A DNA stretch of 64,000 bases from Marsupella aquatica (taxonomy: Eukaryota > Plantae > Marchantiophyta). Shown here piece by piece: positions 1-64,000 of the stretch (positions are counted from its first letter, which is position 1; each line of letters opens with the position of its first letter). The position numbers and the translations under genes were made by a program. Below the pieces are notes generated by a model. That model was not told the origin of the DNA. It saw only the letters and a program-made list of their open reading frames with translations, and did no database searches. Where the stretch lies: positions 7,009,241 through 7,073,240 of the forward strand of contig OZ316899.1 of the NCBI GenBank assembly GCA_973895155.1, written 5' to 3'.

Positions 1-312
1 AGTACATCTTTAGCCAAGTCACAGGGAACTATGGGCTTCTCTTCTGGCAATTTCTCTCTCTTGGCTTTGGCTTGTTGTTGAATGCTAGGTTCCACGGTCA
101 TAGGTTTCTCCGAAGCAAACAGCGCTTTGGCCCTCTTGACATCCTTGGCTATAGCTTCGGTATTCTCTAGCATCTCTAATTCTTGAAGTTGTTCCTTAAC
201 ACTAGCGGTAATGGACGGGTAGAATAGCTTGGGGTGATCTCTGTTGAAATCACTATCTTGTGAAGGGTTGGGATCACTAGTGGGCTCAGGGCTTACCTGA
301 GTTGTCAGTGCC
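1..312 (-). pseudogene. Continuation of the Gypsy gag(-pol) at 3421-5270, running off the window
   Basis: Removing the 313-3420 insert and one GTGCC copy rejoins the minus-strand reading ...EGRA|LTTQVSPEPTSDPNPSQ...EEKPIVPCDLAKDV. Confidence 0.75.
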
Positions 313-3300
313 TGTGGAATGGCTCGATATAGGTTTATGTAAGAAACTTGTCATTTTTTTGTTTTTTGAACAAGGAATAGTAAGAAAGACGTTTTAAGTG
401 CTATCGGAGTAACTAGGTTTTAGGAACTTAAGTAGGTAGAATAGGAAAGATAGTGGAATGGAAGGTTACTGAGTTGTAAGCAAGTGCCAAGGGATAAGAA
501 AGGTCTTTATGATGGGGCATACAACGTTCCGTCCTTATTAGAATAGGCGACTATTCCGAGCTGGAGAAACAACCCGACACTTGAAGTCTTACTTTTGGTT
601 CAGATTTTTCCCATAGATGCTAGGAGGTCCCTAGAGCACCCCTAAAAAGTTAGATGTCAAGTGGGGTCTCAACCTAGGGTTTCCTTGTGTTTTGGTGTGA
701 CTTAAATTAACAAAATAGCGGGTCCCGGGAAAATAAGCTGATGAGTAAATTTAGGAGTTCCAAGTTTGGAATTGGGTTAAATATGGTCCACTATATCCCT
801 GGAAACTTGTGGTAGAAGCTGGGTATCTTTGGTTACTTTTTGGGAGCATCTCAAAGGTGAGAAGAATTTTGGAAAACATAATAATTGACCCACTTTACCT
901 AATTTTAGAAAATCTGTGATAAGGTTTTGTTTAGATATTAGTAAACCGGGACATAGTCCTATGTCCAGAGAATATGTATATAAACTCAGAAGTCATTTTG
1001 GACTCATGTGTGATTTTTGGGGGCGGTCCAAAATGGCCTGGAAATACTGTTTTCCCAACAAAAAAATCCAAAATTTTTCTAAGTGTCAACCGCGTCACGG
1101 CGACCACGACCTAAGCACGAGGCCGGGGCGACTCAAGCACGAGGTCAGGAACACCATAAGGGTCAATACATGAGATGCTTGCTTTGAATTGGGATCAAGA
1201 GACAGCTACGAAATTGAATTGAGCTGCTATAGCTTCAGGCATGGGATGCTGATCAGAATTGGCTGGCCGCCTTGATGCTGCTGATTGGAATCAAGCTGCG
1301 TGCTATGGAGAAATAGGCTGCTGCTGATCAAGAGCTAGTTGGCTGGCTGTGAGCTATGGTGGGCTATGAAATTGAAGGGCTGGCAGCTGATCAGACTTAC
1401 TGTTGCACCAGAATTAGAAGGGCTAGCTTCAAGCATGAGATGTTGAGTGTTGGCTGATTAGTAAGTATGTTGCTAGCTCAATAGTGTTGCTGCTTTGCTA
1501 GCTATGAAGTTGAGAAGGGTGAGCTATGGCCGGCTGCTGGAGAATAGAGCTAGGCTGCTAGCAAATTGATTAAATGTAGTAGCAAAAGGACCAGCTGCAG
1601 GAAGAACAAGGGCTAGCTGTGAATTGGTGGGCTATGGCTGCTGCAAAATTCTGCTGCGATTTTGAATCACCTGCAAGACTGGATGGCTATGGAGGTGGAC
1701 TAAGAAGGCTGCTGCAAACCGGGCTGAGCTATCGATTGACCTGCTGCCATTCAAATCCAACAGATCATGTTGCACTTTCAGATTGAATTCAAGAGAGAGG
1801 AAAATGACTGCGAAAATTGATGTCCTTATCAAATTCTTCATAAGAAACGAGAGTATAATGAGAGTACTCTCCCCCGATGACACCTGGAATCTCCATAAGG
1901 GGCGTGTAAAGTAAGTGTAATCGGGTCGCCGCTTACACCCGCTTTACACCAAAAACAGGCCTTGGGAGAATGGGCATAACTTTGGCTAGGGGTATCCGTT
2001 GGGGCCCAAATTTTTTTGTGCTGAGTTAGGAGAAGGTAAGGCACCTGGTGAAGGTGGAAACCCAGAAAAAGAGTCACTCAAATATAGTTTTAGCCGAGGC
2101 CATGAGGGGGTCCCGATAGCTTGCAAACCAAAGTCGGCATAGGGGAATGACTACCAGATTTAGGGGCTGACCTTTCTTGCACCCATACTACTTTAGTTAG
2201 GCTCTAGGGAAAGGTACTTACCTTTTTTCAAAGGTGTAAGGCCATCATGTTAAGAAAAGTAAGTATAGGGGGTAGTTTACTTAGGGTAGTTAGTAAAATA
2301 AAGCCATCTTTGACTAGGCACAACTTGAGACTCACACACTCTTTTTGCGAGATTTCAAGTGGGTTGGGAAGCTGGTGAGGAGGACCATAAGTGGGAGAAG
2401 GTTTGGAGGTCAAGGCATGCAACTCATGTGTGGCATATTCCAGGGCTTGGAAGGAGTCCAAACAATAGGTTGTAGGGTGGGCTACGAACTATAGAGTTGG
2501 ACTTTGTGTGTTAGGAGGACTTGGGGGAGGAGTAGTTGGACCCCAGGTCAAGCTTGGTGTGGTGTGGAAGGAGAATAGTATATGAGTAAGTTTTCATTTG
2601 TTAGGGACCGGGAGTCTCATCTCTTAAGTGGAATCTCTACCTTGCCAAGGTAGGGCTAAGCTTGAGAAGGGAGAGGTGGTCCATGCTTAGTGTGGAGAAT
2701 GTGTAGTGAACTTTTGTTGTAAAGGTGATACAATAAAAGGAGACTTGTCAATCTTCATTGTGACCATTAAGTGTGAGTGCATTTGAAGTGTATGGGAGCA
2801 AGAGAAGAGTCCATGCTATGGTGTAATCTTGGTCTAAGCTCAAAGGGGATGTGCTAGTACAAAACCAAGGCCAAGGAGGCAAGGTTAAGGTAGAGCACTA
2901 CTTTGAGACTTAGAGAGAATTATAGCTTGAGGATGGAGAGTACTTTGCTTGGTGTGTGACCGTGTTAACAAAAAGTAAGTACAAAAGGAAGAGTCCTTAG
3001 ATAGAGGAGCCTTCTCTAGAGCTCAAAGGGGATGTGTGGACCCAAACCAAGGCCAGGAGGCAAGGTTGAGGGGTAACACTACTTTGAGGGTCTTGAGGAG
3101 ACTTAAGCTTGAAGAGAAAAGTACTTTGGGTTCTTGGGTGTTTGTGTGAGAATCTACTCTAAGGTGATAGCTTGGAGCGGAGATCCCCCTTGCTGATCCT
3201 TGGAGTAGAGGAGAGGGAAAGGGTGTGAGTACAAAAGTAGTCAAGGGGACTACCTCTCTAGAAGTGGAGAGATGAAACTACTTATGTATGGAGTGATTAG

Positions 3301-3420
3301 ACATTGTAGACACATTTCAGAAGTTTTGTCAATCCTTTGTGACCTGGTATGATATGGAGCAAGTATTAGGTAGTCTTTTGGGGAGAAAAACCGCTTAAGC
3401 TCCTTGACAAGTGTTTGACA
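313..3420. mobile_element. Solo LTR, ~3.1 kb, inserted in gag
   Basis: Begins TGTGG (313) and ends TGACA (3420). Perfect 5-bp TSD GTGCC at 308-312 and 3421-3425. No retroelement ORF inside. Internal direct repeat ~2838-2950 vs ~3021-3130. Confidence 0.85.
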
Positions 3421-5270
3421 GTGCCCTTCCTTCTCCCTCCGTTGATGTTGATGAAGAGTTGATCCCTTCCTCCTTGGTCTTCCCCCTTGTTCTTGGCCAA
3501 ACCATCCCACATTTCCTTCCTTCTTGTTGAACGAGTAGAAACCCCATAGTAGTCATGGTCTAGTTCTTCTTTTGAGAATGTTGATAAGGCCTAGCCTCAG
3601 CCTCGTCATCAGATGGTCCAAATTTGGCCTCGGCATCTATCTGCCATCCCAGTTCAATGTGATTGATTTTTGAACTCCACCTGGTGTTGTACCCGGTGGC
3701 AGGACCTTGACCGGCAAGAGTTTTTGATTAGTGGCCAATCTTGCCAACCAAGTAGGGCACTGTCCCAGCATGTGGCCCTCTTGACGGCATCCCATACACA
3801 ACTGAGCTGGTTGCCCATCACCATGTTTCCTTGCATTTGGGCACTCTCTAGCAAAATGTCCAGGTTGACCACAGTTATAGCATGCCGCAAATCTTTGTAC
3901 ATTCGGCCTAGGAGCCACAGATGGATTTTGAATGATTTGTGCATACATTTCACCCAAGTTATTTCTTAATCCCGACCAGAGGGATGCTGGGCGATTGGCC
4001 AGATCCTGTGCTCCTGTCTCGCTAATGCCAAAAATGCTATCAGCCACATTCCCTAGGAAGTACTCTACTTCTCCCTGATTCCGTCTGGTCTTGGTAACTT
4101 GCCGGATATGACTAGAGTTTAGTTTAGGACATGTATCTTTGTGGTGTCCGGTCTTATAACATAAAGCACACCATACAGAGTTGTCCTCGACTACTACCTT
4201 CTTCTTTGCCTTAGCCTCTGCTATGATAGCCCGCAGTTGGTCAGTAAGAGCTACAAGGTTATCTGGGGCTGGAGGGTTAGCCTCAATTTTGACCTTCAAC
4301 TTCCTCCTTCTGACTTTCTTTTTCCTAGATTTTTCTTCCTCGGAGCTAGAAGAGGACTCACTCTTGCTACTTTCACTATCTGAGCTTGAGTTGTCACTTC
4401 TTGACTTCTTGGAATTTTTCTTCTTTGTCTTCTTCTTGGTTCATCCTTCATCAGATGATGAGCTCCCTGATTTGAAAAGTTTCTTCCAACTCGTGATATT
4501 TGCATTAATATATAAATGGATATCTCTAACTGCATCGGCTAAGGTCTCCGGGTTCTCCTTCCTAATTGCAAAGCTCATCTTCTGTGGTAACGCATTTACT
4601 AACCATTGAAGTTGCATACCTTCCGATGCATTGGTCTTTGTTTGTCTTACCAGCTTTTGGAAGCATTGTAAGAACTCATGGAAGGACTTGTTCTCCTTGA
4701 ACCGAAGTCATCCTAACTTCAGTATAGCCAATTCTGAGGTTCTAATGGGTCGAAACTCCTTGACAAACAATGATTTGAAGAGTTCCCAATTGCCCAGCTC
4801 CTCAGCGTCTAGTACCCTGTATCACGGTCTTGCCTCACCTTTGAACAAACCGGGAAGGATTTGCATCCTAATGGCCGACTCTCCATTTGCTGCAGTGGTC
4901 CCTTCAAAATCATTCAACCATTCATCAGGATCCTCATCTCCTCTGCCATGAAATGCTTTGTAATGGATGTGAGACCGTTGATCAGTCTGGTCCCTCCCCT
5001 CTCTCCTGGTCGTGCCTCTGGTTCCCCCATGCTCTCTGTTGGGGAGCTAACGCTTGAATTGAACAGACTCCAGGTAACCGATCCTTCATCTAATTCCTCC
5101 TCCTCAACACCACTCTCTATTACGGAGCTACTAGCTCTATTTGCCCCTCTCAGTCATTGTGTTTCCTGCCACCCGACGATCTGCTGCAAACAACTCTCTC
5201 CCGTTGTATTGCTCTTTCCTCCCTCAATGTAGGTTCAGTCATTACCTACACTTCTTTACCTAGATCCATA
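3421..5270 (-). pseudogene. gag: Ty3/Gypsy (non-chromovirus, Tat/Athila-like) gag, disrupted, with three CCHC zinc knuckles
   Basis: Retrotransposon gag motif FHGRGDEDPDEWLNDFE near 4900-4950. Knuckles CALCYKTGHHKDTC, CYNCGQPGHFAREC and CMGCRQEGHMLGQC in ORF 3637-4299. Several stops and frameshifts. Confidence 0.85.
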
Positions 5271-5290
5271 TCTCACGGCTTAAGAAATGC

Positions 5291-5308
5291 CCCCTCCATC
5301 TAGCGCCA
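5291..5308 (-). promoter_or_regulatory. Primer-binding site TGGCGCTAGATGGAGGGG
   Basis: Starts with TGG, 4 nt after the CA end of the adjacent LTR (5313 on minus strand) and just upstream of gag. Resembles non-Met PBS types of Tat/Athila-group elements; cognate tRNA not determined. Confidence 0.7.
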
Positions 5309-6213
5309 AAAATGTGGTGCATCCCATGGCTCTCTAACCCCAAGAATCCTCCCTTAACAAGCCGATTCCCACTGGTTTCTTGCTTGCCAAGGCTGGTTCT
5401 GTGGTTTATCGGCATGGGACGCTGCTAACTCCTCTCTACTTCTTAGCCACATATATTGGACAGATCCTTCATCGGGTCATGAGATATGCACCCAGCCTAC
5501 TCTAAGCCTCTCCTTACTCTCTTCTATCGGTCTCCCTTCAGGCATGTTTGGATTCCGCCCCCAGAGTGATGCCCAATCGGCTTGGGTAGCCGCTAAGATC
5601 CCTCTCAACTCAACACATCCAACTCTTCCTGCTCCTAAACTTCCTTTCTCTCTTTGGTTGATGTGGGCAATCTTCACACAAGTTGGTGCGACACACAATT
5701 AGAAAGATGACTCCTACTGACTAAGGTATGCCATGCCATTGCCATACAAGGAGTACTTCTCATACACAAGGTCTGCAAACTAAGCCCAAAGGCCAAATCT
5801 ATTGATTTCAGCTCTTAGGTATGAGGAAACATGAATGTACACAAGGGTCACAGCATAACTAACCAAGAGCTTCTCTTTACTAATTGATTCCAGCCTTGCT
5901 GGTGCACTAAAACTTGCTTAAGAAGAAGGCCCTCTGGTTCGCGCTGCCCAGGTATTTATCCTAGCAGCGTACCTACCTATTTCCTTGTTGCATAAGCCAA
6001 ATCCACCTCTAAGTGGAATCTACCTATGTACAGCGGGGCAAGAGCACAAGTGTTGCTCTTACCAGTGGATCCGCAATCCCACTAATCTAAGTGTTAGAGA
6101 CGCTTATTGGTCCTGATCCTAATCCTAATTCTGGAGGTCCGCGCCCGCTCTACCCACTCATGCCTCCTACCTCCACGTCCGCCCTCTCTAAAAGGGACGA
6201 CGCCCTTACACCA

Positions 6214-7313
6214 TCACAACGCTGGTGGTTGGTCCTCAATGGACGCCCCTAATCCTTCCTTGGCGGCCAATGTAGGCTCCCCGTCCTCTGACAAGTTACC
6301 AGCTCCTAATTGGGTCAACCCATCTTCAGCGTGACCAGGCCCCACCCTTATTTTGGCCTCAGCCTCCTTGGCTTCTGCCTGCCCGGCCTTGGCCTGCCCG
6401 GCTTTTGGCTCCCCGACTTCTGCCTCCCCGGCTTCTGCCTCCCCGGCCTCGCCCAGTGGGGGTTTCACCCCTGTGGCTTCTGTACTGTCCCTCCTAGTAT
6501 TGGCTACCCTGCCGTAGTGGTCCTCCTCATAGGCTCATTCTATGAGTCGGGTTGTCTCGTCCTCCCAAGGTTGCGGTTGATGCCGATCAATGGTTGGAAA
6601 CCTTGAGTCAGTGCTTGTCATGGCCTCCCCCAACCGGTCTTCTTGGCCTACCTCCAGGACTGCTTCTTGATAGCCACAACCTTGCATATGGCCGGTGCCA
6701 TGCTCTCCACCTCAGCCACGGTGGCCTGACAAATGGTGTGGCTCCCTGACCCAGAAGGCTTCCGCTTTTTGTCCTTCCCCTCCCAAGCAGCTGGTGCCTT
6801 CCCCTTGCCACTTACTTCCGGCAAAGGTGAGGGTACCATAGCTTGTCGCTCGGTTAGTACCACGCCTTGCAACCTTGTTGCCGCCACCAGAGGTCCACTT
6901 GTTGCGGCCAGCCCATTTAGCTCCTTGGACTGCTTCTTCAACCGCTCAGTTTGGTTGTCCGCCTGCCTCTGCAGATTTTCTATTTTCTGGGTGGTGTCCT
7001 CCAATTCCACCAGGGTCTCGTCTAAATCCCCACAAGCTTGCTCCAACTCTGTCATGTTCTTGTCCAACTCCTTCCGTAAGGCCGCCCTCTCCTCCTGGGT
7101 TGCTTTCAACTCCGTGTTGAGCTCATGGACGACATCAAACTTGATCTTATTCATTTTCTTGTAGGTTTGATTGAGCATGTCATCCTTCTTACGCAACTTT
7201 ACTTGAAAGTTGGCCGACAGGTCCTCAAGGTCTTCTTTTAACTTGTCGATGCCCCTGTAGGTGTCATCAAGTTTGCCTTTCTTCTGATGGAGGGCTTTGC
7301 AGCATTCTTTGAT
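6214..7313 (-). pseudogene. C-terminal coiled-coil and acidic part of the LTR-embedded family-A gene (copy 1)
   Basis: ORF 6648-7196 (KKDDMLNQTYKKMNKIKFDVVHELNTELKATQEERAALRKEL) matches 38180-38782 and 41733-42362. A 15-bp repeat encodes EAGEA at ~6370-6450. Confidence 0.75.
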
Positions 7314-7337
7314 GGTAATGGTAATGGTAATGGTAAT
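7314..7337 (-). repeat. LINE 3' tail (ATTACC)4
   Basis: GGTAAT x4 on the plus strand, ~110 nt after the ORF2 stop and at the insertion boundary. Confidence 0.85.
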
Positions 7338-7444
7338 GTATTATAAGCTCCGGGACCATGAAAGTCAAAGGAGCTGCCACAAAAGTAAAGTACAATGCAA
7401 TCAAAGAAAAGAGCAACCAAAAGAGATTGCTCAGAAGAGGACAA

Positions 7445-10400
7445 CTATGTCCTCAAAGAAACTATGGACCTAGAGAGCCCTGAAAGATTTTCCAAACCTA
7501 TTCTCCTTTCCCTATCCACCGCAAAGATATATCTTCCAAGTTGCTGAGGGGGCAGACCAAACAATGCATACAAATCTTTCACCAAGATTTGAGATGCCAT
7601 CCTAACCCCCTCATAAAACTTGCAAGCAATGAATACATGATATTCATTCTCAATACTAGAGCTATCACATAGTTGACAAACCCTCTTTTTCCTGTCAATA
7701 TCCTTCCATCTCCCTTGTTCTACTTCAAGGTGGTGTGAGCTTAGTCTATACTGAGCAATAAGTTGTCTAAGTTGTACTGAGATAGTGCTAGATAAGTATT
7801 CTTGTTCTCGATATTTCTTCATGGGGTTCACATCTCTCATGTAGTATTGCTGCCGTGGGCTAGGTTCATGCCAAAGTTTGTGCAAAGCCTTTTGCTCAAG
7901 TTTTGCTCTTAGCTTGGTTGGGTGTGTTGGCCATTCATGTTCAGGAAAATCCCAAGCATGGGCCCACCTGCACACATCTGCATACCACCCTTTAGCTGAA
8001 GATGAGCGCAAGGCATGAAAAGGAAATCTGTTTTCCTCCAACTCTCTTACACGCATGATGTATTTGAGTGTGTGGAAGAGTGCCTCCACCTCCAAAGGAA
8101 ACAAGCCTGCCTCTGCAAGTGTAAGTGCATATGGGGTTTGTGACTTGATCCCAAGCTCCATCTCAAGAAATAGCTTTTGCAGCCCCTCAATCTGTTGCCA
8201 CCCAGATTTAGACACACCTGCTCCCCAAATTGGTGCTCCATAAAGAATGACTGGTTTCACCAAAGCTCCAAAGAGATGTTTCCTTAACCTCCAAGTGTGT
8301 AGACCAGCTCTTTTGCATTTGTTCATGAATGCATAAAAAGCTCTGTACCCATTGGCAGCCCTAGATTTTACACATGAGGCCCAACTCAAGTTTTGAGAGA
8401 ACTCCACCCCAAGGTATTTGTAGATCCTCACAAATTCCACCAGATTCCCTTGGAAGTAGAGCTCTGGATTTTGTCGTGTGCCAATGCCCAAACACTTGGT
8501 CTTCTTGAGGTTGACTACCATCCCTGTTGCTTGACAAAACTCCTCCAAGGCATTGAGATGTCTTTGCAAAGCTTCTTGAGCATGAGCAAGTAGGACCACA
8601 TCATCTGCAAATATAAGAAGTTGGAGGACAAACCTACCCAATTGAGTGCCAACTCCACCATGCTCCTCCAAAATGTTGTGTAGCTGATCAATGAAGATGC
8701 CAAAGAGAGTTGGTGAGAGAGGACAACCTTGGATCACCCCAAGAGTGCTCCAGATTTCTTCGGAGGTTTCCTTTGAAAGTTTGATGCGCACTTCTTGGTA
8801 CAATTTAGAAACAGCCAACCTGAGCTCTTCAGGCACTTCCAACTCCACCATCCTATCCCAAAGCTTGGATCGGGAAACTTTGTCAAAGGCCTTGGAGAAG
8901 TCCACAAACAAGCAAAATAATGGTTTATGTGGAGATTTGGCCTTTTCACACAACACCCTCAAGCAGAGAATGTGATCCATAGTGCTGAATTCTCTCCTAC
9001 AACCTGCTTGTGAAGGTGCCCTTTTCATCTCACTCTCCAACCAAGAGCTTAATCTGGCTTCAAGTAGTCCTCCCAAAACTTTAGCAAAAGTATTGCCTAC
9101 CATGATGGTTCTGTAGTTGTGCACATCGTCCTTGTTGCCTGCCTTGAAGATAGGCACCACTCTTCTGGTCATCCAAGCTTTAGGTAAACCTAAAGCCATT
9201 GCTTGATTCAGCTCATGCACCAAGTTTGTTAGTAAAGAGGGTCCTCCCCACAAAAGAAGCTCCAAGTTCAGGCCCAACAGATCTTTAGCTTTCCCATGTT
9301 GCATGTGGGAAAGATGCACCTTCACCTCCCTCTCTGTAAACTGAATGGTGTCCCCAAGGGGCAAAGGCATGCCACTAGCATCTGGAAAGAAATACAAGGA
9401 TGTGACATAGGTTACCAGGTCCTGGTGATCCAAGGGGGGAGTAGTCTTGCCTGATTGCATTCTCTCCCAAAAACGTTTTGGATGTTTGATGAACTCCTCA
9501 CATAGTGATTGTTGATGACTCTTCAAGAAGCACCTCTTCTTGTGTTTGATGAAGTTCTTGTACATAGTGAATGCCAAAAGTCTCTTTTCCCCTGAATGTG
9601 ATCTTGCTTGCATCCTTGCTCTAGCACAATCCTCGTCAAACCAAGCCTTCATGTTTTGCTTTCTAGGGGGTTTGGTGGAGAAAGTAGAGGCTGCTGCTTG
9701 TGCTATGACTTCTGAGAGCTCAATCTGATCATCCAGGGTATGGAGAAGATGTTCAAAGTTGGCTTTGAAGATGACTTCTCTATCAGGGTCTAGAAACAGA
9801 GGTTTGGGTACTGGCTTTCTATGCACTTTGTTTGGGATTGTGGTCAGGTCAAGATGGAACAACAAAGGCAAGTGTGAAGACTCTGGTTGTTGATCAAGTA
9901 TTTGAAAGTCAACCACTCTAGTGGCAGAGGTAGGTGAGGCAAGAAGGTAATCAATGGTACTACATCCTTGTTTAGATCTAAAAGTGTAACCAGATGATTG
10001 GGGAAATCTCTCAAGCCCATTCAATATTCTTAGATTACAAGAAGCTCCCAAATGCAAAAAGTGATGTGTCATGTCATTTGTTCTGGTGTCAAGAGCCTCT
10101 CTCACCCAAGGTATCTCTTCACTACATGATGACCAAGGTAAAGTTCCTAAGTCCTCACTTTCAGTAAATTGTTCATTAGATACCCTGGCATTAAAGTCCC
10201 CCACTATCCATGTCTCCCCTAGTGGTGATATATCATGAATGACTTGGATTAACCTATGAAATGGATAATGTGCATCAGCAATTCCCATCTTATAGACATT
10301 CATATTAAGGGGAGCAAAGTAGGTGACAATCAGAAATGATGGAGTACCTCTGGTATGAAGTCTCACCACCATGAACTGCTTGCTGGGATCTTCATGCTCA

Positions 10401-10648
10401 ATAGAGGTGATGTGTTGAAGTTGATTCTTGGTGTAGACAGCAATGCCTCCAAACCCTCTTCCCCGTGTGGTCTTCTTCTCATTGAAGATGGATTGTATGC
10501 AAGTAAAGCCTTTAATGCTAGGTAGAGCATTTCCCTCATATTCCCAAGTCTCCGTGAAAAGCAAGATGTCAAAATTCTCAAACAAAGGTTCCCCTCCAAT
10601 TGCTGTTTCTATGGAAAGTCCTGAAACATTCCATGCCATGACTCTCAA
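7445..10648 (-). CDS. LINE ORF2: AP endonuclease + reverse transcriptase + C-terminal Cys/His motif, uninterrupted (1067 aa)
   Basis: EN motifs AWNV, LFTETW, VGDFNA, STIDY, SSHLPL. RT motifs FVDFSKAFD, GVIQGCPLSPTLF, LIFADD, YKYLG. C-terminus RLSSHHLEVEQGRW...CQLC...ENEYHVFIAC. Confidence 0.93.
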   Translation of the reverse strand: MRVMAWNVSGLSIETAIGGEPLFENFDILLFTETWEYEGNALPSIKGFTCIQSIFNEKKTTRGRGFGGIAVYTKNQLQHITSIEHEDPSKQFMVVRLHTRGTPSFLIVTYFAPLNMNVYKMGIADAHYPFHRLIQVIHDISPLGETWIVGDFNARVSNEQFTESEDLGTLPWSSCSEEIPWVREALDTRTNDMTHHFLHLGASCNLRILNGLERFPQSSGYTFRSKQGCSTIDYLLASPTSATRVVDFQILDQQPESSHLPLLFHLDLTTIPNKVHRKPVPKPLFLDPDREVIFKANFEHLLHTLDDQIELSEVIAQAAASTFSTKPPRKQNMKAWFDEDCARARMQARSHSGEKRLLAFTMYKNFIKHKKRCFLKSHQQSLCEEFIKHPKRFWERMQSGKTTPPLDHQDLVTYVTSLYFFPDASGMPLPLGDTIQFTEREVKVHLSHMQHGKAKDLLGLNLELLLWGGPSLLTNLVHELNQAMALGLPKAWMTRRVVPIFKAGNKDDVHNYRTIMVGNTFAKVLGGLLEARLSSWLESEMKRAPSQAGCRREFSTMDHILCLRVLCEKAKSPHKPLFCLFVDFSKAFDKVSRSKLWDRMVELEVPEELRLAVSKLYQEVRIKLSKETSEEIWSTLGVIQGCPLSPTLFGIFIDQLHNILEEHGGVGTQLGRFVLQLLIFADDVVLLAHAQEALQRHLNALEEFCQATGMVVNLKKTKCLGIGTRQNPELYFQGNLVEFVRIYKYLGVEFSQNLSWASCVKSRAANGYRAFYAFMNKCKRAGLHTWRLRKHLFGALVKPVILYGAPIWGAGVSKSGWQQIEGLQKLFLEMELGIKSQTPYALTLAEAGLFPLEVEALFHTLKYIMRVRELEENRFPFHALRSSSAKGWYADVCRWAHAWDFPEHEWPTHPTKLRAKLEQKALHKLWHEPSPRQQYYMRDVNPMKKYREQEYLSSTISVQLRQLIAQYRLSSHHLEVEQGRWKDIDRKKRVCQLCDSSSIENEYHVFIACKFYEGVRMASQILVKDLYALFGLPPQQLGRYIFAVDRERRIGLENLSGLSRSIVSLRT

Positions 10649-10660
10649 GGTCCCGATCCA

Positions 10661-11431
10661 TCATTTAGAAACAACTCTCTTCTTATTGGTAACAACAGCT
10701 TGTCCATTGCGCAAGTAGGCTACCAATCCTTGGTCTTTGGCTACCCTCACCTTCTCAAGCTCAATTTTCCTTGCTTGGACTTGTGTGGGAGTCAGATCAT
10801 CATCCAACCAAATCCTTAGCCCTTTAAGCATGCTCCTGTTAGCCATCACTCTAGCTTTCTCGGATTCAGCTGCAAACTTCACCAAGATTGGACGTGGAAG
10901 GTCCCCCTTCTTTTGCCCAATCCTATATGCTTGCAAAATGATAGGGTCATGCACTTTCATCTGAGATTGGAAGAATGAAATTGCTACCTTCTTGGTGTCT
11001 TCCTTCTCCTCCTCAACAAGGCCTGATATTTTGCAGTTGCTGACTCTTGCATGCTGGTTCTTGTGTTCTTCCTCTAGTGCTCTCCTCTCCTCCTCCTTGG
11101 CTTGGACAAATTCCATATGTGATTGTTTTGCAGTCTGTGCAAAGGTTTTGAGCTTCTCCTCAATCTCCCCTACAGCCTCATGTATCACTGATTTCTCTGG
11201 GCACATACTCTTCTCCATGTCTCCAAAACACGATGCAAGCAATGAGAGTTGCTTACCATTCTCCTGAGTTTGAGATCGAAGATCACTAATCAACCTCTTT
11301 TGCTTGACATTCTCATTCTTTAGCTCCGTCACCTCCTTGCTGAGTGTGGTAATCTCAATTGCGGAGTTTTCAGCCACAACTAAGATTTTCTCAAGCAAAG
11401 CCTTGAGATGGGCAATCTCCTCCGTTGCCAT
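10661..11431 (-). CDS. LINE ORF1 (coiled coil + RRM/CTD-like nucleic-acid-binding region), intact
   Basis: N-terminal heptads, then NCKISGLVEE, AYRIG, PRPILVKF and IWLDDDLT, typical of LINE ORF1p. Lies directly upstream of ORF2. Confidence 0.85.
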   Translation of the reverse strand: MATEEIAHLKALLEKILVVAENSAIEITTLSKEVTELKNENVKQKRLISDLRSQTQENGKQLSLLASCFGDMEKSMCPEKSVIHEAVGEIEEKLKTFAQTAKQSHMEFVQAKEEERRALEEEHKNQHARVSNCKISGLVEEEKEDTKKVAISFFQSQMKVHDPIILQAYRIGQKKGDLPRPILVKFAAESEKARVMANRSMLKGLRIWLDDDLTPTQVQARKIELEKVRVAKDQGLVAYLRNGQAVVTNKKRVVSK

Positions 11432-11824
11432 CACAAAGCTGAAACTGTTGTTAGAATGTACTCTTAGACGACAAATAGAAATTGGGAGCAGTAGAGGATG
11501 TCAATTGCAGCTCTACCTTTGCCAGTGATACACTCTCGCTGTTTGCAACACTCTGCCAAAATCTGAGCTCAAACCGCAGCCGATTGCCCTTCCAACTCGA
11601 AGTGAAATTTCACCCCAAGCTCAGAATCCCGAAACTGGACACGTAGCAGATCGTGCATGCTTAGGGTGATCTCATCCTTCAGTGCCTGCTCCTTCCTCTG
11701 GGCCTTGGTCATGGCCTTGTTGCAGGCCATTATGTGAGTTGCCTCTAATCCATGATAACCCAGGATGATGATATAGACATTATCATCTGGGATCATGTTG
11801 ATGATAATGTTGGATCATATAGAC

Positions 11825-12068
11825 ATTATGCGCAATGGGATCCGGGTTGGGGGCCAAATGTTTAGGGACCAAAGTTGGTCTGGGGGTGGCAGGTCTCCAA
11901 AAGCATATATGAGGGGAGTGGTGTCTCCCTGGGGGCTAAGGCCGAGCCGAAGTCATGAGCCGTGGCGGTCGCGACACTAAGGGAAACCGCCAAACGGAAA
12001 TGACGATATCTCCCCAATGGGAAGTCCGTTGGAGGACTTCTTGGGTGCATTGGAAAGCTCTTGAGGAC
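11825..12068 (+). mobile_element. Internal fragment of the AGT..ACT chromovirus LTR
   Basis: Matches 19964-20205 (CATTATGCGC...GGAAAGCTCTTGAGG). Confidence 0.85.
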
Positions 12069-12069
12069 C

Positions 12070-12400
12070 GTCTGTTGCCAATGGCATCAACTCCATTGGC
12101 CTTGGGCCCAAGAGGAGCTCACTCCCAAGCCCTCAAAACTCAAAGTCCATCCTAAGGTCCGGACGGCCATCCTTGAGTCCGGCCCATTTCCCCTTGACCC
12201 GACCAGCCATAGGCTAGTCCAAGTCCTTAGTGTGTGCCCCCAGCTTGGCTCCTTGCCTCGCTAGTGCCATGTCTCATTGCCCACAAGTCTCCATGCTATG
12301 TCCTCCCCGGATGGCCTATCCGGGCCTGGACCATAAGGGAGCTCGGCGTCGGAGTCAGCGACGCCGGAGCTAAGTGTTAAGGCAGTCAAGTTCCGTGACT
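12070..12400 (-). mobile_element. 5'-terminal fragment of the AGT..ACT chromovirus LTR, inverted
   Basis: Reverse complement of ~19456-19790. Begins AGTCACGGAAC at 12400. Confidence 0.85.
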
Positions 12401-12490
12401 TCCTCTGAGTAGAAGAGAGGGAAGGGTGTGAGTGCAAAAGTAGTCAAGGGGACTACCTCTCTAGAAGTGGAGAGCTTAAACTACTTATGT
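12401..12490 (+). mobile_element. Fragment of the 313-3420 LTR family
   Basis: GAGTAGAAGAGAGGGAAGGGTGTGAGTGCAAAAGTAGTCAAGGGGACTACCTCTCTAGAAGTGGAGAG is nearly identical to ~3203-3290. Confidence 0.8.
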
Positions 12491-13506
12491 ATATAGCGTC
12501 TAGAGGAAGGACGTGGAAGAAAGTGGATCTAGTCCACGCGACACTACCCCCTCCTCCTCTCGTGCCAAATCCTCTACGTCATTTTCCAAAAGTAGGAATG
12601 TATTATGGTAGGTTGTCGTCTTCTCAAGCAATTGCATCTCTAGTCGTGCCATCATCTCTCTTAGTTGCTTGCTTGAGCCTCTCAATATCTCCTATTCTTT
12701 CCTCCACCTCTGTCTGCCCCTCTTTCCTATGGAGCATATCCAAGGTGAGTTAAGAGAAAAATACATTTATTTGTTGAAACAATGCAAAGACCTTAAAGGC
12801 ATACATCCATGGCTTGGGGAGCATCGAATTGGGGAGCATCGAATTGACCTTAATGAGGGTGTGATACCAATAAGGCAATGGAAATACCGTCTTAACCCAA
12901 AATATTCTTTAATGGTGAAGACAAAATTAGACAAGTTGTTGGAGGCAGGATTCATTTATCCTGTGCTTAGCAGTGAATGGGTGTCTCCTATAGTAATTGT
13001 GTCTAAGAAGGTTGGCCCTGATGGAAAACCTAAAATCAGAGTTTGTCAAGATTTTAGAAAGCTTAATGTTGCAACTTAAAAGGACCATTATCCTTTACCA
13101 TTTATTGACTTAGTCCTTGACATAGTTGCACAACATGAGCTCTATAGTTTTCTTGATGGTTATTCAGGATACAATCAAGTTTCCATATGGAAAGAGGATC
13201 AAGATAAGACCACCTTCACTACCGATTGGGGAACTGTTGCCTTCAATGTAATGCCGTTTGGATTATGCAATGCACTAGGAACATTTCAGCGAATAATGAT
13301 GGTGATCTTTCAAGAATATTTGCAACATTCCTTGAGATTTTCATAGATGATTTTTGTGTCTATAGCTCCATGACACAACATCTCAGTTGCTTAAAGAAGA
13401 CTTTTGAGAAATGTAGAGAAGCACAACTCTCCCTACATCTGGAAAATGTTATATAGGGATGAGAGAAGGAATTCTTTCGGGTCATGTTATATCTCAGAGA
13501 GATATT

Positions 13507-14331
13507 TTTATTTTTATTTTTATTTAAATTTTGATTTTATTCCGCGTGAACCCCACGGATGGGGGGAACCAGCAGGCCAAACGGCAGCAGAAGCCACAAA
13601 GGGCAAAAGAGTGATAGGACACATAAGAGTCCAAGAAAGTCAAGGACATCAGATCCCACAGATGTTGAAAACTAGTAAGAATCAAGTTTTCACTGGCACT
13701 CAGACAGTTGTATCTAATCAACTCAAGAGTAAAGCAGAATCAAAATAGTGCCAGTGCAAGGGGATGGATGTCTTGTCAGGAGTATGGTCCTAAGGCTCAT
13801 CAGTCAACCAAGCCTGCAAGGGTAAAAAAGGGGGGGTTGTCAAGCAGCACGGAATGCCGTAATAAGATCAAGGGCAGGTATAAGAGCGAAAATTCCTAAT
13901 CCTAAAGATATAAAGTAGGCCTATGATCAAGGACACAAAGGCAGCTAAGTAAACCATTAACTAAGAGCTTCTGTGGCCTAAAAAGGATCAAAGTGCCGGG
14001 TGTCCTCCTGCAGCACCGCCATCCAGGATGGATTCAATCCTCCTAACCCCACTCTTGAGAATGCTGATGCGTTCTGTCTCTATCAGTCCCTTAGCACCTG
14101 AGAGGCGTCGATGTTTGCGGCTTAACAGAGAGGTAGACAGCACCGAAGTGGATGTGATAACCGCATTCAAGTGGTCCAAAATCTCAGAGATCACCAGCAA
14201 TTGATCAAAGATTCTGTGACGAGTTTTGTCAAAAGTTTGAGCATTACGGGCTAGCCAAATGCACCACAGGATCTGGTAAACCGTGTAAATCCGAAGAGAG
14301 TGAATAGGCAGTTTTCCTGCAGCGGAAAAAA
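13507..14331 (-). mobile_element. 5'-truncated L1-type LINE (3' end only)
   Basis: A-rich tail at the left end. Homologous to the 3' end of the 42681-46371 LINE. Degenerate 13-bp TSD TCAGAGAGATATT (13494-13506) / TCAGAGTGACATT (14332-14344). Confidence 0.82.
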
Positions 14332-15449
14332 TCAGAGTGACATTAAAGTGGACAAAGATAAAGTTAAAGTTATTGTGAAATTACTACCACCCAAAGACTT
14401 AAAGGAACTTTGAGCCTTCTTAGGCCATGTTGGCTATTATAGACAATTTATTCATAAGTATGCTGACATTGCGATGCCCCTCACCAAACTCCTCAAACAT
14501 GATGTGGAGTATGTTTGGACCAATAAGAGAGAAGCTGTTTTCCAAGAGTTGAAATCAAGACTCACCAAAACACCAATACTTCAACCACCAGATTGGACCA
14601 AGACCTTTCATGTTTTCATTGACATTTCAGCTTTTTGCATGGGAGCAAATTTAAGTCATAAGGATGAGCAAGCTCGAGATCACCCTATTTATTATGCAAG
14701 TAGACAACTAAGTGCTCCTGAGAAGAATTATTTGGTAACTGAAAGGGAAGCATTGGCTATTATTTTTGCTTGTTTTTACTTGTAAAATTTTTGCCATTAT
14801 CTCCTTGGTTACAAAGTTATTTTCCATACCAATCACAATTCTTTAAAATATTTAGTAAACCAAGCAGATTTATCAGGATGGGTGGCGAGATGGGTCTTAC
14901 TTCTGCAAGAATTTGATTATGAAGTCCATGTAAGACTTGGCAAACATCATGAAAATGCAGATTTCCTTTCAAGACTATCTGGTAAGGAAAGCAAAGCTAA
15001 TCTAGAAAACTCCTTTTCCAATGAAGAAATTTGGCATATAGAGGGTGAAATCTCCATCTATTATGATATTGTGAATATGTTAACCCATTGAGTAATGCTA
15101 GAACGTTTAAATGCAGAAGAGAAACTTGTAGTTTTACAAAAAGTTGGAACTTATACTTTAATTAAAGGCACCCTCTTAAAGTTAACTCCTGACCAGAAGT
15201 TGAAGCGATGTCTTGAGCCTAAGGAGAGTATAACAGCCCTACATGTTGAAGATTCAGGGGCCATTATGCTGTGAATACCACAATTAAGAAAATTTGGGAT
15301 GCTGGCTATTGGTGGCCAACTATGCATAGAGATACTCTCGGCTTCATTAAACAATGTGATCCTTGTCAATGAATAGGGAAGCCAACGGCAACTTCCAGGT
15401 GGCCACTTGTACAATCTTACCTCTTTCACCTTTTGAAAAATGGGGTATT

Positions 15450-17585
15450 TGTTCAACATCACAATAATATAAACACTTTATTCATCTCCATCTATATACA
15501 TAGTAGGTTGCTAAGGGAGTTGGTTGTGTAACCGCCTTGGTCCTAACCTTTGAGTAGACCTAACCTAAGGGGTTATAACACTCCCCCTTGGATGCATCAT
15601 TTGTTGTGGTAAACATGCAGACATTGAAGGTCTAATGTTGATAGGAAAACTAAGTGTTTCCTATGTTTGGTGATTGTTGAAGTGATTGTCTAGTAGGGTG
15701 ATATAAGTTAGGGTGTAACCTCATTAAAACCCCCTCCTTTCTTGTGGGGGAAAAAGAGTGTTACCACCCTGTCCTTATATGTCCTGGAATCAGCGTTTAT
15801 AGAGTAATTGGGTGTTAATCATGTCTGGGTTAATGTTACAAGTCGTAGGTGGTCGGTAATGTAAGGGGTGAGTTGGTAAAGTAAAGCAGGGGTGAAGAGG
15901 GATTAGGTTTCCCGCTGTGTTTGTGGGAAAATGTCGTGTGATGAGGGAAGTCATGGTGGGTCGATTGGTTTCGGTGGTGATGAAATGTCGATGAGTGCTC
16001 GTTCTTGTAGTCGAGTAGATCAGGTGCGATTGGTGTTTGTTGTCGACTTGGAGTTATCTGTCGTTGTGTTAATGCTGGTGGGAGGTCATCCTTTTCGATC
16101 GGCAGTTGGATGTTGTGGTCCAGTTCGGATCTTCCTGCTCGATGTTCGGCTGTTTGAAGTGTTTCTGCTCGAGCTGTGGTCACTTCGCCAAGTAAGTTTG
16201 TGCTCCCCCTGAAGTCGGACGAGATTGTTGTTGTCTCTGTCAGGGGACCTGTGGAAGTTCAACCAAAATCTTGTTTTCGCTCGTCTTAGTCGGAGGAGTT
16301 TTGCCTCATTCCCTGTCCTGTACAAGTTCGAAGAGGCTACGCATTCCAATCGATTTGATTGGTGCTGTGTGTGTAACTGGAGGTAGGGACTTGGTGAATA
16401 GGTCCGCGCTGTTCTCAGGGCCGGGGATCCATTTCACATCAATTGTATTTCCCAGTTGTTTCTGTGCAAAAAAGAACTTAGGAGCTATGTGCTTCGTCTT
16501 ATCTCCTTTAATGAATCCGACTGATATTTGTTCTACGCATGGTCGATTATCTTCATAGATTATCGTAGGCAAATTGAGTTTAGGCATACCTATGGTCTCT
16601 TGAATGTAATCAATGACGTTTCGTAACCAGATACATTCCCTGCTCGCTTCATAAAGGGCAATCATCTCTGAGTGGTTTGAAGAGGTAGTAGTCAGAGTTT
16701 GTTTCGTGTTGCGCCAAGAGATTGATGTGGGTCCAATGCGGAAGATATATCCGGTCTGTGATTTGGCATCTACTGGGTCAGACAGATAGCCCGCATCTGC
16801 ATATCCTGTGAGTGTTAGGTCCATGGTGGTGGGATAAAATAATCCGAGGTCAATTGTCCCACTCAGGTAGCGCAGTATTTGTTTGAGTCCGTTCCAGTGC
16901 CTAATCGTAGGCTACGAGCTATGGCGGGACAGCAAGTTGATAGCAAAAGCGATATCTGGGCGAGTCTGGGAAGCTAAGAAAAGTAGTGCCCCTATAATGG
17001 ACAAGTATGGTTTGTCGGGGCCAAGAAGTGGCTCCTGTTCGGTTCTTTTCCGAAAGATGTCTTTCTCTTTATCCAGTGAACGTAGGTCCATTGGTGATTT
17101 CACTAATTTTACTGTATGCATATTTAATTGTTTCAGCATCCTGCAGGTATAAGTTGATTGGTGGAGGAATACTCCACTCATAAGGTGTTCGAACTACAGT
17201 CTGAGGCAGAATGCAGTTCTGCCTAGATCTCTGGTTTCAAATACCCTATTCAGCTGTTTAATTGTGTCATGTTGGATCTTTTTTGTGCCAAATAAGTTTA
17301 GATCGTCCACGTAGATGGCAGGGGGTGATGTCTGATGTCTTGAAACCCATGGCCAACATCTCATGTTTGAAATGTTTATACCAGGTGCGTCCACTCTGCT
17401 TCAGGCCATACATGGATCGGAGGACCTGGACAGCGAAATGAGTTCTTGCATGAAGTGCTTTCTCGTTCAGTTTGGGCTTAGTAGAAGCTCGCCATCCTAT
17501 TGCTTTTGCAGTGTTGTATAACACTGTTTTGTTTGTGTGGCCAAAAGGGCCTTCACTCATAGTGTTTGTGTCTGGATGCCCTAAT
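15450..17585 (-). mobile_element. Truncated Ty1/Copia, Bianca-lineage-like (RT end, RNase H, PPT, 131-bp 3' LTR)
   Basis: RSMYGLKQSGRTWY, YVDDLNLFG, GYADAGYLSDP, SSNHSEMIALYEASREC, IKGDKTKHIAPKFF. PPT CAAGGGGGAG (15581-15590) abuts a TG..CA LTR at 15450-15580. 5' part deleted. Confidence 0.85.
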
Positions 17586-18102
17586 TTAGATTGGGATATA
17601 GTAGATTGGGATATAAAATTATCTTCTGCATTAAGGGCATATCGAACAGCTGAGAAAATCACAACCGCTAAAACTCCATTCTATCTCACTTATAGATTGG
17701 ATGCCCTAATTCCCATTGAGATGGAGTTCTTAACAGAGAGGACAGTCATTTTCGAATGAATAGAGGAGGAACCCAATTGGAAACATTGGAAGAAGATAGG
17801 TTACTTGCTTTACAACATACTTTACTTCAACAAATGAAGAGAAAGAAGGCTTTTGATAAAAACTTAAAGCCCAACATATTGAAGGATGGTGATTTGGCCT
17901 TAATCTATGATGCAAGATACATGTTTTTTCCTGGTAAACTCCATACCCATTGGATAGGCCCCTACAAAGTGATTAAAGTTTGGCAAAATTGATCTATTTC
18001 ATTAGCTACCTTAGATGGCACACCTTTAGACACAAGGATTAATGCGACAAGAGTTAAGCTTTATCTTGTACACCTTAAAGCTTTGAGGACACGACGCTGT
18101 TT

Positions 18103-19047
18103 GAGGGGGGACCTATGTGAAATGGTGATTATTCCTAGAAACAAGTTAAAGTATCAAAAATCATGAATTTTTTATAAAAAAATTGAACCTCTATGGCCTC
18201 TTAAGCTAGTTATTCCAAGTTATGACGACTTAGAAGATGGGACAGCCTGGATACCCATTGGCAAGACGTCAAGACAGCACCAAGATAAGGCCATTTTCAC
18301 AATTTTTGAGGACGGCCTGGACGGCCCTGAGTGCCGCCTAGACAGCTTCAAGTAAAGGACAGCCGGGACGGCAAGAGCACCAGCCTGGACGGCCCTATGT
18401 GAGGGACATCAGGGACGTCCACCTTTTTCACCAAAGACGACCTGATGCCTCCCGCAAGAAGAGCTCTTGAGTTTTCTCAGATTTTTGAAACTATGGCTAC
18501 CATAAGTTAACCATTTAGTAAGACCATTAGGGTGACCTTGCCTTCAGGTCCTAAGGCTTACTTTTGCCTTCTTAGTAACCTAGTGGAGATGGGATTGAGT
18601 TCTTTGCTTTTTATTCCATGGGATATTAATGGTGCATGGATCCATTATTGCCGATTTTCTTTGTCCACCCCAAACTGACACTTTTTGGAGCTCTATTAGA
18701 GGTTCAGCTGATGTTTGTATCACCACCATTGTTTCTGAGGTGTACCAGTTGAGCCAAGTTGGAGAGAGATTGATTTATGTTGGAGAGGACTTGATTGTCC
18801 CCTACTTTAGAGGTACCAAGAACCGGAGATCTGGTTGGAAGATTGATCAGTGCAGGAACCGAGAGTTAGCTCATTTATTCTGAGTCCTTGTACCTATCTT
18901 TCATCCGACCAAGCCCACCAGGGCTATGGTTTACTTGGTCAGCTCCATCATTGCTTCATGGACCGGCAAGAGGAGGATCAATTGGGCCCTATCTCTTTTG
19001 GAGGTGATCGCCAAGTAGGTGGCTGTCGTGACTACTACCAGTGATAT
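18103..19047 (+). mobile_element. Probable PPT (18103-18111) and start of the 3' LTR (TGTGA at 18116) of the Athila-like element
   Basis: GAGGGGGGA immediately after the integrase end, then TGTGA, the same start as the family-A LTR in element orientation. Interrupted at 19048. Confidence 0.6.
18493..19047 (+). pseudogene. Divergent homologue (family C) of the LTR-embedded PMD-like gene
   Basis: Manual translation with one frameshift and stops gives GLSSLLFIPW..IIADFL..IVSEVYQL..SGWKIDQCRNRELAHLF*VLVPIFHPTKP..INWALSLL. This is colinear with family-A GLEAFVKLPW..LLEFV..VIAEVFGL..NGFFQNTYTNPHIGEMIDFLRVTMHCNLP..DYNGYLL. Confidence 0.6.
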
Positions 19048-19455
19048 AGTGGTGGAACTCGACTACCTTAAATACATACCTCCAGTGTCGCTGACTTCAA
19101 CGCCAAGCTCCCTTATGGTCTAGGCCCAGATATATAGGCCATCCGGGGGGGACTTATTAGCATGGGAGACTTGTGGGCAATGGGAAGTGGCACTAGCAAA
19201 GGCAAGGCGCCAAGCTGGTGTTACGCACTAAGGACTTAGACTAGCTAAGGGCTGGTCGGGTCGAGGGAAAAGGGCCGGGCTCAAGGTCAACCGTTCGGAC
19301 CCCCCGACGGACTTTGAGTTCTGAGGGCTTGAGTGAGAGCTCCTCTTGGGCCCAAGGCCAATGGAGTTGACGCCATGGGTAACAGACGCTTGGGGTGCAA
19401 GTTATGGCCCGATCTGGGTTGGGCCAATCGGGGGCCCCGAGCGATGATGAGATAT

Positions 19456-20944
19456 AGTCGCGGAACTCGACTACCTTAACACTTAGCTCCAACGTCGCTG
19501 ACTCCGACGTCGAGCTCCCTTATGGTCCAGGCCCGGATAGGCCAGTCAGGGAGGACTTAGCATGGGGAGGCTTTGGGCAATGACATGTGGCACTAGCGAG
19601 GCAAGGAGCCAAGCTGGGGACACACACTAAGGACTTGTACTAGCTGATAGTTGGTCGGGTCAAGGGGAAATGGGCCGGGCTCAAGGATGGCCATCCGGAC
19701 CTCCGGATGGACTTTGAGTTTTGAGGGCTTGGGTGTGAGCTCCTCTTGGGCCCAAGGCCAATGGAGTTGACGCCTTTGGCAACGGACGCTTGGGGCGCAA
19801 GTTGTGGCCCAATCCGGGTTGGGCCGGTTGGGGGCCCCGAGCGGCGATCAGACCTGATGGCCTGGGCATGAGCACTGGCTTGGCCCGGTCACACGGGCTA
19901 AGGCACTCCGCTTGCGAATGCCTAACGAGAAAGTTATGGGCGTTGCCAGTTGGTGGCGCGCCCATTATGCGCGATAGGATCCGGGTTGGGTGCCAAATGT
20001 TTAGGGACCAAAGCTGGTCTGGGGGTGGCAGGTCTCCATAAGCATATATGAGGGGAGTGGTGTCTCCCTAGGGGCTAAGGGCGAGCCGAAGTCGTGAGCC
20101 GCGGAGGTCGCGATACTAAGAGAAACCACCAAACAAAAATGGCAATATCTTCCCAACGGGAAGTCCGTTGGAGGACTTCTTGGGTGCGTTGGAAAGCTCT
20201 TGAGGAAGGCTACGCCCTCCTGAGCTCAGCTGGGTCTGGGATACCTTGGGGTCTTGGGGTTTGCGGGTGTTAACTCGCCCACTTGCCAAATCCTGTCAAA
20301 CAGCAGCCAAACTGTGTTCAGTCTCCCAAGGGAGCTTTCGTTGGGGAGGCAAGGTCAAGTAGGTGTGGAGGTTGAGGCCCAAGAGCATTTGGCCCCTAGA
20401 TCATCAGTGAGGACAACCGAGAGTGGATTCTAGCGTCGGGGCCATTATGGTCCCGGCGTGTTGGGACAAGCTTGGGACAAGCTTTAGAACAAGCTACGCT
20501 ATTTGGGCCATGAGCATGTCCTGAGGTCAGGGCGGTCAGTTGGTGATAAATAGGTACAAGGGAGAACTCGGGCCGCGCCCAAGGAAGGAGCTGTTCTGGA
20601 CGAACAGTGGGCATGGGTTTTGGTTCCGGCTTATGGCATTGGGAGGACCTATCGCTGACCTATTTACCAACGTCTGTTGAGCTTGAGTTAGGATGCTAGA
20701 CTTGGCGAGTTCTAGATCCAGAAGGGTTACTTACCGAGATGCTTGGTTGCTTGTGTAGATAGTGAGGACCGTTGAGTAGCGATCGTGTAGGTGAGCAAGT
20801 GCGGCTTCGTATGGGAGGGGCCGCTGGTGGTGCAAGGGGCACTAGGGTGCTTGTTCGAGGTATTCTGTGGAGGCATTCGAGGAAAGGGCACTTAGGCGTG
20901 AGTGCTAGGATTGGTGAGGGCGTTGGGTGGCAAGGTCCACCACT
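19456..20944 (+). repeat. 5' LTR (AGTCGCGG...CCACCACT)
   Basis: Direct repeat of 35323-36674. Ends 2 nt before the PBS. Confidence 0.9.
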
Positions 20945-20946
20945 TG

Positions 20947-20958
20947 TGGTATCAGAGC
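20947..20958 (+). promoter_or_regulatory. PBS complementary to tRNA-iMet (TGGTATCAGAGC)
   Basis: Canonical plant iMet PBS. Also present at 51507-51518 and 58218-58229. Confidence 0.93.
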
Positions 20959-21089
20959 AATTGCTGGCATAGACACCGGGTCGGGGTTGCGCTAAGTCAG
21001 AATCCAAAAATCTTAACGGATTTTTGCGGGGACTTAGTGCTTCAACGTGCCCGACCGGTCAACTGTAGGCAGATTCGGTCATTGGGAAC

Positions 21090-22948
21090 ATGGCTAAAAA
21101 CACTCAATTAAAGAGTAGCAAACAGGCTCCCCCCACCAAGGGGAGAGCCCAGGTTCAAGATGAACAGAAGGATGACGGGTTGACTTCCCTAGATGAACGT
21201 TACGAGCAGGATGCAGAAGACGCAACGGCCGAACCGTCGACCTCTGCGGCGAACACGTCGAGTGCAGAGCGCCGTGGACTTAAAGGGAAGGAGGTAGCTG
21301 ATCCTTCAGAGGACGGGTTGGATGACGATGACTCCGATGCGGAAGGAAGCGACAACGAGGCTGAAGCCAAATCAGAGGAAGAGGGTCAGGACCTGGAAGA
21401 GGAACTGATCCCAGCCTTGAGAGGATTGAACGCGGAACCAGAGGATGATGTCCAGCCGGATGTCATCATGGATAATTTGACCAAGGAAACCCAGGGCAAT
21501 GCGGGTGATGCCTCAGCCCCAAGAGGTCATGGTGCTCGCAAGACGCGGGGGGTATTACCAAAATCCACAAGAGAACCTAAGGACAGACGGCCCGCAAAGG
21601 AAAGACAATTGGAGGACCGTCCTCATACAACTCGCAAGGGCCCAGCCGCTGACGACGGTCAGGGTCCGTTGACTCAAGACCAACAACTCATTTATGACCA
21701 GTTGGAACACAACAAGGGGGCCTATGAAGTACTTACTTAGTCTAGGTAGCCAGAGTGCGACGAGTCCCGAGGGGGGAATGGTAGTTGGACAAAGTATGTT
21801 CCAAGTGAACCAGCTACCAACTCCTCCAACTTACAATGGGGCCTATGAACAAAGTGGACAAAAATTCCTGAGTTGGCTCTCCACGATGGAGATTCATCTC
21901 CAGGTGTGCGTTGAGCGATCCACTTGGGCTATCGCAGCCGCTCCTTACCTGAAGGACTATGCCTTGACTTGGTACAAGTCATGGAAGAAGTCGCAAGATG
22001 ACTCCTCCTTGCCGTTAACTTGGGAAAACCTGGTTGAGGGACTCCGTGCTCATGTCACCACTAAGTACCCGGAGCAGCACGCTCAAAAATGTGTAACGGA
22101 GATGAGCTTCAGGGTGATATCAAAATGTTCATTACTTATTACCAGAATCAGTTGGCGTGTATCCCGGCGGGACAAGAGACCTACATACACAACTTCACAA
22201 CTTTATAGTGAAGCTCCCGCCGTTGCTCAGGGAAAAGTTACAGGAAAAGCGTCATGAGTCCAAAACGCTTTCTGACGCCTTCGACAAGGCAACTACATTG
22301 GTGAATAACCGACCTGACTTGGCGAAGGTGGGTGGCAAGGGATCCGAGGGGGAAGCTGGGAAAGCAAAAGGTCCCGAAAATAAGCGTAAGCAGTCTGAGG
22401 GGGCGGGGGCCGGTGGTTTGGACCCCTAGCCCCAGAATGGAGAAGCTAAGCGAAACCGAAAGGCTGGCAACTTCAAGAAAGGAACCTCATCGGCACAGAA
22501 AGCAAAGAAGCAGGCAACCATGGAACAGAGGCGGGCTGAAGGTTTGTGCTTCACATGTGGTGCCATGGGCCATCAAAGTAAGGATTGTTCCACGAAAGGT
22601 GGCAAGCCAAGCGGAGAGGGAGGGCAGAAGAGCATTAAGGTAAGTATCGCTCTAACCGAACCCTTAGTAGCTGACAAGGTCCCTGTAGGGGATGTTCCTG
22701 CAGGAGAGAGGGTGTTGTTGCAAGAGAAGATACCTCAAGTTAAGACAATGGATCCTGAAAAACTGATTTTTGTGAATGTCACTTCTAATGGTAATCTGGG
22801 GGTTGCTTTGGTGGATACAGGCGCGACCGCCTGCTTCATAAGTGGGCAGGCGGCAGCACGTCTTGGGGTGGACGTGCAAGAGTTGCTACAACCGTTAGTG
22901 TGCAAGTTCGCCAACGACACAAAAGATAGTGTCGAGAGTAGTACATAG
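21090..22948 (+). pseudogene. gag: Chromovirus gag + aspartic protease, frameshifted
   Basis: YLKDYALTWY and LTWENL; knuckle CFTCGAMGHQSKDC; protease ALVDTGA. Confidence 0.88.
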
Positions 22949-24204
22949 ACTTTGGGTAGAGGTCATAGGCAAACAACAAAATTTTGTTAGTTAGGAGATG
23001 TTCTACATTCTAGACGGTCTAGCCGTAGACTTCATTTTGTCAATAGGTTATCTCAGAAAGCACAATGTTACCTTGAAACCGGGGGTTGAGTGCTCCATTT
23101 TCCCAATAAGGGCAGTGAGCCCATCATTGTACACAAAGTTACCAAAAATAAATAAAGATTTCTCAAATTAAGTAAAGTGTCGTGGTTGTCTCCATGTGTA
23201 TCGGCGAAGCAATGGTGGAAAGACTTCAAGGGTGGACATGAATGTTTCTTCTTTCATCTCCACCCAACTAAGGAGGCTGCGCCGCAGCCAAAAGGCAAGT
23301 CAGCTAAGGTTGGGCCCGACTGCGGTTGAATTCCAGAAATTTTAGAGGAATTCAACAACGTGCTCTCGCAGAAGCTACCTAAAGGTTTACCCCCGCGGAG
23401 AGAAGTGGATCACCAAGTTGAGTTGGAGCCAGGTTTGGCTCCTCAGGCTAAAGCTCCTTATCGTTTGAACTTGAACAAACGAATGATGTTGAAGAACGCC
23501 TTGGAAGAGTTGATCGACCAAGGGTTCATTCGCCCTAGTAAAAGTCCTTACGGGGTGCCCGTGCTATTTGTGTCCAAAAAGGATGGTACTTTGAGATTGT
23601 GTGCAGATTACCGGGCCCTCAATAAGCAGACGGTAAAGACCAAGTACTCATTACCTCATATGGATGACCTCTTTGATTGCCTCTCCGGGGCTAAGAAGTT
23701 TTCAAGGTGGACTTGTGGTCTGGGTATTACCAGATCCGCATGGCTAAAGGAGACAAGTATAAGACCGCGATGCGCACAAGGTTTGGATCCTATGAGTTTT
23801 TGGTTATGCCGCTCGGGTTGTGTAACGCAACCGCAACATTCATGAAGATGATGAATACCATCTTCCATGACTTGTTGGACCAAGGAGTGGTCATCTTTAG
23901 TGACAACATCCTGATCTACTCAAAAACATTGGAGGAACATGAGCAGTTGCTCAGAGAAGTGTTCTCTCGCCTTGGTAAGGCTCGTCTCTTTGCTAAACCT
24001 AGCAAGTGCAAGTTTTTTTTTTTTTTTTTGTTTTGGAAATAAAAATGAAACCCGCGAAAACCCACGGGAAGGGGGGCCCAACAGGGCAACATAAGCGTGG
24101 GCAGCATAGTGTGACCCAGGTGAGGCCATAATGAGCACCTATGTGCAAAGGCACAAAGAAGTGTTCCTAGCCAACTAAAGTAGAATGCATAAACAAGTAT
24201 TGCT

Positions 24205-27200
24205 TCAACTAAAAAGCCATGCGTCTGGATGAGTAACCCACCTAAGACGTTCCTGACGGACTAATTCTTTGACTCGCAGTAATCTAGTATGTTTTCTACT
24301 GGGACCCGAGGCTTCACAGAGGCCATGCAAGGAGTCTAACATATCTGAAAGGAGTAGATTCAGATTAAACCTTCTACTGTTGACACGATTAAAAAGCTGC
24401 TCATTCCGTGCCAGCCAGAGAGTCCACAGCACGTGGTAAACCACAAAGACCCGAATGGTTCTCTCAATTTTGGTGCATCCAGTGACTTCCAAGACAGAGA
24501 ATAAATTCAAATGTCTCCAAGAAGTGGCTCCCGGAAAAATCCACCCAGCTAGCTGCCAGCACCTCTTAGCGAAGGGACATGTGAAGAAAAGATGAGGAAT
24601 TGTTTCAAGAACATTGGTGCACAGTAGGCAGCTTCCATCTCCTTTACCAATCTTTCTAGCTCGTGTTCCAGTGAATAACCCTTGAGCAGCTAATCTCCAA
24701 AGGAATAAGCGGCCTTTTAACGGTAAATCAGATGACCATAGAGCATTCCAGAAATTGTTCCATTCGAGGTCAGAAAAAGAAATGCTCCAAATCCCGTTGA
24801 GCCTGAGAGAATTAGAGCCTTTGGGTCGAATCAGCTGATACATACGTGCATTGGACAGGGTGAAGCTCTTCAGCCATTCATGTTTGTCAGACCAACACCA
24901 TTGGGCGGCACGAGCTTGGAGATCTCCAAAGCAATCCACAGTACCTTTGATTTTGTCCACGAATGCTAAACAAAGCTCTCTTGTTGCAGCGTCAGCACCA
25001 CGTATTCTTGCAATTTTAGTAGAAAAGGTTCGAACAACTGAGTCATGAGAACCATTTAAATCCGACATCGTCCTTACTCCAATCCTCCCGCACATCTTGA
25101 TAATGGAGAAAATCATGTCATCCTGTAGGTGCTGAAAACCTTCCAGGCATCTCACAACATCCTCCACGCTCCACCAGCATGCCATGCCAGAAACGCCCGG
25201 TGAGAGTATACGGTGCAGCCGAAGAGACTCCCAAGCCTTCCACAAACTACCCGTGTAAAAGAGACAGCCAAAAGAACGAGGGTAATAGAGCAATAGTCAA
25301 TCAGAGAGAGAGTATCTATTTCTCCTGATGCGCTTAGCATTCCTCCATTTTGCCAATCTCAAATTTTCCCCAAAAAGCCTAGCCCATTCAAAGACTTGCG
25401 AATCCAGAGCACGGGTGAACCATTGATAGAGTAAAGCATGAGAGTGACTACGAAAGTCCTTAAACCCAAGGCCACCGTCCACCATAGGCCGTGCCATCGT
25501 CTTCCACGCTACCAGGGGAATTTTCCGTCCACCATTCTCATTATATCCCCAAAGGAAGTTACGGCAGAGAGTCACCAAAGTCTTAGCCAAAGAGTTGGAG
25601 CTTCTGAGGAACATCATATGATAGATAGGAATAGCTTGCAATACATGCTTAACAAGAATAGTGCGTCCTGTGAAAGAAAGAAAACGGGTGGCCCAAGCAG
25701 AAAGTCGAGAACTAATCTTGTCAAGACAGAAGGTGTGGAGTTGCAAGGAAGAAAGGTCCCATCCCATAGGCGCACCAAGGTATCTTTGAATTTCCCCTTT
25801 CCCGCTGATCTTGCAACCAGTGTTAACCAGCCATTCCGGAATCTCCTCCAACGCAAGTGGAATGACAGTAGACTTACGTAAGTTGAGCCGAGCACCAGAT
25901 GCAAGTTCGTAACAAGCAATTGCTTCCGTGACCTTATTGAAATCTTCTTCAGATGCAGGAATGAACAATCCAAGATCATCTGCAAATAATCTGTAACAGA
26001 TCATGAGGGCCTCAAAGATTTGAATACCTCTCAGTCGTCCATGCAGAATCTCCTGATCCAAATAGTCCATGAGAGGTTGAGTAGCAATCGCAAATAAAAG
26101 AGGAGATAACGGGCAACCTTGACGGACACCACGGAGCAACTGGATTTCCTTCGAGAACATGCCATTCAAATGAACCTTGGAGCCCGCGCCAGTGAGTAAG
26201 GATCTCACTAAACTAATGTAGTGACTACCGAGTCCAAGCAAATGCATAGCTTCCCAGATGTAGGAGTGGCAGACTCTGTCGAAGGCCTTCTCAAAGTCCA
26301 ACATAAGAAAAAGAGAGCTTTTCTTGTTAACTCGTATCCAGTCGACAGTCAGCCAGGCAACCGAGATGTTTTCTAAAATGTGCCTGCTCGGAATGAATCC
26401 AGTTTGCTGAGGACTAATAAGCTTGTGTATAAGTGGTTTAAGGCGTAAAGCCAAGATCTTAGCCACAACCTTGTAGATGGTATTGAGCATAGTAAGAGGG
26501 CGCCAGTCCTTCAAACATCTTTTATTGGGTTTCTTCGGGATCAATTTGATCACACCTTCCTTCATGTTAGCCGAAAATTTTCCTGTTCTCAAGAAATCCA
26601 GAATCATCTCATAAATGTCTTCTTTCATAAAGTGCCAACAAGATCTGTACACTTTGGCAGTGATACCATCAGGTCCCGGTGCTTTGTCAGCCGGAAGTAA
26701 CCAAAGAGTAGAACGAATCTCCTCCATCGATGGGGGGGATTCCAGTTGCCTAATTTCAGCTGCCGTAAGCGACTTACCAGTGTTAGCAAAGAGTTTGCGT
26801 CTAGCTTCTCTAACTTCAAACAAAGTACTAAAAGCCAAATCCTCCGGCGCCTCGTAAAGAGCACAATATTGTTTTTCTACTTCTTTCAGAATACTATCCT
26901 CTTGAGTTAATATGTCGCCATTATCAAGAAGTAGTATAGACATGTTTTCTCTGAGTCTTTTAGCCTTGACCGTAGCAAAGTAGAACTTAGATGGTGCGTC
27001 TCCCTGCCCCAGCCATTTGATCCGTGAGAGTCTCCTGCCCATTTGTGCCTCTTCATGTTCAGCTATTCTTACCTGATCGTCCACAGTAGCAAAATCAGCG
27101 ATGTCTGATTCAGATAGTGAACTAATAAGGGCTACCTTAAGTGTTCGCAGACGATTCCTCAAGAGAGAGATTTCCACCTCTCGGGCAAGTGGTGCGGATT

Positions 27201-28125
27201 GTAATTCCTTGTATTTTTCCCGCAGCCTTAAACTAGCCAGATAAAAACAAAGGTGAGGATCCACCACCCGATCTTCTTGCACCTCCCATGCACCACAAAG
27301 TTTTTCCAAACAACCTTCAACTCTGAGCAGCCCCACATTGGCCTTGAAATAGGAGGACTAGTGTGAGGTCGTTCCCAACTCCACATTAGAAAGACGGAAG
27401 TGAAGAACGATAGGATCGTGATCCAAAAGTGCAGATCCTCCTTCGTGACAAAGTTCTACAACCGAATCTGTCCACCAGCTTTTTCCACTAAGGTAAAATC
27501 GGTCAAGTCTAGACTGCACCACAGACCCATTAATTTTCCGTCGCCAAGTGAAGTTTGCGCCACGAAAGCTCCGAGTAACACCAATAGCGTCCTCCAAATC
27601 AAGTCTCATTTTAAAAAACCTCCAGAATTCTGCCTCCCTTCCTCTGATCAGTGGCGATGAACCAGACGAATCATTTCTGCTTTCAGTCATATTGAAATCC
27701 CCACAGATAATCCAGTTGTCGTGAGGAAGGGATATTTTGAGTTCATGCCACAGTAGAGCACGGTCTTGAGGGAGATTAGGTGCATACACACTTACTAGAC
27801 CGAAGTTTCCCAAAGGGTGAGAAACATGCACCCACACAGCGCGGCCTTTGTCTACTACTCCAGATTGAGTGATAGAAATAGAGGGGTGAATAAGTAACAA
27901 AGTACCCCCGCATTTGTCATCTGGCTCAGCAGATAAATATTGATAGGAAGGTAGAATCAACCGAAGCGCTAGACCTAGTCTAAAACTATCAGCTTTAACC
28001 TCTTGTAAAGCTAAGGCAGTCAATGTGGTCGTGAGCGAAATAATCCAAATTTTCACCACATGTTTCCTGTTCGATTCGCACAGACCACAGACATTCCATG
28101 AAGCTATATACAATTCATTATCCAT
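24205..28125 (-). pseudogene. L1 ORF2 (EN-RT-zf-RVT), one frame with two premature stops
   Basis: ASWNV, CGDFN, SRLDRFY, DHDP; KAPGPDG, DFEKAFD, GVRQGCPLSPLLF, LFADD; CLLC..ETIPHLFFTC. ORF-track pieces 27358-28263, 25297-27336 and 24205-25293 share one frame. Confidence 0.9.
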
Positions 28126-28252
28126 TTTAGTTTTCAAAATGTTCTTCCAACTCTCGTAAGAATCAGGAAACGAGAGAGGCCATCCCAACAGAAAATGCAG
28201 ATCAGCAGATAAGCAGATCCTGAAGAAAGCCCAAAACAGATTCTCGAAGCAC

Positions 28253-31200
28253 TTATTTGGCATGGCGCCCCGGGGAAGTCGGGATGACCGAATTGGAGTT
28301 AGCAGCCGAGCGCGTCCGCATTAAAGAGTCCGAAGTAGGAGGTTCCCGAGCAGGGTAATGGAGAGAGCGTCCCTTCTTGTTGTCATCCTTTTTGTCCTTC
28401 TTCTTCTGGTCGGTAGGTGGAGTTCAAAGTTCTAGTTTTCTTGCTTGCTCCTTCTTTGACTGGCTCTTAGAAATATATTCCTCATATTCTGACATCTCTA
28501 TATCAGATCCACCCCGCAGAGAAGCCTCCTCAACATCAGTGGCAGGTTGAATATCCATGTAATCTGTGTTTGAAGTTGGCTCCACTGCAAGAGAGGAAGG
28601 GCTCGGTACAACAACTAGGGAGTCCTGCTTGTCGATTTCTGCTGCTCCATGCTTCCTCAAAGCCTGCGAATCAGATATTCTCTCTATAGCAGGCCAATCC
28701 ACTGCGCCAGGGATAACATCCTATGAACTATGATCTTCAAAGAGAGCATTGTCTCTGAGAAGCGAAGCAAAATTTCCAGTGGAACAATCAGCCAGGGGAG
28801 TCGGAAGGATGGTGGTAGAAGGAGAAGATTCTTCAATCCCCACCGGAGTGCCAATACTGGGAGAACGCACTTTATCAATCAAAACAGCAGTCGGGGACAA
28901 AGTCTGATTTTGATTCAAAGGTGACCTGGGGCTAATAACACTATCCCCTCTAGAAAGGGCAATGATATTACCAATGTTAAGGGTATTTTGTAATATAGTA
29001 CATTAGTTAGAAATAATAATAAAATTATAAATTTTGAACTTTTTCTGAGTCAAAGGTGCAGTATAGCTACCTTTTGTAGCAATTTAGATCAACTGAACAC
29101 TTTACCTAATGTCATGCTACACCGAAGACTACTTCCTGTTCTGGATCTTGAACGACAGCGGAAGTCTTTACCTTTCATCGGCATCACACTCAAGACATGG
29201 ATGTAATTCAAGAAGCTATGCAAGAGAATACCTACACAAGAGTTCAGCAACCAGACCAGACAGCACTACTCCAACAAGATTAGTTCTCCCACGACAATAG
29301 TTAAGATCAGTCGATCTCTGCAATTTTAGTTAAATAGTTAAAGTAGTTAGAAAAGTCTCATACTTTTCCAGGAGATAGCCCTTATGTAGTAGAATCTCCC
29401 CTGAAAGTATCGACCAAAACCGACATATAGTTTAGAAGATATGACATTTTTAGTTTTGTAAAAAGCGTGAGTGCGCAAAGGTGCAACGGCGCTAGTGCTC
29501 CAAAGCGCAAAGGCGCAACGGCGTCTCCAACACTTAGAAAAATTTCCGGAAAATGTATTTTTTTTATCCGACAGCACTTTTCACCGATTTTATTAAGGCA
29601 CTTAGACACCTCAGAAAAGTCTAAAATTTTGTCAGCATGTAGCATGTATATAAATCTTCCACCTAGAAAAGTTTCACCCCATTTTGACTTCTATGTTAGA
29701 AATTAAAATTCCGATAAACTCATTATTTATTAGTTTTACCACAAAAGTACAAAAACACTTTTACTCCAGTTTACACTAGGGATAACTTTTGGTTAGTTTT
29801 TCATTCCAGCAACATTCTAGTGAACCTTGAGTACTCCTGTAGCATATTTTCATATTTTTTACTTTAGTTTATGACCCTTAAGATATGAAAGGGCATGTCC
29901 TTTCATTATCTCTTTTCCCCTTTAGTTTCTGCTAGCCTATATGTAGTAGAGTTTTTGCCACTTTTTGTGTGAAGAAATTTCATGAGCGCTCAGTTGCAAG
30001 ATTGCAACTTTGTTACCTCCATTTGTAGCAAGCACTCCATTGCATATGAGTACTTAATACAAAGGAATTCTTCCCCCTTCAAGTCTAAATGAATGAGAAG
30101 TTTGGACCCTTGAAGTAAAATTATTGTGATTGTTAAATTTTTTGAGTATGTGGAAATAGATTCCTTGCTGGTAATGTTTCACATATTCCTTAGTTCTTGA
30201 TGCATAGTTTTTGGCGTGACATTGCTTGTGCACGGGATGCAAAGATTGTTACTTATCAATTACTTATGGCTTCAAATTTGATTATGATGGTGTCTCTTAT
30301 TTGTGACACAAAGTACCGATTGGATACAGAAGTGATTGATTACTAGTCTCCACTCAGTACCTTGGAAGGAAAAGTTGAGACATGTTGACGGCATTTTAGT
30401 AATCATCCTAGTATCGTAATCCTTTCCAGAAATGTTCTTGCGGATATACCACTTAAATCATATCAAATGAAGTTATGTTGAGGAGTCACCTTGGTTGTTT
30501 CCTAACTCCCTCACCATACCTCAGGATTTTTATTGTGTTTTATTAATTGTTTCCATTTTGTTAATTTTATTTTTAATGTCAAGCAGACATTTAAAACTAT
30601 GCCTTGATGAGCAACCATAGTAAAAGGCTCAACCTTTGTGTTTTTGGTTACCTTATTCATTCATAAGTGCTAAATCATAGAAAATCATTCCTTACATGTT
30701 CTTCCATGGGAACGAATACCGAGTTTTGGATCTTAAATGTTTATTTATGTCCCTAGTATGATACTACATATTTCTCTCAACCGTAGGATCAAGAGGATCG
30801 ACCCCTGGAGGGCTAGTAGCCGAAGATCCCCTAGGCGCGCCAGCACCAGCTGTCGCAAGGACCTCTTCCGGTGCCCGAGGAGAGGGACCCAAAGGGACCC
30901 CCCCAGACTCAACGTGAATAGAGTCAGAGGACCAAGGAACCACCCTGTCAGAAGCATACGTCTCGTCCGCCTCATTGTGTGTCCTATCTGGTTCAGGTTC
31001 GTCGTTTTTAATCTCCTTTGTTTCAAAGGCTTTGCACTGTCTGGCTAAATGGCCCTGTTCATTGCATCTAAAACAATGGTAGGGAATGTTCTTGAACGTG
31101 ACTGGCTGCCAGATAGTGATATCATCGGTGATCTCGATTCCAACACTTTGAGGGATCTCGTGACACGTATCCCAAAGTATACATGCACGATCATGAGGAA

Positions 31201-32368
31201 ACGAGCTTCGAACGTCTCCCTGGATATAATAAAGGAGTTTCCCAGGGGATTCCGCAATTCTTTTCCGACAACCTTCAAGAACCAGAGCACAGAAAGGGAT
31301 CTCAATCCAGACAGGTAATTTGGTGTAAGTTTCACTTCGCACATCAAAAGAAGGCTCCCACGGGAAAGTGTGGACAAATTTCCGATCCATGAAAAATGGG
31401 GCCAGCTCTAAAGTTGCATCTCTGTGTTCCGGGTGAACAAACAAAATCATGTAAAACTTCTTGCCCACAAATTTAATCTGCGAAACCGGCCAACCCATGT
31501 CGTTGATGAAGATGCCTTCAACCCAATCACGAAAGACTGGAAGCAGAGGAGCGCGGTCAGTGAAGTAGCACATCATGGTGCAATTGTAGAGCTCCAAAAC
31601 TGAAAGGGCCGCCTCATCGAATGACCACTTGAAAGTAGTGTGGAGCTTATTCGGCCAATCTTCCCTGGAATTGTTCGAGATTGTCTTCAGAATATCCAAA
31701 CATGCTTCTGAATTTTCCCCAAAAAAGTCGTTGTGTTCATGGATGGGAGCAAACGTGTTCGAGTGAGCCTGTTGACGGCTGGAAGTAGGTTCAACATTGT
31801 TTTCCAATCCCCTGTAATTCCTCGATATTCCAAGATCAAGATCTCTACGTTCACCCCAGCGCTCACATGAAGATTCAGGCTGCACAGGGTCATTCCGGCG
31901 ATCTCCAGAGACAGGGTGAGGTCCCAAGTGAGGAGCAGCATCCGCACCCGGCGGGGAAGCAAGAGGTCTCTCCTCAACGACAACAACTTCTTGAAAATCT
32001 GCATCCATTTGATCAGCCCACGAAGGACCATTTCTAGGAATGAATCGAGAAATCCTTGGAGACTGTTCAGCTGGTGGTCTTCGGTCATGCTTTGCCGAGT
32101 TGTCAAAAAGGTCGTAGGGTGCATTCTTTGGTCCTCCGCGCGCATCCTGCATAGAGAATCTACTGGGCACATTTCCTCCTATACCCCTCCTGATTTCATC
32201 TCCATCACGTGTATTACCCCCCTCAGACAAGGGTGAGCCATCATTCCTCCAAGAAGTGCCATACCGATTCCTGCCAAATCCTCTTCCAGACGAAGCAGCA
32301 CCGAGTCTACCAGGCCCTCGACCGGCATATGCACGAGTATCCATTCCAGTGCGCCAATTGTAATCCAT
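28253..32368 (-). pseudogene. L1 ORF1 (DUF4283-like + CCHC), split by a solo LTR
   Basis: LPVWIEIP and knuckle CFRCNEQGHLARQC. The frame rejoins as PTVERN|TLNIGNII after removing 1785 bp. Confidence 0.82.
28989..30768. mobile_element. AT-rich solo LTR, 1.78 kb
   Basis: TGTAATAT...ATACTACA inverted termini. Perfect TSD TATTT at 28984-28988 and 30769-30773. Confidence 0.83.
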
Positions 32369-35309
32369 AGTTCAATGTTGCTTCAGAATAGGGAGCGCAA
32401 AGGATCCAAGGACCGTAACGAATGTATGTGTTGAGACTACCAAGACCAGAGACTCCGCTACAGCATCATCCTACCTCAAATGCTCAGAAGTTAGTCTGAA
32501 TGCAATCTATCACAGCGAAAAAGGTGTCGAGAAAAAGCTCTGACGCTACTGGATCCAATGAGACCGACAACGTATTTACCAAAAATCTTAAACTTGTGTA
32601 AACCCGGAACGCAAATGTGAGATGCTCAAGCTCTCACCGCTCTCACCGCTCTTCTCCGCTCCTTCAGCTCTGTACTCAGCATCTTGTTCAGCAAGTGCAA
32701 GTTTGCGATGAACAAGATTAAGTTCCTCGGCCATACCTTTACCCCGAAGGGATTACGCCTAGTCAGGACAAACTTAAGGAGATCAAAGAATGGGAGCGCC
32801 CGTCCAATGTAAGGCAGGTTAGAGCCTTCTTAGGGTTTATGGGGTTCTATTGGAGATACATGAAAGACTATGCGAGGATCGCGAGGCCCCTAAACGAGCT
32901 AACGTTGAAAAACAAAGTGTTTGTGTGGACACAAGATTGTGAGTTAACATTCCTGGAACTTAAGCGGCTAATGATAACGCCGCTAGTTCTAAAGTTACCT
33001 GAGATGGGGAAGCCATTCGAGATTTGGATAGGCACAAGTGATTACACCATTGGCGCCTGTCTTCACCAAGATGGGCGTCCTGTGGCCTTTGAGTCATGTA
33101 AGTTGGAAAATCATTGGATCACACCGGAAAGGGAAATGTATGTTGTGATCTATGCGTTGAAGAAGTGGGAGATTTACCTTAAGAACGGTCCCAAAGTGGT
33201 AATTCACACAGATAGCTCGCCGGCAGGGTATTTCAGTTCTAAGCCAAGACTGAACCCCAAGGAAATGCGCTGGCAGATGTTCTTGGCGGATTTTGATTTC
33301 AAAGTCCGCCATGTTCCAGGGAAGACAAATATGGCAGCGGACGCATTATTGCGTAAGGACCAACATTGTGTCAATGGGATCACGATGCTCGAATCCGAGT
33401 GGCCAAAGGTTCTGGCCGCGGCTTATGGGGATGATAGGTTAGCTAAGGAATGGCAAAGCAATGGGGGTAGGCAAGGTAAGGCACGTATCGTTGGGGTTGG
33501 ATACGACGCATAATGTTCAGTTATGGCGATACAGGCAGAGGCGTGTGGACGTACCAGAGTCTCTAAGGTTAGAGGTTATGCAAAAGTACCACAACTCGCC
33601 CTAGGGAGGGCATGGAGGACAAGCCGCTACGTATCACAGCATGTCACGAGATGTGTATTGGCCGGACATGAAGCAATCGGTCCTTCAACACGTGCAAAGT
33701 TGTTACTCGTGCCAAAAGAACCAAACGGTCTATAGGGCAAAAGGAGGACTGCTACAACCCTTACCAGTAGCTGCGGCTCCATGGGAGTCTATCTCCATGG
33801 ACTTCATTGTTGGGTTACCTGAGTCCCATGGCAGTAACTCCATATTAAAAATCGTGGATCATTTTTCCAAGATGGGGTATTTCTTGCCTACTACGAAGAT
33901 GGTTTCGGCCCGAGAGGTTGCCGGTCTAGTGTTTGACAATGTCTTCCGACAATGGGGATTGCCATTGCATATCTTGTCCGATAGCGATACCAAGTTCACG
34001 GGCCATTTCTGGAAGGCATTATTCTGGTTATTCAGAACGGACCTGACTAGGGGATCAGCATATCATCATGAGACAGATGGCCAAACAGAACGGGTTAATG
34101 TTATCGTGGAGGATTACTTGCGTCACTTTGTGACGGCCAATCAAAAGGATTGGGCAAAGCATTTAACAATGGCCGAGTTTAGGTATAACTCGACCAAGCA
34201 TTCGCCGACGGGGTTTGCGCCGTTTGTGTTGGCCACAAGGAGGACGCCAAGGGCGCCCTCCTGGTTTATAGATCCGGAAGCTTGGCGGACAAAAAGCAAG
34301 GTTCCTTCTGCGGACAATTTTATTCAAGAGCGGCGCCTAGTTGTGGAAGCGGCCACCAAGGGTATGACCCTTGCCCAAAGTCGGTATAAGGAGCAAGGGG
34401 ATAAACATCGATGCCAAGTAAGCTTTGAAATTAGGGAGAGCGTCTGGTTGTAGTTGAGACTTGAGAAATACCACGGGAACATAAGTAGGAAGCTGGCTCC
34501 CAGATATGCAGGGCCCTATCGCATTATACGATGGGCCCACAAGGATAATCCGGTTTTGGTGGTGTTGGAGACACCCAAGGAAATGGGCGTGGGCAAAAGC
34601 TACCATGTTAGCTGGCTCAAGAAATTTATCAAAGACAATGATCCCAACCGGGATCAAGTCTTGCGTCCGGACACGATGCTAGTAGAGGACGGTGAGGAGT
34701 TTGAGGTGGAGGCAATTCTGGACCACCGTTACAAACACAAATTGGGAAGGCAAATCTTGGAATATTTGGTGAAGTGGGCTGGCTATGACCAGGCCGAGAG
34801 TACTTGGGAACCGGAAGAAAATTTGGGTAATGCCTCAGAGATCCTTGGAAGCTATTGTAAGCAAAGCGGCCTACCGCCGTTGTGAACTGGTACAGGCAGC
34901 TGTAGCTACCTTTGTGAGTTGTATCCTAGTTTCACTCCTCTCGGCCTCTTAAGGATAAAGTCGGATTGCGTTGGTCCTAGAGGTTGTTGGGTGGCCGATT
35001 TGCTTTTTGCGAGTGGAAGTTGATGGTGCCCACCCTACATCTGTGGGCGGGCTAGTTTGAACCAAAGGGGAGTGCCCCAAGGGGAGGACAATGGGTCCGA
35101 CGAGTTTGGAGTTAGCTTACCCATTTGGACTGGCATCCTACTTTGATAAGTGGGATAGGTTGGAAATTCCTAAGTCTGGAATGTGCATATCAACCTAGTT
35201 TGCATCAGCCTTATGGGCAAACCATTTGTTACTTCATAAAAAATTTAAGGCCTAAAGTGGTCTAGGCGTGTTGGAACGTTTCCTGAGGTCACGCAGACGT
35301 GACCATTTT

Positions 35310-35322
35310 AAAGGGGGGTGCA
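35310..35322 (+). promoter_or_regulatory. Polypurine tract AAAGGGGGG(TGCA)
   Basis: Immediately precedes the 3' LTR. Confidence 0.8.
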
Positions 35323-36674
35323 AGTCGCGGAACTCGACTACCTTAACACTTAGCTCCGGCATCGCTGACTCCGACGCCGAGCTCCCTTATGGTCCAGGCC
35401 CGGATAGGCCAGCCGGGGAGGACTTAGCATGGGGAGGCTTGTGGGCAATGAGACGTGGCACTAGCGAGGCAAGGAGCCAAGCTGGGGACACACACTAAGG
35501 ATTTGGACTAGCTGATAGCTGGTCGGGTCAAGGAGAAATGTGCCGAGCTCAAGGATGGCCATCCGAACCTCTGGATGGACTTTGAGTTTTGAGGGCTTGG
35601 GTGTGAGCTCCTCTTGGGCCCAAGGCCAATGGAGTTGACGCCATGGGCAACGGACGCTTGGGGCGCAAGATATGGCTCGATCCGGGTTGGGCCGGTCGGG
35701 GGCCCTGAGTGGCGATGAGACCTGAGGGCCTAGGCATGAGCACTGGGTTGGCCCGATCACAACAGGCTAAGGCACTCCACTTGCGGATGCCTAACGAGAA
35801 AGTTATGGGCGTTGCCAGTTGGTGGCGCGCCCATTATGCGCGATAGGATCCGGGTTGGGGGCCAAATGTTTAGGGACCAAAGCTGGTCCGGGGGTGGCAG
35901 GTCTCCATAAGCATATATGAGGGGAGTGGTGTCTCCCTGGGGCTATGGGCAAGCCGAAGTCGTGAGCCACGGTGATCGCGACACTAAGAGAAACCGTCAA
36001 ACGGAAATGGCGATATCTTCCCAATGGGAAGTCCGTTGGAGGACTTCTTGGGTGTGTTGGAAAGATCTTCAGGAGGGCTATGCCCTCCTGAGATCAGCTG
36101 GGTCTGGGGGTACCTTGGGGTCTTGGGGTTTGCGGGTGTTAACTCGCCTACTTGCCAAATCCTGCCGAACAGCAGCCAAGCCACGTTCAGTCTCCCAAGG
36201 GAACTTGCATTGGGGAGGAAAGGCCAAGTAGGTGTGGAGGTTGAGGCCCAAGAGCGTTTGGCCCCTAGACCATCAGTGAGGTGAACCGGGAGTGGATTCT
36301 AGCGTCGGGGCCATTCTGGTCCCGGTGTGTTGGGACAAGCTTGGGACAAGCTTGGGACAAGCTTTAGGACAAGCTACGCTATTTGGGCCATGAGCATGTC
36401 CTGAGGTCAGGGCGGTTAGTTGGTGATGGATAGGTACAAGGGGGAACCCGGCCGCGCCCAAGGAAGGAGTTGTTCTGAAAGAACAATGGGCGTGGGTTCT
36501 GGTTCCGGCTTATGGCATCGGGAGGACCTATTGCTGACCTATTTACCAACGTCTATTGAGCTTGAGTTAGGATGCTAGACTTGGTGAGGTGGTGGTGTCA
36601 ACACATCAGGCGTTCGGGCACCAAGGCGTGAGTGTTGGGATTGGTGAGGGCGCTGGGTGGCAAGGTCCACCACT
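35323..36674 (+). repeat. 3' LTR (AGTCGCGG...CCACCACT)
   Basis: Direct repeat of 19456-20944, followed by the TSD GATAT. Confidence 0.9.
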
Positions 36675-39600
36675 GATATGAGGGCCTAGGCATGAGCAGT
36701 GGGTCGGCCTGAGAACAATGGGCAAAGGCACTTCACTTGCAAACGCCTAACTAGGAAGTTATGGGCGTTGCTAGTTGGTGGCGCCCAGATATGCGGGATA
36801 TGGTCCAGGTTGAGGACCAAAAGTTTGGGGACCAAAGGTGGCCCGGGGGTGGCAGGTCTTGTGGTGCGTCCCATGGCTCTCAAAACCCAAGAACCCGCCC
36901 TGAACAAGCCAATTCCCACCGGTTTTGCTCTTGCCAAGGCCATTTCCACGGCTTATCGGCATGGGACGCGGCTAAAACTCCTTTACTAACTTTTTACCCA
37001 CATGTATTGGACAGATCCTTCATCGGGTCATGAGATATGCAGTTGGTCTAATCTAGGCCTCTCCTTCCTCTCTTCCCTTGGTCTCCCCTTGGGTATGTTT
37101 GGATTCCGCCGCCGGAATGATGCCCAATCGACTTGGGTAGCCGCTAAGATTCCTCTAAGCTCAACACATCAGGCTCTGCCTGCTCCTGATGACTTCATTT
37201 CCTTCTTTTCTCTCCTATAGTTGATGTGGGCAATCTTTGCACAAGTTGATGTGACACACAACTAGAAAGATGACTCATACTAAGTTATACCGTGCAACTG
37301 TCATACAAAGAGTACTTCTCATACACAAGATCTGCAAACTAAGCCAGAAGGCCAACTCTATTAAGCTCTTAGGCATGAGAAAACATGAATACACACAAGA
37401 GTCACTACATAACTAACCAAGAGCTTCTCTGACTAATTGATCCCAGCCTTGTTGGTGCACTAAAAACTTGCTTAAGAAGAAGGCCCCAAAGTCCCCGTTG
37501 CACAGGTATTTATCCTGGCAGCGCACCTACCTATTTCCTTGCCGCGTAAGCTAAATCTACCTCTAAGTGGAATCTACCTATGTATAGTGGGGCAAGAGCA
37601 CAAGTGGTGCCCTTACCAGTGGATCCGCAATCCCACTAATCTAAATGTTAGGGCCGCTTCTTGGCCCTAATCCTAATCCTAAATTTGGAGGTCAGCGCCC
37701 ACTTTGCCCACTCACGTCTCCTACCTCCACGTCCGCCCTCCCTAACAGGGATGACGCTCCTCCACCGTCATGACGCTGGTGGCTGGCCCTCAATGGACGC
37801 CCCCAATCCTTCCTCGACAGCCAATGTAGGCCTCTTGTTCTCTGACAGGTTACCCGCTCTTGACTGGGTCAACTTATCCTCGGCGTGATCGGGCCCCACT
37901 CCTATCTTGGCTTCTGCTTCTCCGGCTTCTACTCCCCAAATTGTAACAGTGGTGAGTTTGCCCCTGCAGCTTCAACAGCAGTGGTCCTCCTCATAGGCAG
38001 TGGTCCTCCTCTTAGGCAGTGGTCCTCCTCATAGGCTCATCCGACGAGTCGGGTTGTCTCATCCTCCCAAGGTTGCGGGTGATGCCAATCAATGATTGGC
38101 AACCTTGAGTCAGTGCCCGCCATGGCCTCACCCAGCTGGTCTTCTTAGTCTACCTCTAAGACTGCCACTTTGACAGCCACTACCTCGCATAAGGCTGGTG
38201 CCATGCTTCTACCGAGGAGCCACGGTGGCCTAAGGAACCGTGTTGCTCCCTTACCCCAAAGGTTTTTGCTTCTTCTTGTCCTTCCCTTCCATGGTAGTCG
38301 GTGCCTTCCCCTTGCCACTTACTTTTGGCAAGGGTGAGGGTACCTTGGCTTGTCTCTTGGTCAGGACCACGCCCTACAACCTTGTTGCCACCATCGGGGG
38401 TCCACTTGTTGCTGCCTATCGATTTAATTAACTCCTCAGACAGTTTCTTCAGCCGCTTTGTTTGGTTGTCCGCTCGCCTCTGCAAGTTCTCTAATTTCTG
38501 TGTGGCATCCTCCAACTCCTCATGGGTCTCGTCTAAATCCCCGCGAGCTTCCTCCAACTCCTTTAGGTTGTTGTCCAACTCCTTCCGTAAGGCCGCCCTC
38601 TCCTCCTGGGTTGCTCTTAGCTCTGCGTTGAGCTCATGCACGACTTCAAACTCTATCTTATTCATCTTCTCGTAGGTTTGGTTGAGCATGTCATCCTTCT
38701 TATGCATGTTGGCTTGAAAGTTGGCCGACAGGGTTTTGCAGTCCTCCTTCAACTTATCGACGCTTTTGTAGGCCTCATCCAAGTCGTCCTTTTTATTATG
38801 GAAGGCCCTATGGAATTCTTTGATCTCCTCCTTCAGTGCCGCTCCTTCCTCAGCACCTTGGTCATGGCTTTGTTGACGACCGTTAGGTGAGCAGCCTCTG
38901 CATCTTTAAGCTCTTGCTTCCACTTCTCCTTCTCCTTGAGAGCCTCGGCCAAATGCCCTTGGGTCTAGGCAACTTTATTCTTGATTAACTGGTTATCAGC
39001 CTTGGCCGTATCCAGTTGCCCCTGCATGATGTTTATCTCATGCATCCTAACCCGCAGCTTGTCTTGAGCCTGTTTGGCTGCTTTTGGATCTCCAGTCTTG
39101 GCTTCCTTCTCTCTAAGCCGCCAGATGACCTCCTCTTTCTTCATCCTCTCCAAGGCTAGTGCCTCCTCCCACCGGCTCTTCTCCAACCTCTCCCTATGGA
39201 GGAAGGGCCCCATCTCTAACTCCTTGCCAAAGATGTTGAGGGCAAGTAACCCGCACATCCTCTCGTACTCCAGGGCTCTAGAACGTGCATAGATGGAGTG
39301 GTTAGGAGATGCCAACATCTCCCAACGCAGCCTTTGTTCCCAAGTCATCCTCCAAATCTTGTCAAACGTGGGCAAGGGCCCGACTTGGTCCTCTACAAGC
39401 CGCCAAATGTCCTTTGGCCATCCTTCGCCTGGCAAATCCTTCTCCTTGGCCAAGGTTGCCCTCTCCAGATCTTGGAGTTGCTCTTGCAACTCTTGGTCAG
39501 CCTGTTTTCTCCCATCGTAATTTGGAGGAGGGACGTCTGGTGGGGGAGACTCCGGGCTTCTCTGCTGTTTTGGGTCCCCACGCACCACTCTTGGAAGTGT

Positions 39601-41732
39601 GGGAATGAAACGGCCATAGGTCCGCACCCCTGGTACCAAATGATCTGACCCGTAGCTAAAGCGTCCTTGTTATATTCCTCCATGCCCTCCCTTCCGGCCT
39701 AGAGTACTGGTGCTTGCGGATCCTCTCTTGGGCTAGCCGCAAAAGCGGCATCCTGTTGGGAACTGTGCATGTGTGCGGTTCTCTCCTCTGGCTCCCACAC
39801 CTGCCTTCCTCTCTCCTCATCATGACTACAAACCCTGGGCCCTTGTCCCTCGGGTTCTGGTCTTGAGGCTCCCACGCACATCCGCACCCCTGGCTCGTCT
39901 GCTGGCATCCTTCTCTTTGCGCCCTCGGCAAACGGATCTGCTGTGGTGGGTCTTCCGGTTCCTCCCTCCTCAACCATGCCCTATACCGGTGCCCTTATTG
40001 TCATTGCCATCTTCTCCTTCTGGAACATCTGCAGCAGGCTCTACATGGTCGGTTGCTGCATTGGCATGGATTCCGGCATTGGACTAAAGATCTGTGATAT
40101 TGTGGAGCTGCCGGGCGGTTTGGGCTTCCTTGTTGCCGGCCTTGGCTCTAGCTCCTCCTTTGGTGCCCTTGCCTGCAGGGGGAGTATGGGCGCAAAGATC
40201 TGTCTCCGGGCATACCGGCACAACAACGGCATGTGATAACCAAGCCAAGCCACACTCCCCTGACCTGCCACTTGTTGTTCTTCCTTCAAGATCTTCTTTA
40301 GTTGGGCAAGGAGGTATCCATTGTAGTCCCAGCTTGGGGCTAGGTAAACCTGTGCCTTGCCGATCTCCAGTCTTGGCAGGTTACAATGCATTGTCACTCG
40401 CAAGAAATCATTCATTTCTCCAATGTGCGGGTTGGTGCAGGTGCTTTGGAAGAAGCCATTCTTTGTTGATGGCTTGGGGAATGATCTAAACTCCCTGTCC
40501 AACAAGTTCTTTTGGGTGTCTACCTTGGCCTTGTTGCCCATTGGCAAGCCAAACACTTTGGCAATCACCTTGGGGGTGAGATAGAAGTCCCTCCCATAGA
40601 TCTTGGTTGAGTTGGACTCGTGGTCCCATGATCCCACGAATTCCAACAAGTCTGATTTTGGCACCTCCGGTTTCAGCCACGACAATCTAACAATGGCCTC
40701 CAAGCCCAACCCGGCCATGAAGCCTTGGTATTTGTGGTACGTCCCATGGCTCCCTAAACCCAAGAAACCCCTTTGCACAAGCCGATTCCCGCAAGTTTCG
40801 CTCTTGGCGAGGCCGATTTTGCGGCTTAGCGGCATGGGACGCTGCTAACTTCCTTCTACTACTATTTAACATTTAACTCACATATACTGGACAGATCCTT
40901 CATCGGGTCATGAGATACATAGCCGGCCTATTCTAGGCCTTCCCTTGTCCTCCTCTCTCAATTTCCCTTTAGGTATGTTTGGATTCCGCCGCCGGAATGA
41001 TCCCCAACTGGCTTGGGTAAGCCGCTAAGACCTCTCTCAGCTCGACACATCCAACTCTTACTACCTTGCTTACTCCCTTCTTGGTTGATGTGGGCAATCT
41101 TCAAACAAGTTAATGCGACACACAAATAGCAAAATGACTCCTTCTGACTGAGTTATATCATGCACTTGCCATACAAACAGTACTTCTCATATACAAGATC
41201 TGCGAACTAAGCCGTGAGGCCAACTCTATTCATCTCTTAGGTATGAGGAAACATGAATATACACAAGGGTCATAGTATAACTAACCGAGAGCTTCTTTAA
41301 CTACTTGATCCCAGCCCTGCTGGTGCACTAAAAACTTGCTAAGGAAGAAGGCCCGCAACTCCCCGCTGCCCAGGTACTTATCCTGGTAGTGGATCCGCCT
41401 AATTCCTTGTAGCATAAGCCTAATCTACCTATGTACAGCGAGGCAGGAGCACAAGTGTTGCTCTTACCAGTGGATCCGCAATCCCACTAAGCTAAGTGTC
41501 AGGGCCGCCTCTTGGTCCTGATCCTAATTCTAAACTTGGAGATCTGGGCCCGCCCTGCCCACTCACGCCTCCCTCCACGTCCGCCCTCCTTAAAAGGAGC
41601 GGCCCTCCACCACCGTCATGGCAACGGTGTCTGGTCCTCAATGGACGCCCCCAACACTTCCTCCGCAACCACTACCGTAGGTACGTCCTCTGACAGATTA
41701 CCTGCTCCGGACCGAGTTAACTCTCCATCGGC

Positions 41733-44700
41733 CTAACTGGGTCCACCCTCGGCTTCGGCCTCAGCATCGGCCACGGCCTCCCCGACATGTTCTAGTGGTG
41801 GATCCGGTACCCTGGCTTCATCACCGAGTATCCTGGCCTTGGCTTTGCCATCCCCGCCTTCTAGGGCAGTTGGATCCTCTGTCGTGACCCTGCCTGAGGT
41901 TGGTGTTGGGTTTACCTCCTTGGTCACAACGGCTTGAGGAGCCGTATTACTCCCTGACCCAGAAGGTTTCTGCTTCTTCTTCTTCTTTGGTTCGGCAGCT
42001 GGCCCCTTCCCCTTGCCACTTACCTTCGGCACCGGTGCGAGTGTCTCGGCTTGTCCTTTGGCCAGTACTACTCCTGGTAACTTGGTTGCCCCAATTGGAG
42101 TTGGACCTGAGGAAGCCAAGCACTTAAATATTGCGACCTGTTTCTTTAGCCGCTCCATTTGGTTGTCGGCTCGCCGCTGTAAGTTTTCCATCTTCCGCGT
42201 GCTTTTCTCCAACTCCTCCTGCAATTCATCCAGGTCCTTGCACGCCTCCTCCCGCTCCTTCTGGGCTTCCTCCAATTCCTCCTTTAAGGTAGCCCTCTCC
42301 TCCTGGGTTGCTCTCAGCTCCTTGTTGAGCTCCGTAACGACCTCAGACCCCATTTTGTTCATCTTGGCATAAGTCTAGTAGAGTTGGTCGTCTTTCTCAC
42401 GGAGGTCGGCCTTGAAGCTGGCCATCATGGATGCGAGCTCCTGCCGTAGCACGATAATCGCCTGATAGGATTTCCCTAACTCGGCCTCCTTCTGCTCAAG
42501 GGCTCCGCGGATATCCTCGAGTTCCCCCTTTAGCGCCCTTTCCCTTCTCTGAGTTTCCGCCATGGCCCGATTGTTGGCTGCTATGTGGGCCTCCTTTGCG
42601 TCTCTCAGCTCTCGCTTCCACTTCTCCTTTTCCTTGATCGAATCGGCCAGCTCACCTTGGGTCCGAGTAAGTTTATCCTTTTTTTTCTTTTTTCTTTTTT
42701 TGGATTTTTACATTTATTCCGCGTGAAACCCATGGATGGGGGAACCAGCAGGCCAAACGGCATCATAAAACCTCAAACGCCCAAAGGAGGCAATAACAAA
42801 GAGTTACTCAACCAGGGTCACCAGATCAGGCAAAGATTATGAAGCCGTTCTACTAGTGTTCCATGCAGCAAGTAATAGCTAGGGGATAAGCACTAAAAGG
42901 CGCAGTAGGTCAGCAGAGTAAAAGTGTAAAGTGTCAAACCATTGTCTAGTACTGAATTAATCCACCTAATTAGTAAGAAGAGGGTGTATACTGTAGCGGG
43001 AGAAGGAAAAAAACCAACGGCATGAACTGTAAGGGCCACCAAGAGTGGTGCAGCCATAAGCTATAGGGATTGAAAACAGTGCGGGAGGTAGTGGCATTGT
43101 GTATGAGGAAATCACGGGAGTAACGGTGTCAAAAGAGAAGACAAAACTCCCAGATAGCCACATAGTATAAATCAATCTCTCACAAGGCCGCCATCAATGG
43201 AGGAAAAAATCCGACGCGACCCACGTCTGAGAGTGTGAATGCGCTCGATCTCCAACAGTTCTTTGGCACTCGATAGACACCGGTGCTTGCGGCTCAAAGA
43301 TGAAGGAGAAAGCATGGAAGCAGCCGCAGCGACATCAATTAGGTGGTCCAGGGTCTCCAAAATAATCAGCATCTGATCAAAAATCCTATGTCTAGTCCGG
43401 TCAAAAGTCTGAGCATTCCTAGCCAACCAAATGTTCCACAAAATCTGATAGGTAGTGTAGATCCGAAGGGAGTGAATAGGTAATTTTCCCACAGCAGACT
43501 TGATAAGGCCAATCAGGGATGGCGTTCCATTGCAGAGTGCACCATGCATCCACCCGTGAGCATCAGTCCAACACCTACTGGCGTGCCTGCATGAGAAGAA
43601 AATATGTGAGATAGACTCAAGGAGTCCCACACAAAGCACACAACAACCATCAGATTTTCCAATTCTTAGAGCCCTAGAGCCAGAAAACAGACCCTGTGCA
43701 AGAATACGCCATAGAAAGACTTTCGCTCGGGTAGAAAGATCAGATGTCCACACAGCCCTCCACACTTCATTCCATTCTCCATCTATGAGGGCCTCCGCCC
43801 AGATCCGGTTCAGACGAGCAGAATCAGTGCCTTTTGGGCGCAAAAACTCATAGGCTCGAACATTTGTTAATCCAAAGCGATTAGTTCCAACCGCCTGGTC
43901 CAGGCAAAGCCATTGTCGTGCAAGAGGCAAGGTTCCAATGCCGCCAAAGGGAGTTCCACGAATTACTCCCGTCAAAGAGAGACATAGAACCCTGCAAGGA
44001 GATGTAAGGCCTCTCAACCGTTGTAGTCGTGATTCAACATTCATCCATGTGCCATCAGTAGCAGACCAGAAATCCCCGATTTTCCTTATGCCAAGTTTAC
44101 CAAACGTTCTGGTTAACTCCATAATCACAGAATCAGGTAGCTCATAGAATCCCTATAAGCAGCGGATAGCATCTTCAAATCCCCAATGGCCAGGGATAGG
44201 GTCATAAGTATTAGGGTAGAAGATCAAGTGTTCTCTCAACTGTTCCCAGGCACTCCACAATTGGCTAGTATATGACAATCTCCCAAAGCTATGAGGGGTG
44301 CTAAGAAGCATCTTGTCAGTCAAGGAGTACACATTCCTGCGGACAATCTTGTAATTTTGCCATTTCGTCAATCGAAGATTTTCAGAGAGCATGCAAGCCC
44401 ATTCAGAGTCGGGGCAATCCAAAGCCCCGGTGAACCATTTACTCAAAAGTGCGTCCAAGTGACTTTTGAGATCCTTCAATCCGAGACCACCATCCAGCTT
44501 GGGCCGAGTCATCTTGTCCCAAGCCACAAGAGGGATTCGTTTCCCCCCCAACGGGTTGGAGCCCCACAGAAAAATCCTGTTTAAAGCAATCAACTTTTTA
44601 GTCAAGGTAATAGGTGAAAGTAGAAACATCATGTGATAAACCGGTATGGCCTGAAGCACGTGCTTGATTAACAACAGGCGGCCTGTGAAAGAAAGGAAGC

Positions 44701-47700
44701 GAGTAGACCAGGATGCAAGTCATGCACTGATCCGATCCAAGCAGAAGCAATGCAGTTGCTTCTCAGAAAGATTAGAACCAAAAGGGGCACCTATGTATTT
44801 TTGCACAGTGCCTGCAGCGCTAATTGTACACCCCGTTTCGTGTAGCCAGTCAGGGATCTCATCAATAGCCAAAGGTATAATGATAGATTTGCCCAGGTGG
44901 AGTTTAGCTCCAGTTGCACAATCATTCGTAGCAAGTGATAGTGTTTCTAGCCTGTGTAAAAGCAATCTTCGTGGCAGGAATGAAAAGGCCTAGATCATCG
45001 GCAAAAAGTCTAAAGCAAATAGTTAAAGAGGAAGAGATTTGTAGTCCTTGGAGTCGACCAGCTGCAATTTCCGCATGGCAAAAGTCCATCAATGGCTGGG
45101 TGGAGATAGCAAACAGAAGAGGAGAAAGGGGACAGCCTTGGCAAACTCCCCTGCACATCTTAATATCATCAGTCCAAAGTCCGTTGACCAGAACTTTAGA
45201 AAAGGAATTACTTAGCAGAGATCGAACTAAGAATATGTAATGTGAGCTCAGGCCCAAAAGATTCATAGTTTCCCAGATATAGAGATGATCGACCCTGTCA
45301 AAAGCTTTCTCAAAGTCAAGCTGCAAAAAGAGAGACGGAGTCTGCGTGGATTCAATCCAGTCGTGTGTCAACCACGTTAGTGAGATATTTTCCAGTATAT
45401 GACGTCCAGGAATGAAGCCTGTTTGCTGCGGACTAATCATACGGGGCAGCAGCACCTTCAATCGCAGGGCAAGTAGCTTCGCCAAAATCTTGTATGTGGT
45501 TGTTAGCATAGTTAGCGGCCTCCAGTCGCACAAACGACGCTTGTCAGTCTTCTTGGGGATAAAACGGATCACGCCATCTTTGATCCCATAGGAAATGTGG
45601 CCAGTTCTCCAAAAGTCGTAGATCATATCATATAGGTCAACTTTCACAAAATCCCAGCAAGGACGTAGAACTTTAGCAGTCATACCATCTATCCCTGGTG
45701 CTTTATCATTAGGTAGCAATAGTAGGGTATCATGTACCTCCTTAATAGTGGGTAAAGCTTCCAATTGGTGGTTCTCAGCGGCAGAGGGGCAAAAATGAGT
45801 GTGCTCACAGAGTTTTTGTCTAGCAGCACGCATCGCCAAAAGCTCCTCAACATTGAGTTCCTGCGGAGAATACAGCGCCTCACAGAAATTTTGAACCTCC
45901 TTGATGATCAGATTTTTGTCATGAATCTCTGAACCATCATCTCCAATTAGGTACTCCATAGTCTCTCTCAGACGTTTTGCTTTGACCAAAGAGAAGTAGA
46001 ACTTGGAAGGTTCTTCACCCTGGCCAAGCCAGTTGATCCGGGACAGCTGCCGGTAGTGATGTGCATTCTCAAGTTCCATTTTGCGAACACTGTTATCAGT
46101 ATAGGCAAATTCCTGCAGATCATTTGGAGCATGCTCGTCCATGATAGAGATTTTGAGGAGGCAAAGTTTGTTCCTGAGGATTGCCAGCTCCTCCTCCCGG
46201 GGTACCGGCAAAGATTGCAGCTCCATAAAGCACTTCCAAAATCTTTGGAATGCGTTGGCAAAGCGTAAATGAGGATCCGCAGAGGGCACATCATCACCCC
46301 GCCAGGCAGCCTCTAAAAGATTCAGGTTCTCTGCCTTCCGAAGAACAGAGGGCTTTAAATAAGTAGCTCTCTTATCCTTGATAATCTGATTATCAGACTG
46401 TGCGGTATCCAATTGCCCTTGCATGATGTTGAGCTCATGCCGCTTATTCCGCAGCTCATCTTGGGCTTTCTTGGCCGCCTTAAGGTCTTCTACCTTGGCT
46501 TCCCTTGCCCTAAGCCGACGGATGACCTCGTCCTTCTTGCTTCTCTCCAAAGCCACCGCTTCTTCTAATCGACGCTTCTCCAACATTTCCCTCTGGAAAA
46601 AAGGTCCCTGCTCCAACTCCTCTCCAAAGATGCCAAGCGCAAGTTCCCCACACATCTCCCCGTACTCCATGGCTTGTTCTTTAGCATAGGCGGAGTGAGT
46701 AGAAGTCATCGACATCATCCACCGCGGCCTTTGTTCCCAAGCCGCCTTGCCAATTTCTTCTATCGTGGCTGGTGGGCTGCTTTGTTTTTCTGCAAGCCGC
46801 CTGATGTCCTTTGGTCATTCTCCTCCTGGTAAATCCTTCTCCCTAGCCAGGGCTGCCTCTTCTTCCTCCCTGAGTCGTTCCTAAAACTCCTATGCCGTCT
46901 GTTTTATGCCGTCAAAGCTCGGGGGAGCGACATCTGGTGGGGGAGACTCGGGGCTGCTCTGCTGGGTCGGGTCCCCTCGAACTACTCTTGGAAGAGTGGG
47001 GATGAACCTGCCACAGGTCCTTATTCCTGGAACATGATGGTCCGACCCGTAGCCGGAGTCATCATTGTCGTAGCCTTCTACCGTCTCCTCCTCGGCTTGG
47101 ACTACCGGTTCCCACCGCTGCTGTCCTGGTCTTGCCGTGAACACGGCCTCACAGATCACGGGTCCTAGTTCCTCCGACTTCCACGTTGATCTCATCTTCT
47201 CCCTGTCGCGACTAGGAGCTTTGAGCTGCTTTTCCTCGGCTTCGGGACTTGAAGCTCCTACATACATTCGGACTCCCGGCTCGTGTTCCGGCCTCCTTCT
47301 CTCCTTGACCCCTGTAAAGGGGTTTTCCCTGGTAAGTTGGCTAAGGCCGACTTTGGGAGTAGTATTCTGTACCGGTCCCGTTGCCGTTGCCGTTCTCCTT
47401 TCCTTCTCCAGCAATTTCAGCAGAGTCTGCAAGCCTGGTTGCTGCATCAGCAAGTCCTCCTTCCTCGGCCTAAACACCTGCTCAATTGTAGGATTGTCGG
47501 ACTGGGTCGGTTTCTCTGTTGTCGGCCTCGGTTCCGGAACCTCCTCTGGTGCTCTTGCCTGCAGAGGCAGTACCGGGGCGAATATCTGACTTCGGGCATA
47601 CCGGCACAACAGCGGCATATGATAACCAAGCCGGGACACGCTTCCCATGTCGATCACCAGCTGTTCCTCCTTCAAGATCTTCTTTAGTTGGGTGAGGAGG

Positions 47701-48860
47701 TACCCGTTGTAGTCTCGGCTTGGGTCTGGCCTCTCCGCCAGATAGACCTGTGCCTTGCCGATCTCTGCCCTCGGCAAGTTACAATGCATGGTTACCCGCA
47801 AGAAATCGATCATTTCTCCTATGTGCGGGTTGGTGTAGGTGTTTTGGAAGAAGCCATTCTTTGTTGATGGCCCTGGAAACGCCCGGAACTCCCTGTCTAG
47901 CAAGGTCTTCCTGGTATCTACTTTGGTCTTATTGCCCATCGGCAAGCCAAACACTTCGGCAATCACCCGGGGAGTGAGATAGAAATCCTTCCCATACACC
48001 CTTGTGGAATTGGTCTCGGGCTCCCATGATCCCACGAATTCTAGTAAGTCTGAATCCGGCACCTCCGGCTTTAGCCATGGTAGCTTTACGAAGGCTTCCA
48101 AGCCGGATCCGGCCATGAAACCTTGGTATTTCCGAGTCTGCATAGCCGTAAAGCATGCATCCTCCTCCCGTGCAAAGTGTAATTGCACCTCCTTGAGGAG
48201 GGTCGCCGCCTAGCCTTTCCAGGTGTCATCTCTTGTTGGAACGGCATTGACGGGGTCGACCTCTTCCTCTTCGGCTTCCGCCTGCCTCCTACTTCCCTGC
48301 TCTGCTGGTTTTTTGGGTGCCACCGACCTCGTTCTTTTTGCAGGGGTGGCTTCTTCGTTGTTGTTCCCTTTCCTCTTCATAGCGACTGCCGTGGATGTTT
48401 CTCCTAGCACGGTTGCCTTCATCCACCCCTCCGTGCTACCCTTCAACTCCCAGTGTATGTCGTTGCAGCGGTTGATGGCCTCCCGGATGCTGACTATTCT
48501 ATTCTCACAAAATAGAAGATTGTCAAGTTCGTCGGCACTAGGCGTCCACAAGAATTCAGCCGTAATGAGTTCTCCTCCTAAGAAAGCAGACTTCTGCAGC
48601 TCCCACAACCGAGCGAGCTCCTGCCGTTCTCGAGCCGCTCTCTCCGATTCTTTGTCCTCGTAGGTCCCAATGTACTCAGTTGCCCGTTCTAACAGGCATC
48701 CCCAAGAATGAGCAGCTTGATTGACGTTGCTCATACCCTTCTTGAGTTGATTGTCGGTATCTGCTTCCACCCCGAGTTGATTGTCGGTATCTACGCACCC
48801 TAACCCTAATTGTGTTCCCTCCCCTGACGTCCTTACTTTTGGCCTCGGCTCGGGTTCCAT
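41733..48860 (-). pseudogene. LTR-embedded gene of ~1,140 codons: PMD/plant-transposon-like domain + long coiled coil
   Basis: ORF pieces 48210-48860, 46890-48188, 46372-46718, 42375-42563 and 41733-42362 are all in one frame once the 3699-bp L1 + TSD is removed; only point-mutation stops remain. Motif FYLTPRVIAEVFGLP. Start M(E/K)PEPRP is conserved in copy 2 (49853). Confidence 0.8.
42681..46371 (-). mobile_element. 5'-truncated L1-clade LINE (RT + zf-RVT, decayed)
   Basis: A-rich tail. TSD TTATCCTT at 42673-42680 and 46372-46379. KAPGIDG, DFEKAFD, QGCPLSPLLF, LFADD. Confidence 0.9.
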
Positions 48861-50035
48861 AGTCACCCTTAATTGTTTATATTTCCCTATTTTTGTTACT
48901 ATACTAAGGTGTTTCCTAGGGTACACTCCTGATTTTACTATTTAAACTGGCCTAATGATTCCTGGCTAGGCATCACAGTATTTTTGGTCTGCATGGCTAT
49001 AAAACATGCATCTTCATCCCATGCAAAATATAACTGCACTGCCAGTGGTAGGACCGCCGCCCACCCCTTCCATGTATCAGCTCTATTGGGGATGGCATTG
49101 ACTAGGTTGACCTCTTGTTCTGCGGCTTCCTCCTACCTTTGTCTCCCTTGCTTGGCTGGCTTTCTTGATGCTTCCGACCTCGTTCTTTTGGTCGGTGTGA
49201 TTTTTTTGTTGTTGGCCATCTTCCTTTTCCTTTCGGCCGCTCCTGACAACTCGGCCAGGATTGTTGCTTTTGTCCACGCCTCCGTGCAACCCTTCAGGTC
49301 CCAGATTGTTGTTGCAGTTGTTGATGGCCTACTGAATGCCAATGATTCTATTCTCTCAAAATAGAAGATTGTCAAGCTCATCGGCAATAGGCGTCCACAA
49401 GAATTCAGCCTTGATGATCTCTCCTCCTAGGAAGGCAAACTTTTGCAATTCCCACAGCCAAGCAAGCTCCTATCATTCTCAAGCTGCTCTTTCCGACTCT
49501 TCCTCCTCATAGGTCCCAATGTACCCACTTGCCATTTGAATAGGCATCCCCAAAAATGTGCAACTTGATTGACATTGCTCATTCCCTCCTTATGTTGTTG
49601 CTGGGTGTCTACTTCCGCCTGCCGTGTTCACCTTTGCAACTGACAGTCGTTGGCTTCTCCTTGCAATTTGTTTGATCAATGTGCGTGAATGAGCCGTCAC
49701 TCTTGGTGAACCTCCCTTACCCCCCTCCGGCCTGCCCCTGCCTGACTTGGTCGCTGATTACCTGCAACCACCAATACTTAGCGTACCCAAACCCTAATCA
49801 TGCCCCTTAGTGGTCCTTGCACCTATTACTCCCGGCCTTGGCTCGGGTTTCATGGATATCCTTAATTGTTTACATTTTCTTGTAAGGGTTTTTGTGTATA
49901 CCACCCAACTTTACTATTTTACAAGCCCTAGTGATTCCTGGCTAGGCATCACAGGTCTCCAGGAGCATATATGAGGGGAGTGGTGTCTCCATGGGGGCTA
50001 AGGACGAGCCAAAGTTGTGAGTTGCGGTGGTTGCA

Positions 50036-52355
50036 AGTCGCAGAACTCGACTACCTGAACACTAAGCTCCGGCGTCACTGACTCCGATGCCAAGCTCCCT
50101 TATGGTCCAGGCCCGGATAGGCCAGCCGGGGAGGACTTAGCATGGGGAGACTTGTGGGCAACGAGACGTGGCGCTAGCGAAGGCAAGGAGCCAAGTTGGT
50201 GACACACACTAAGGACTTGGACTAGCTGAGAGCTGGTCGGGTCAAGGGGAAATGGGCCGGGCTCAAGGACGACCATCCAAATCTCCGGATGGACTTTGCG
50301 TTTTGAGGGCTTGAGTGTGAGCTCCTCTTGGGCCCAAGGCCAATGGAGTTGACGCCATGGGCAACAAACGTGTGGGGCGCAAGTTATGGCCCAATTCGGG
50401 TTGGGCCGATCGGGGGTCCCGAACGGCGATGAGACCTGAGGACCTAGGCATGAGCATTGGGTCGGTCCGATCACAGCGAGCTAAGGCACTCCGCTTGCGG
50501 TGGCCTAATGAGAAAGTTATGGGCTTGCCAGTTGGTGGCGCGCCCATTATGCGCAATAGGATTCGGGTTGGGGGGCAAAATGTTTAGGGACCAAAGCTGG
50601 TCCCGGGGGTGGGAGGTCTACAGAAGCATATATGAGGGGAGTGGTGTCTCCCTGGGGGCTAAGGGCGAGCCGAAGTCGTGAGCCGCGGTGATCGCGACAC
50701 TAAGGGAAACCGCCAAACGAAAATGGCGATATCTTCCTAACGGGAAGTCTGTTGGAGGACTTCTTGGATGCATTGGAAAGCTCTTGCCAAGGGCTACGCC
50801 CTCCTGAACTTACCATGGGTTCTTGGGGTTTTCGGGTGTTAACTCGCTCACTTGCCAAATCCTGCCGAACAACAGCCAAGCCGCGTTCAGTCTCCCAAGG
50901 GAGCTTGCATTGGGGAGGCAAGGCCAAGTAGGTGTGGAAGTTGAGTTCCAAGAGTGTCCAGCCCCTAGACCATCAATGAGGCAAATTGGGAGTTGGTTGC
51001 TAAAGTCAGGGCCATTCTGGTCCCGACGTGTTGGGACAAGCTTTAGGACAAGCTACGTTATTTGGGCCATGAGCATGTCCTGGGGTCAGGGCGGTCAGTT
51101 GGTGATGGATAGGTACGAGGGGGAACCTGGGCCACGCCCAAGGATGGAGTTGTTCTGGACAAACATTGGGCGTGGGTTCTGGTTCCGGCTTATGGCACCG
51201 GGAGGACCTATTGCCGACCTATTTACCAATGTCTGTTGAGCTTGAGTTAGGATGCTAGACTTGGCGAGTTCTAGATCCTGAAGGGTTACTTACCGAGGTG
51301 CTTGGTTGCTTGTGCAGACAATGAAGACCGTTGAGTAGCGGTCGTGTTGGAGAGCAAGTGCGGCTTCGTATGGGAGGGGCCGTTGGCGGTGCAAGGGGCA
51401 TTAGGGTGCTTGCTCAAGGTATTCCATGGAGGCATTTGGGCACTAGGGGCATTAGGCGTGAGTGCTAGGATTGGTGAGGGCGCTGGGTGGCTAGGTCCAC
51501 CACTTGTGGTATCAGAGCGATTATCGGCATAGACATCGGGCCGAGGTTGTGTTAGGTCGGAAGCCAAAAATCTTAACGGATTTTTGCAGGGACTTAGTGC
51601 TTCAACGTGCCCAGCGGGTTGACTACGGGCAGATTCGGTCACTCGGAGCATGGCTAAAGACACTCGATCAAAGAGTGGCAAATACGCTCCCCCTGCCAAG
51701 GGGAGAGCCCAAGTTCAAGATGAATAGAAGGAGGATGGGTTGACTTCCCTAGATGAACGTTACAAGCAGGCTGACAAAGACCGTCGACCGCCGCGGTGAA
51801 CACATCAAGTGCAGAGCGCCGTTGACTTAAAGGGAAGGAGGTGGCCAATCCTTCAGAGAATGGGTCGGACAATGACGGCTCCGACGCGGATGGAAGCGAC
51901 GACAATGCAAAAGTTGAATTGGAGGAAGAGGGTCAAGACCTAGAGGAGGAACTGATCCTAGCCTTGAGAGGGTTGGATGCAGAACCAGAGGATGATGTCA
52001 AGCCGGACGTCATTGTGGATAATTTGACCAAGCAAAGCCAGGGCGACACGGGTGATGCCTCAGTCCCGGGAGGTCATGGTGCCCGCAAGAGGTGGGGGGT
52101 GTCACCAAAATCCACAAGAGAAATTAAGGACACGCAGCCCGCAAAGGAAAGACGGTTGGAGGACCGTCCTCATACAACCCGCAAGGGCCTAGGCGCTGAT
52201 GACGGTTTGGGTCCATTGACTCAAGACCAATGACTCATTTATGAGCAGTTTGAACACAACAAGGGGGCCCAAATTAAGTACTTACTTAGTCTGGGTAGTC
52301 AAAGTGCGACGTGTCCCAAGGGGGGAATGGTAGTTGGACGGATAATGTTCCAAGT
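50036..52355 (+). mobile_element. Second chromovirus copy: 5' LTR 50036-51504, PBS, start of gag; interrupted at 52356
   Basis: AGTCGCAG...CCACCACT-TG-TGGTATCAGAGC. Gag is homologous to 21090-21806. Confidence 0.88.
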
Positions 52356-53812
52356 TGTCACGTCGTCGGCTTTGGCCTTAACTCGGGCTTCAGCTTAGAC
52401 GGGCACATCCTTTGTAAATATGAGGGTTCGGGCAGGGAGGGAAGCACGTAATGCACCTAATTCGTGTAAACTAGCGCTAAGTGCGCCTACTGTTAGATAC
52501 GGACACCTCCTAGGTATGGTTTGTGTTCCGCCGCCGGAACATACCTTAGTCGATAGCAGGATTGACCCCGGCTTAAGGGCTTCTAAGCCTTCGTGTTGTC
52601 CGCCTTTGATCCGGATTTTATGATACAGGTCCTCAACCCGTGCTCGCAACCACTTACCCGCAAGCTGCACCCCGTGCACGATTTGGGTAGTGCGTTCGGC
52701 CCGACATTGCCACCTATACACGAGATTCACCCATACATATACACGCACAAGCATACAATCTCGATTTACACGAAGGAAATGGTGGGAAAGGATTTTACTA
52801 CATAGGGGACATATGCGTACACTTGATTGACCCAACAGCTCTGGAGTGAACAGGTCCAAGACCGAGGGTGTACACTACAACGGAGCCTGGCTCCGCACTC
52901 GCCCAGCGAGCTTAGTCCTACCCCCCTCCCCTTGGTACTCTTCCACTCCCAGAGGTCGGGACTCCTCGCACATACCGCGGATGTCCAATTTGAGACTAAA
53001 AACCCCCCTGCCTCTACCGAGGGGTGCACTAAATACTAAGGGCCGAGGAACAGAGTGTCCTCCCGCCCGAAGATTCGCTGACTTAGGTCCTAACTAATCT
53101 GACTGTCAGGCCAAAAAACGGCTGTGTCTTATTAGAAGATCCTAAACTATGCAGGCTGGACAGCATGGCGGTGCTGTTTTAACTAGGGCAGGTTCCTGCC
53201 CCCATAGCCTGATTTAGCTATTCCTAACCCTATTCTATTCCTACTCCGCCGCTAATGCCTGGCATGCGTGCTAGAGCCGCTCGAGTGGGAGCGGCCATCC
53301 CGTTGCTTACGAAGTTTGTCGTTGTCCGCCTTGAGGAGCTGGACCTGGTCCAGTAGAGATTCGTTCTCTCGCTTCACCGCATCCGTCTCCTCCGCTGCCT
53401 CCTGGCATGCCTCCTCCAGTTGCTGGGCGTCGCTCGTCAGCTTGCCTGCCAGCTGGTCCTGCTTCTCGGCTTCGGTTTGGAGCCGTGCCACTTTGACCTG
53501 TAGCGTGGCTATCTTTGTAGTGTCCCGCTGGGCCCGTTCTTGGCCTCCTCCAGGTCTTTCTGCCAGATGACAATTTGATTATTCAAACTGTCAATCTGGT
53601 TCCGGAGTTGTGCAATCTCGGCCTCGTTCCCAGCTTTGGCCTGATCGGCTAGGGCGGTAAGGGCCTGCGCCTTTGCTAACAACTCATCGGCGGCTGCAAC
53701 TTTGGGTCGTAGTTGCAGAAGCTCAGCCTCTTGAGCCGCAACTTTGTTCTTTAAGTATACGGACTCCACTCGGTACCGCTCTATCCTCTGAAGGGCCTCT
53801 GACTGGGCCCTA

Positions 53813-56252
53813 TGTGACGCCAATGACGTGGTCCTTATTTTGTAATCTGATTAAGTAGGTTGCTGTATGCAAGGAGTAGCTATTGATATTGCATAACAAT
53901 TAGCAAGATGGCAAGAATAAGGGCAATCATGGCGTTAAGAGTAGGGAAATAAAAGCTATGTCGCGGGTGGTCGACGACCATATCTCTTTCAATATGTCAC
54001 CAAATCCGGATCTGTAAAGAGCATTGGAAAGATCTGGTCAAGGCGAGTAAAATCGATATAAAACACTCGAGAAACGGAGGTGTATTAAGAAAGATACGGC
54101 CTGATTAGTGTGACGGGTTAACTTGTGGCCGGAATTAACGGATTCGGCTTCAGTTTCGGGTTAACCACGGCTTAGCTTATGTGAGCACGGCTTCAGCTTA
54201 GCTCAGGTCAGCACGGCTTCAGCTTAGCTTAGGTAAGCACGGCTTCAGCTTAGCTCAGGTAAGAACGGCTTCAGCTTAGCTCAGGTCAGCACGGCTTCAG
54301 CTTAGCTCAGGTCAACACGGCTTCAGCTTAGCTCAGGTCAGCGCGGCCTCAGGTTAGCATAGGTAAGCTCGGATTCGGGCTCAGCTTAGGCTAGGTTAGC
54401 GGATAGCGGGTAGCGGCCTAACCCGAGACCACGGGTTAGCTCTACTCGGGTTAGATAGGATAGCTAGGTTAGCCAAATTCGGGTTAGCTATGTAACTCGG
54501 GTTAGCGCAGCAATGAGTACCCCCTCTCGATTGCGGGGGCATAACTCTCTGTGTATTTGACCAAATCGGCTATAATTGACCTCGTTGGAAAGAGGAGCTC
54601 AAGCCGCTTCCAACGCTGCTATCCACGCAGAAAATGGTTAAATAGAGAAATCGGGAGAGGAGGCGCAAGCTCGCAAAAACTATGGAGGAGGGCCGAATCC
54701 GAAGTACATAGCCAATTCGAGATAGAAATAAAGTTGCGAGTTAGGGTTCAGTAGTTAGAGATAGTGGCGGCTCTGTTAGGGCTGGGATGGGGCTCCAGCA
54801 GCGTAGTATCCACCCATTTGGGCTCAGTATGAGAGTATATAGGGCAGCCCCCGGTAGAGGCAAGGGGGGGGGGACTTCAGTTGTGTGATCTCACTTAGAC
54901 TGAGCAGCGGGGAGGAGCTCTGTGCAAGCAAGGCTAGACTTGGACGCTGCGTGTTGGGGAGAGCTTGGTTGTGCTATTACTCAGGGAGTAATCAGCCAAG
55001 CTTCACAGCAACGGGTTGCTAGGTTTGCGAGCTAGATTGTGGCTCTTTCTAGTGGGCAGCACAACTGGGTTCTTTTCCCCCGATACAGAGCCTTGGTGAT
55101 AGGTGATGTATTGGTGATTGTAAACTGTGGGGAGGATTTCAATTCGATTTGCGGTGGGCACATTAGGGAGGCTGAGGTCCTGATTAAGGGGCAGCAGGAG
55201 GAGCATTTACAGTTCAGTCTGGCAAGGCTACGTGATCCATGGGGAGTCCCTGCCTTTGTCTGGTGGAGAGCACTAAGGGATCTATGGCCAGAGCTGAGCT
55301 TGCAGGGCAAGCATGAGGCCGGGCCTCATTGCAGTCTGGGGTAGATCGCCGTTAGGCCTGGTACCAGCCTTGAAGTCGAGTCAACTATGCATGCGTAACT
55401 TGACGTTCTGAATTGGAGGTGTGAGATCTGTATGTGCCCCCAAGAATGAAGTGCAGTGAAGGAGGTTGAGTTCAGGATTGAGTTTGCAAGGCAAGTACGG
55501 GATTGGTTCGAGTCCAATCTGCCGTCGCAATCTGGAGTGAGCCGGGCTCAGGTTCAGGATTGAGCTTGCATGGCAAGCACGGGGCTTGCAGGGCAAGCAC
55601 GTCACAATCTGGAGGAGACAGCCTTCGGCCCTAGTATTCGGATCAAGTGTTCTCAGTGAACTATTGTGCACATCTTTGAATCTAATTGAGTTTTCCTCTC
55701 AGGCCTCATTTCTCTCATGGATGTGTGTGTGTGTGAGGAAATATGAGTGTATGATGGAACTAGCAGCGCCACTGAGAGGTGTACCGGGTGCATTGAAGCG
55801 GGCTGGGTGAGGACTGTCATAGCTCTGATTGTTGAGAGTGGAATGGCAGAGTGGTGGGGCAATGGCTTAGAAGTCCCTAAGCCGGGAATCAGTCAGGAGT
55901 CACTGGTTTATGGGTACATTCCGGCGGCGGAATAGAAACATACCTATGATAGTAAGCATATGTATAGACCTATTGCGCACCGTAGTGCTAGGCCCTGTGT
56001 GTACGGGCCCGATATGAAGACCCCTTCTCACCAGAACTATCATGAGCGCAGATCTGATCCCCAACCTTGGTTCCTTGGGATTGAGCTTGGGTGATGTGTG
56101 ATAGAGTCTTGCTATGATAGTCTGGTGTTAAGGGCATAAACTGGTGTTTATCGGCATTCACAACATCCCTTCGTGATCCTCAGGTACAAGGAGATGGTTT
56201 TGGCACCCATAGTGACATTTTTGGTGTTAAGACCCATGTCAATCGCGTGACA
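53813..56252. mobile_element. Solo LTR, 2.44 kb
   Basis: TGTGAC...GTGACA termini. TSD CCCTA (53808-53812) / CCCGA (56253-56257), 4 of 5 matching. Removal restores the host frame. Confidence 0.78.
54166..54370 (+). repeat. 26-bp tandem repeat CACGGCTTCAGCTTAGCTCAGGTCAG, ~7 copies
   Basis: Head-to-tail units without spacers, degenerating at both edges, inside the solo LTR. Confidence 0.88.
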
Positions 56253-57105
56253 CCCGACGTGCTTTTACTGCGGCAACCAACTCCTGATTGAAGAAACAGG
56301 CTACCTTCCGGGCCATGAACTCCCCGGTATCCCGGGAAATTTGATGAGAGAAATCTCCCAGAAGCCCGTTCAGAAATGTACCCGGTACGAAGAGTTCCGG
56401 GTGGTCCAGGTTGTGCCTGTCCGGAGTTGGGCACGGGAAGACGTCAACACGCGCGGGGGCCGGGGCAGTGACATCCAGCCCTGGGGACGTAGTGTTGGAA
56501 GGGGTTGGAGTGTCCTCCTGCAGCAATGTCCGGTTCTCCGGAATAGCCACCGGTGGGTCTTTGGGAGACCCGGGCTCGAGTAAGGCCTCCGCTGTACCGA
56601 CTTTTGTACTTGGCCCGGCCTGTTGGATCGCATCTACGGTTGCAATAACCGACCCATCCGGTACCTCCTCGGTTACAACTACAGCTACTTGTGGAGGTGG
56701 GGTGGGTGAAGCCTGCGTGTCCGCTGGACTTCGGGTCTCGGGTTGGGGCCGTCTCTCTAAGGCCGGGAAAACCCACCTAGCTGGGACCAGCTTTGTAATG
56801 TTGACACGGGGAAGGGTTCGTCGATCGAACCGAGTGTACCACTCAAGAATGATCTCAATGTGGCTAGCAAAATACGCCTTCCCGCCAATGTATAGCGTCT
56901 TTCTTTGCCGCTCCATCTCTTCATGGAATTTCTTAGCGAAGTACGACGCCCACTTCCTAGGTCGATAGTTCTCGACCTGGATAACCTGGGCAGCGGAGAT
57001 CTCCCCCCGGGATTTCATCATGTGGAGGGCGTACCTTTGGAACTCCAGTCGCTCAGCTATCTCGGGGATGAGGCAGGTCCTCATCACGAACCCGTTGTCC
57101 ACTGC

Positions 57106-60100
57106 CCCCGAGCGGCGATCAGACCTGATGGCCTGGGCATGAGTACTGGCTTGGCCCGGTCACACGGGCTAAGGCACTCCGCTTGCGAATGCCTAACGAG
57201 AAAGTTATGGGCGTTGCCAGTTGGTGGCGCGCCCATTATGCGCGATAGGATCCGGGTTGGGTGCCAAATGTTTAGGGACCAAAGCTGGTCTGGGGGTGGC
57301 AGGTCTCCATAAGCATATATGAGGGGAGTGGTGTCTCCCTAGGGGCTAAGGGCGAGCCGAAGTCGTGAGCCGCGGAGGTCGCGATACTAAGAGAAACCAC
57401 CAAACAAAAATGGCAATATCTTCCCAACGGGAAGTCCGTTGGAGGACTTCTTGGGTGCGTTGGAAAGCTCTTGAGGAAGGCTACGCCCTCCTGAGCTCAG
57501 CTGGGTCTGGGATACCTTGGGGTCTTGGGGTTTGCGGGTGTTAACTCGCCCACTTGCCAAATCCTGTCAAACAGCAGCCAAACTGTGTTCAGTCTCCCAA
57601 GGGAGCTTTCGTTGGGGAGGCAAGGTCAAGTAGGTGTGGAGGTTGAGGCCCAAGAGCATTTGGCCCCTAGATCATCAGTGAGGACAACCGAGAGTGGATT
57701 CTAGCGTCGGGGCCATTATGGTCCCGGCGTGTTGGGACAAGCTTGGGACAAGCTTTAGAACAAGCTACGCTATTTGGGCCATGAGCATGTCCTGAGGTCA
57801 GGGCGGTCAGTTGGTGATAAATAGGTACAAGGGAGAACTCGGGCCGCGCCCAAGGAAGGAGCTGTTCTGGACGAACAGTGGGCATGGGTTTTGGTTCCGG
57901 CTTATGGCATTGGGAGGACCTATCGCTGACCTATTTACCAACGTCTGTTGAGCTTGAGTTAGGATGCTAGACTTGGCGAGTTCTAGATCCAGAAGGGTTA
58001 CTTACCGAGATGCTTGGTTGCTTGTGTAGATAGTGAGGACCGTTGAGTAGCGATCGTGTAGGTGAGCAAGTGCGGCTTCGTATGGGAGGGGCCGCTGGTG
58101 GTGCAAGGGGCACTAGGGTGCTTGTTCGAGGTATTCTGTGGAGGCATTCGAGGAAAGGGCACTTAGGCATGAGTGCTAGGATTGGTGAGGGCGTTGGGTG
58201 GCAAGGTCCACCACTTGTGGTATCAGAGCAATTGCTGGCATAGACACCGGGTCGGGGTTGCGCTAAGTCAGAATCCAAAAATCTTAACGGATTTTTGCGG
58301 GGACTTAGTGCTTCAACGTGCCCGACCGGTCAACTGTAGGCAGATTCGGTCATTGGGAACATGGCTAAAAACACTCAATTAAAGAGTAGCAAACAGGCTC
58401 CCCCCACCAAGGGGAGAGCCCAGGTTCAAGATGAACAGAAGGATGACGGGTTGACTTCCCTAGATGAACGTTACGAGCAGGATGCAGAAGACGCAACGGC
58501 CGAACCGTCGACCTCTGCGGCGAACACGTCGAGTGCAGAGCGCCGTGGACTTAAAGGGAAGGAGGTAGCTGATCCTTCAGAGGACGGGTTGGATGACGAT
58601 GACTCCGATGCGGAAGGAAGCGACAACGAGGCTGAAGCCAAATCAGAGGAAGAGGGTCAGGACCTGGAAGAGGAACTGATCCCAGCCTTGAGAGGATTGA
58701 ACGCGGAACCAGAGGATGATGTCCAGCCGGATGTCATCATGGATAATTTGACCAAGGAAACCCAGGGCAATGCGGGTGATGCCTCAGCCCCAAGAGGTCA
58801 TGGTGCTCGCAAGACGCGGGGGGTATTACCAAAATCCACAAGAGAACCTAAGGACAGACGGCCCGCAAAGGAAAGACAATTGGAGGACCGTCCTCATACA
58901 ACTCGCAAGGGCCCAGCCGCTGACGACGGTCAGGGTCCGTTGACTCAAGACCAACAACTCATTTATGACCAGTTGGAACACAACAAGGGGGCCTATGAAG
59001 TACTTACTTAGTCTAGGTAGCCAGAGTGCGACGAGTCCCGAGGGGGGAATGGTAGTTGGACAAAGTATGTTCCAAGTGAACCAGCTACCAACTCCTCCAA
59101 CTTACAATGGGGCCTATGAACAAAGTGGACAAAAATTCCTGAGTTGGCTCTCCACGATGGAGATTCATCTCCAGGTGTGCGTTGAGCGATCCACTTGGGC
59201 TATCGCAGCCGCTCCTTACCTGAAGGACTATGCCTTGACTTGGTACAAGTCATGGAAGAAGTCGCAAGATGACTCCTCCTTGCCGTTAACTTGGGAAAAC
59301 CTGGTTGAGGGACTCCGTGCTCATGTCACCACTAAGTACCCGGAGCAGCACGCTCAAAAATGTGTAACGGAGATGAGCTTCAGGGTGATATCAAAATGTT
59401 CATTACTTATTACCAGAATCAGTTGGCGTGTATCCCGGCGGGACAAGAGACCTACATACACAACTTCACAACTTTATAGTGAAGCTCCCGCCGTTGCTCA
59501 GGGAAAAGTTACAGGAAAAGCGTCATGAGTCCAAAACGCTTTCTGACGCCTTCGACAAGGCAACTACATTGGTGAATAACCGACCTGACTTGGCGAAGGT
59601 GGGTGGCAAGGGATCCGAGGGGGAAGCTGGGAAAGCAAAAGGTCCCGAAAATAAGCGTAAGCAGTCTGAGGGGGCGGGGGCCGGTGGTTTGGACCCCTAG
59701 CCCCAGAATGGAGAAGCTAAGCGAAACCGAAAGGCTGGCAACTTCAAGAAAGGAACCTCATCGGCACAGAAAGCAAAGAAGCAGGCAACCATGGAACAGA
59801 GGCGGGCTGAAGGTTTGTGCTTCACATGTGGTGCCATGGGCCATCAAAGTAAGGATTGTTCCACGAAAGGTGGCAAGCCAAGCGGAGAGGGAGGGCAGAA
59901 GAGCATTAAGGTAAGTATCGCTCTAACCGAACCCTTAGTAGCTGACAAGGTCCCTGTAGGGGATGTTCCTGCAGGAGAGAGGGTGTTGTTGCAAGAGAAG
60001 ATACCTCAAGTTAAGACAATGGATCCTGAAAAACTGATTTTTGTGAATGTCACTTCTAATGGTAATCTGGGGGTTGCTTTGGTGGATACAGGCGCGACCG

Positions 60101-63100
60101 CCTGCTTCATAAGTGGGCAGGCGGCAGCACGTCTTGGGGTGGACGTGCAAGAGTTGCTACAACCGTTAGTGTGCAAGTTTGCCAACGACACAAAAGATAG
60201 TGTCGAGAGTAGTACATAGACTTTGGGTAGAGGTCATAGGCAAACAACAAAATTTTGTTAGTTAGGAGATGTTCTACATTCTAGACGGTCTAGCCGTAGA
60301 CTTCATTTTGTCAATAGGTTATCTCAGAAAGCACAATGTTACCTTGAAACCGGGGGTTGAGTGCTCCATTTTCCCAATAAGGGCAGTGAGCCCACATTGT
60401 ACACAAAGTTACCAAAAATAAATAAAGATTTCTCAAATTAAGTAAAGTGTCGTGGTTGTCTCCATGTGTATCGGCGAAGCAATGGTGGAAAGACTTCAAG
60501 GGTGGACATGAATGTTTCTTCTTTCATCTCCACCCAACTAAGGAGGCTGCGCCGCAGCCAAAAGGCAAGTCAGCTAAGGTTGGGCCCGACTGCGGTTGAA
60601 TTCCAGAAATTTTAGAGGAATTCAACAACGTGCTCTCGCAGAAGCTACCTAAAGGTTTACCCCCGCGGAGAGAAGTGGATCACCAAGTTGAGTTGGAGCC
60701 AGGTTTGGCTCCTCAGGCTAAAGCTCCTTATCGTTTGAACTTGAACAAACGAATGATGTTGAAGAACGCCTTGGAAGAGTTGATCGACCAAGGGTTCATT
60801 CGCCCTAGTAAAAGTCCTTACGGGGTGCCCGTGCTATTTGTGTCCAAAAAGGATGGTACTTTGAGATTGTGTGCAGATTACCGGGCCCTCAATAAGCAGA
60901 CAGTAAAGACCAAGTACTCATTACCTCATATGGATGACCTCTTTGATTGCCTCTCCGGGGCTAAGAAGTTTTCAAGGTGGACTTGCGGTCTGGGTATTAC
61001 CAGATCCGCATGGCTAAAGGAGACAAGTATAAGACCGCGATGCGCACAAGGTTTGGATCCTATGAGTTTTTGGTTATGCCGCTCGGGTTGTGTAACGCAA
61101 CCGCAACATTCATGAAGATGATGAATACCATCTTCCATGACTTGTTGGACCAAGGAGTGGTCATCTTTAGTGACAACATCCTGATCTACTCAAAAACATT
61201 GGAGGAACATGAGCAGTTGCTCAGAGAAGTGTTCTCTCGCCTTGGTAAGGCTCGTCTCTTTGCTAAACCTAGCAAGTGCAAGTTTTTTTTTTTTTTTTGG
61301 TTTTGGAAATAAAAATGAAACCCGCGAAAACCCACGGGAAGGGGGGCCCAACAGGGCAACATAAGCGTGGGCAGCATAGTGTGACCCAGGTGAGGCCATA
61401 ATGAGCACCTATGTGCAAAGGCACAAAGAAGTGTTCCTAGCCAACTAAAGTAGAATGCATAAACAAGTATTGCTTCAACTAAAAAGCCATGCGTCTGGAT
61501 GAGTAACCCACCTAAGACGTTCCTGACGGACTAATTCTTTGACTCGCAGTAATCTAGTATGTTTTCTACTGGGACCCGAGGCTTCACAGAGGCCATGCAA
61601 GGAGTCTAACATATCTGAAAGGAGTAGATTCAGATTAAACCTTCTACTGTTGACACGATTAAAAAGCTGCTCATTCCGTGCCAGCCAGAGAGTCCACAGC
61701 ACGTGGTAAACCACAAAGACCCGAATGGTTCTCTCAATTTTGGTGCATCCAGTGACTTCCAAGACAGAGAATAAATTCAAATGTCTCCAAGAAGTGGCTC
61801 CCGGAAAAATCCACCCAGCTAGCTGCCAGCACCTCTTAGCGAAGGGACATGTGAAGAAAAGATGAGGAATTGTTTCAAGAACATTGGTGCACAGTAGGCA
61901 GCTTCCATCTCCTTTACCAATCTTTCTAGCTCGTGTTCCAGTGAATAACCCTTGAGCAGCTAATCTCCAAAGGAATAAGCGGCCTTTTAACGGTAAATCA
62001 GATGACCATAGAGCATTCCAGAAATTGTTCCATTCGAGGTCAGAAAAAGAAATGCTCCAAATCCCGTTGAGCCTGAGAGAATTAGAGCCTTTGGGTCGAA
62101 TCAGCTGATACATACGTGCATTGGACAGGGTGAAGCTCTTCAGCCATTCATGTTTGTCAGACCAACACCATTGGGCGGCACGAGCTTGGAGATCTCCAAA
62201 GCAATCCACAGTACCTTTGATTTTGTCCACGAATGCTAAACAAAGCTCTCTTGTTGCAGCGTCAGCACCACGTATTCTTGCAATTTTAGTAGAAAAGGTT
62301 CGAACAACTGAGTCATGAGAACCATTTAAATCCGACATCGTCCTTACTCCAATCCTCCCGCACATCTTGATAATGGAGAAAATCATGTCATCCTGTAGGT
62401 GCTGAAAACCTTCTAGGCATCTCACAACATCCTCCACGCTCCACCAGCATGCCATGCCAGAAACGCCCGGTGAGAGTATACGGTGCAGCCGAAGAGACTC
62501 CCAAGCCTTCCACAAACTACCCGTGTAAAAGAGACAGCCAAAAGAACGAGGGTAATAGAGCAATAGTCAATCAGAGAGAGAGTATCTATTTCTCCTGATG
62601 CGCTTAGCATTCCTCCATTTTGCCAATCTCAAATTTTCCCCAAAAAGCCTAGCCCATTCAAAGACTTGCGAATCCAGAGCACGGGTGAACCATTGATAGA
62701 GTAAAGCATGAGAGTGACTACGAAAGTCCTTAAACCCAAGGCCACCGTCCACCATAGGCCGTGCCATCGTCTTCCACGCTACCAGGGGAATTTTCCGTCC
62801 ACCATTCTCATTATATCCCCAAAGGAAGTTACGGCAGAGAGTCACCAAAGTCTTAGCCAAAGAGTTGGAGCTTCTGAGGAACATCATATGATAGATAGGA
62901 ATAGCTTGCAATACATGCTTAACAAGAATAGTGCGTCCTGTGAAAGAAAGAAAACGGGTGGCCCAAGCAGAAAGTCGAGAACTAATCTTGTCAAGACAGA
63001 AGGTGTGGAGTTGCAAGGAAGAAAGGTCCCATCCCATAGGCGCACCAAGGTATCTTTGAATTTCCCCTTTCCCGCTGATCTTGCAACCAGTGTTAACCAG

Positions 63101-64000
63101 CCATTCCGGAATCTCCTCCAACGCAAGTGGAATGACAGTAGACTTACGTAAGTTGAGCCGAGCACCAGATGCAAGTTCGTAACAAGCAATTGCTTCCGTG
63201 ACCTTATTGAAATCTTCTTCAGATGCAGGAATGAACAATCCAAGATCATCTGCAAATAATCTGTAACAGATCATGAGGGCCTCAAAGATTTGAATACCTC
63301 TCAGTCGTCCATGCAGAATCTCCTGATCCAAATAGTCCATGAGAGGTTGAGTAGCAATCGCAAATAAAAGAGGAGATAACGGGCAACCTTGACGGACACC
63401 ACGGAGCAACTGGATTTCCTTCGAGAACATGCCATTCAAATGAACCTTGGAGCCCGCGCCAGTGAGTAAGGATCTCACTAAACTAATGTAGTGACTACCG
63501 AGTCCAAGCAAATGCATAGCTTCCCAGATGTAGGAGTGGCAGACTCTGTCGAAGGCCTTCTCAAAGTCCAACATAAGAAAAAGAGAGCTTTTCTTGTTAA
63601 CTCGTATCCAGTCGACAGTCAGCCAGGCAACCGAGATGTTTTCTAAAATGTGCCTGCTCGGAATGAATCCAGTTTGCTGAGGACTAATAAGCTTGTGTAT
63701 AAGTGGTTTAAGGCGTAAAGCCAAGATCTTAGCCACAACCTTGTAGATGGTATTGAGCATAGTAAGAGGGCGCCAGTCCTTCAAACATCTTTTATTGGGT
63801 TTCTTCGGGATCAATTTGATCACACCTTCCTTCATGTTAGCCGAAAATTTTCCTGTTCTCAAGAAATCCAGAATCATCTCATAAATGTCTTCTTTCATAA
63901 AGTGCCAACAAGATCTGTACACTTTGGCAGTGATACCATCAGGTCCCGGTGCTTTGTCAGCCGGAAGTAACCAAAGAGTAGAACGAATCTCCTCCATCGA
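57106..64000 (+). repeat. Near-identical duplicate of 19835-26730 (partial LTR, PBS, gag, PR, RT, L1 3' part)
   Basis: Constant offset of 37271/37270. Same frameshifts and same L1 junction. About 8 differences seen by eye. Confidence 0.95.

Follow-up and report, generated by a model that had tools for sequence, protein, structure and literature searches.

Results

A chromovirus nested in an older LTR of its own family

The window, i.e., the whole stretch of 64,000 nucleotides analyzed here, contains a retroelement on the plus strand that starts AGTCGCGG, ends CCACCACT, and occupies positions 19456-36674 (Table 1). Judged by its domains, this element is a decayed Ty3/gypsy chromovirus. The order gag-PR-RT-RH-IN lies between two LTRs, together with a PBS (primer binding site), a PPT (polypurine tract), and a TSD (target site duplication); the top match in the PDB is Ty3 Gag-Pol (E 1.5e-40); and the assignment to the chromoviruses in the initial annotation is borne out by a chromodomain at the integrase C terminus (Pfam Chromo, E 9.3e-17) with the cage residues F/W/Y. 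An 8.7-kb LINE on the minus strand, flanked by a 12-bp TSD at 24001-24012 and 32690-32701, splits RT, and a 122-aa piece of the 5' part of RT had no match in Pfam. Without this LINE, the element has a size of ~8.5 kb. We take the PBS to be of the tRNA-iMet type; no tRNA gene was found within the window. The 3' LTR has 27 bp (36589-36615) in place of 176 bp of the 5' LTR (20710-20885). Because the two LTRs have diverged (K2P 0.076 over 1306 columns) and the open reading frames are broken, the copy is old and likely inactive.

Table 1. Features identified in the window
Feature	Position	Strand	Basis or detail
LTR fragment, starts AGTCACGG	12069-12400	-	host repeat homology from 12401
Host LTR, same family, first piece, cut by nested element; starts AGTGGTGG	19048-19455	+	82% to LTR positions 1-397
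TSD, left copy, GATAT	19451-19455	.	flank comparison, boundary scan
5' LTR, AGT...ACT	19456-20944	+	91.7% identity to 3' LTR
2-nt spacer TG and PBS TGGTATCAGAGC	20945-20958	+	PBS from 20947
gag, frameshifts and stops	21069-22257	+	Ty3_capsid, E 0.006, under the Pfam cut-off; translations
Zinc knuckle and aspartyl protease	22430-22948	+	Pfam zf-CCHC, gag-asp_proteas
RT, 5' part, frameshifted, catalytic motif decayed	23330-24012	+	translations, likeness to protein P0004
Nested LINE: DUF4283 ORF1, endonuclease, RT, zf-RVT; left-hand poly(A)	24013-32689	-	domains, translations
RT, 3' part, and RNase H	32702-33513	+	Pfam RT_RNaseH, E 1e-19
Integrase zinc finger and core; D 33800, D 33986, E 34088	33605-34453	+	loop RGSAYHHETDGQTE, His at 34067-34069 for the usual Pro
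Integrase SH3 domain and chromodomain (~34700-34855, aromatic-cage residues)	34454-34885	+	Pfam SH3_Tf2-1, Chromo
PPT AAAGGGGGG and 4-nt spacer TGCA	35310-35322	+	sequence read
3' LTR, AGT...ACT	35323-36674	+	LTR alignment; loose-end piles at both ends
TSD, right copy, GATAT	36675-36679	.	flank comparison, boundary scan
Host LTR, second piece	36680-36859	+	81-84% to LTR positions 400-580
Host LTR, third piece	49952-50035	+	follows 13 kb of inserted LINE-rich DNA with CAGGTCT repeats on either side
Second family copy in the same host LTR: LTR 50036-51504, AGT...ACT; PBS at 51507; truncated gag	50036-52355	+	left junction ambiguous

What the element inserted into was an older family LTR. At this site, intact LTRs have GAGACCTGAGGG, and both copies of the repeat that directly flanks the element have GATAT where intact LTRs have GACCT. 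The same two letters thus differ on both sides, as expected of a genuine duplication. Comparison with intact LTRs also supports the initial proposal that the host LTR has its proper length once the insert is left out. To define the boundaries, flank repeats of 4-8 bp were sought for 21x21 = 441 alternative pairs of ends. Eight repeats were found, each of 4-5 bp and none in a TG..CA register, and 19456/36674 was the sole pair with a 5-bp repeat that agrees with both limits set by LTR-to-LTR homology; the pair 19452/36677, which also has a 5-bp repeat, conflicts with these limits. The proposed GATAT duplication therefore stands, its length of 5 bp resting on this single insertion with paired flanks, as the flanks of the contigs described below are unpaired.

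AGT...ACT ends within the window

In the window, LTRs start with AGT in five of five cases (19048, 19456, 35323, 50036, and, on the minus strand, 12400) and end with ACT in four of four (20944, 36674, 51504, and 58215), the last of these lying within a duplicate (99.9%) of 20944 and not counting as independent. At the inner borders, AAAGGGGGG TGCA is followed by AGT at the left, and ACT is followed by TG TGGTATCAGAGC at the right. In the AGT/ACT register, the ends form an imperfect terminal inverted repeat of 14 bp with 9-12 matches across the five starts (12 of 14 where the first 14 nt at 19048 are compared with the right end's reverse complement). With the spacers, the symmetry is prolonged to CAAGT...ACTTG, as the initial annotation had noted for the inner borders.

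Three further junctions had been put forward as independent support. The junctions at 19048 and 12400 indeed read AGT. By contrast, the junction at 50036 is uninformative: its flank, GGTTGCA, is compatible both with a decayed host GGTCGCG (CpG) and with the GGGTGCA of the PPT side, so that starts at AGT and at TGCAAGT are indistinguishable there.

It is extremely improbable that the true ends are canonical, with a TGCAAGT start, a CA end, and a coincidental TSD. TGCA does precede AGT at 35323 and 50036, and GATAT also precedes 19048, so the 5-mer recurs; however, the two differences from intact LTRs are common to both TSD copies, and the boundary scan yielded no TG..CA register with a flank repeat.

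AGT...ACT ends in public DNA runs

Contigs from four DNA runs (X2 to X5; two organisms, two studies) were compared, out of five that contain part of the stretch, the fifth being X1 with a share of 0.10. Against a reference covering 35150-36900, the left side of which includes the PPT and TGCA, the contigs that leave the LTR at 35323, immediately before AGT, number at least 76 in X3, 115 in X4, and 120 in X5 among the matches listed. For X2, a pile at 35323 is absent among the matches listed, so that the left-end pile is listed for three of the four runs. At the other end, at least 35, 98, 129, and 115 contigs in the four runs leave the LTR at 36674, immediately after ACT, again among the matches listed. 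Beyond both piles, agreement between the flanks is 0.33-0.39; the flanks are thus unrelated.

Using a reference covering 20870-21010, which includes the PBS, the right-end piles among the matches listed comprise 106, 27, and 14 contigs at 20944, 20945, and 20946 in X5, and 88 and 18 at 20944 and 20945 in X3. If the true end is at 20944, chance extension should give about 100-109, 29-39, and 8-10 contigs in X5, and the observed spread over 20944-20946 fits such chance matching. All of these counts cover the best-supported breaks, and minor piles may exist elsewhere.

The family is abundant and has AGT...ACT at about a hundred separate junctions per end. The piles at 35323, 36674, and 20944 support the initial suggestion that these ends are a trait of the family beyond the window. 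Copies starting with TGCAAGT, which would have spoken against it, are expected to break at 35319; the listed break on the TGCA-bearing reference is at 35323, and right ends break after ACT, which also argues against canonical ends.

Relatives and classification

Among named proteins, the one most similar to the integrase comes from Calypogeia fissa, a leafy liverwort (79%), followed by that of Riccia sorocarpa (43%). It follows that a leafy liverwort is the probable host. In an IQ-TREE analysis of 45 of 113 integrase rows, the window element groups with Calypogeia and P0004 (100/100), then with P0005 (100/97), and then with Riccia (95/87); this liverwort clade is sister to an unlabeled chromodomain clade that includes angiosperm elements (95/90). 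A FastTree analysis of all 113 rows was concordant. Apparently intact relatives have single open reading frames of 1672 aa. Among searches for DNA of close relatives, a metagenome scan returned one weak locus only and a viral scan with P0149 returned none; the exact LTR-PBS pattern had no occurrence in prokaryote genomes.

The element has the feature set of Galadriel (tRNA-Met PBS, TSD of 4-5 bp, a length of 4.8-12.5 kb, and a chromodomain that lies upstream of the PPT), which is common to other clades. On these features, the element is a candidate member of Galadriel, the integrase tree comprising sequences without clade labels. It resembles Galadriel of REXdb and the related Galahad of non-seed plants in the tRNA-Met PBS, the 5-bp TSD, the size of ~8.5 kb, and the CHD-type chromodomain with an aromatic cage, as described in PMC6317226. 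However, the REXdb members of Galadriel were chosen for TG/CA, and their integrase loop reads HPQ or HPE, while that of the window family reads HHE. With Tcn1 of mosses and lycophytes, the element has in common a non-seed plant host, an aromatic-cage chromodomain, and a 5-bp TSD. We rejected membership because Tcn1 mostly self-primes without a tRNA PBS (SM-Tcn1 is described as having TG...CA and no PBS in PMC2864245), whereas the window family has a PBS of the iMet type at 20947 and 51507. CRM was also rejected: using published chromodomain classes (PMC3605345), the element has a classical chromodomain that stops ~450 bp before the PPT, whereas the CR motif of CRM reaches past the PPT.

The ends depart from the canonical 5'-TG...CA-3' of plant elements and instead match the AGT/AnT termini of insect errantiviruses (gypsy, ZAM, and Idefix subgroups; PMC5408687), such as the AGTTA..TAAYT of Zam (PMC3601003). 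We do not assign the element to the errantiviruses. These are described in PMC5408687 as lacking GPY/F, they have no chromodomain, and they use strict 4-bp palindromic targets, whereas the element has SH3 and chromodomains, its PBS is of the plant iMet type, its TSD measures 5 bp, and we saw no env; a weak target bias is only hinted at in the family. The ends of the two groups are likely convergent, the integrase tree being one without errantivirus sequences.

A histidine replaces a conserved proline in the integrase loop

Preceding the catalytic Glu is an active-site loop with the sequence GSAYHHETDGQTE and the motif HHE. The second His of the loop aligns without gaps with Pro214 of the prototypic foamy-virus (PFV) integrase and with the Pro of HPQ in Ty3, with an offset of 3 in chain numbering. 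We compared 251 integrase matches, of which 247 span the loop. The position of Pro214 is occupied by His in 22 of the 23 proteins with an identity of 58% or more and by Pro in 211 of the 224 others (94%). Moreover, Gly replaces Ser five residues before in 20 of the 23 family proteins, and Ser is present in 216 of the 224 others. On the basis of these alignments, the His-for-Pro change is a new observation of this study. Outside the family, 13 of 224 proteins are without Pro; the sister P0005 has Ser and the Riccia element Pro. Many of the 23 family rows are from one species or near-identical, and the association of His with AGT is one branch on the tree, i.e., one evolutionary event. Separately, the one exception among the 23, P0158, looks misaligned.

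Discussion

We found that a chromovirus family, likely of a leafy liverwort, begins with AGT and ends with ACT. Most probably, TGT...ACA became AGT...ACT when the outermost base pair alone was swapped at each end, with the penultimate C and the preceding A unchanged, and the integrase would trim the cDNA and join CT-3' at both ends. Based on retroviral chemistry, priming by tRNA-iMet would leave ...ACT-TG at the right end, from which the integrase would remove TG, and plus-strand priming would leave CA or TGCA before AGT, which would likewise be removed. The two CT-3' hydroxyls would then attack target DNA 5 bp apart. The initial annotation had proposed CT-3' joining after 2-nt trimming. The first part is borne out by the integrated ends, since AGT..ACT means that a CT 3' end was joined on either side. 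At the right end, the TG between LTR and PBS implies trimming by 2 nt. At the left end, where TGCA lies between the G-run and AGT, a cut by RNase H after GGGGGGTG would entail the loss of 2 nt, and a cut after the G-run the loss of 4 nt.

An alternative origin, which we consider unlikely, is a shift in register, in which an ancestor with AG-TG...CA-CT had its cut site moved 2 nt outward, the old overhangs becoming the termini. In its favor, a TG/CA pair is present 2 nt in from the ends, as seen in ...CCAC-CA-CT at the right end and in AG-TG-GTGG at the start of the diverged copy at 19048. However, positions 3-4 are TC rather than TG in four of the five starts in the window, and AGT is one substitution away from TGT, as in errantiviruses. 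In addition, the ancestor would have needed a 6-nt spacer at the PPT and a 4-nt spacer at the PBS, whereas TGT follows after 3-4 nt in relatives. This spacing comes from 12 distant loci from a viral collection (30-36% identity, all with an HP loop, the search having admitted HP or HH only). Among these, a candidate PPT, picked by eye and without genomic flanks, is followed by 3-4 nt and TGT in 10 of 12; L011 is ambiguous, and L013 reads TAT. One of these relatives reads TGTCACG where the window copy at 12400 reads AGTCACG. Because the PPT, 4 nt, and AGT of the window are in the register of the relatives, the swap of a single base is favored over a cut site moved by 2 nt.

In the PFV structure, residues 212-214 make van der Waals contacts with the scissile dinucleotide, which runs across Pro214 (PMC3395085; reviewed in PMC6784120); the base contacted is the one after the cut rather than the terminal base (PMC3395085). 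Although doubtful at present, the His-containing loop may help to accommodate or favor a CT end. We lean somewhat toward a simpler explanation, namely that the termini are as described, the integrase is merely tolerant of the last base, and the His and Gly changes are unrelated drift of the lineage. Among plant Copia, many families carry a non-CA end on one side, in some cases CT, and group with canonical families (PMC9804982), and lotus has 6,203 TGCT Copia copies with CT at one end; plant integrases can thus join CT at one side, and a special change of the enzyme may be unnecessary. Similarly, Rous sarcoma virus has Ser at the Pro214 position and keeps CA ends (PMC7955051), and the proteins without Pro outside the family, the sister P0005 with Ser among the relatives, point the same way. 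On the other hand, both ends have changed symmetrically and there is no CA-type pile among the junctions listed, which suggests a preference beyond tolerance, and a proline so conserved outside the family is substituted in a fixed manner inside it.

Same-type ends were already known from insects and one-sided CT-3' ends from plants; new here are errantivirus-like ends in a plant chromovirus. In plants, non-TGCA elements such as the lotus TGCT Copia, soybean TG..CT Gypsy, and Rosaceae Copia (AA..CA and TG..TT; PMC5659011) provide precedents for a CT-3' end and for an A start. However, these elements either deviate at one end or have a T at the start (TATA, though symmetric, has a T there), and nearly all are Copia with short LTRs, whereas the window family is a symmetric AG..CT Ty3/gypsy family with 1.4-kb LTRs. 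We found no published plant element with symmetric AG..CT ends in the literature searched, with most subscription papers and Repbase outside that search.

REXdb required 5'TG/3'CA (PMC6317226), and the seven non-TGCA motifs in plants given for LTR_retriever all start with T (bioRxiv 10.1101/137141). The initial expectation that motif-filtered finders miss the family is consistent with these sources; with such filters, an abundant repeat would be skipped and the annotation of liverworts biased. Tentatively, we speculate that a plant chromovirus independently evolved AGT...ACT ends via a Pro-to-His change, that this loop residue helps to set CA versus CT, and that AG...CT lineages are unannotated in liverworts. 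The plant papers call the reason for the conservation of TG..CA in LTR elements poorly understood (bioRxiv 10.1101/137141; PMC5659011). A family fixed for CT-3' at both ends, with apparently intact relatives and a candidate residue, would allow a direct enzyme test of how integrases recognize the ends.

Insertion sites in and around the host LTR

The host LTR, an older LTR of the same family that spans 19048-50035, is interrupted three times.

Interruptions of the host LTR (window coordinates)
Interruption	Inserted feature	Position
1	Nested element	19456-36674
2	LINE-rich block of 13 kb	36860-49951
3	Second copy of the family	50036

GATAT lies directly 5' of both the host LTR (19043-19047) and the nested element (19451-19455); this pentamer occurs 54 times in the 64-kb window, and its presence at both junctions has a chance probability of ~1% across junction pairs. 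Based on the majority letters of the unpaired flanks at 35323, 36674, and 20944 in the public DNA runs X2-X5, there is a hint of a weak 11-bp palindromic target bias, approximately TGR-CAnTG-YCA, centered on the 5-bp duplication; overall agreement among these flanks is only ~0.35, and the runs have insertions in common. The motif fits poorly at the window's own insertion sites.

Relatives outside the window

In the distant HP-loop element L011, at ~6180, one purine tract is followed by TAGTCAGG and another by TATTGTCAGC; the start of the LTR is ambiguous. P0131, a member of a relative's protein cluster, derives from a 2-kb contig entered at NCBI under Acinetobacter baumannii, a label that probably reflects plant contamination.

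Duplicated and rearranged segments

The window contains a 6.9-kb duplicate pair (19835-26730 versus 57106-64000) with eight differences. The duplicate starts inside the LTR, includes the 3' end of the LINE, and extends beyond the window edge; it could be a segmental duplication of recent date, an uncollapsed haplotype, or a segment that another element captured. A tandem repeat with a period of ~26 bp occupies 54170-54390. Two contigs in X4 and one in X5 fuse the LTR end at 36674 to the LTR start at 35323, a joint that would correspond to either tandem LTRs or a circle junction. Finally, at 11824-12400, two LTR fragments adjoin in opposite orientation, with LTR positions 508-751 on the plus strand and 1-333 on the minus strand; this arrangement is an inversion-deletion.

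What the first reader, a model, noticed from the sequence alone, without database searches (positions are those of the whole stretch)
36860..49953. Giant LTRs that are mostly a gene: a ~1,140-codon PMD-like/coiled-coil ORF inside the LTR (U3) of a Gypsy family
Seen: two units (36860-49953 and nested 40733-48977), net 4.5-4.8 kb, have TG..CA termini and perfect 5-bp TSDs (GGTCT, GTATT) but no gag/pol or internal LTR pair. A third copy (5313 onward) ends 4 nt before a PBS followed by gag, so the unit is the LTR itself. About 75% of it is one reading frame (ATG 48860 to 41733 after removing the L1). It starts ~120 nt inside the LTR, in sense with gag, ends ~1 kb before the LTR end, and keeps its start codon between divergent copies. 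Known: Athila/Tat/Ogre elements carry extra PMD-like or coiled-coil ORFs, but in internal regions; LTR-encoded genes are best known from retroviruses (MMTV sag, HIV nef). Inference: each insertion deposits two gene copies and each solo LTR leaves a self-contained gene. The protein may act in anti-silencing or chromatin, by analogy with MAIL1/MAIN PMD proteins.
Basis: partly seen in the sequence, partly recalled or inferred. Interest (0 to 1): 0.9.

Follow-up and report, generated by a model that had tools for sequence, protein, structure and literature searches.

The report
Giant plant LTR carrying a gene
Two 4.5-4.8 kb insertions that are most likely the lone end-repeats (solo LTRs) of a plant jumping gene consist three-quarters of one 1,142-codon protein gene that was kept by selection but is broken in every copy seen here, a layout known from mouse mammary tumour virus and not found for plants in the papers searched.

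Summary
Both units have TG..CA ends and exact 5-bp target duplications. A third copy abuts a primer-site-like motif and a gag gene, with 2.1 kb of the unit, including coding sequence, upstream. The unit's head is not repeated inside it. In four public read sets, summed coverage drops 47- to 399-fold exactly at its first base. The unit is therefore most likely the LTR (about 85%), although no intact two-LTR element or purine tract before the head was seen. The 1,142-codon frame fills 75% of it; dN/dS between copies is 0.23 (0.10 in a 190-residue domain). All three copies here are broken. The PMD label is unsupported: no Pfam hit, and structure models failed. The domain has 15 database relatives (one named, from a liverwort) and two more in the window; one lies after pol, a purine tract and TG. 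Selection on the 3' LTR of replicating elements explains the conservation, so working solo-LTR genes are not needed. The likely role is a nuclear accessory factor; anti-silencing is analogy only. The scan noted LTR-embedded genes before in fungi and a flatworm (unchecked notes).

The parts
36860..49953 (-). Outer unit, putative solo LTR, net 4,844 bp (36860-40732 and 48983-49953), inserted in a chromovirus LTR
   Evidence: TG..CA, TSD GGTCT at 36855-36859 and 49954-49958; empty site in another chromovirus LTR copy
40733..48977 (-). Inner unit, putative solo LTR, net 4,546 bp, inserted in the ORF of the outer unit
   Evidence: TG..CA, TSD GTATT at 40728-40732 and 48978-48982; family-wide terminus at 48977 in contigs of 4 of 4 runs laid
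41733..48860 (-). Long ORF of the inner unit, 1,142 codons net of the L1; broken by 5 premature stops and the L1, no frameshift
   Evidence: dN/dS 0.23 against the outer copy over 950 codon pairs; 0 of 5 stops shared with the outer copy
47550..48185 (-). Conserved globular domain of about 190-210 residues, no known family
   Evidence: dN/dS 0.10 and 83% protein identity to the outer copy; 15 relatives at E<=0.001, 14 after dropping one that matches only the linker; no Pfam hit
42078..46889 (-). Charged, predicted coiled-coil region (46372-46889 and 42078-42680), split by the L1
   Evidence: many weak below-cut-off hits to unrelated coiled-coil families; heptad scan; dN/dS 0.25-0.26; no transmembrane segment, maximum 19-residue hydropathy 0.94
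42681..46371 (-). 5'-truncated L1 LINE inserted in the ORF, with poly(A) tail and 8-bp target duplication
   Evidence: contig depth far lower than over the unit
40733..41732 (-). Non-coding 1-kb tail (inferred end of U3, R and U5); TATA-like motif 648-655 nt from the end in all three copies; conserved hairpin motif near 40970-40999
   Evidence: K2P 0.17-0.23 between copies against dS 1.05 in the ORF, no codon periodicity
48983..49853 (-). 5' part of the outer copy's ORF (ATG 49853); it continues at 40732 and below, with 12 stops in the aligned parts and several frameshifts
5313..7330 (-). Copy 3, 3' part of the unit (coiled-coil end of the ORF plus tail), read as a 5' LTR
   Evidence: 80-83% identity to the outer unit
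11668..11740 (-). Copy 3 continued beyond an inserted LINE, still inside the ORF; truncated here
5291..5308 (-). PBS-like motif, 4 nt after the terminal CA of copy 3
   Evidence: sequence; likeness to the 3' end of plant tRNA-Asn is recalled, not tested
3637..5157 (-). Decayed gag after the PBS (Retrotrans_gag and CCHC knuckles); no pol follows
   Evidence: read with X at stops
18100..19042 (+). Distant relative (family C): purine tract 18100-18115, TG at 18116, decayed sense ORF from 18493 with a weak match to the same domain, directly after a pol gene
   Evidence: 14.7 bits against a profile built without it; best of 2,000 shuffles 6.0; hhalign E 0.002 but probability only 13%; RT and RNase H confirmed
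56242..57105 (-). Distant relative (family B): C-terminal half of the same domain, with a coiled-coil frame (about 53250-53800) and a related tail (to 52356) downstream
   Evidence: tblastn E 4e-7 and 6e-8

Best explanation
The two target-site-flanked units are most likely solo LTRs of a high-copy non-chromovirus Ty3/Gypsy family, and they hold a 1,142-codon gene under purifying selection that lies in the inferred U3 and likely encodes a nuclear accessory protein of the element. Shown: ends, target duplications, frame, selection, and the link of the 3' end to a PBS-like motif and gag. Inferred: (1) the transcription start lies about 620 nt from the LTR end, so U3 is about 3.9 kb and holds the whole gene. 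(2) In a full element the 3' LTR copy lies at the 3' end of the genomic RNA and is expressed from a spliced or internally promoted transcript, as for MMTV sag. (3) Reverse transcription copies that U3 into both LTRs, so selection acts on the 3' copy, while 5' and solo copies are passengers that decay. (4) LTR-LTR recombination left the two solo units. (5) The layout would have arisen when plus-strand priming moved to a purine tract upstream of an Athila-like 3' extra ORF. (6) The protein (conserved helical domain, disordered linker, coiled coil, basic patches, no membrane segment) would oligomerise and act on the element's own chromatin or RNA; anti-silencing in the manner of VANC is my preferred guess, at about 35%.
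For: Two independent insertions, with dS about 1.05 between them, share both termini, each with its own exact TSD. The 130-nt head has no second copy inside either unit: local scores 22 and 26 against shuffle maxima of 34 and 37. No terminal-repeat-like start preceded by a purine tract lies inside the units (one purine-rich hit inside the outer ORF, not shared by the other copies). Summed contig depth falls at 48977|48978 from 67,944 to 1,457, 229,226 to 1,793, 20,383 to 137 and 88,574 to 222 in the four runs, with 8-13 unlike flanks per run (agreement 0.43-0.47). The whole net unit is deeply covered and the L1 is not. Copy 3 has 2,091 bp of the unit, including coding sequence, directly upstream of PBS and gag. 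dN/dS is 0.23 (bootstrap 0.19-0.29), lowest in the ORF frame in 6 of 6 segments; the tail has no codon periodicity. The stop at 46815-46817 is absent from essentially all contig depth over it in 4 of 4 runs. A distant relative lies after pol, purine tract and TG. Precedent: MMTV sag lies in U3, is mostly found in solo LTRs, and has omega 0.289 attributed to replication (PMC4667437).
Against: No intact element with the whole unit at both ends was seen; no genome is held. No purine tract was seen before the family's own head: the flank consensus is mixed. Copy 3 lacks its 5' end, so a tandem arrangement could also put coding sequence before a PBS. Contig depth is 2- to 5-fold higher over the last tail bin than over the adjacent ORF bin; lower identity there explains it, but shorter LTRs in some relatives would too. 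In family C the match is weak, the frame break was placed by eye, and the purine tract could be internal (Athila is recalled to have one after pol; not confirmed). No pol is linked to the family itself, so the lineage is not fixed. No open copy was seen. There is no evidence on function.
Confidence: 0.8

Rival explanations
1. The ORF is an ordinary internal 3' extra ORF of an Athila/Tat-like element with a roughly 1-kb LTR, and the TSD-flanked units are deletion derivatives.
For: This is the common layout: extra ORFs in plant elements are described as internal (PMC7264820; PMC6317226). A conserved G-rich stretch lies about 850-870 nt from the end. The tail is more deeply covered than the adjacent ORF end.
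Against: A derivative would begin with the same sequence as its 3' LTR, but the head is not repeated. Two independent copies have the same two ends. The head is a family-wide terminus. The G-rich stretch did not meet the PPT-plus-TG scan.
Confidence: 0.08
2. The unit is an LTR-derived element that now moves as a single-repeat entity, or a different kind of TG..CA transposon carrying its own gene, and its place before a PBS in copy 3 is a relic or chance.
For: Both complete copies lack any internal region; no pol is linked in the window; the family appears very abundant.
Against: The CA, TTTT, TGG spacing before gag is what a 5' LTR shows, and the same spacing occurs after a related LTR at 56225. 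Terminal inverted repeats are only about 8 bp and imperfect. The protein has no transposase or integrase hit.
Confidence: 0.07
3. One reading: the gene is in the LTR and solo LTRs are working transcription units with a promoter in the first 100-120 nt, supplying the protein in trans.
For: The ATG and its A/T-rich upstream context are kept in both copies; a polyadenylation site would lie downstream in R; MMTV has a U3-internal sag promoter (PMC4667437).
Against: 3 of 3 copies here are broken. Conservation needs no solo-LTR function. The upstream room is very short.
Confidence: 0.2

Closest known systems
MMTV sag, the superantigen ORF in U3 of betaretroviral LTRs (PMC4667437, passages read)
   Same: Gene in sense inside U3, duplicated in both LTRs, mostly preserved as solo LTRs, omega 0.289 attributed to replication rather than to integrated copies
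   Different: Animal retrovirus; the gene is much shorter (about 320 codons, recalled) and unrelated in sequence; here a plant-type Gypsy with 1,142 codons and no membrane segment
Extra ORFs of Athila, Tat, Ogre and Retand elements (PMC6317226 passages, section 13 and two supplements; PMC7264820 main text; PMC11963269 passages)
   Same: Non-chromovirus Gypsy with 5-bp TSD, accessory ORF with coiled-coil (SMC-like) parts, LTRs up to about 5 kb
   Different: Described as internal (5' of gag or between pol and the 3' LTR); PMD ORFs of Ogre are 431 of 434 antisense; no PF10536, PF03078 or PF04195 hit here
Ogre giant LTRs, 1.9-6.5 kb (PMC6431247, passages)
   Same: LTR size
   Different: Those LTRs are treated as non-coding; their extra ORFs are internal
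VANC anti-silencing proteins of VANDAL transposons and MAIL1/MAIN PMD proteins (bioRxiv 10.1101/2024.04.02.587720 passages; PMC5418596 passages)
   Same: Transposon-encoded globular domain plus coiled coil; VANC's main domain is reported to be structurally like MAIL1
   Different: No sequence link shown here and the fold could not be tested; VANC belongs to DNA transposons; PMD clades were described from angiosperms

Membership tests
Solo LTR of an LTR retrotransposon | TG..CA ends with a 4-6 bp TSD and no internal region | tested here: met
   2 of 2 complete units
Solo LTR of an LTR retrotransposon | The same 3' end abuts a PBS and gag in another copy | tested here: met
   copy 3; tRNA identity not tested
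Solo LTR of an LTR retrotransposon | The same 5' end follows a PPT in another copy | tested here: inconclusive
   one search shows a sharp family terminus but only a mixed flank consensus; purine tract plus TG seen only in distant family C
Solo LTR of an LTR retrotransposon | Whole unit present at both ends of an intact element | not testable with these tools
   no genome held; no exact match of the head in metagenome contigs
Ty3/Gypsy non-chromovirus OTA (Athila/Tat) | RT-RH-INT phylogeny | not testable with these tools
   no pol is linked to the family in the window; family C pol has RT and RNase H but was not placed on a tree
Ty3/Gypsy non-chromovirus OTA (Athila/Tat) | 5-bp TSD, Retrotrans_gag, non-Met tRNA primer | tested here: inconclusive
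   TSD and gag met; Phygy and Selgy have 4-bp TSDs; primer recalled as tRNA-Asn, which one search lists for Athila, TatII and Retand
Plant mobile domain (PF10536) / Transposase_32 (PF20167) / ATHILA ORF-1 (PF03078) | Profile match to the Pfam model | tested here: not met
   no hit for any ORF piece or for the 16 database proteins scanned, at E up to 1-10, with HMMER filters on
Plant mobile domain (PF10536) / Transposase_32 (PF20167) / ATHILA ORF-1 (PF03078) | Shared fold | tested here: inconclusive
   models at pLDDT 43 and 45; no significant PDB or viral match; no library of predicted plant structures on hand
Env-like plant extra ORF | Transmembrane segment | tested here: not met
   maximum 19-residue hydropathy 0.94
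LTR-encoded gene of the MMTV sag type (layout only) | Sense ORF under purifying selection within U3 | tested here: inconclusive
   selection met; position within the unit met; the U3/R border is inferred from a TATA-like motif
LTR-encoded gene of the MMTV sag type (layout only) | Transcript and protein from the LTR ORF | not testable with these tools
   no RNA holder listed

The most novel reading that the evidence does not exclude
A clade of non-seed-plant Gypsy elements has moved a large accessory gene into U3, so that every LTR, including very many solo LTRs, is a 3.4-kb gene cassette. Young solo LTRs express a chromatin-binding anti-silencing protein in trans, and the same layout holds for the related families B and C.
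Probability: 0.2. Interest if true: 0.88.

Novelty: new variant of a known kind. Interest (0 to 1): 0.66.

Why it matters
Plant LTRs are treated as non-coding and plant extra ORFs as internal. A 1,142-codon gene inside the LTR would be several times longer than MMTV sag (size recalled). It offers a mechanism for giant LTRs, capture of a 3' extra ORF by a shift of plus-strand priming, that can be tested in one long-read assembly. Solo LTRs would spread and preserve the gene without gag-pol, where annotation may call it a host gene. It also defines a transposon-linked domain family absent from Pfam.

Tried and rejected
Whole-genome search: no genome held. Word-indexed protein searches: the 832-residue read-through found nothing among 7,997 candidates; the domain profile found only its own members. 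Exact head motif in metagenome contigs: 0. Homolog P0025 in metagenome contigs: 0 of 74 candidates confirmed. Domain region in viral contigs: 0 of 35. PDB sequence searches: best E 0.49 and 0.39. Two AlphaFold models at pLDDT 43 and 45; Foldseek found nothing at E<=0.001 in PDB or viral libraries and VIA-align best Z was 3.5, so the fold is untested. The ESM Atlas did not answer in 10 tries. No RNA holder listed, which says nothing on expression. Contig depth was not used as copy number, and the flank consensus was not read as a PPT. P0006 was dropped from the homolog set: it is a tandem repeat matching only the linker. Rejected: chance frame (5 stops against 26-55 in the other frames, codon periodicity); env-like protein (no membrane segment); linking the + strand pol at 12700-18100 to the gag at 5157 (opposite strands). 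Ten literature searches listed no report of an LTR-internal gene in a plant retrotransposon. The library lacks most subscription papers: Steinbauerova et al. 2011 was not seen, nor Wright and Voytas 2002, nor Repbase, nor the per-element table of PMC6317226 (too large), any of which could hold a precedent.
Full report
Verdict. The PMD name and the idea of working solo-LTR genes are not shown.

Observation. The outer unit (36860-49953) and the nested inner unit (40733-48977) lie on the minus strand, start TG, end CA and carry exact 5-bp duplications, GGTCT and GTATT. The outer unit sits in a chromovirus LTR whose other copy shows one GGTCT; the inner unit sits in the ORF of the outer. An L1 with an 8-bp duplication interrupts the inner unit at 42681-46371. 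Net sizes are 4,844 and 4,546 bp. The inner frame runs from ATG 48860 to 41733: 1,142 codons, 75% of the unit, with 5 premature stops against 55 and 40 in the other two frames (40+15 and 29+11). The outer copy keeps the ATG but has 12 stops in the aligned parts and several frameshifts; 0 of the 5 inner stops are shared.

Is the unit the LTR? Five points say yes. (1) Two insertions that are far apart in sequence share both ends. (2) The first 130 nt are not repeated inside either unit (scores 22 and 26, shuffle maxima 34 and 37), which a deleted element with short LTRs would require. (3) Copy 3 ends at 5313, 4 nt before a PBS-like motif and a gag that passes the PF03732 cut-off, and 2,091 bp of the unit, coding sequence included, lie upstream. 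(4) In contigs of 4 of 4 public runs laid (2 studies; one may be the source of the window), summed depth falls 47-, 128-, 149- and 399-fold across 48977|48978, with 8-13 unlike flanks per run. The whole net unit is deeply covered and the L1 is not. These depths are not copy numbers. (5) A distant family in the window has pol, a purine tract (18100-18115), TG at 18116 and then a decayed sense ORF. It matches the domain profile, built without it, at 14.7 bits against a best of 6.0 in 2,000 shuffles; hhalign gives E 0.002 but only 13% probability.

Against this reading: no intact element was seen, no PPT was seen before the family's own head, copy 3 lacks its 5' end, the tail is 2- to 5-fold deeper than the adjacent ORF bin, and the family C tract could be internal. 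I put the LTR reading at about 85%.

Is the frame a gene? Yes. Over 950 codon pairs dN/dS is 0.23 (bootstrap 0.19-0.29, dS 1.05). It is 0.10 in the globular domain and 0.15-0.31 in the other five segments, always lowest in the ORF frame. The tail shows no codon periodicity and is far more conserved than synonymous sites (K2P 0.17-0.23), as expected of promoter, R and U5. One stop could be checked in contigs: 46815-46817 is absent from essentially all depth over it in 4 of 4 runs. Whether fully open copies exist could not be seen.

The protein. An N-terminal region, a conserved domain of about 200 residues, a low-complexity linker, a long charged predicted coiled coil and a basic tail; no membrane segment. 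A full HMMER search of 1.84 billion representatives gave 15 hits, one dropped as a linker repeat. Of the 10 looked up, one is named by species, from the liverwort Calypogeia fissa; the rest are unnamed or 'hypothetical'. Two of the longer relatives also pair the domain with a coiled coil. This points to a non-seed-plant host, which I did not determine. No Pfam family matches the domain. Its helix, hairpin, helix start resembles PMD and Transposase_32 motifs only by my recall. Both models failed (pLDDT 43 and 45), so the fold searches say nothing.

How it likely works (inferred). A TATA-like motif 648-655 nt from the end in all three copies puts the U3/R border about 620 nt from the end, so the gene lies wholly in U3. 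Only the 3' LTR's U3 is copied in reverse transcription (established retroelement biology), so selection on that copy explains the conservation, while 5' and solo copies ride along and decay, as all three here have. Expression would come from a spliced or internally promoted RNA ending in R. A shift of plus-strand priming to a tract upstream of an Athila-like 3' extra ORF would create the layout in one step. The architecture suggests an oligomeric nuclear factor. VANC, which has a MAIL1-like domain and dimerises by a coiled coil (bioRxiv 10.1101/2024.04.02.587720, passages), is the best analogy, at about 35%.

Comparison with what is known. MMTV sag is the closest layout: in U3, mostly in solo LTRs (490 of 527 contigs), omega 0.289, and no selection found after integration (PMC4667437, passages). 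Plant extra ORFs are described as internal (PMC7264820, main text; PMC6317226, passages, section 13 and two of its supplements), and giant Ogre LTRs are treated as non-coding (PMC6431247, passages). Ten searches listed no plant case, but the main survey of extra ORFs (Steinbauerova 2011), Repbase and the per-element table of PMC6317226 were not seen. PMC11963269, PMC5418596, PMC12885004 and PMC7466625 were seen as passages; the last two added nothing on this point. Earlier scan notes report LTR-embedded genes in two fungi and a flatworm (unchecked), so the layout may be recurrent; nothing was noted for this genome or sequence.

Score. A real and unusual architecture, strongly but indirectly supported, and decidable with one assembly. 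It is a new variant of a known kind. Interest 0.66.

Noticed in passing
window 40970-40999 (-), 37091-37117 (-), 52513-52539 (-), 55917-55946 (+): A short palindromic motif 160-280 nt from the LTR end is shared by three otherwise unalike LTR families and folds as a hairpin with a 4-nt loop, with a longer stem in families B and B+. It may be a packaging, dimerisation or protein-binding signal.
   Followed up: partly
window 52356-57105 (-): Family B unit inserted in a chromovirus gag: same domain, a coiled-coil frame and a tail of about 900 nt, so the same order as the main family; truncated at 57105, so its LTR start is not seen.
   Followed up: partly
window 53994-56243 (+): A related 2.2-kb LTR without a long ORF (TGTCAC..GTGACA), inserted opposite within family B and carrying TTTT plus an 18-nt PBS-like stretch before a 4-of-5 target duplication; it looks like an integration with an unprocessed end.
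   Followed up: partly
window 12400-19043 (+): Family C element: pol without gag, broken by an L1 (about 13505-14330) and a copia piece (about 15460-17680), then purine tract, TG and the domain ORF.
   Followed up: partly
window 19835-26730 and 57106-64000: Near-identical duplication (8 differences in 6,896 columns) of a chromovirus piece with its nested L1. Contigs spanning the 48977 junction have several times the depth of the shallowest contigs in some runs, so this locus itself may be multi-copy.
   Followed up: no
window 7445-11500 (-): A LINE with two open frames (279 and 1,071 codons; endonuclease and RT) inside copy 3, ending in short tandem repeats; it looks young.
   Followed up: no
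window 19043-19852 (+): Tandem repeats of the first 400 nt of the chromovirus LTR.
   Followed up: no
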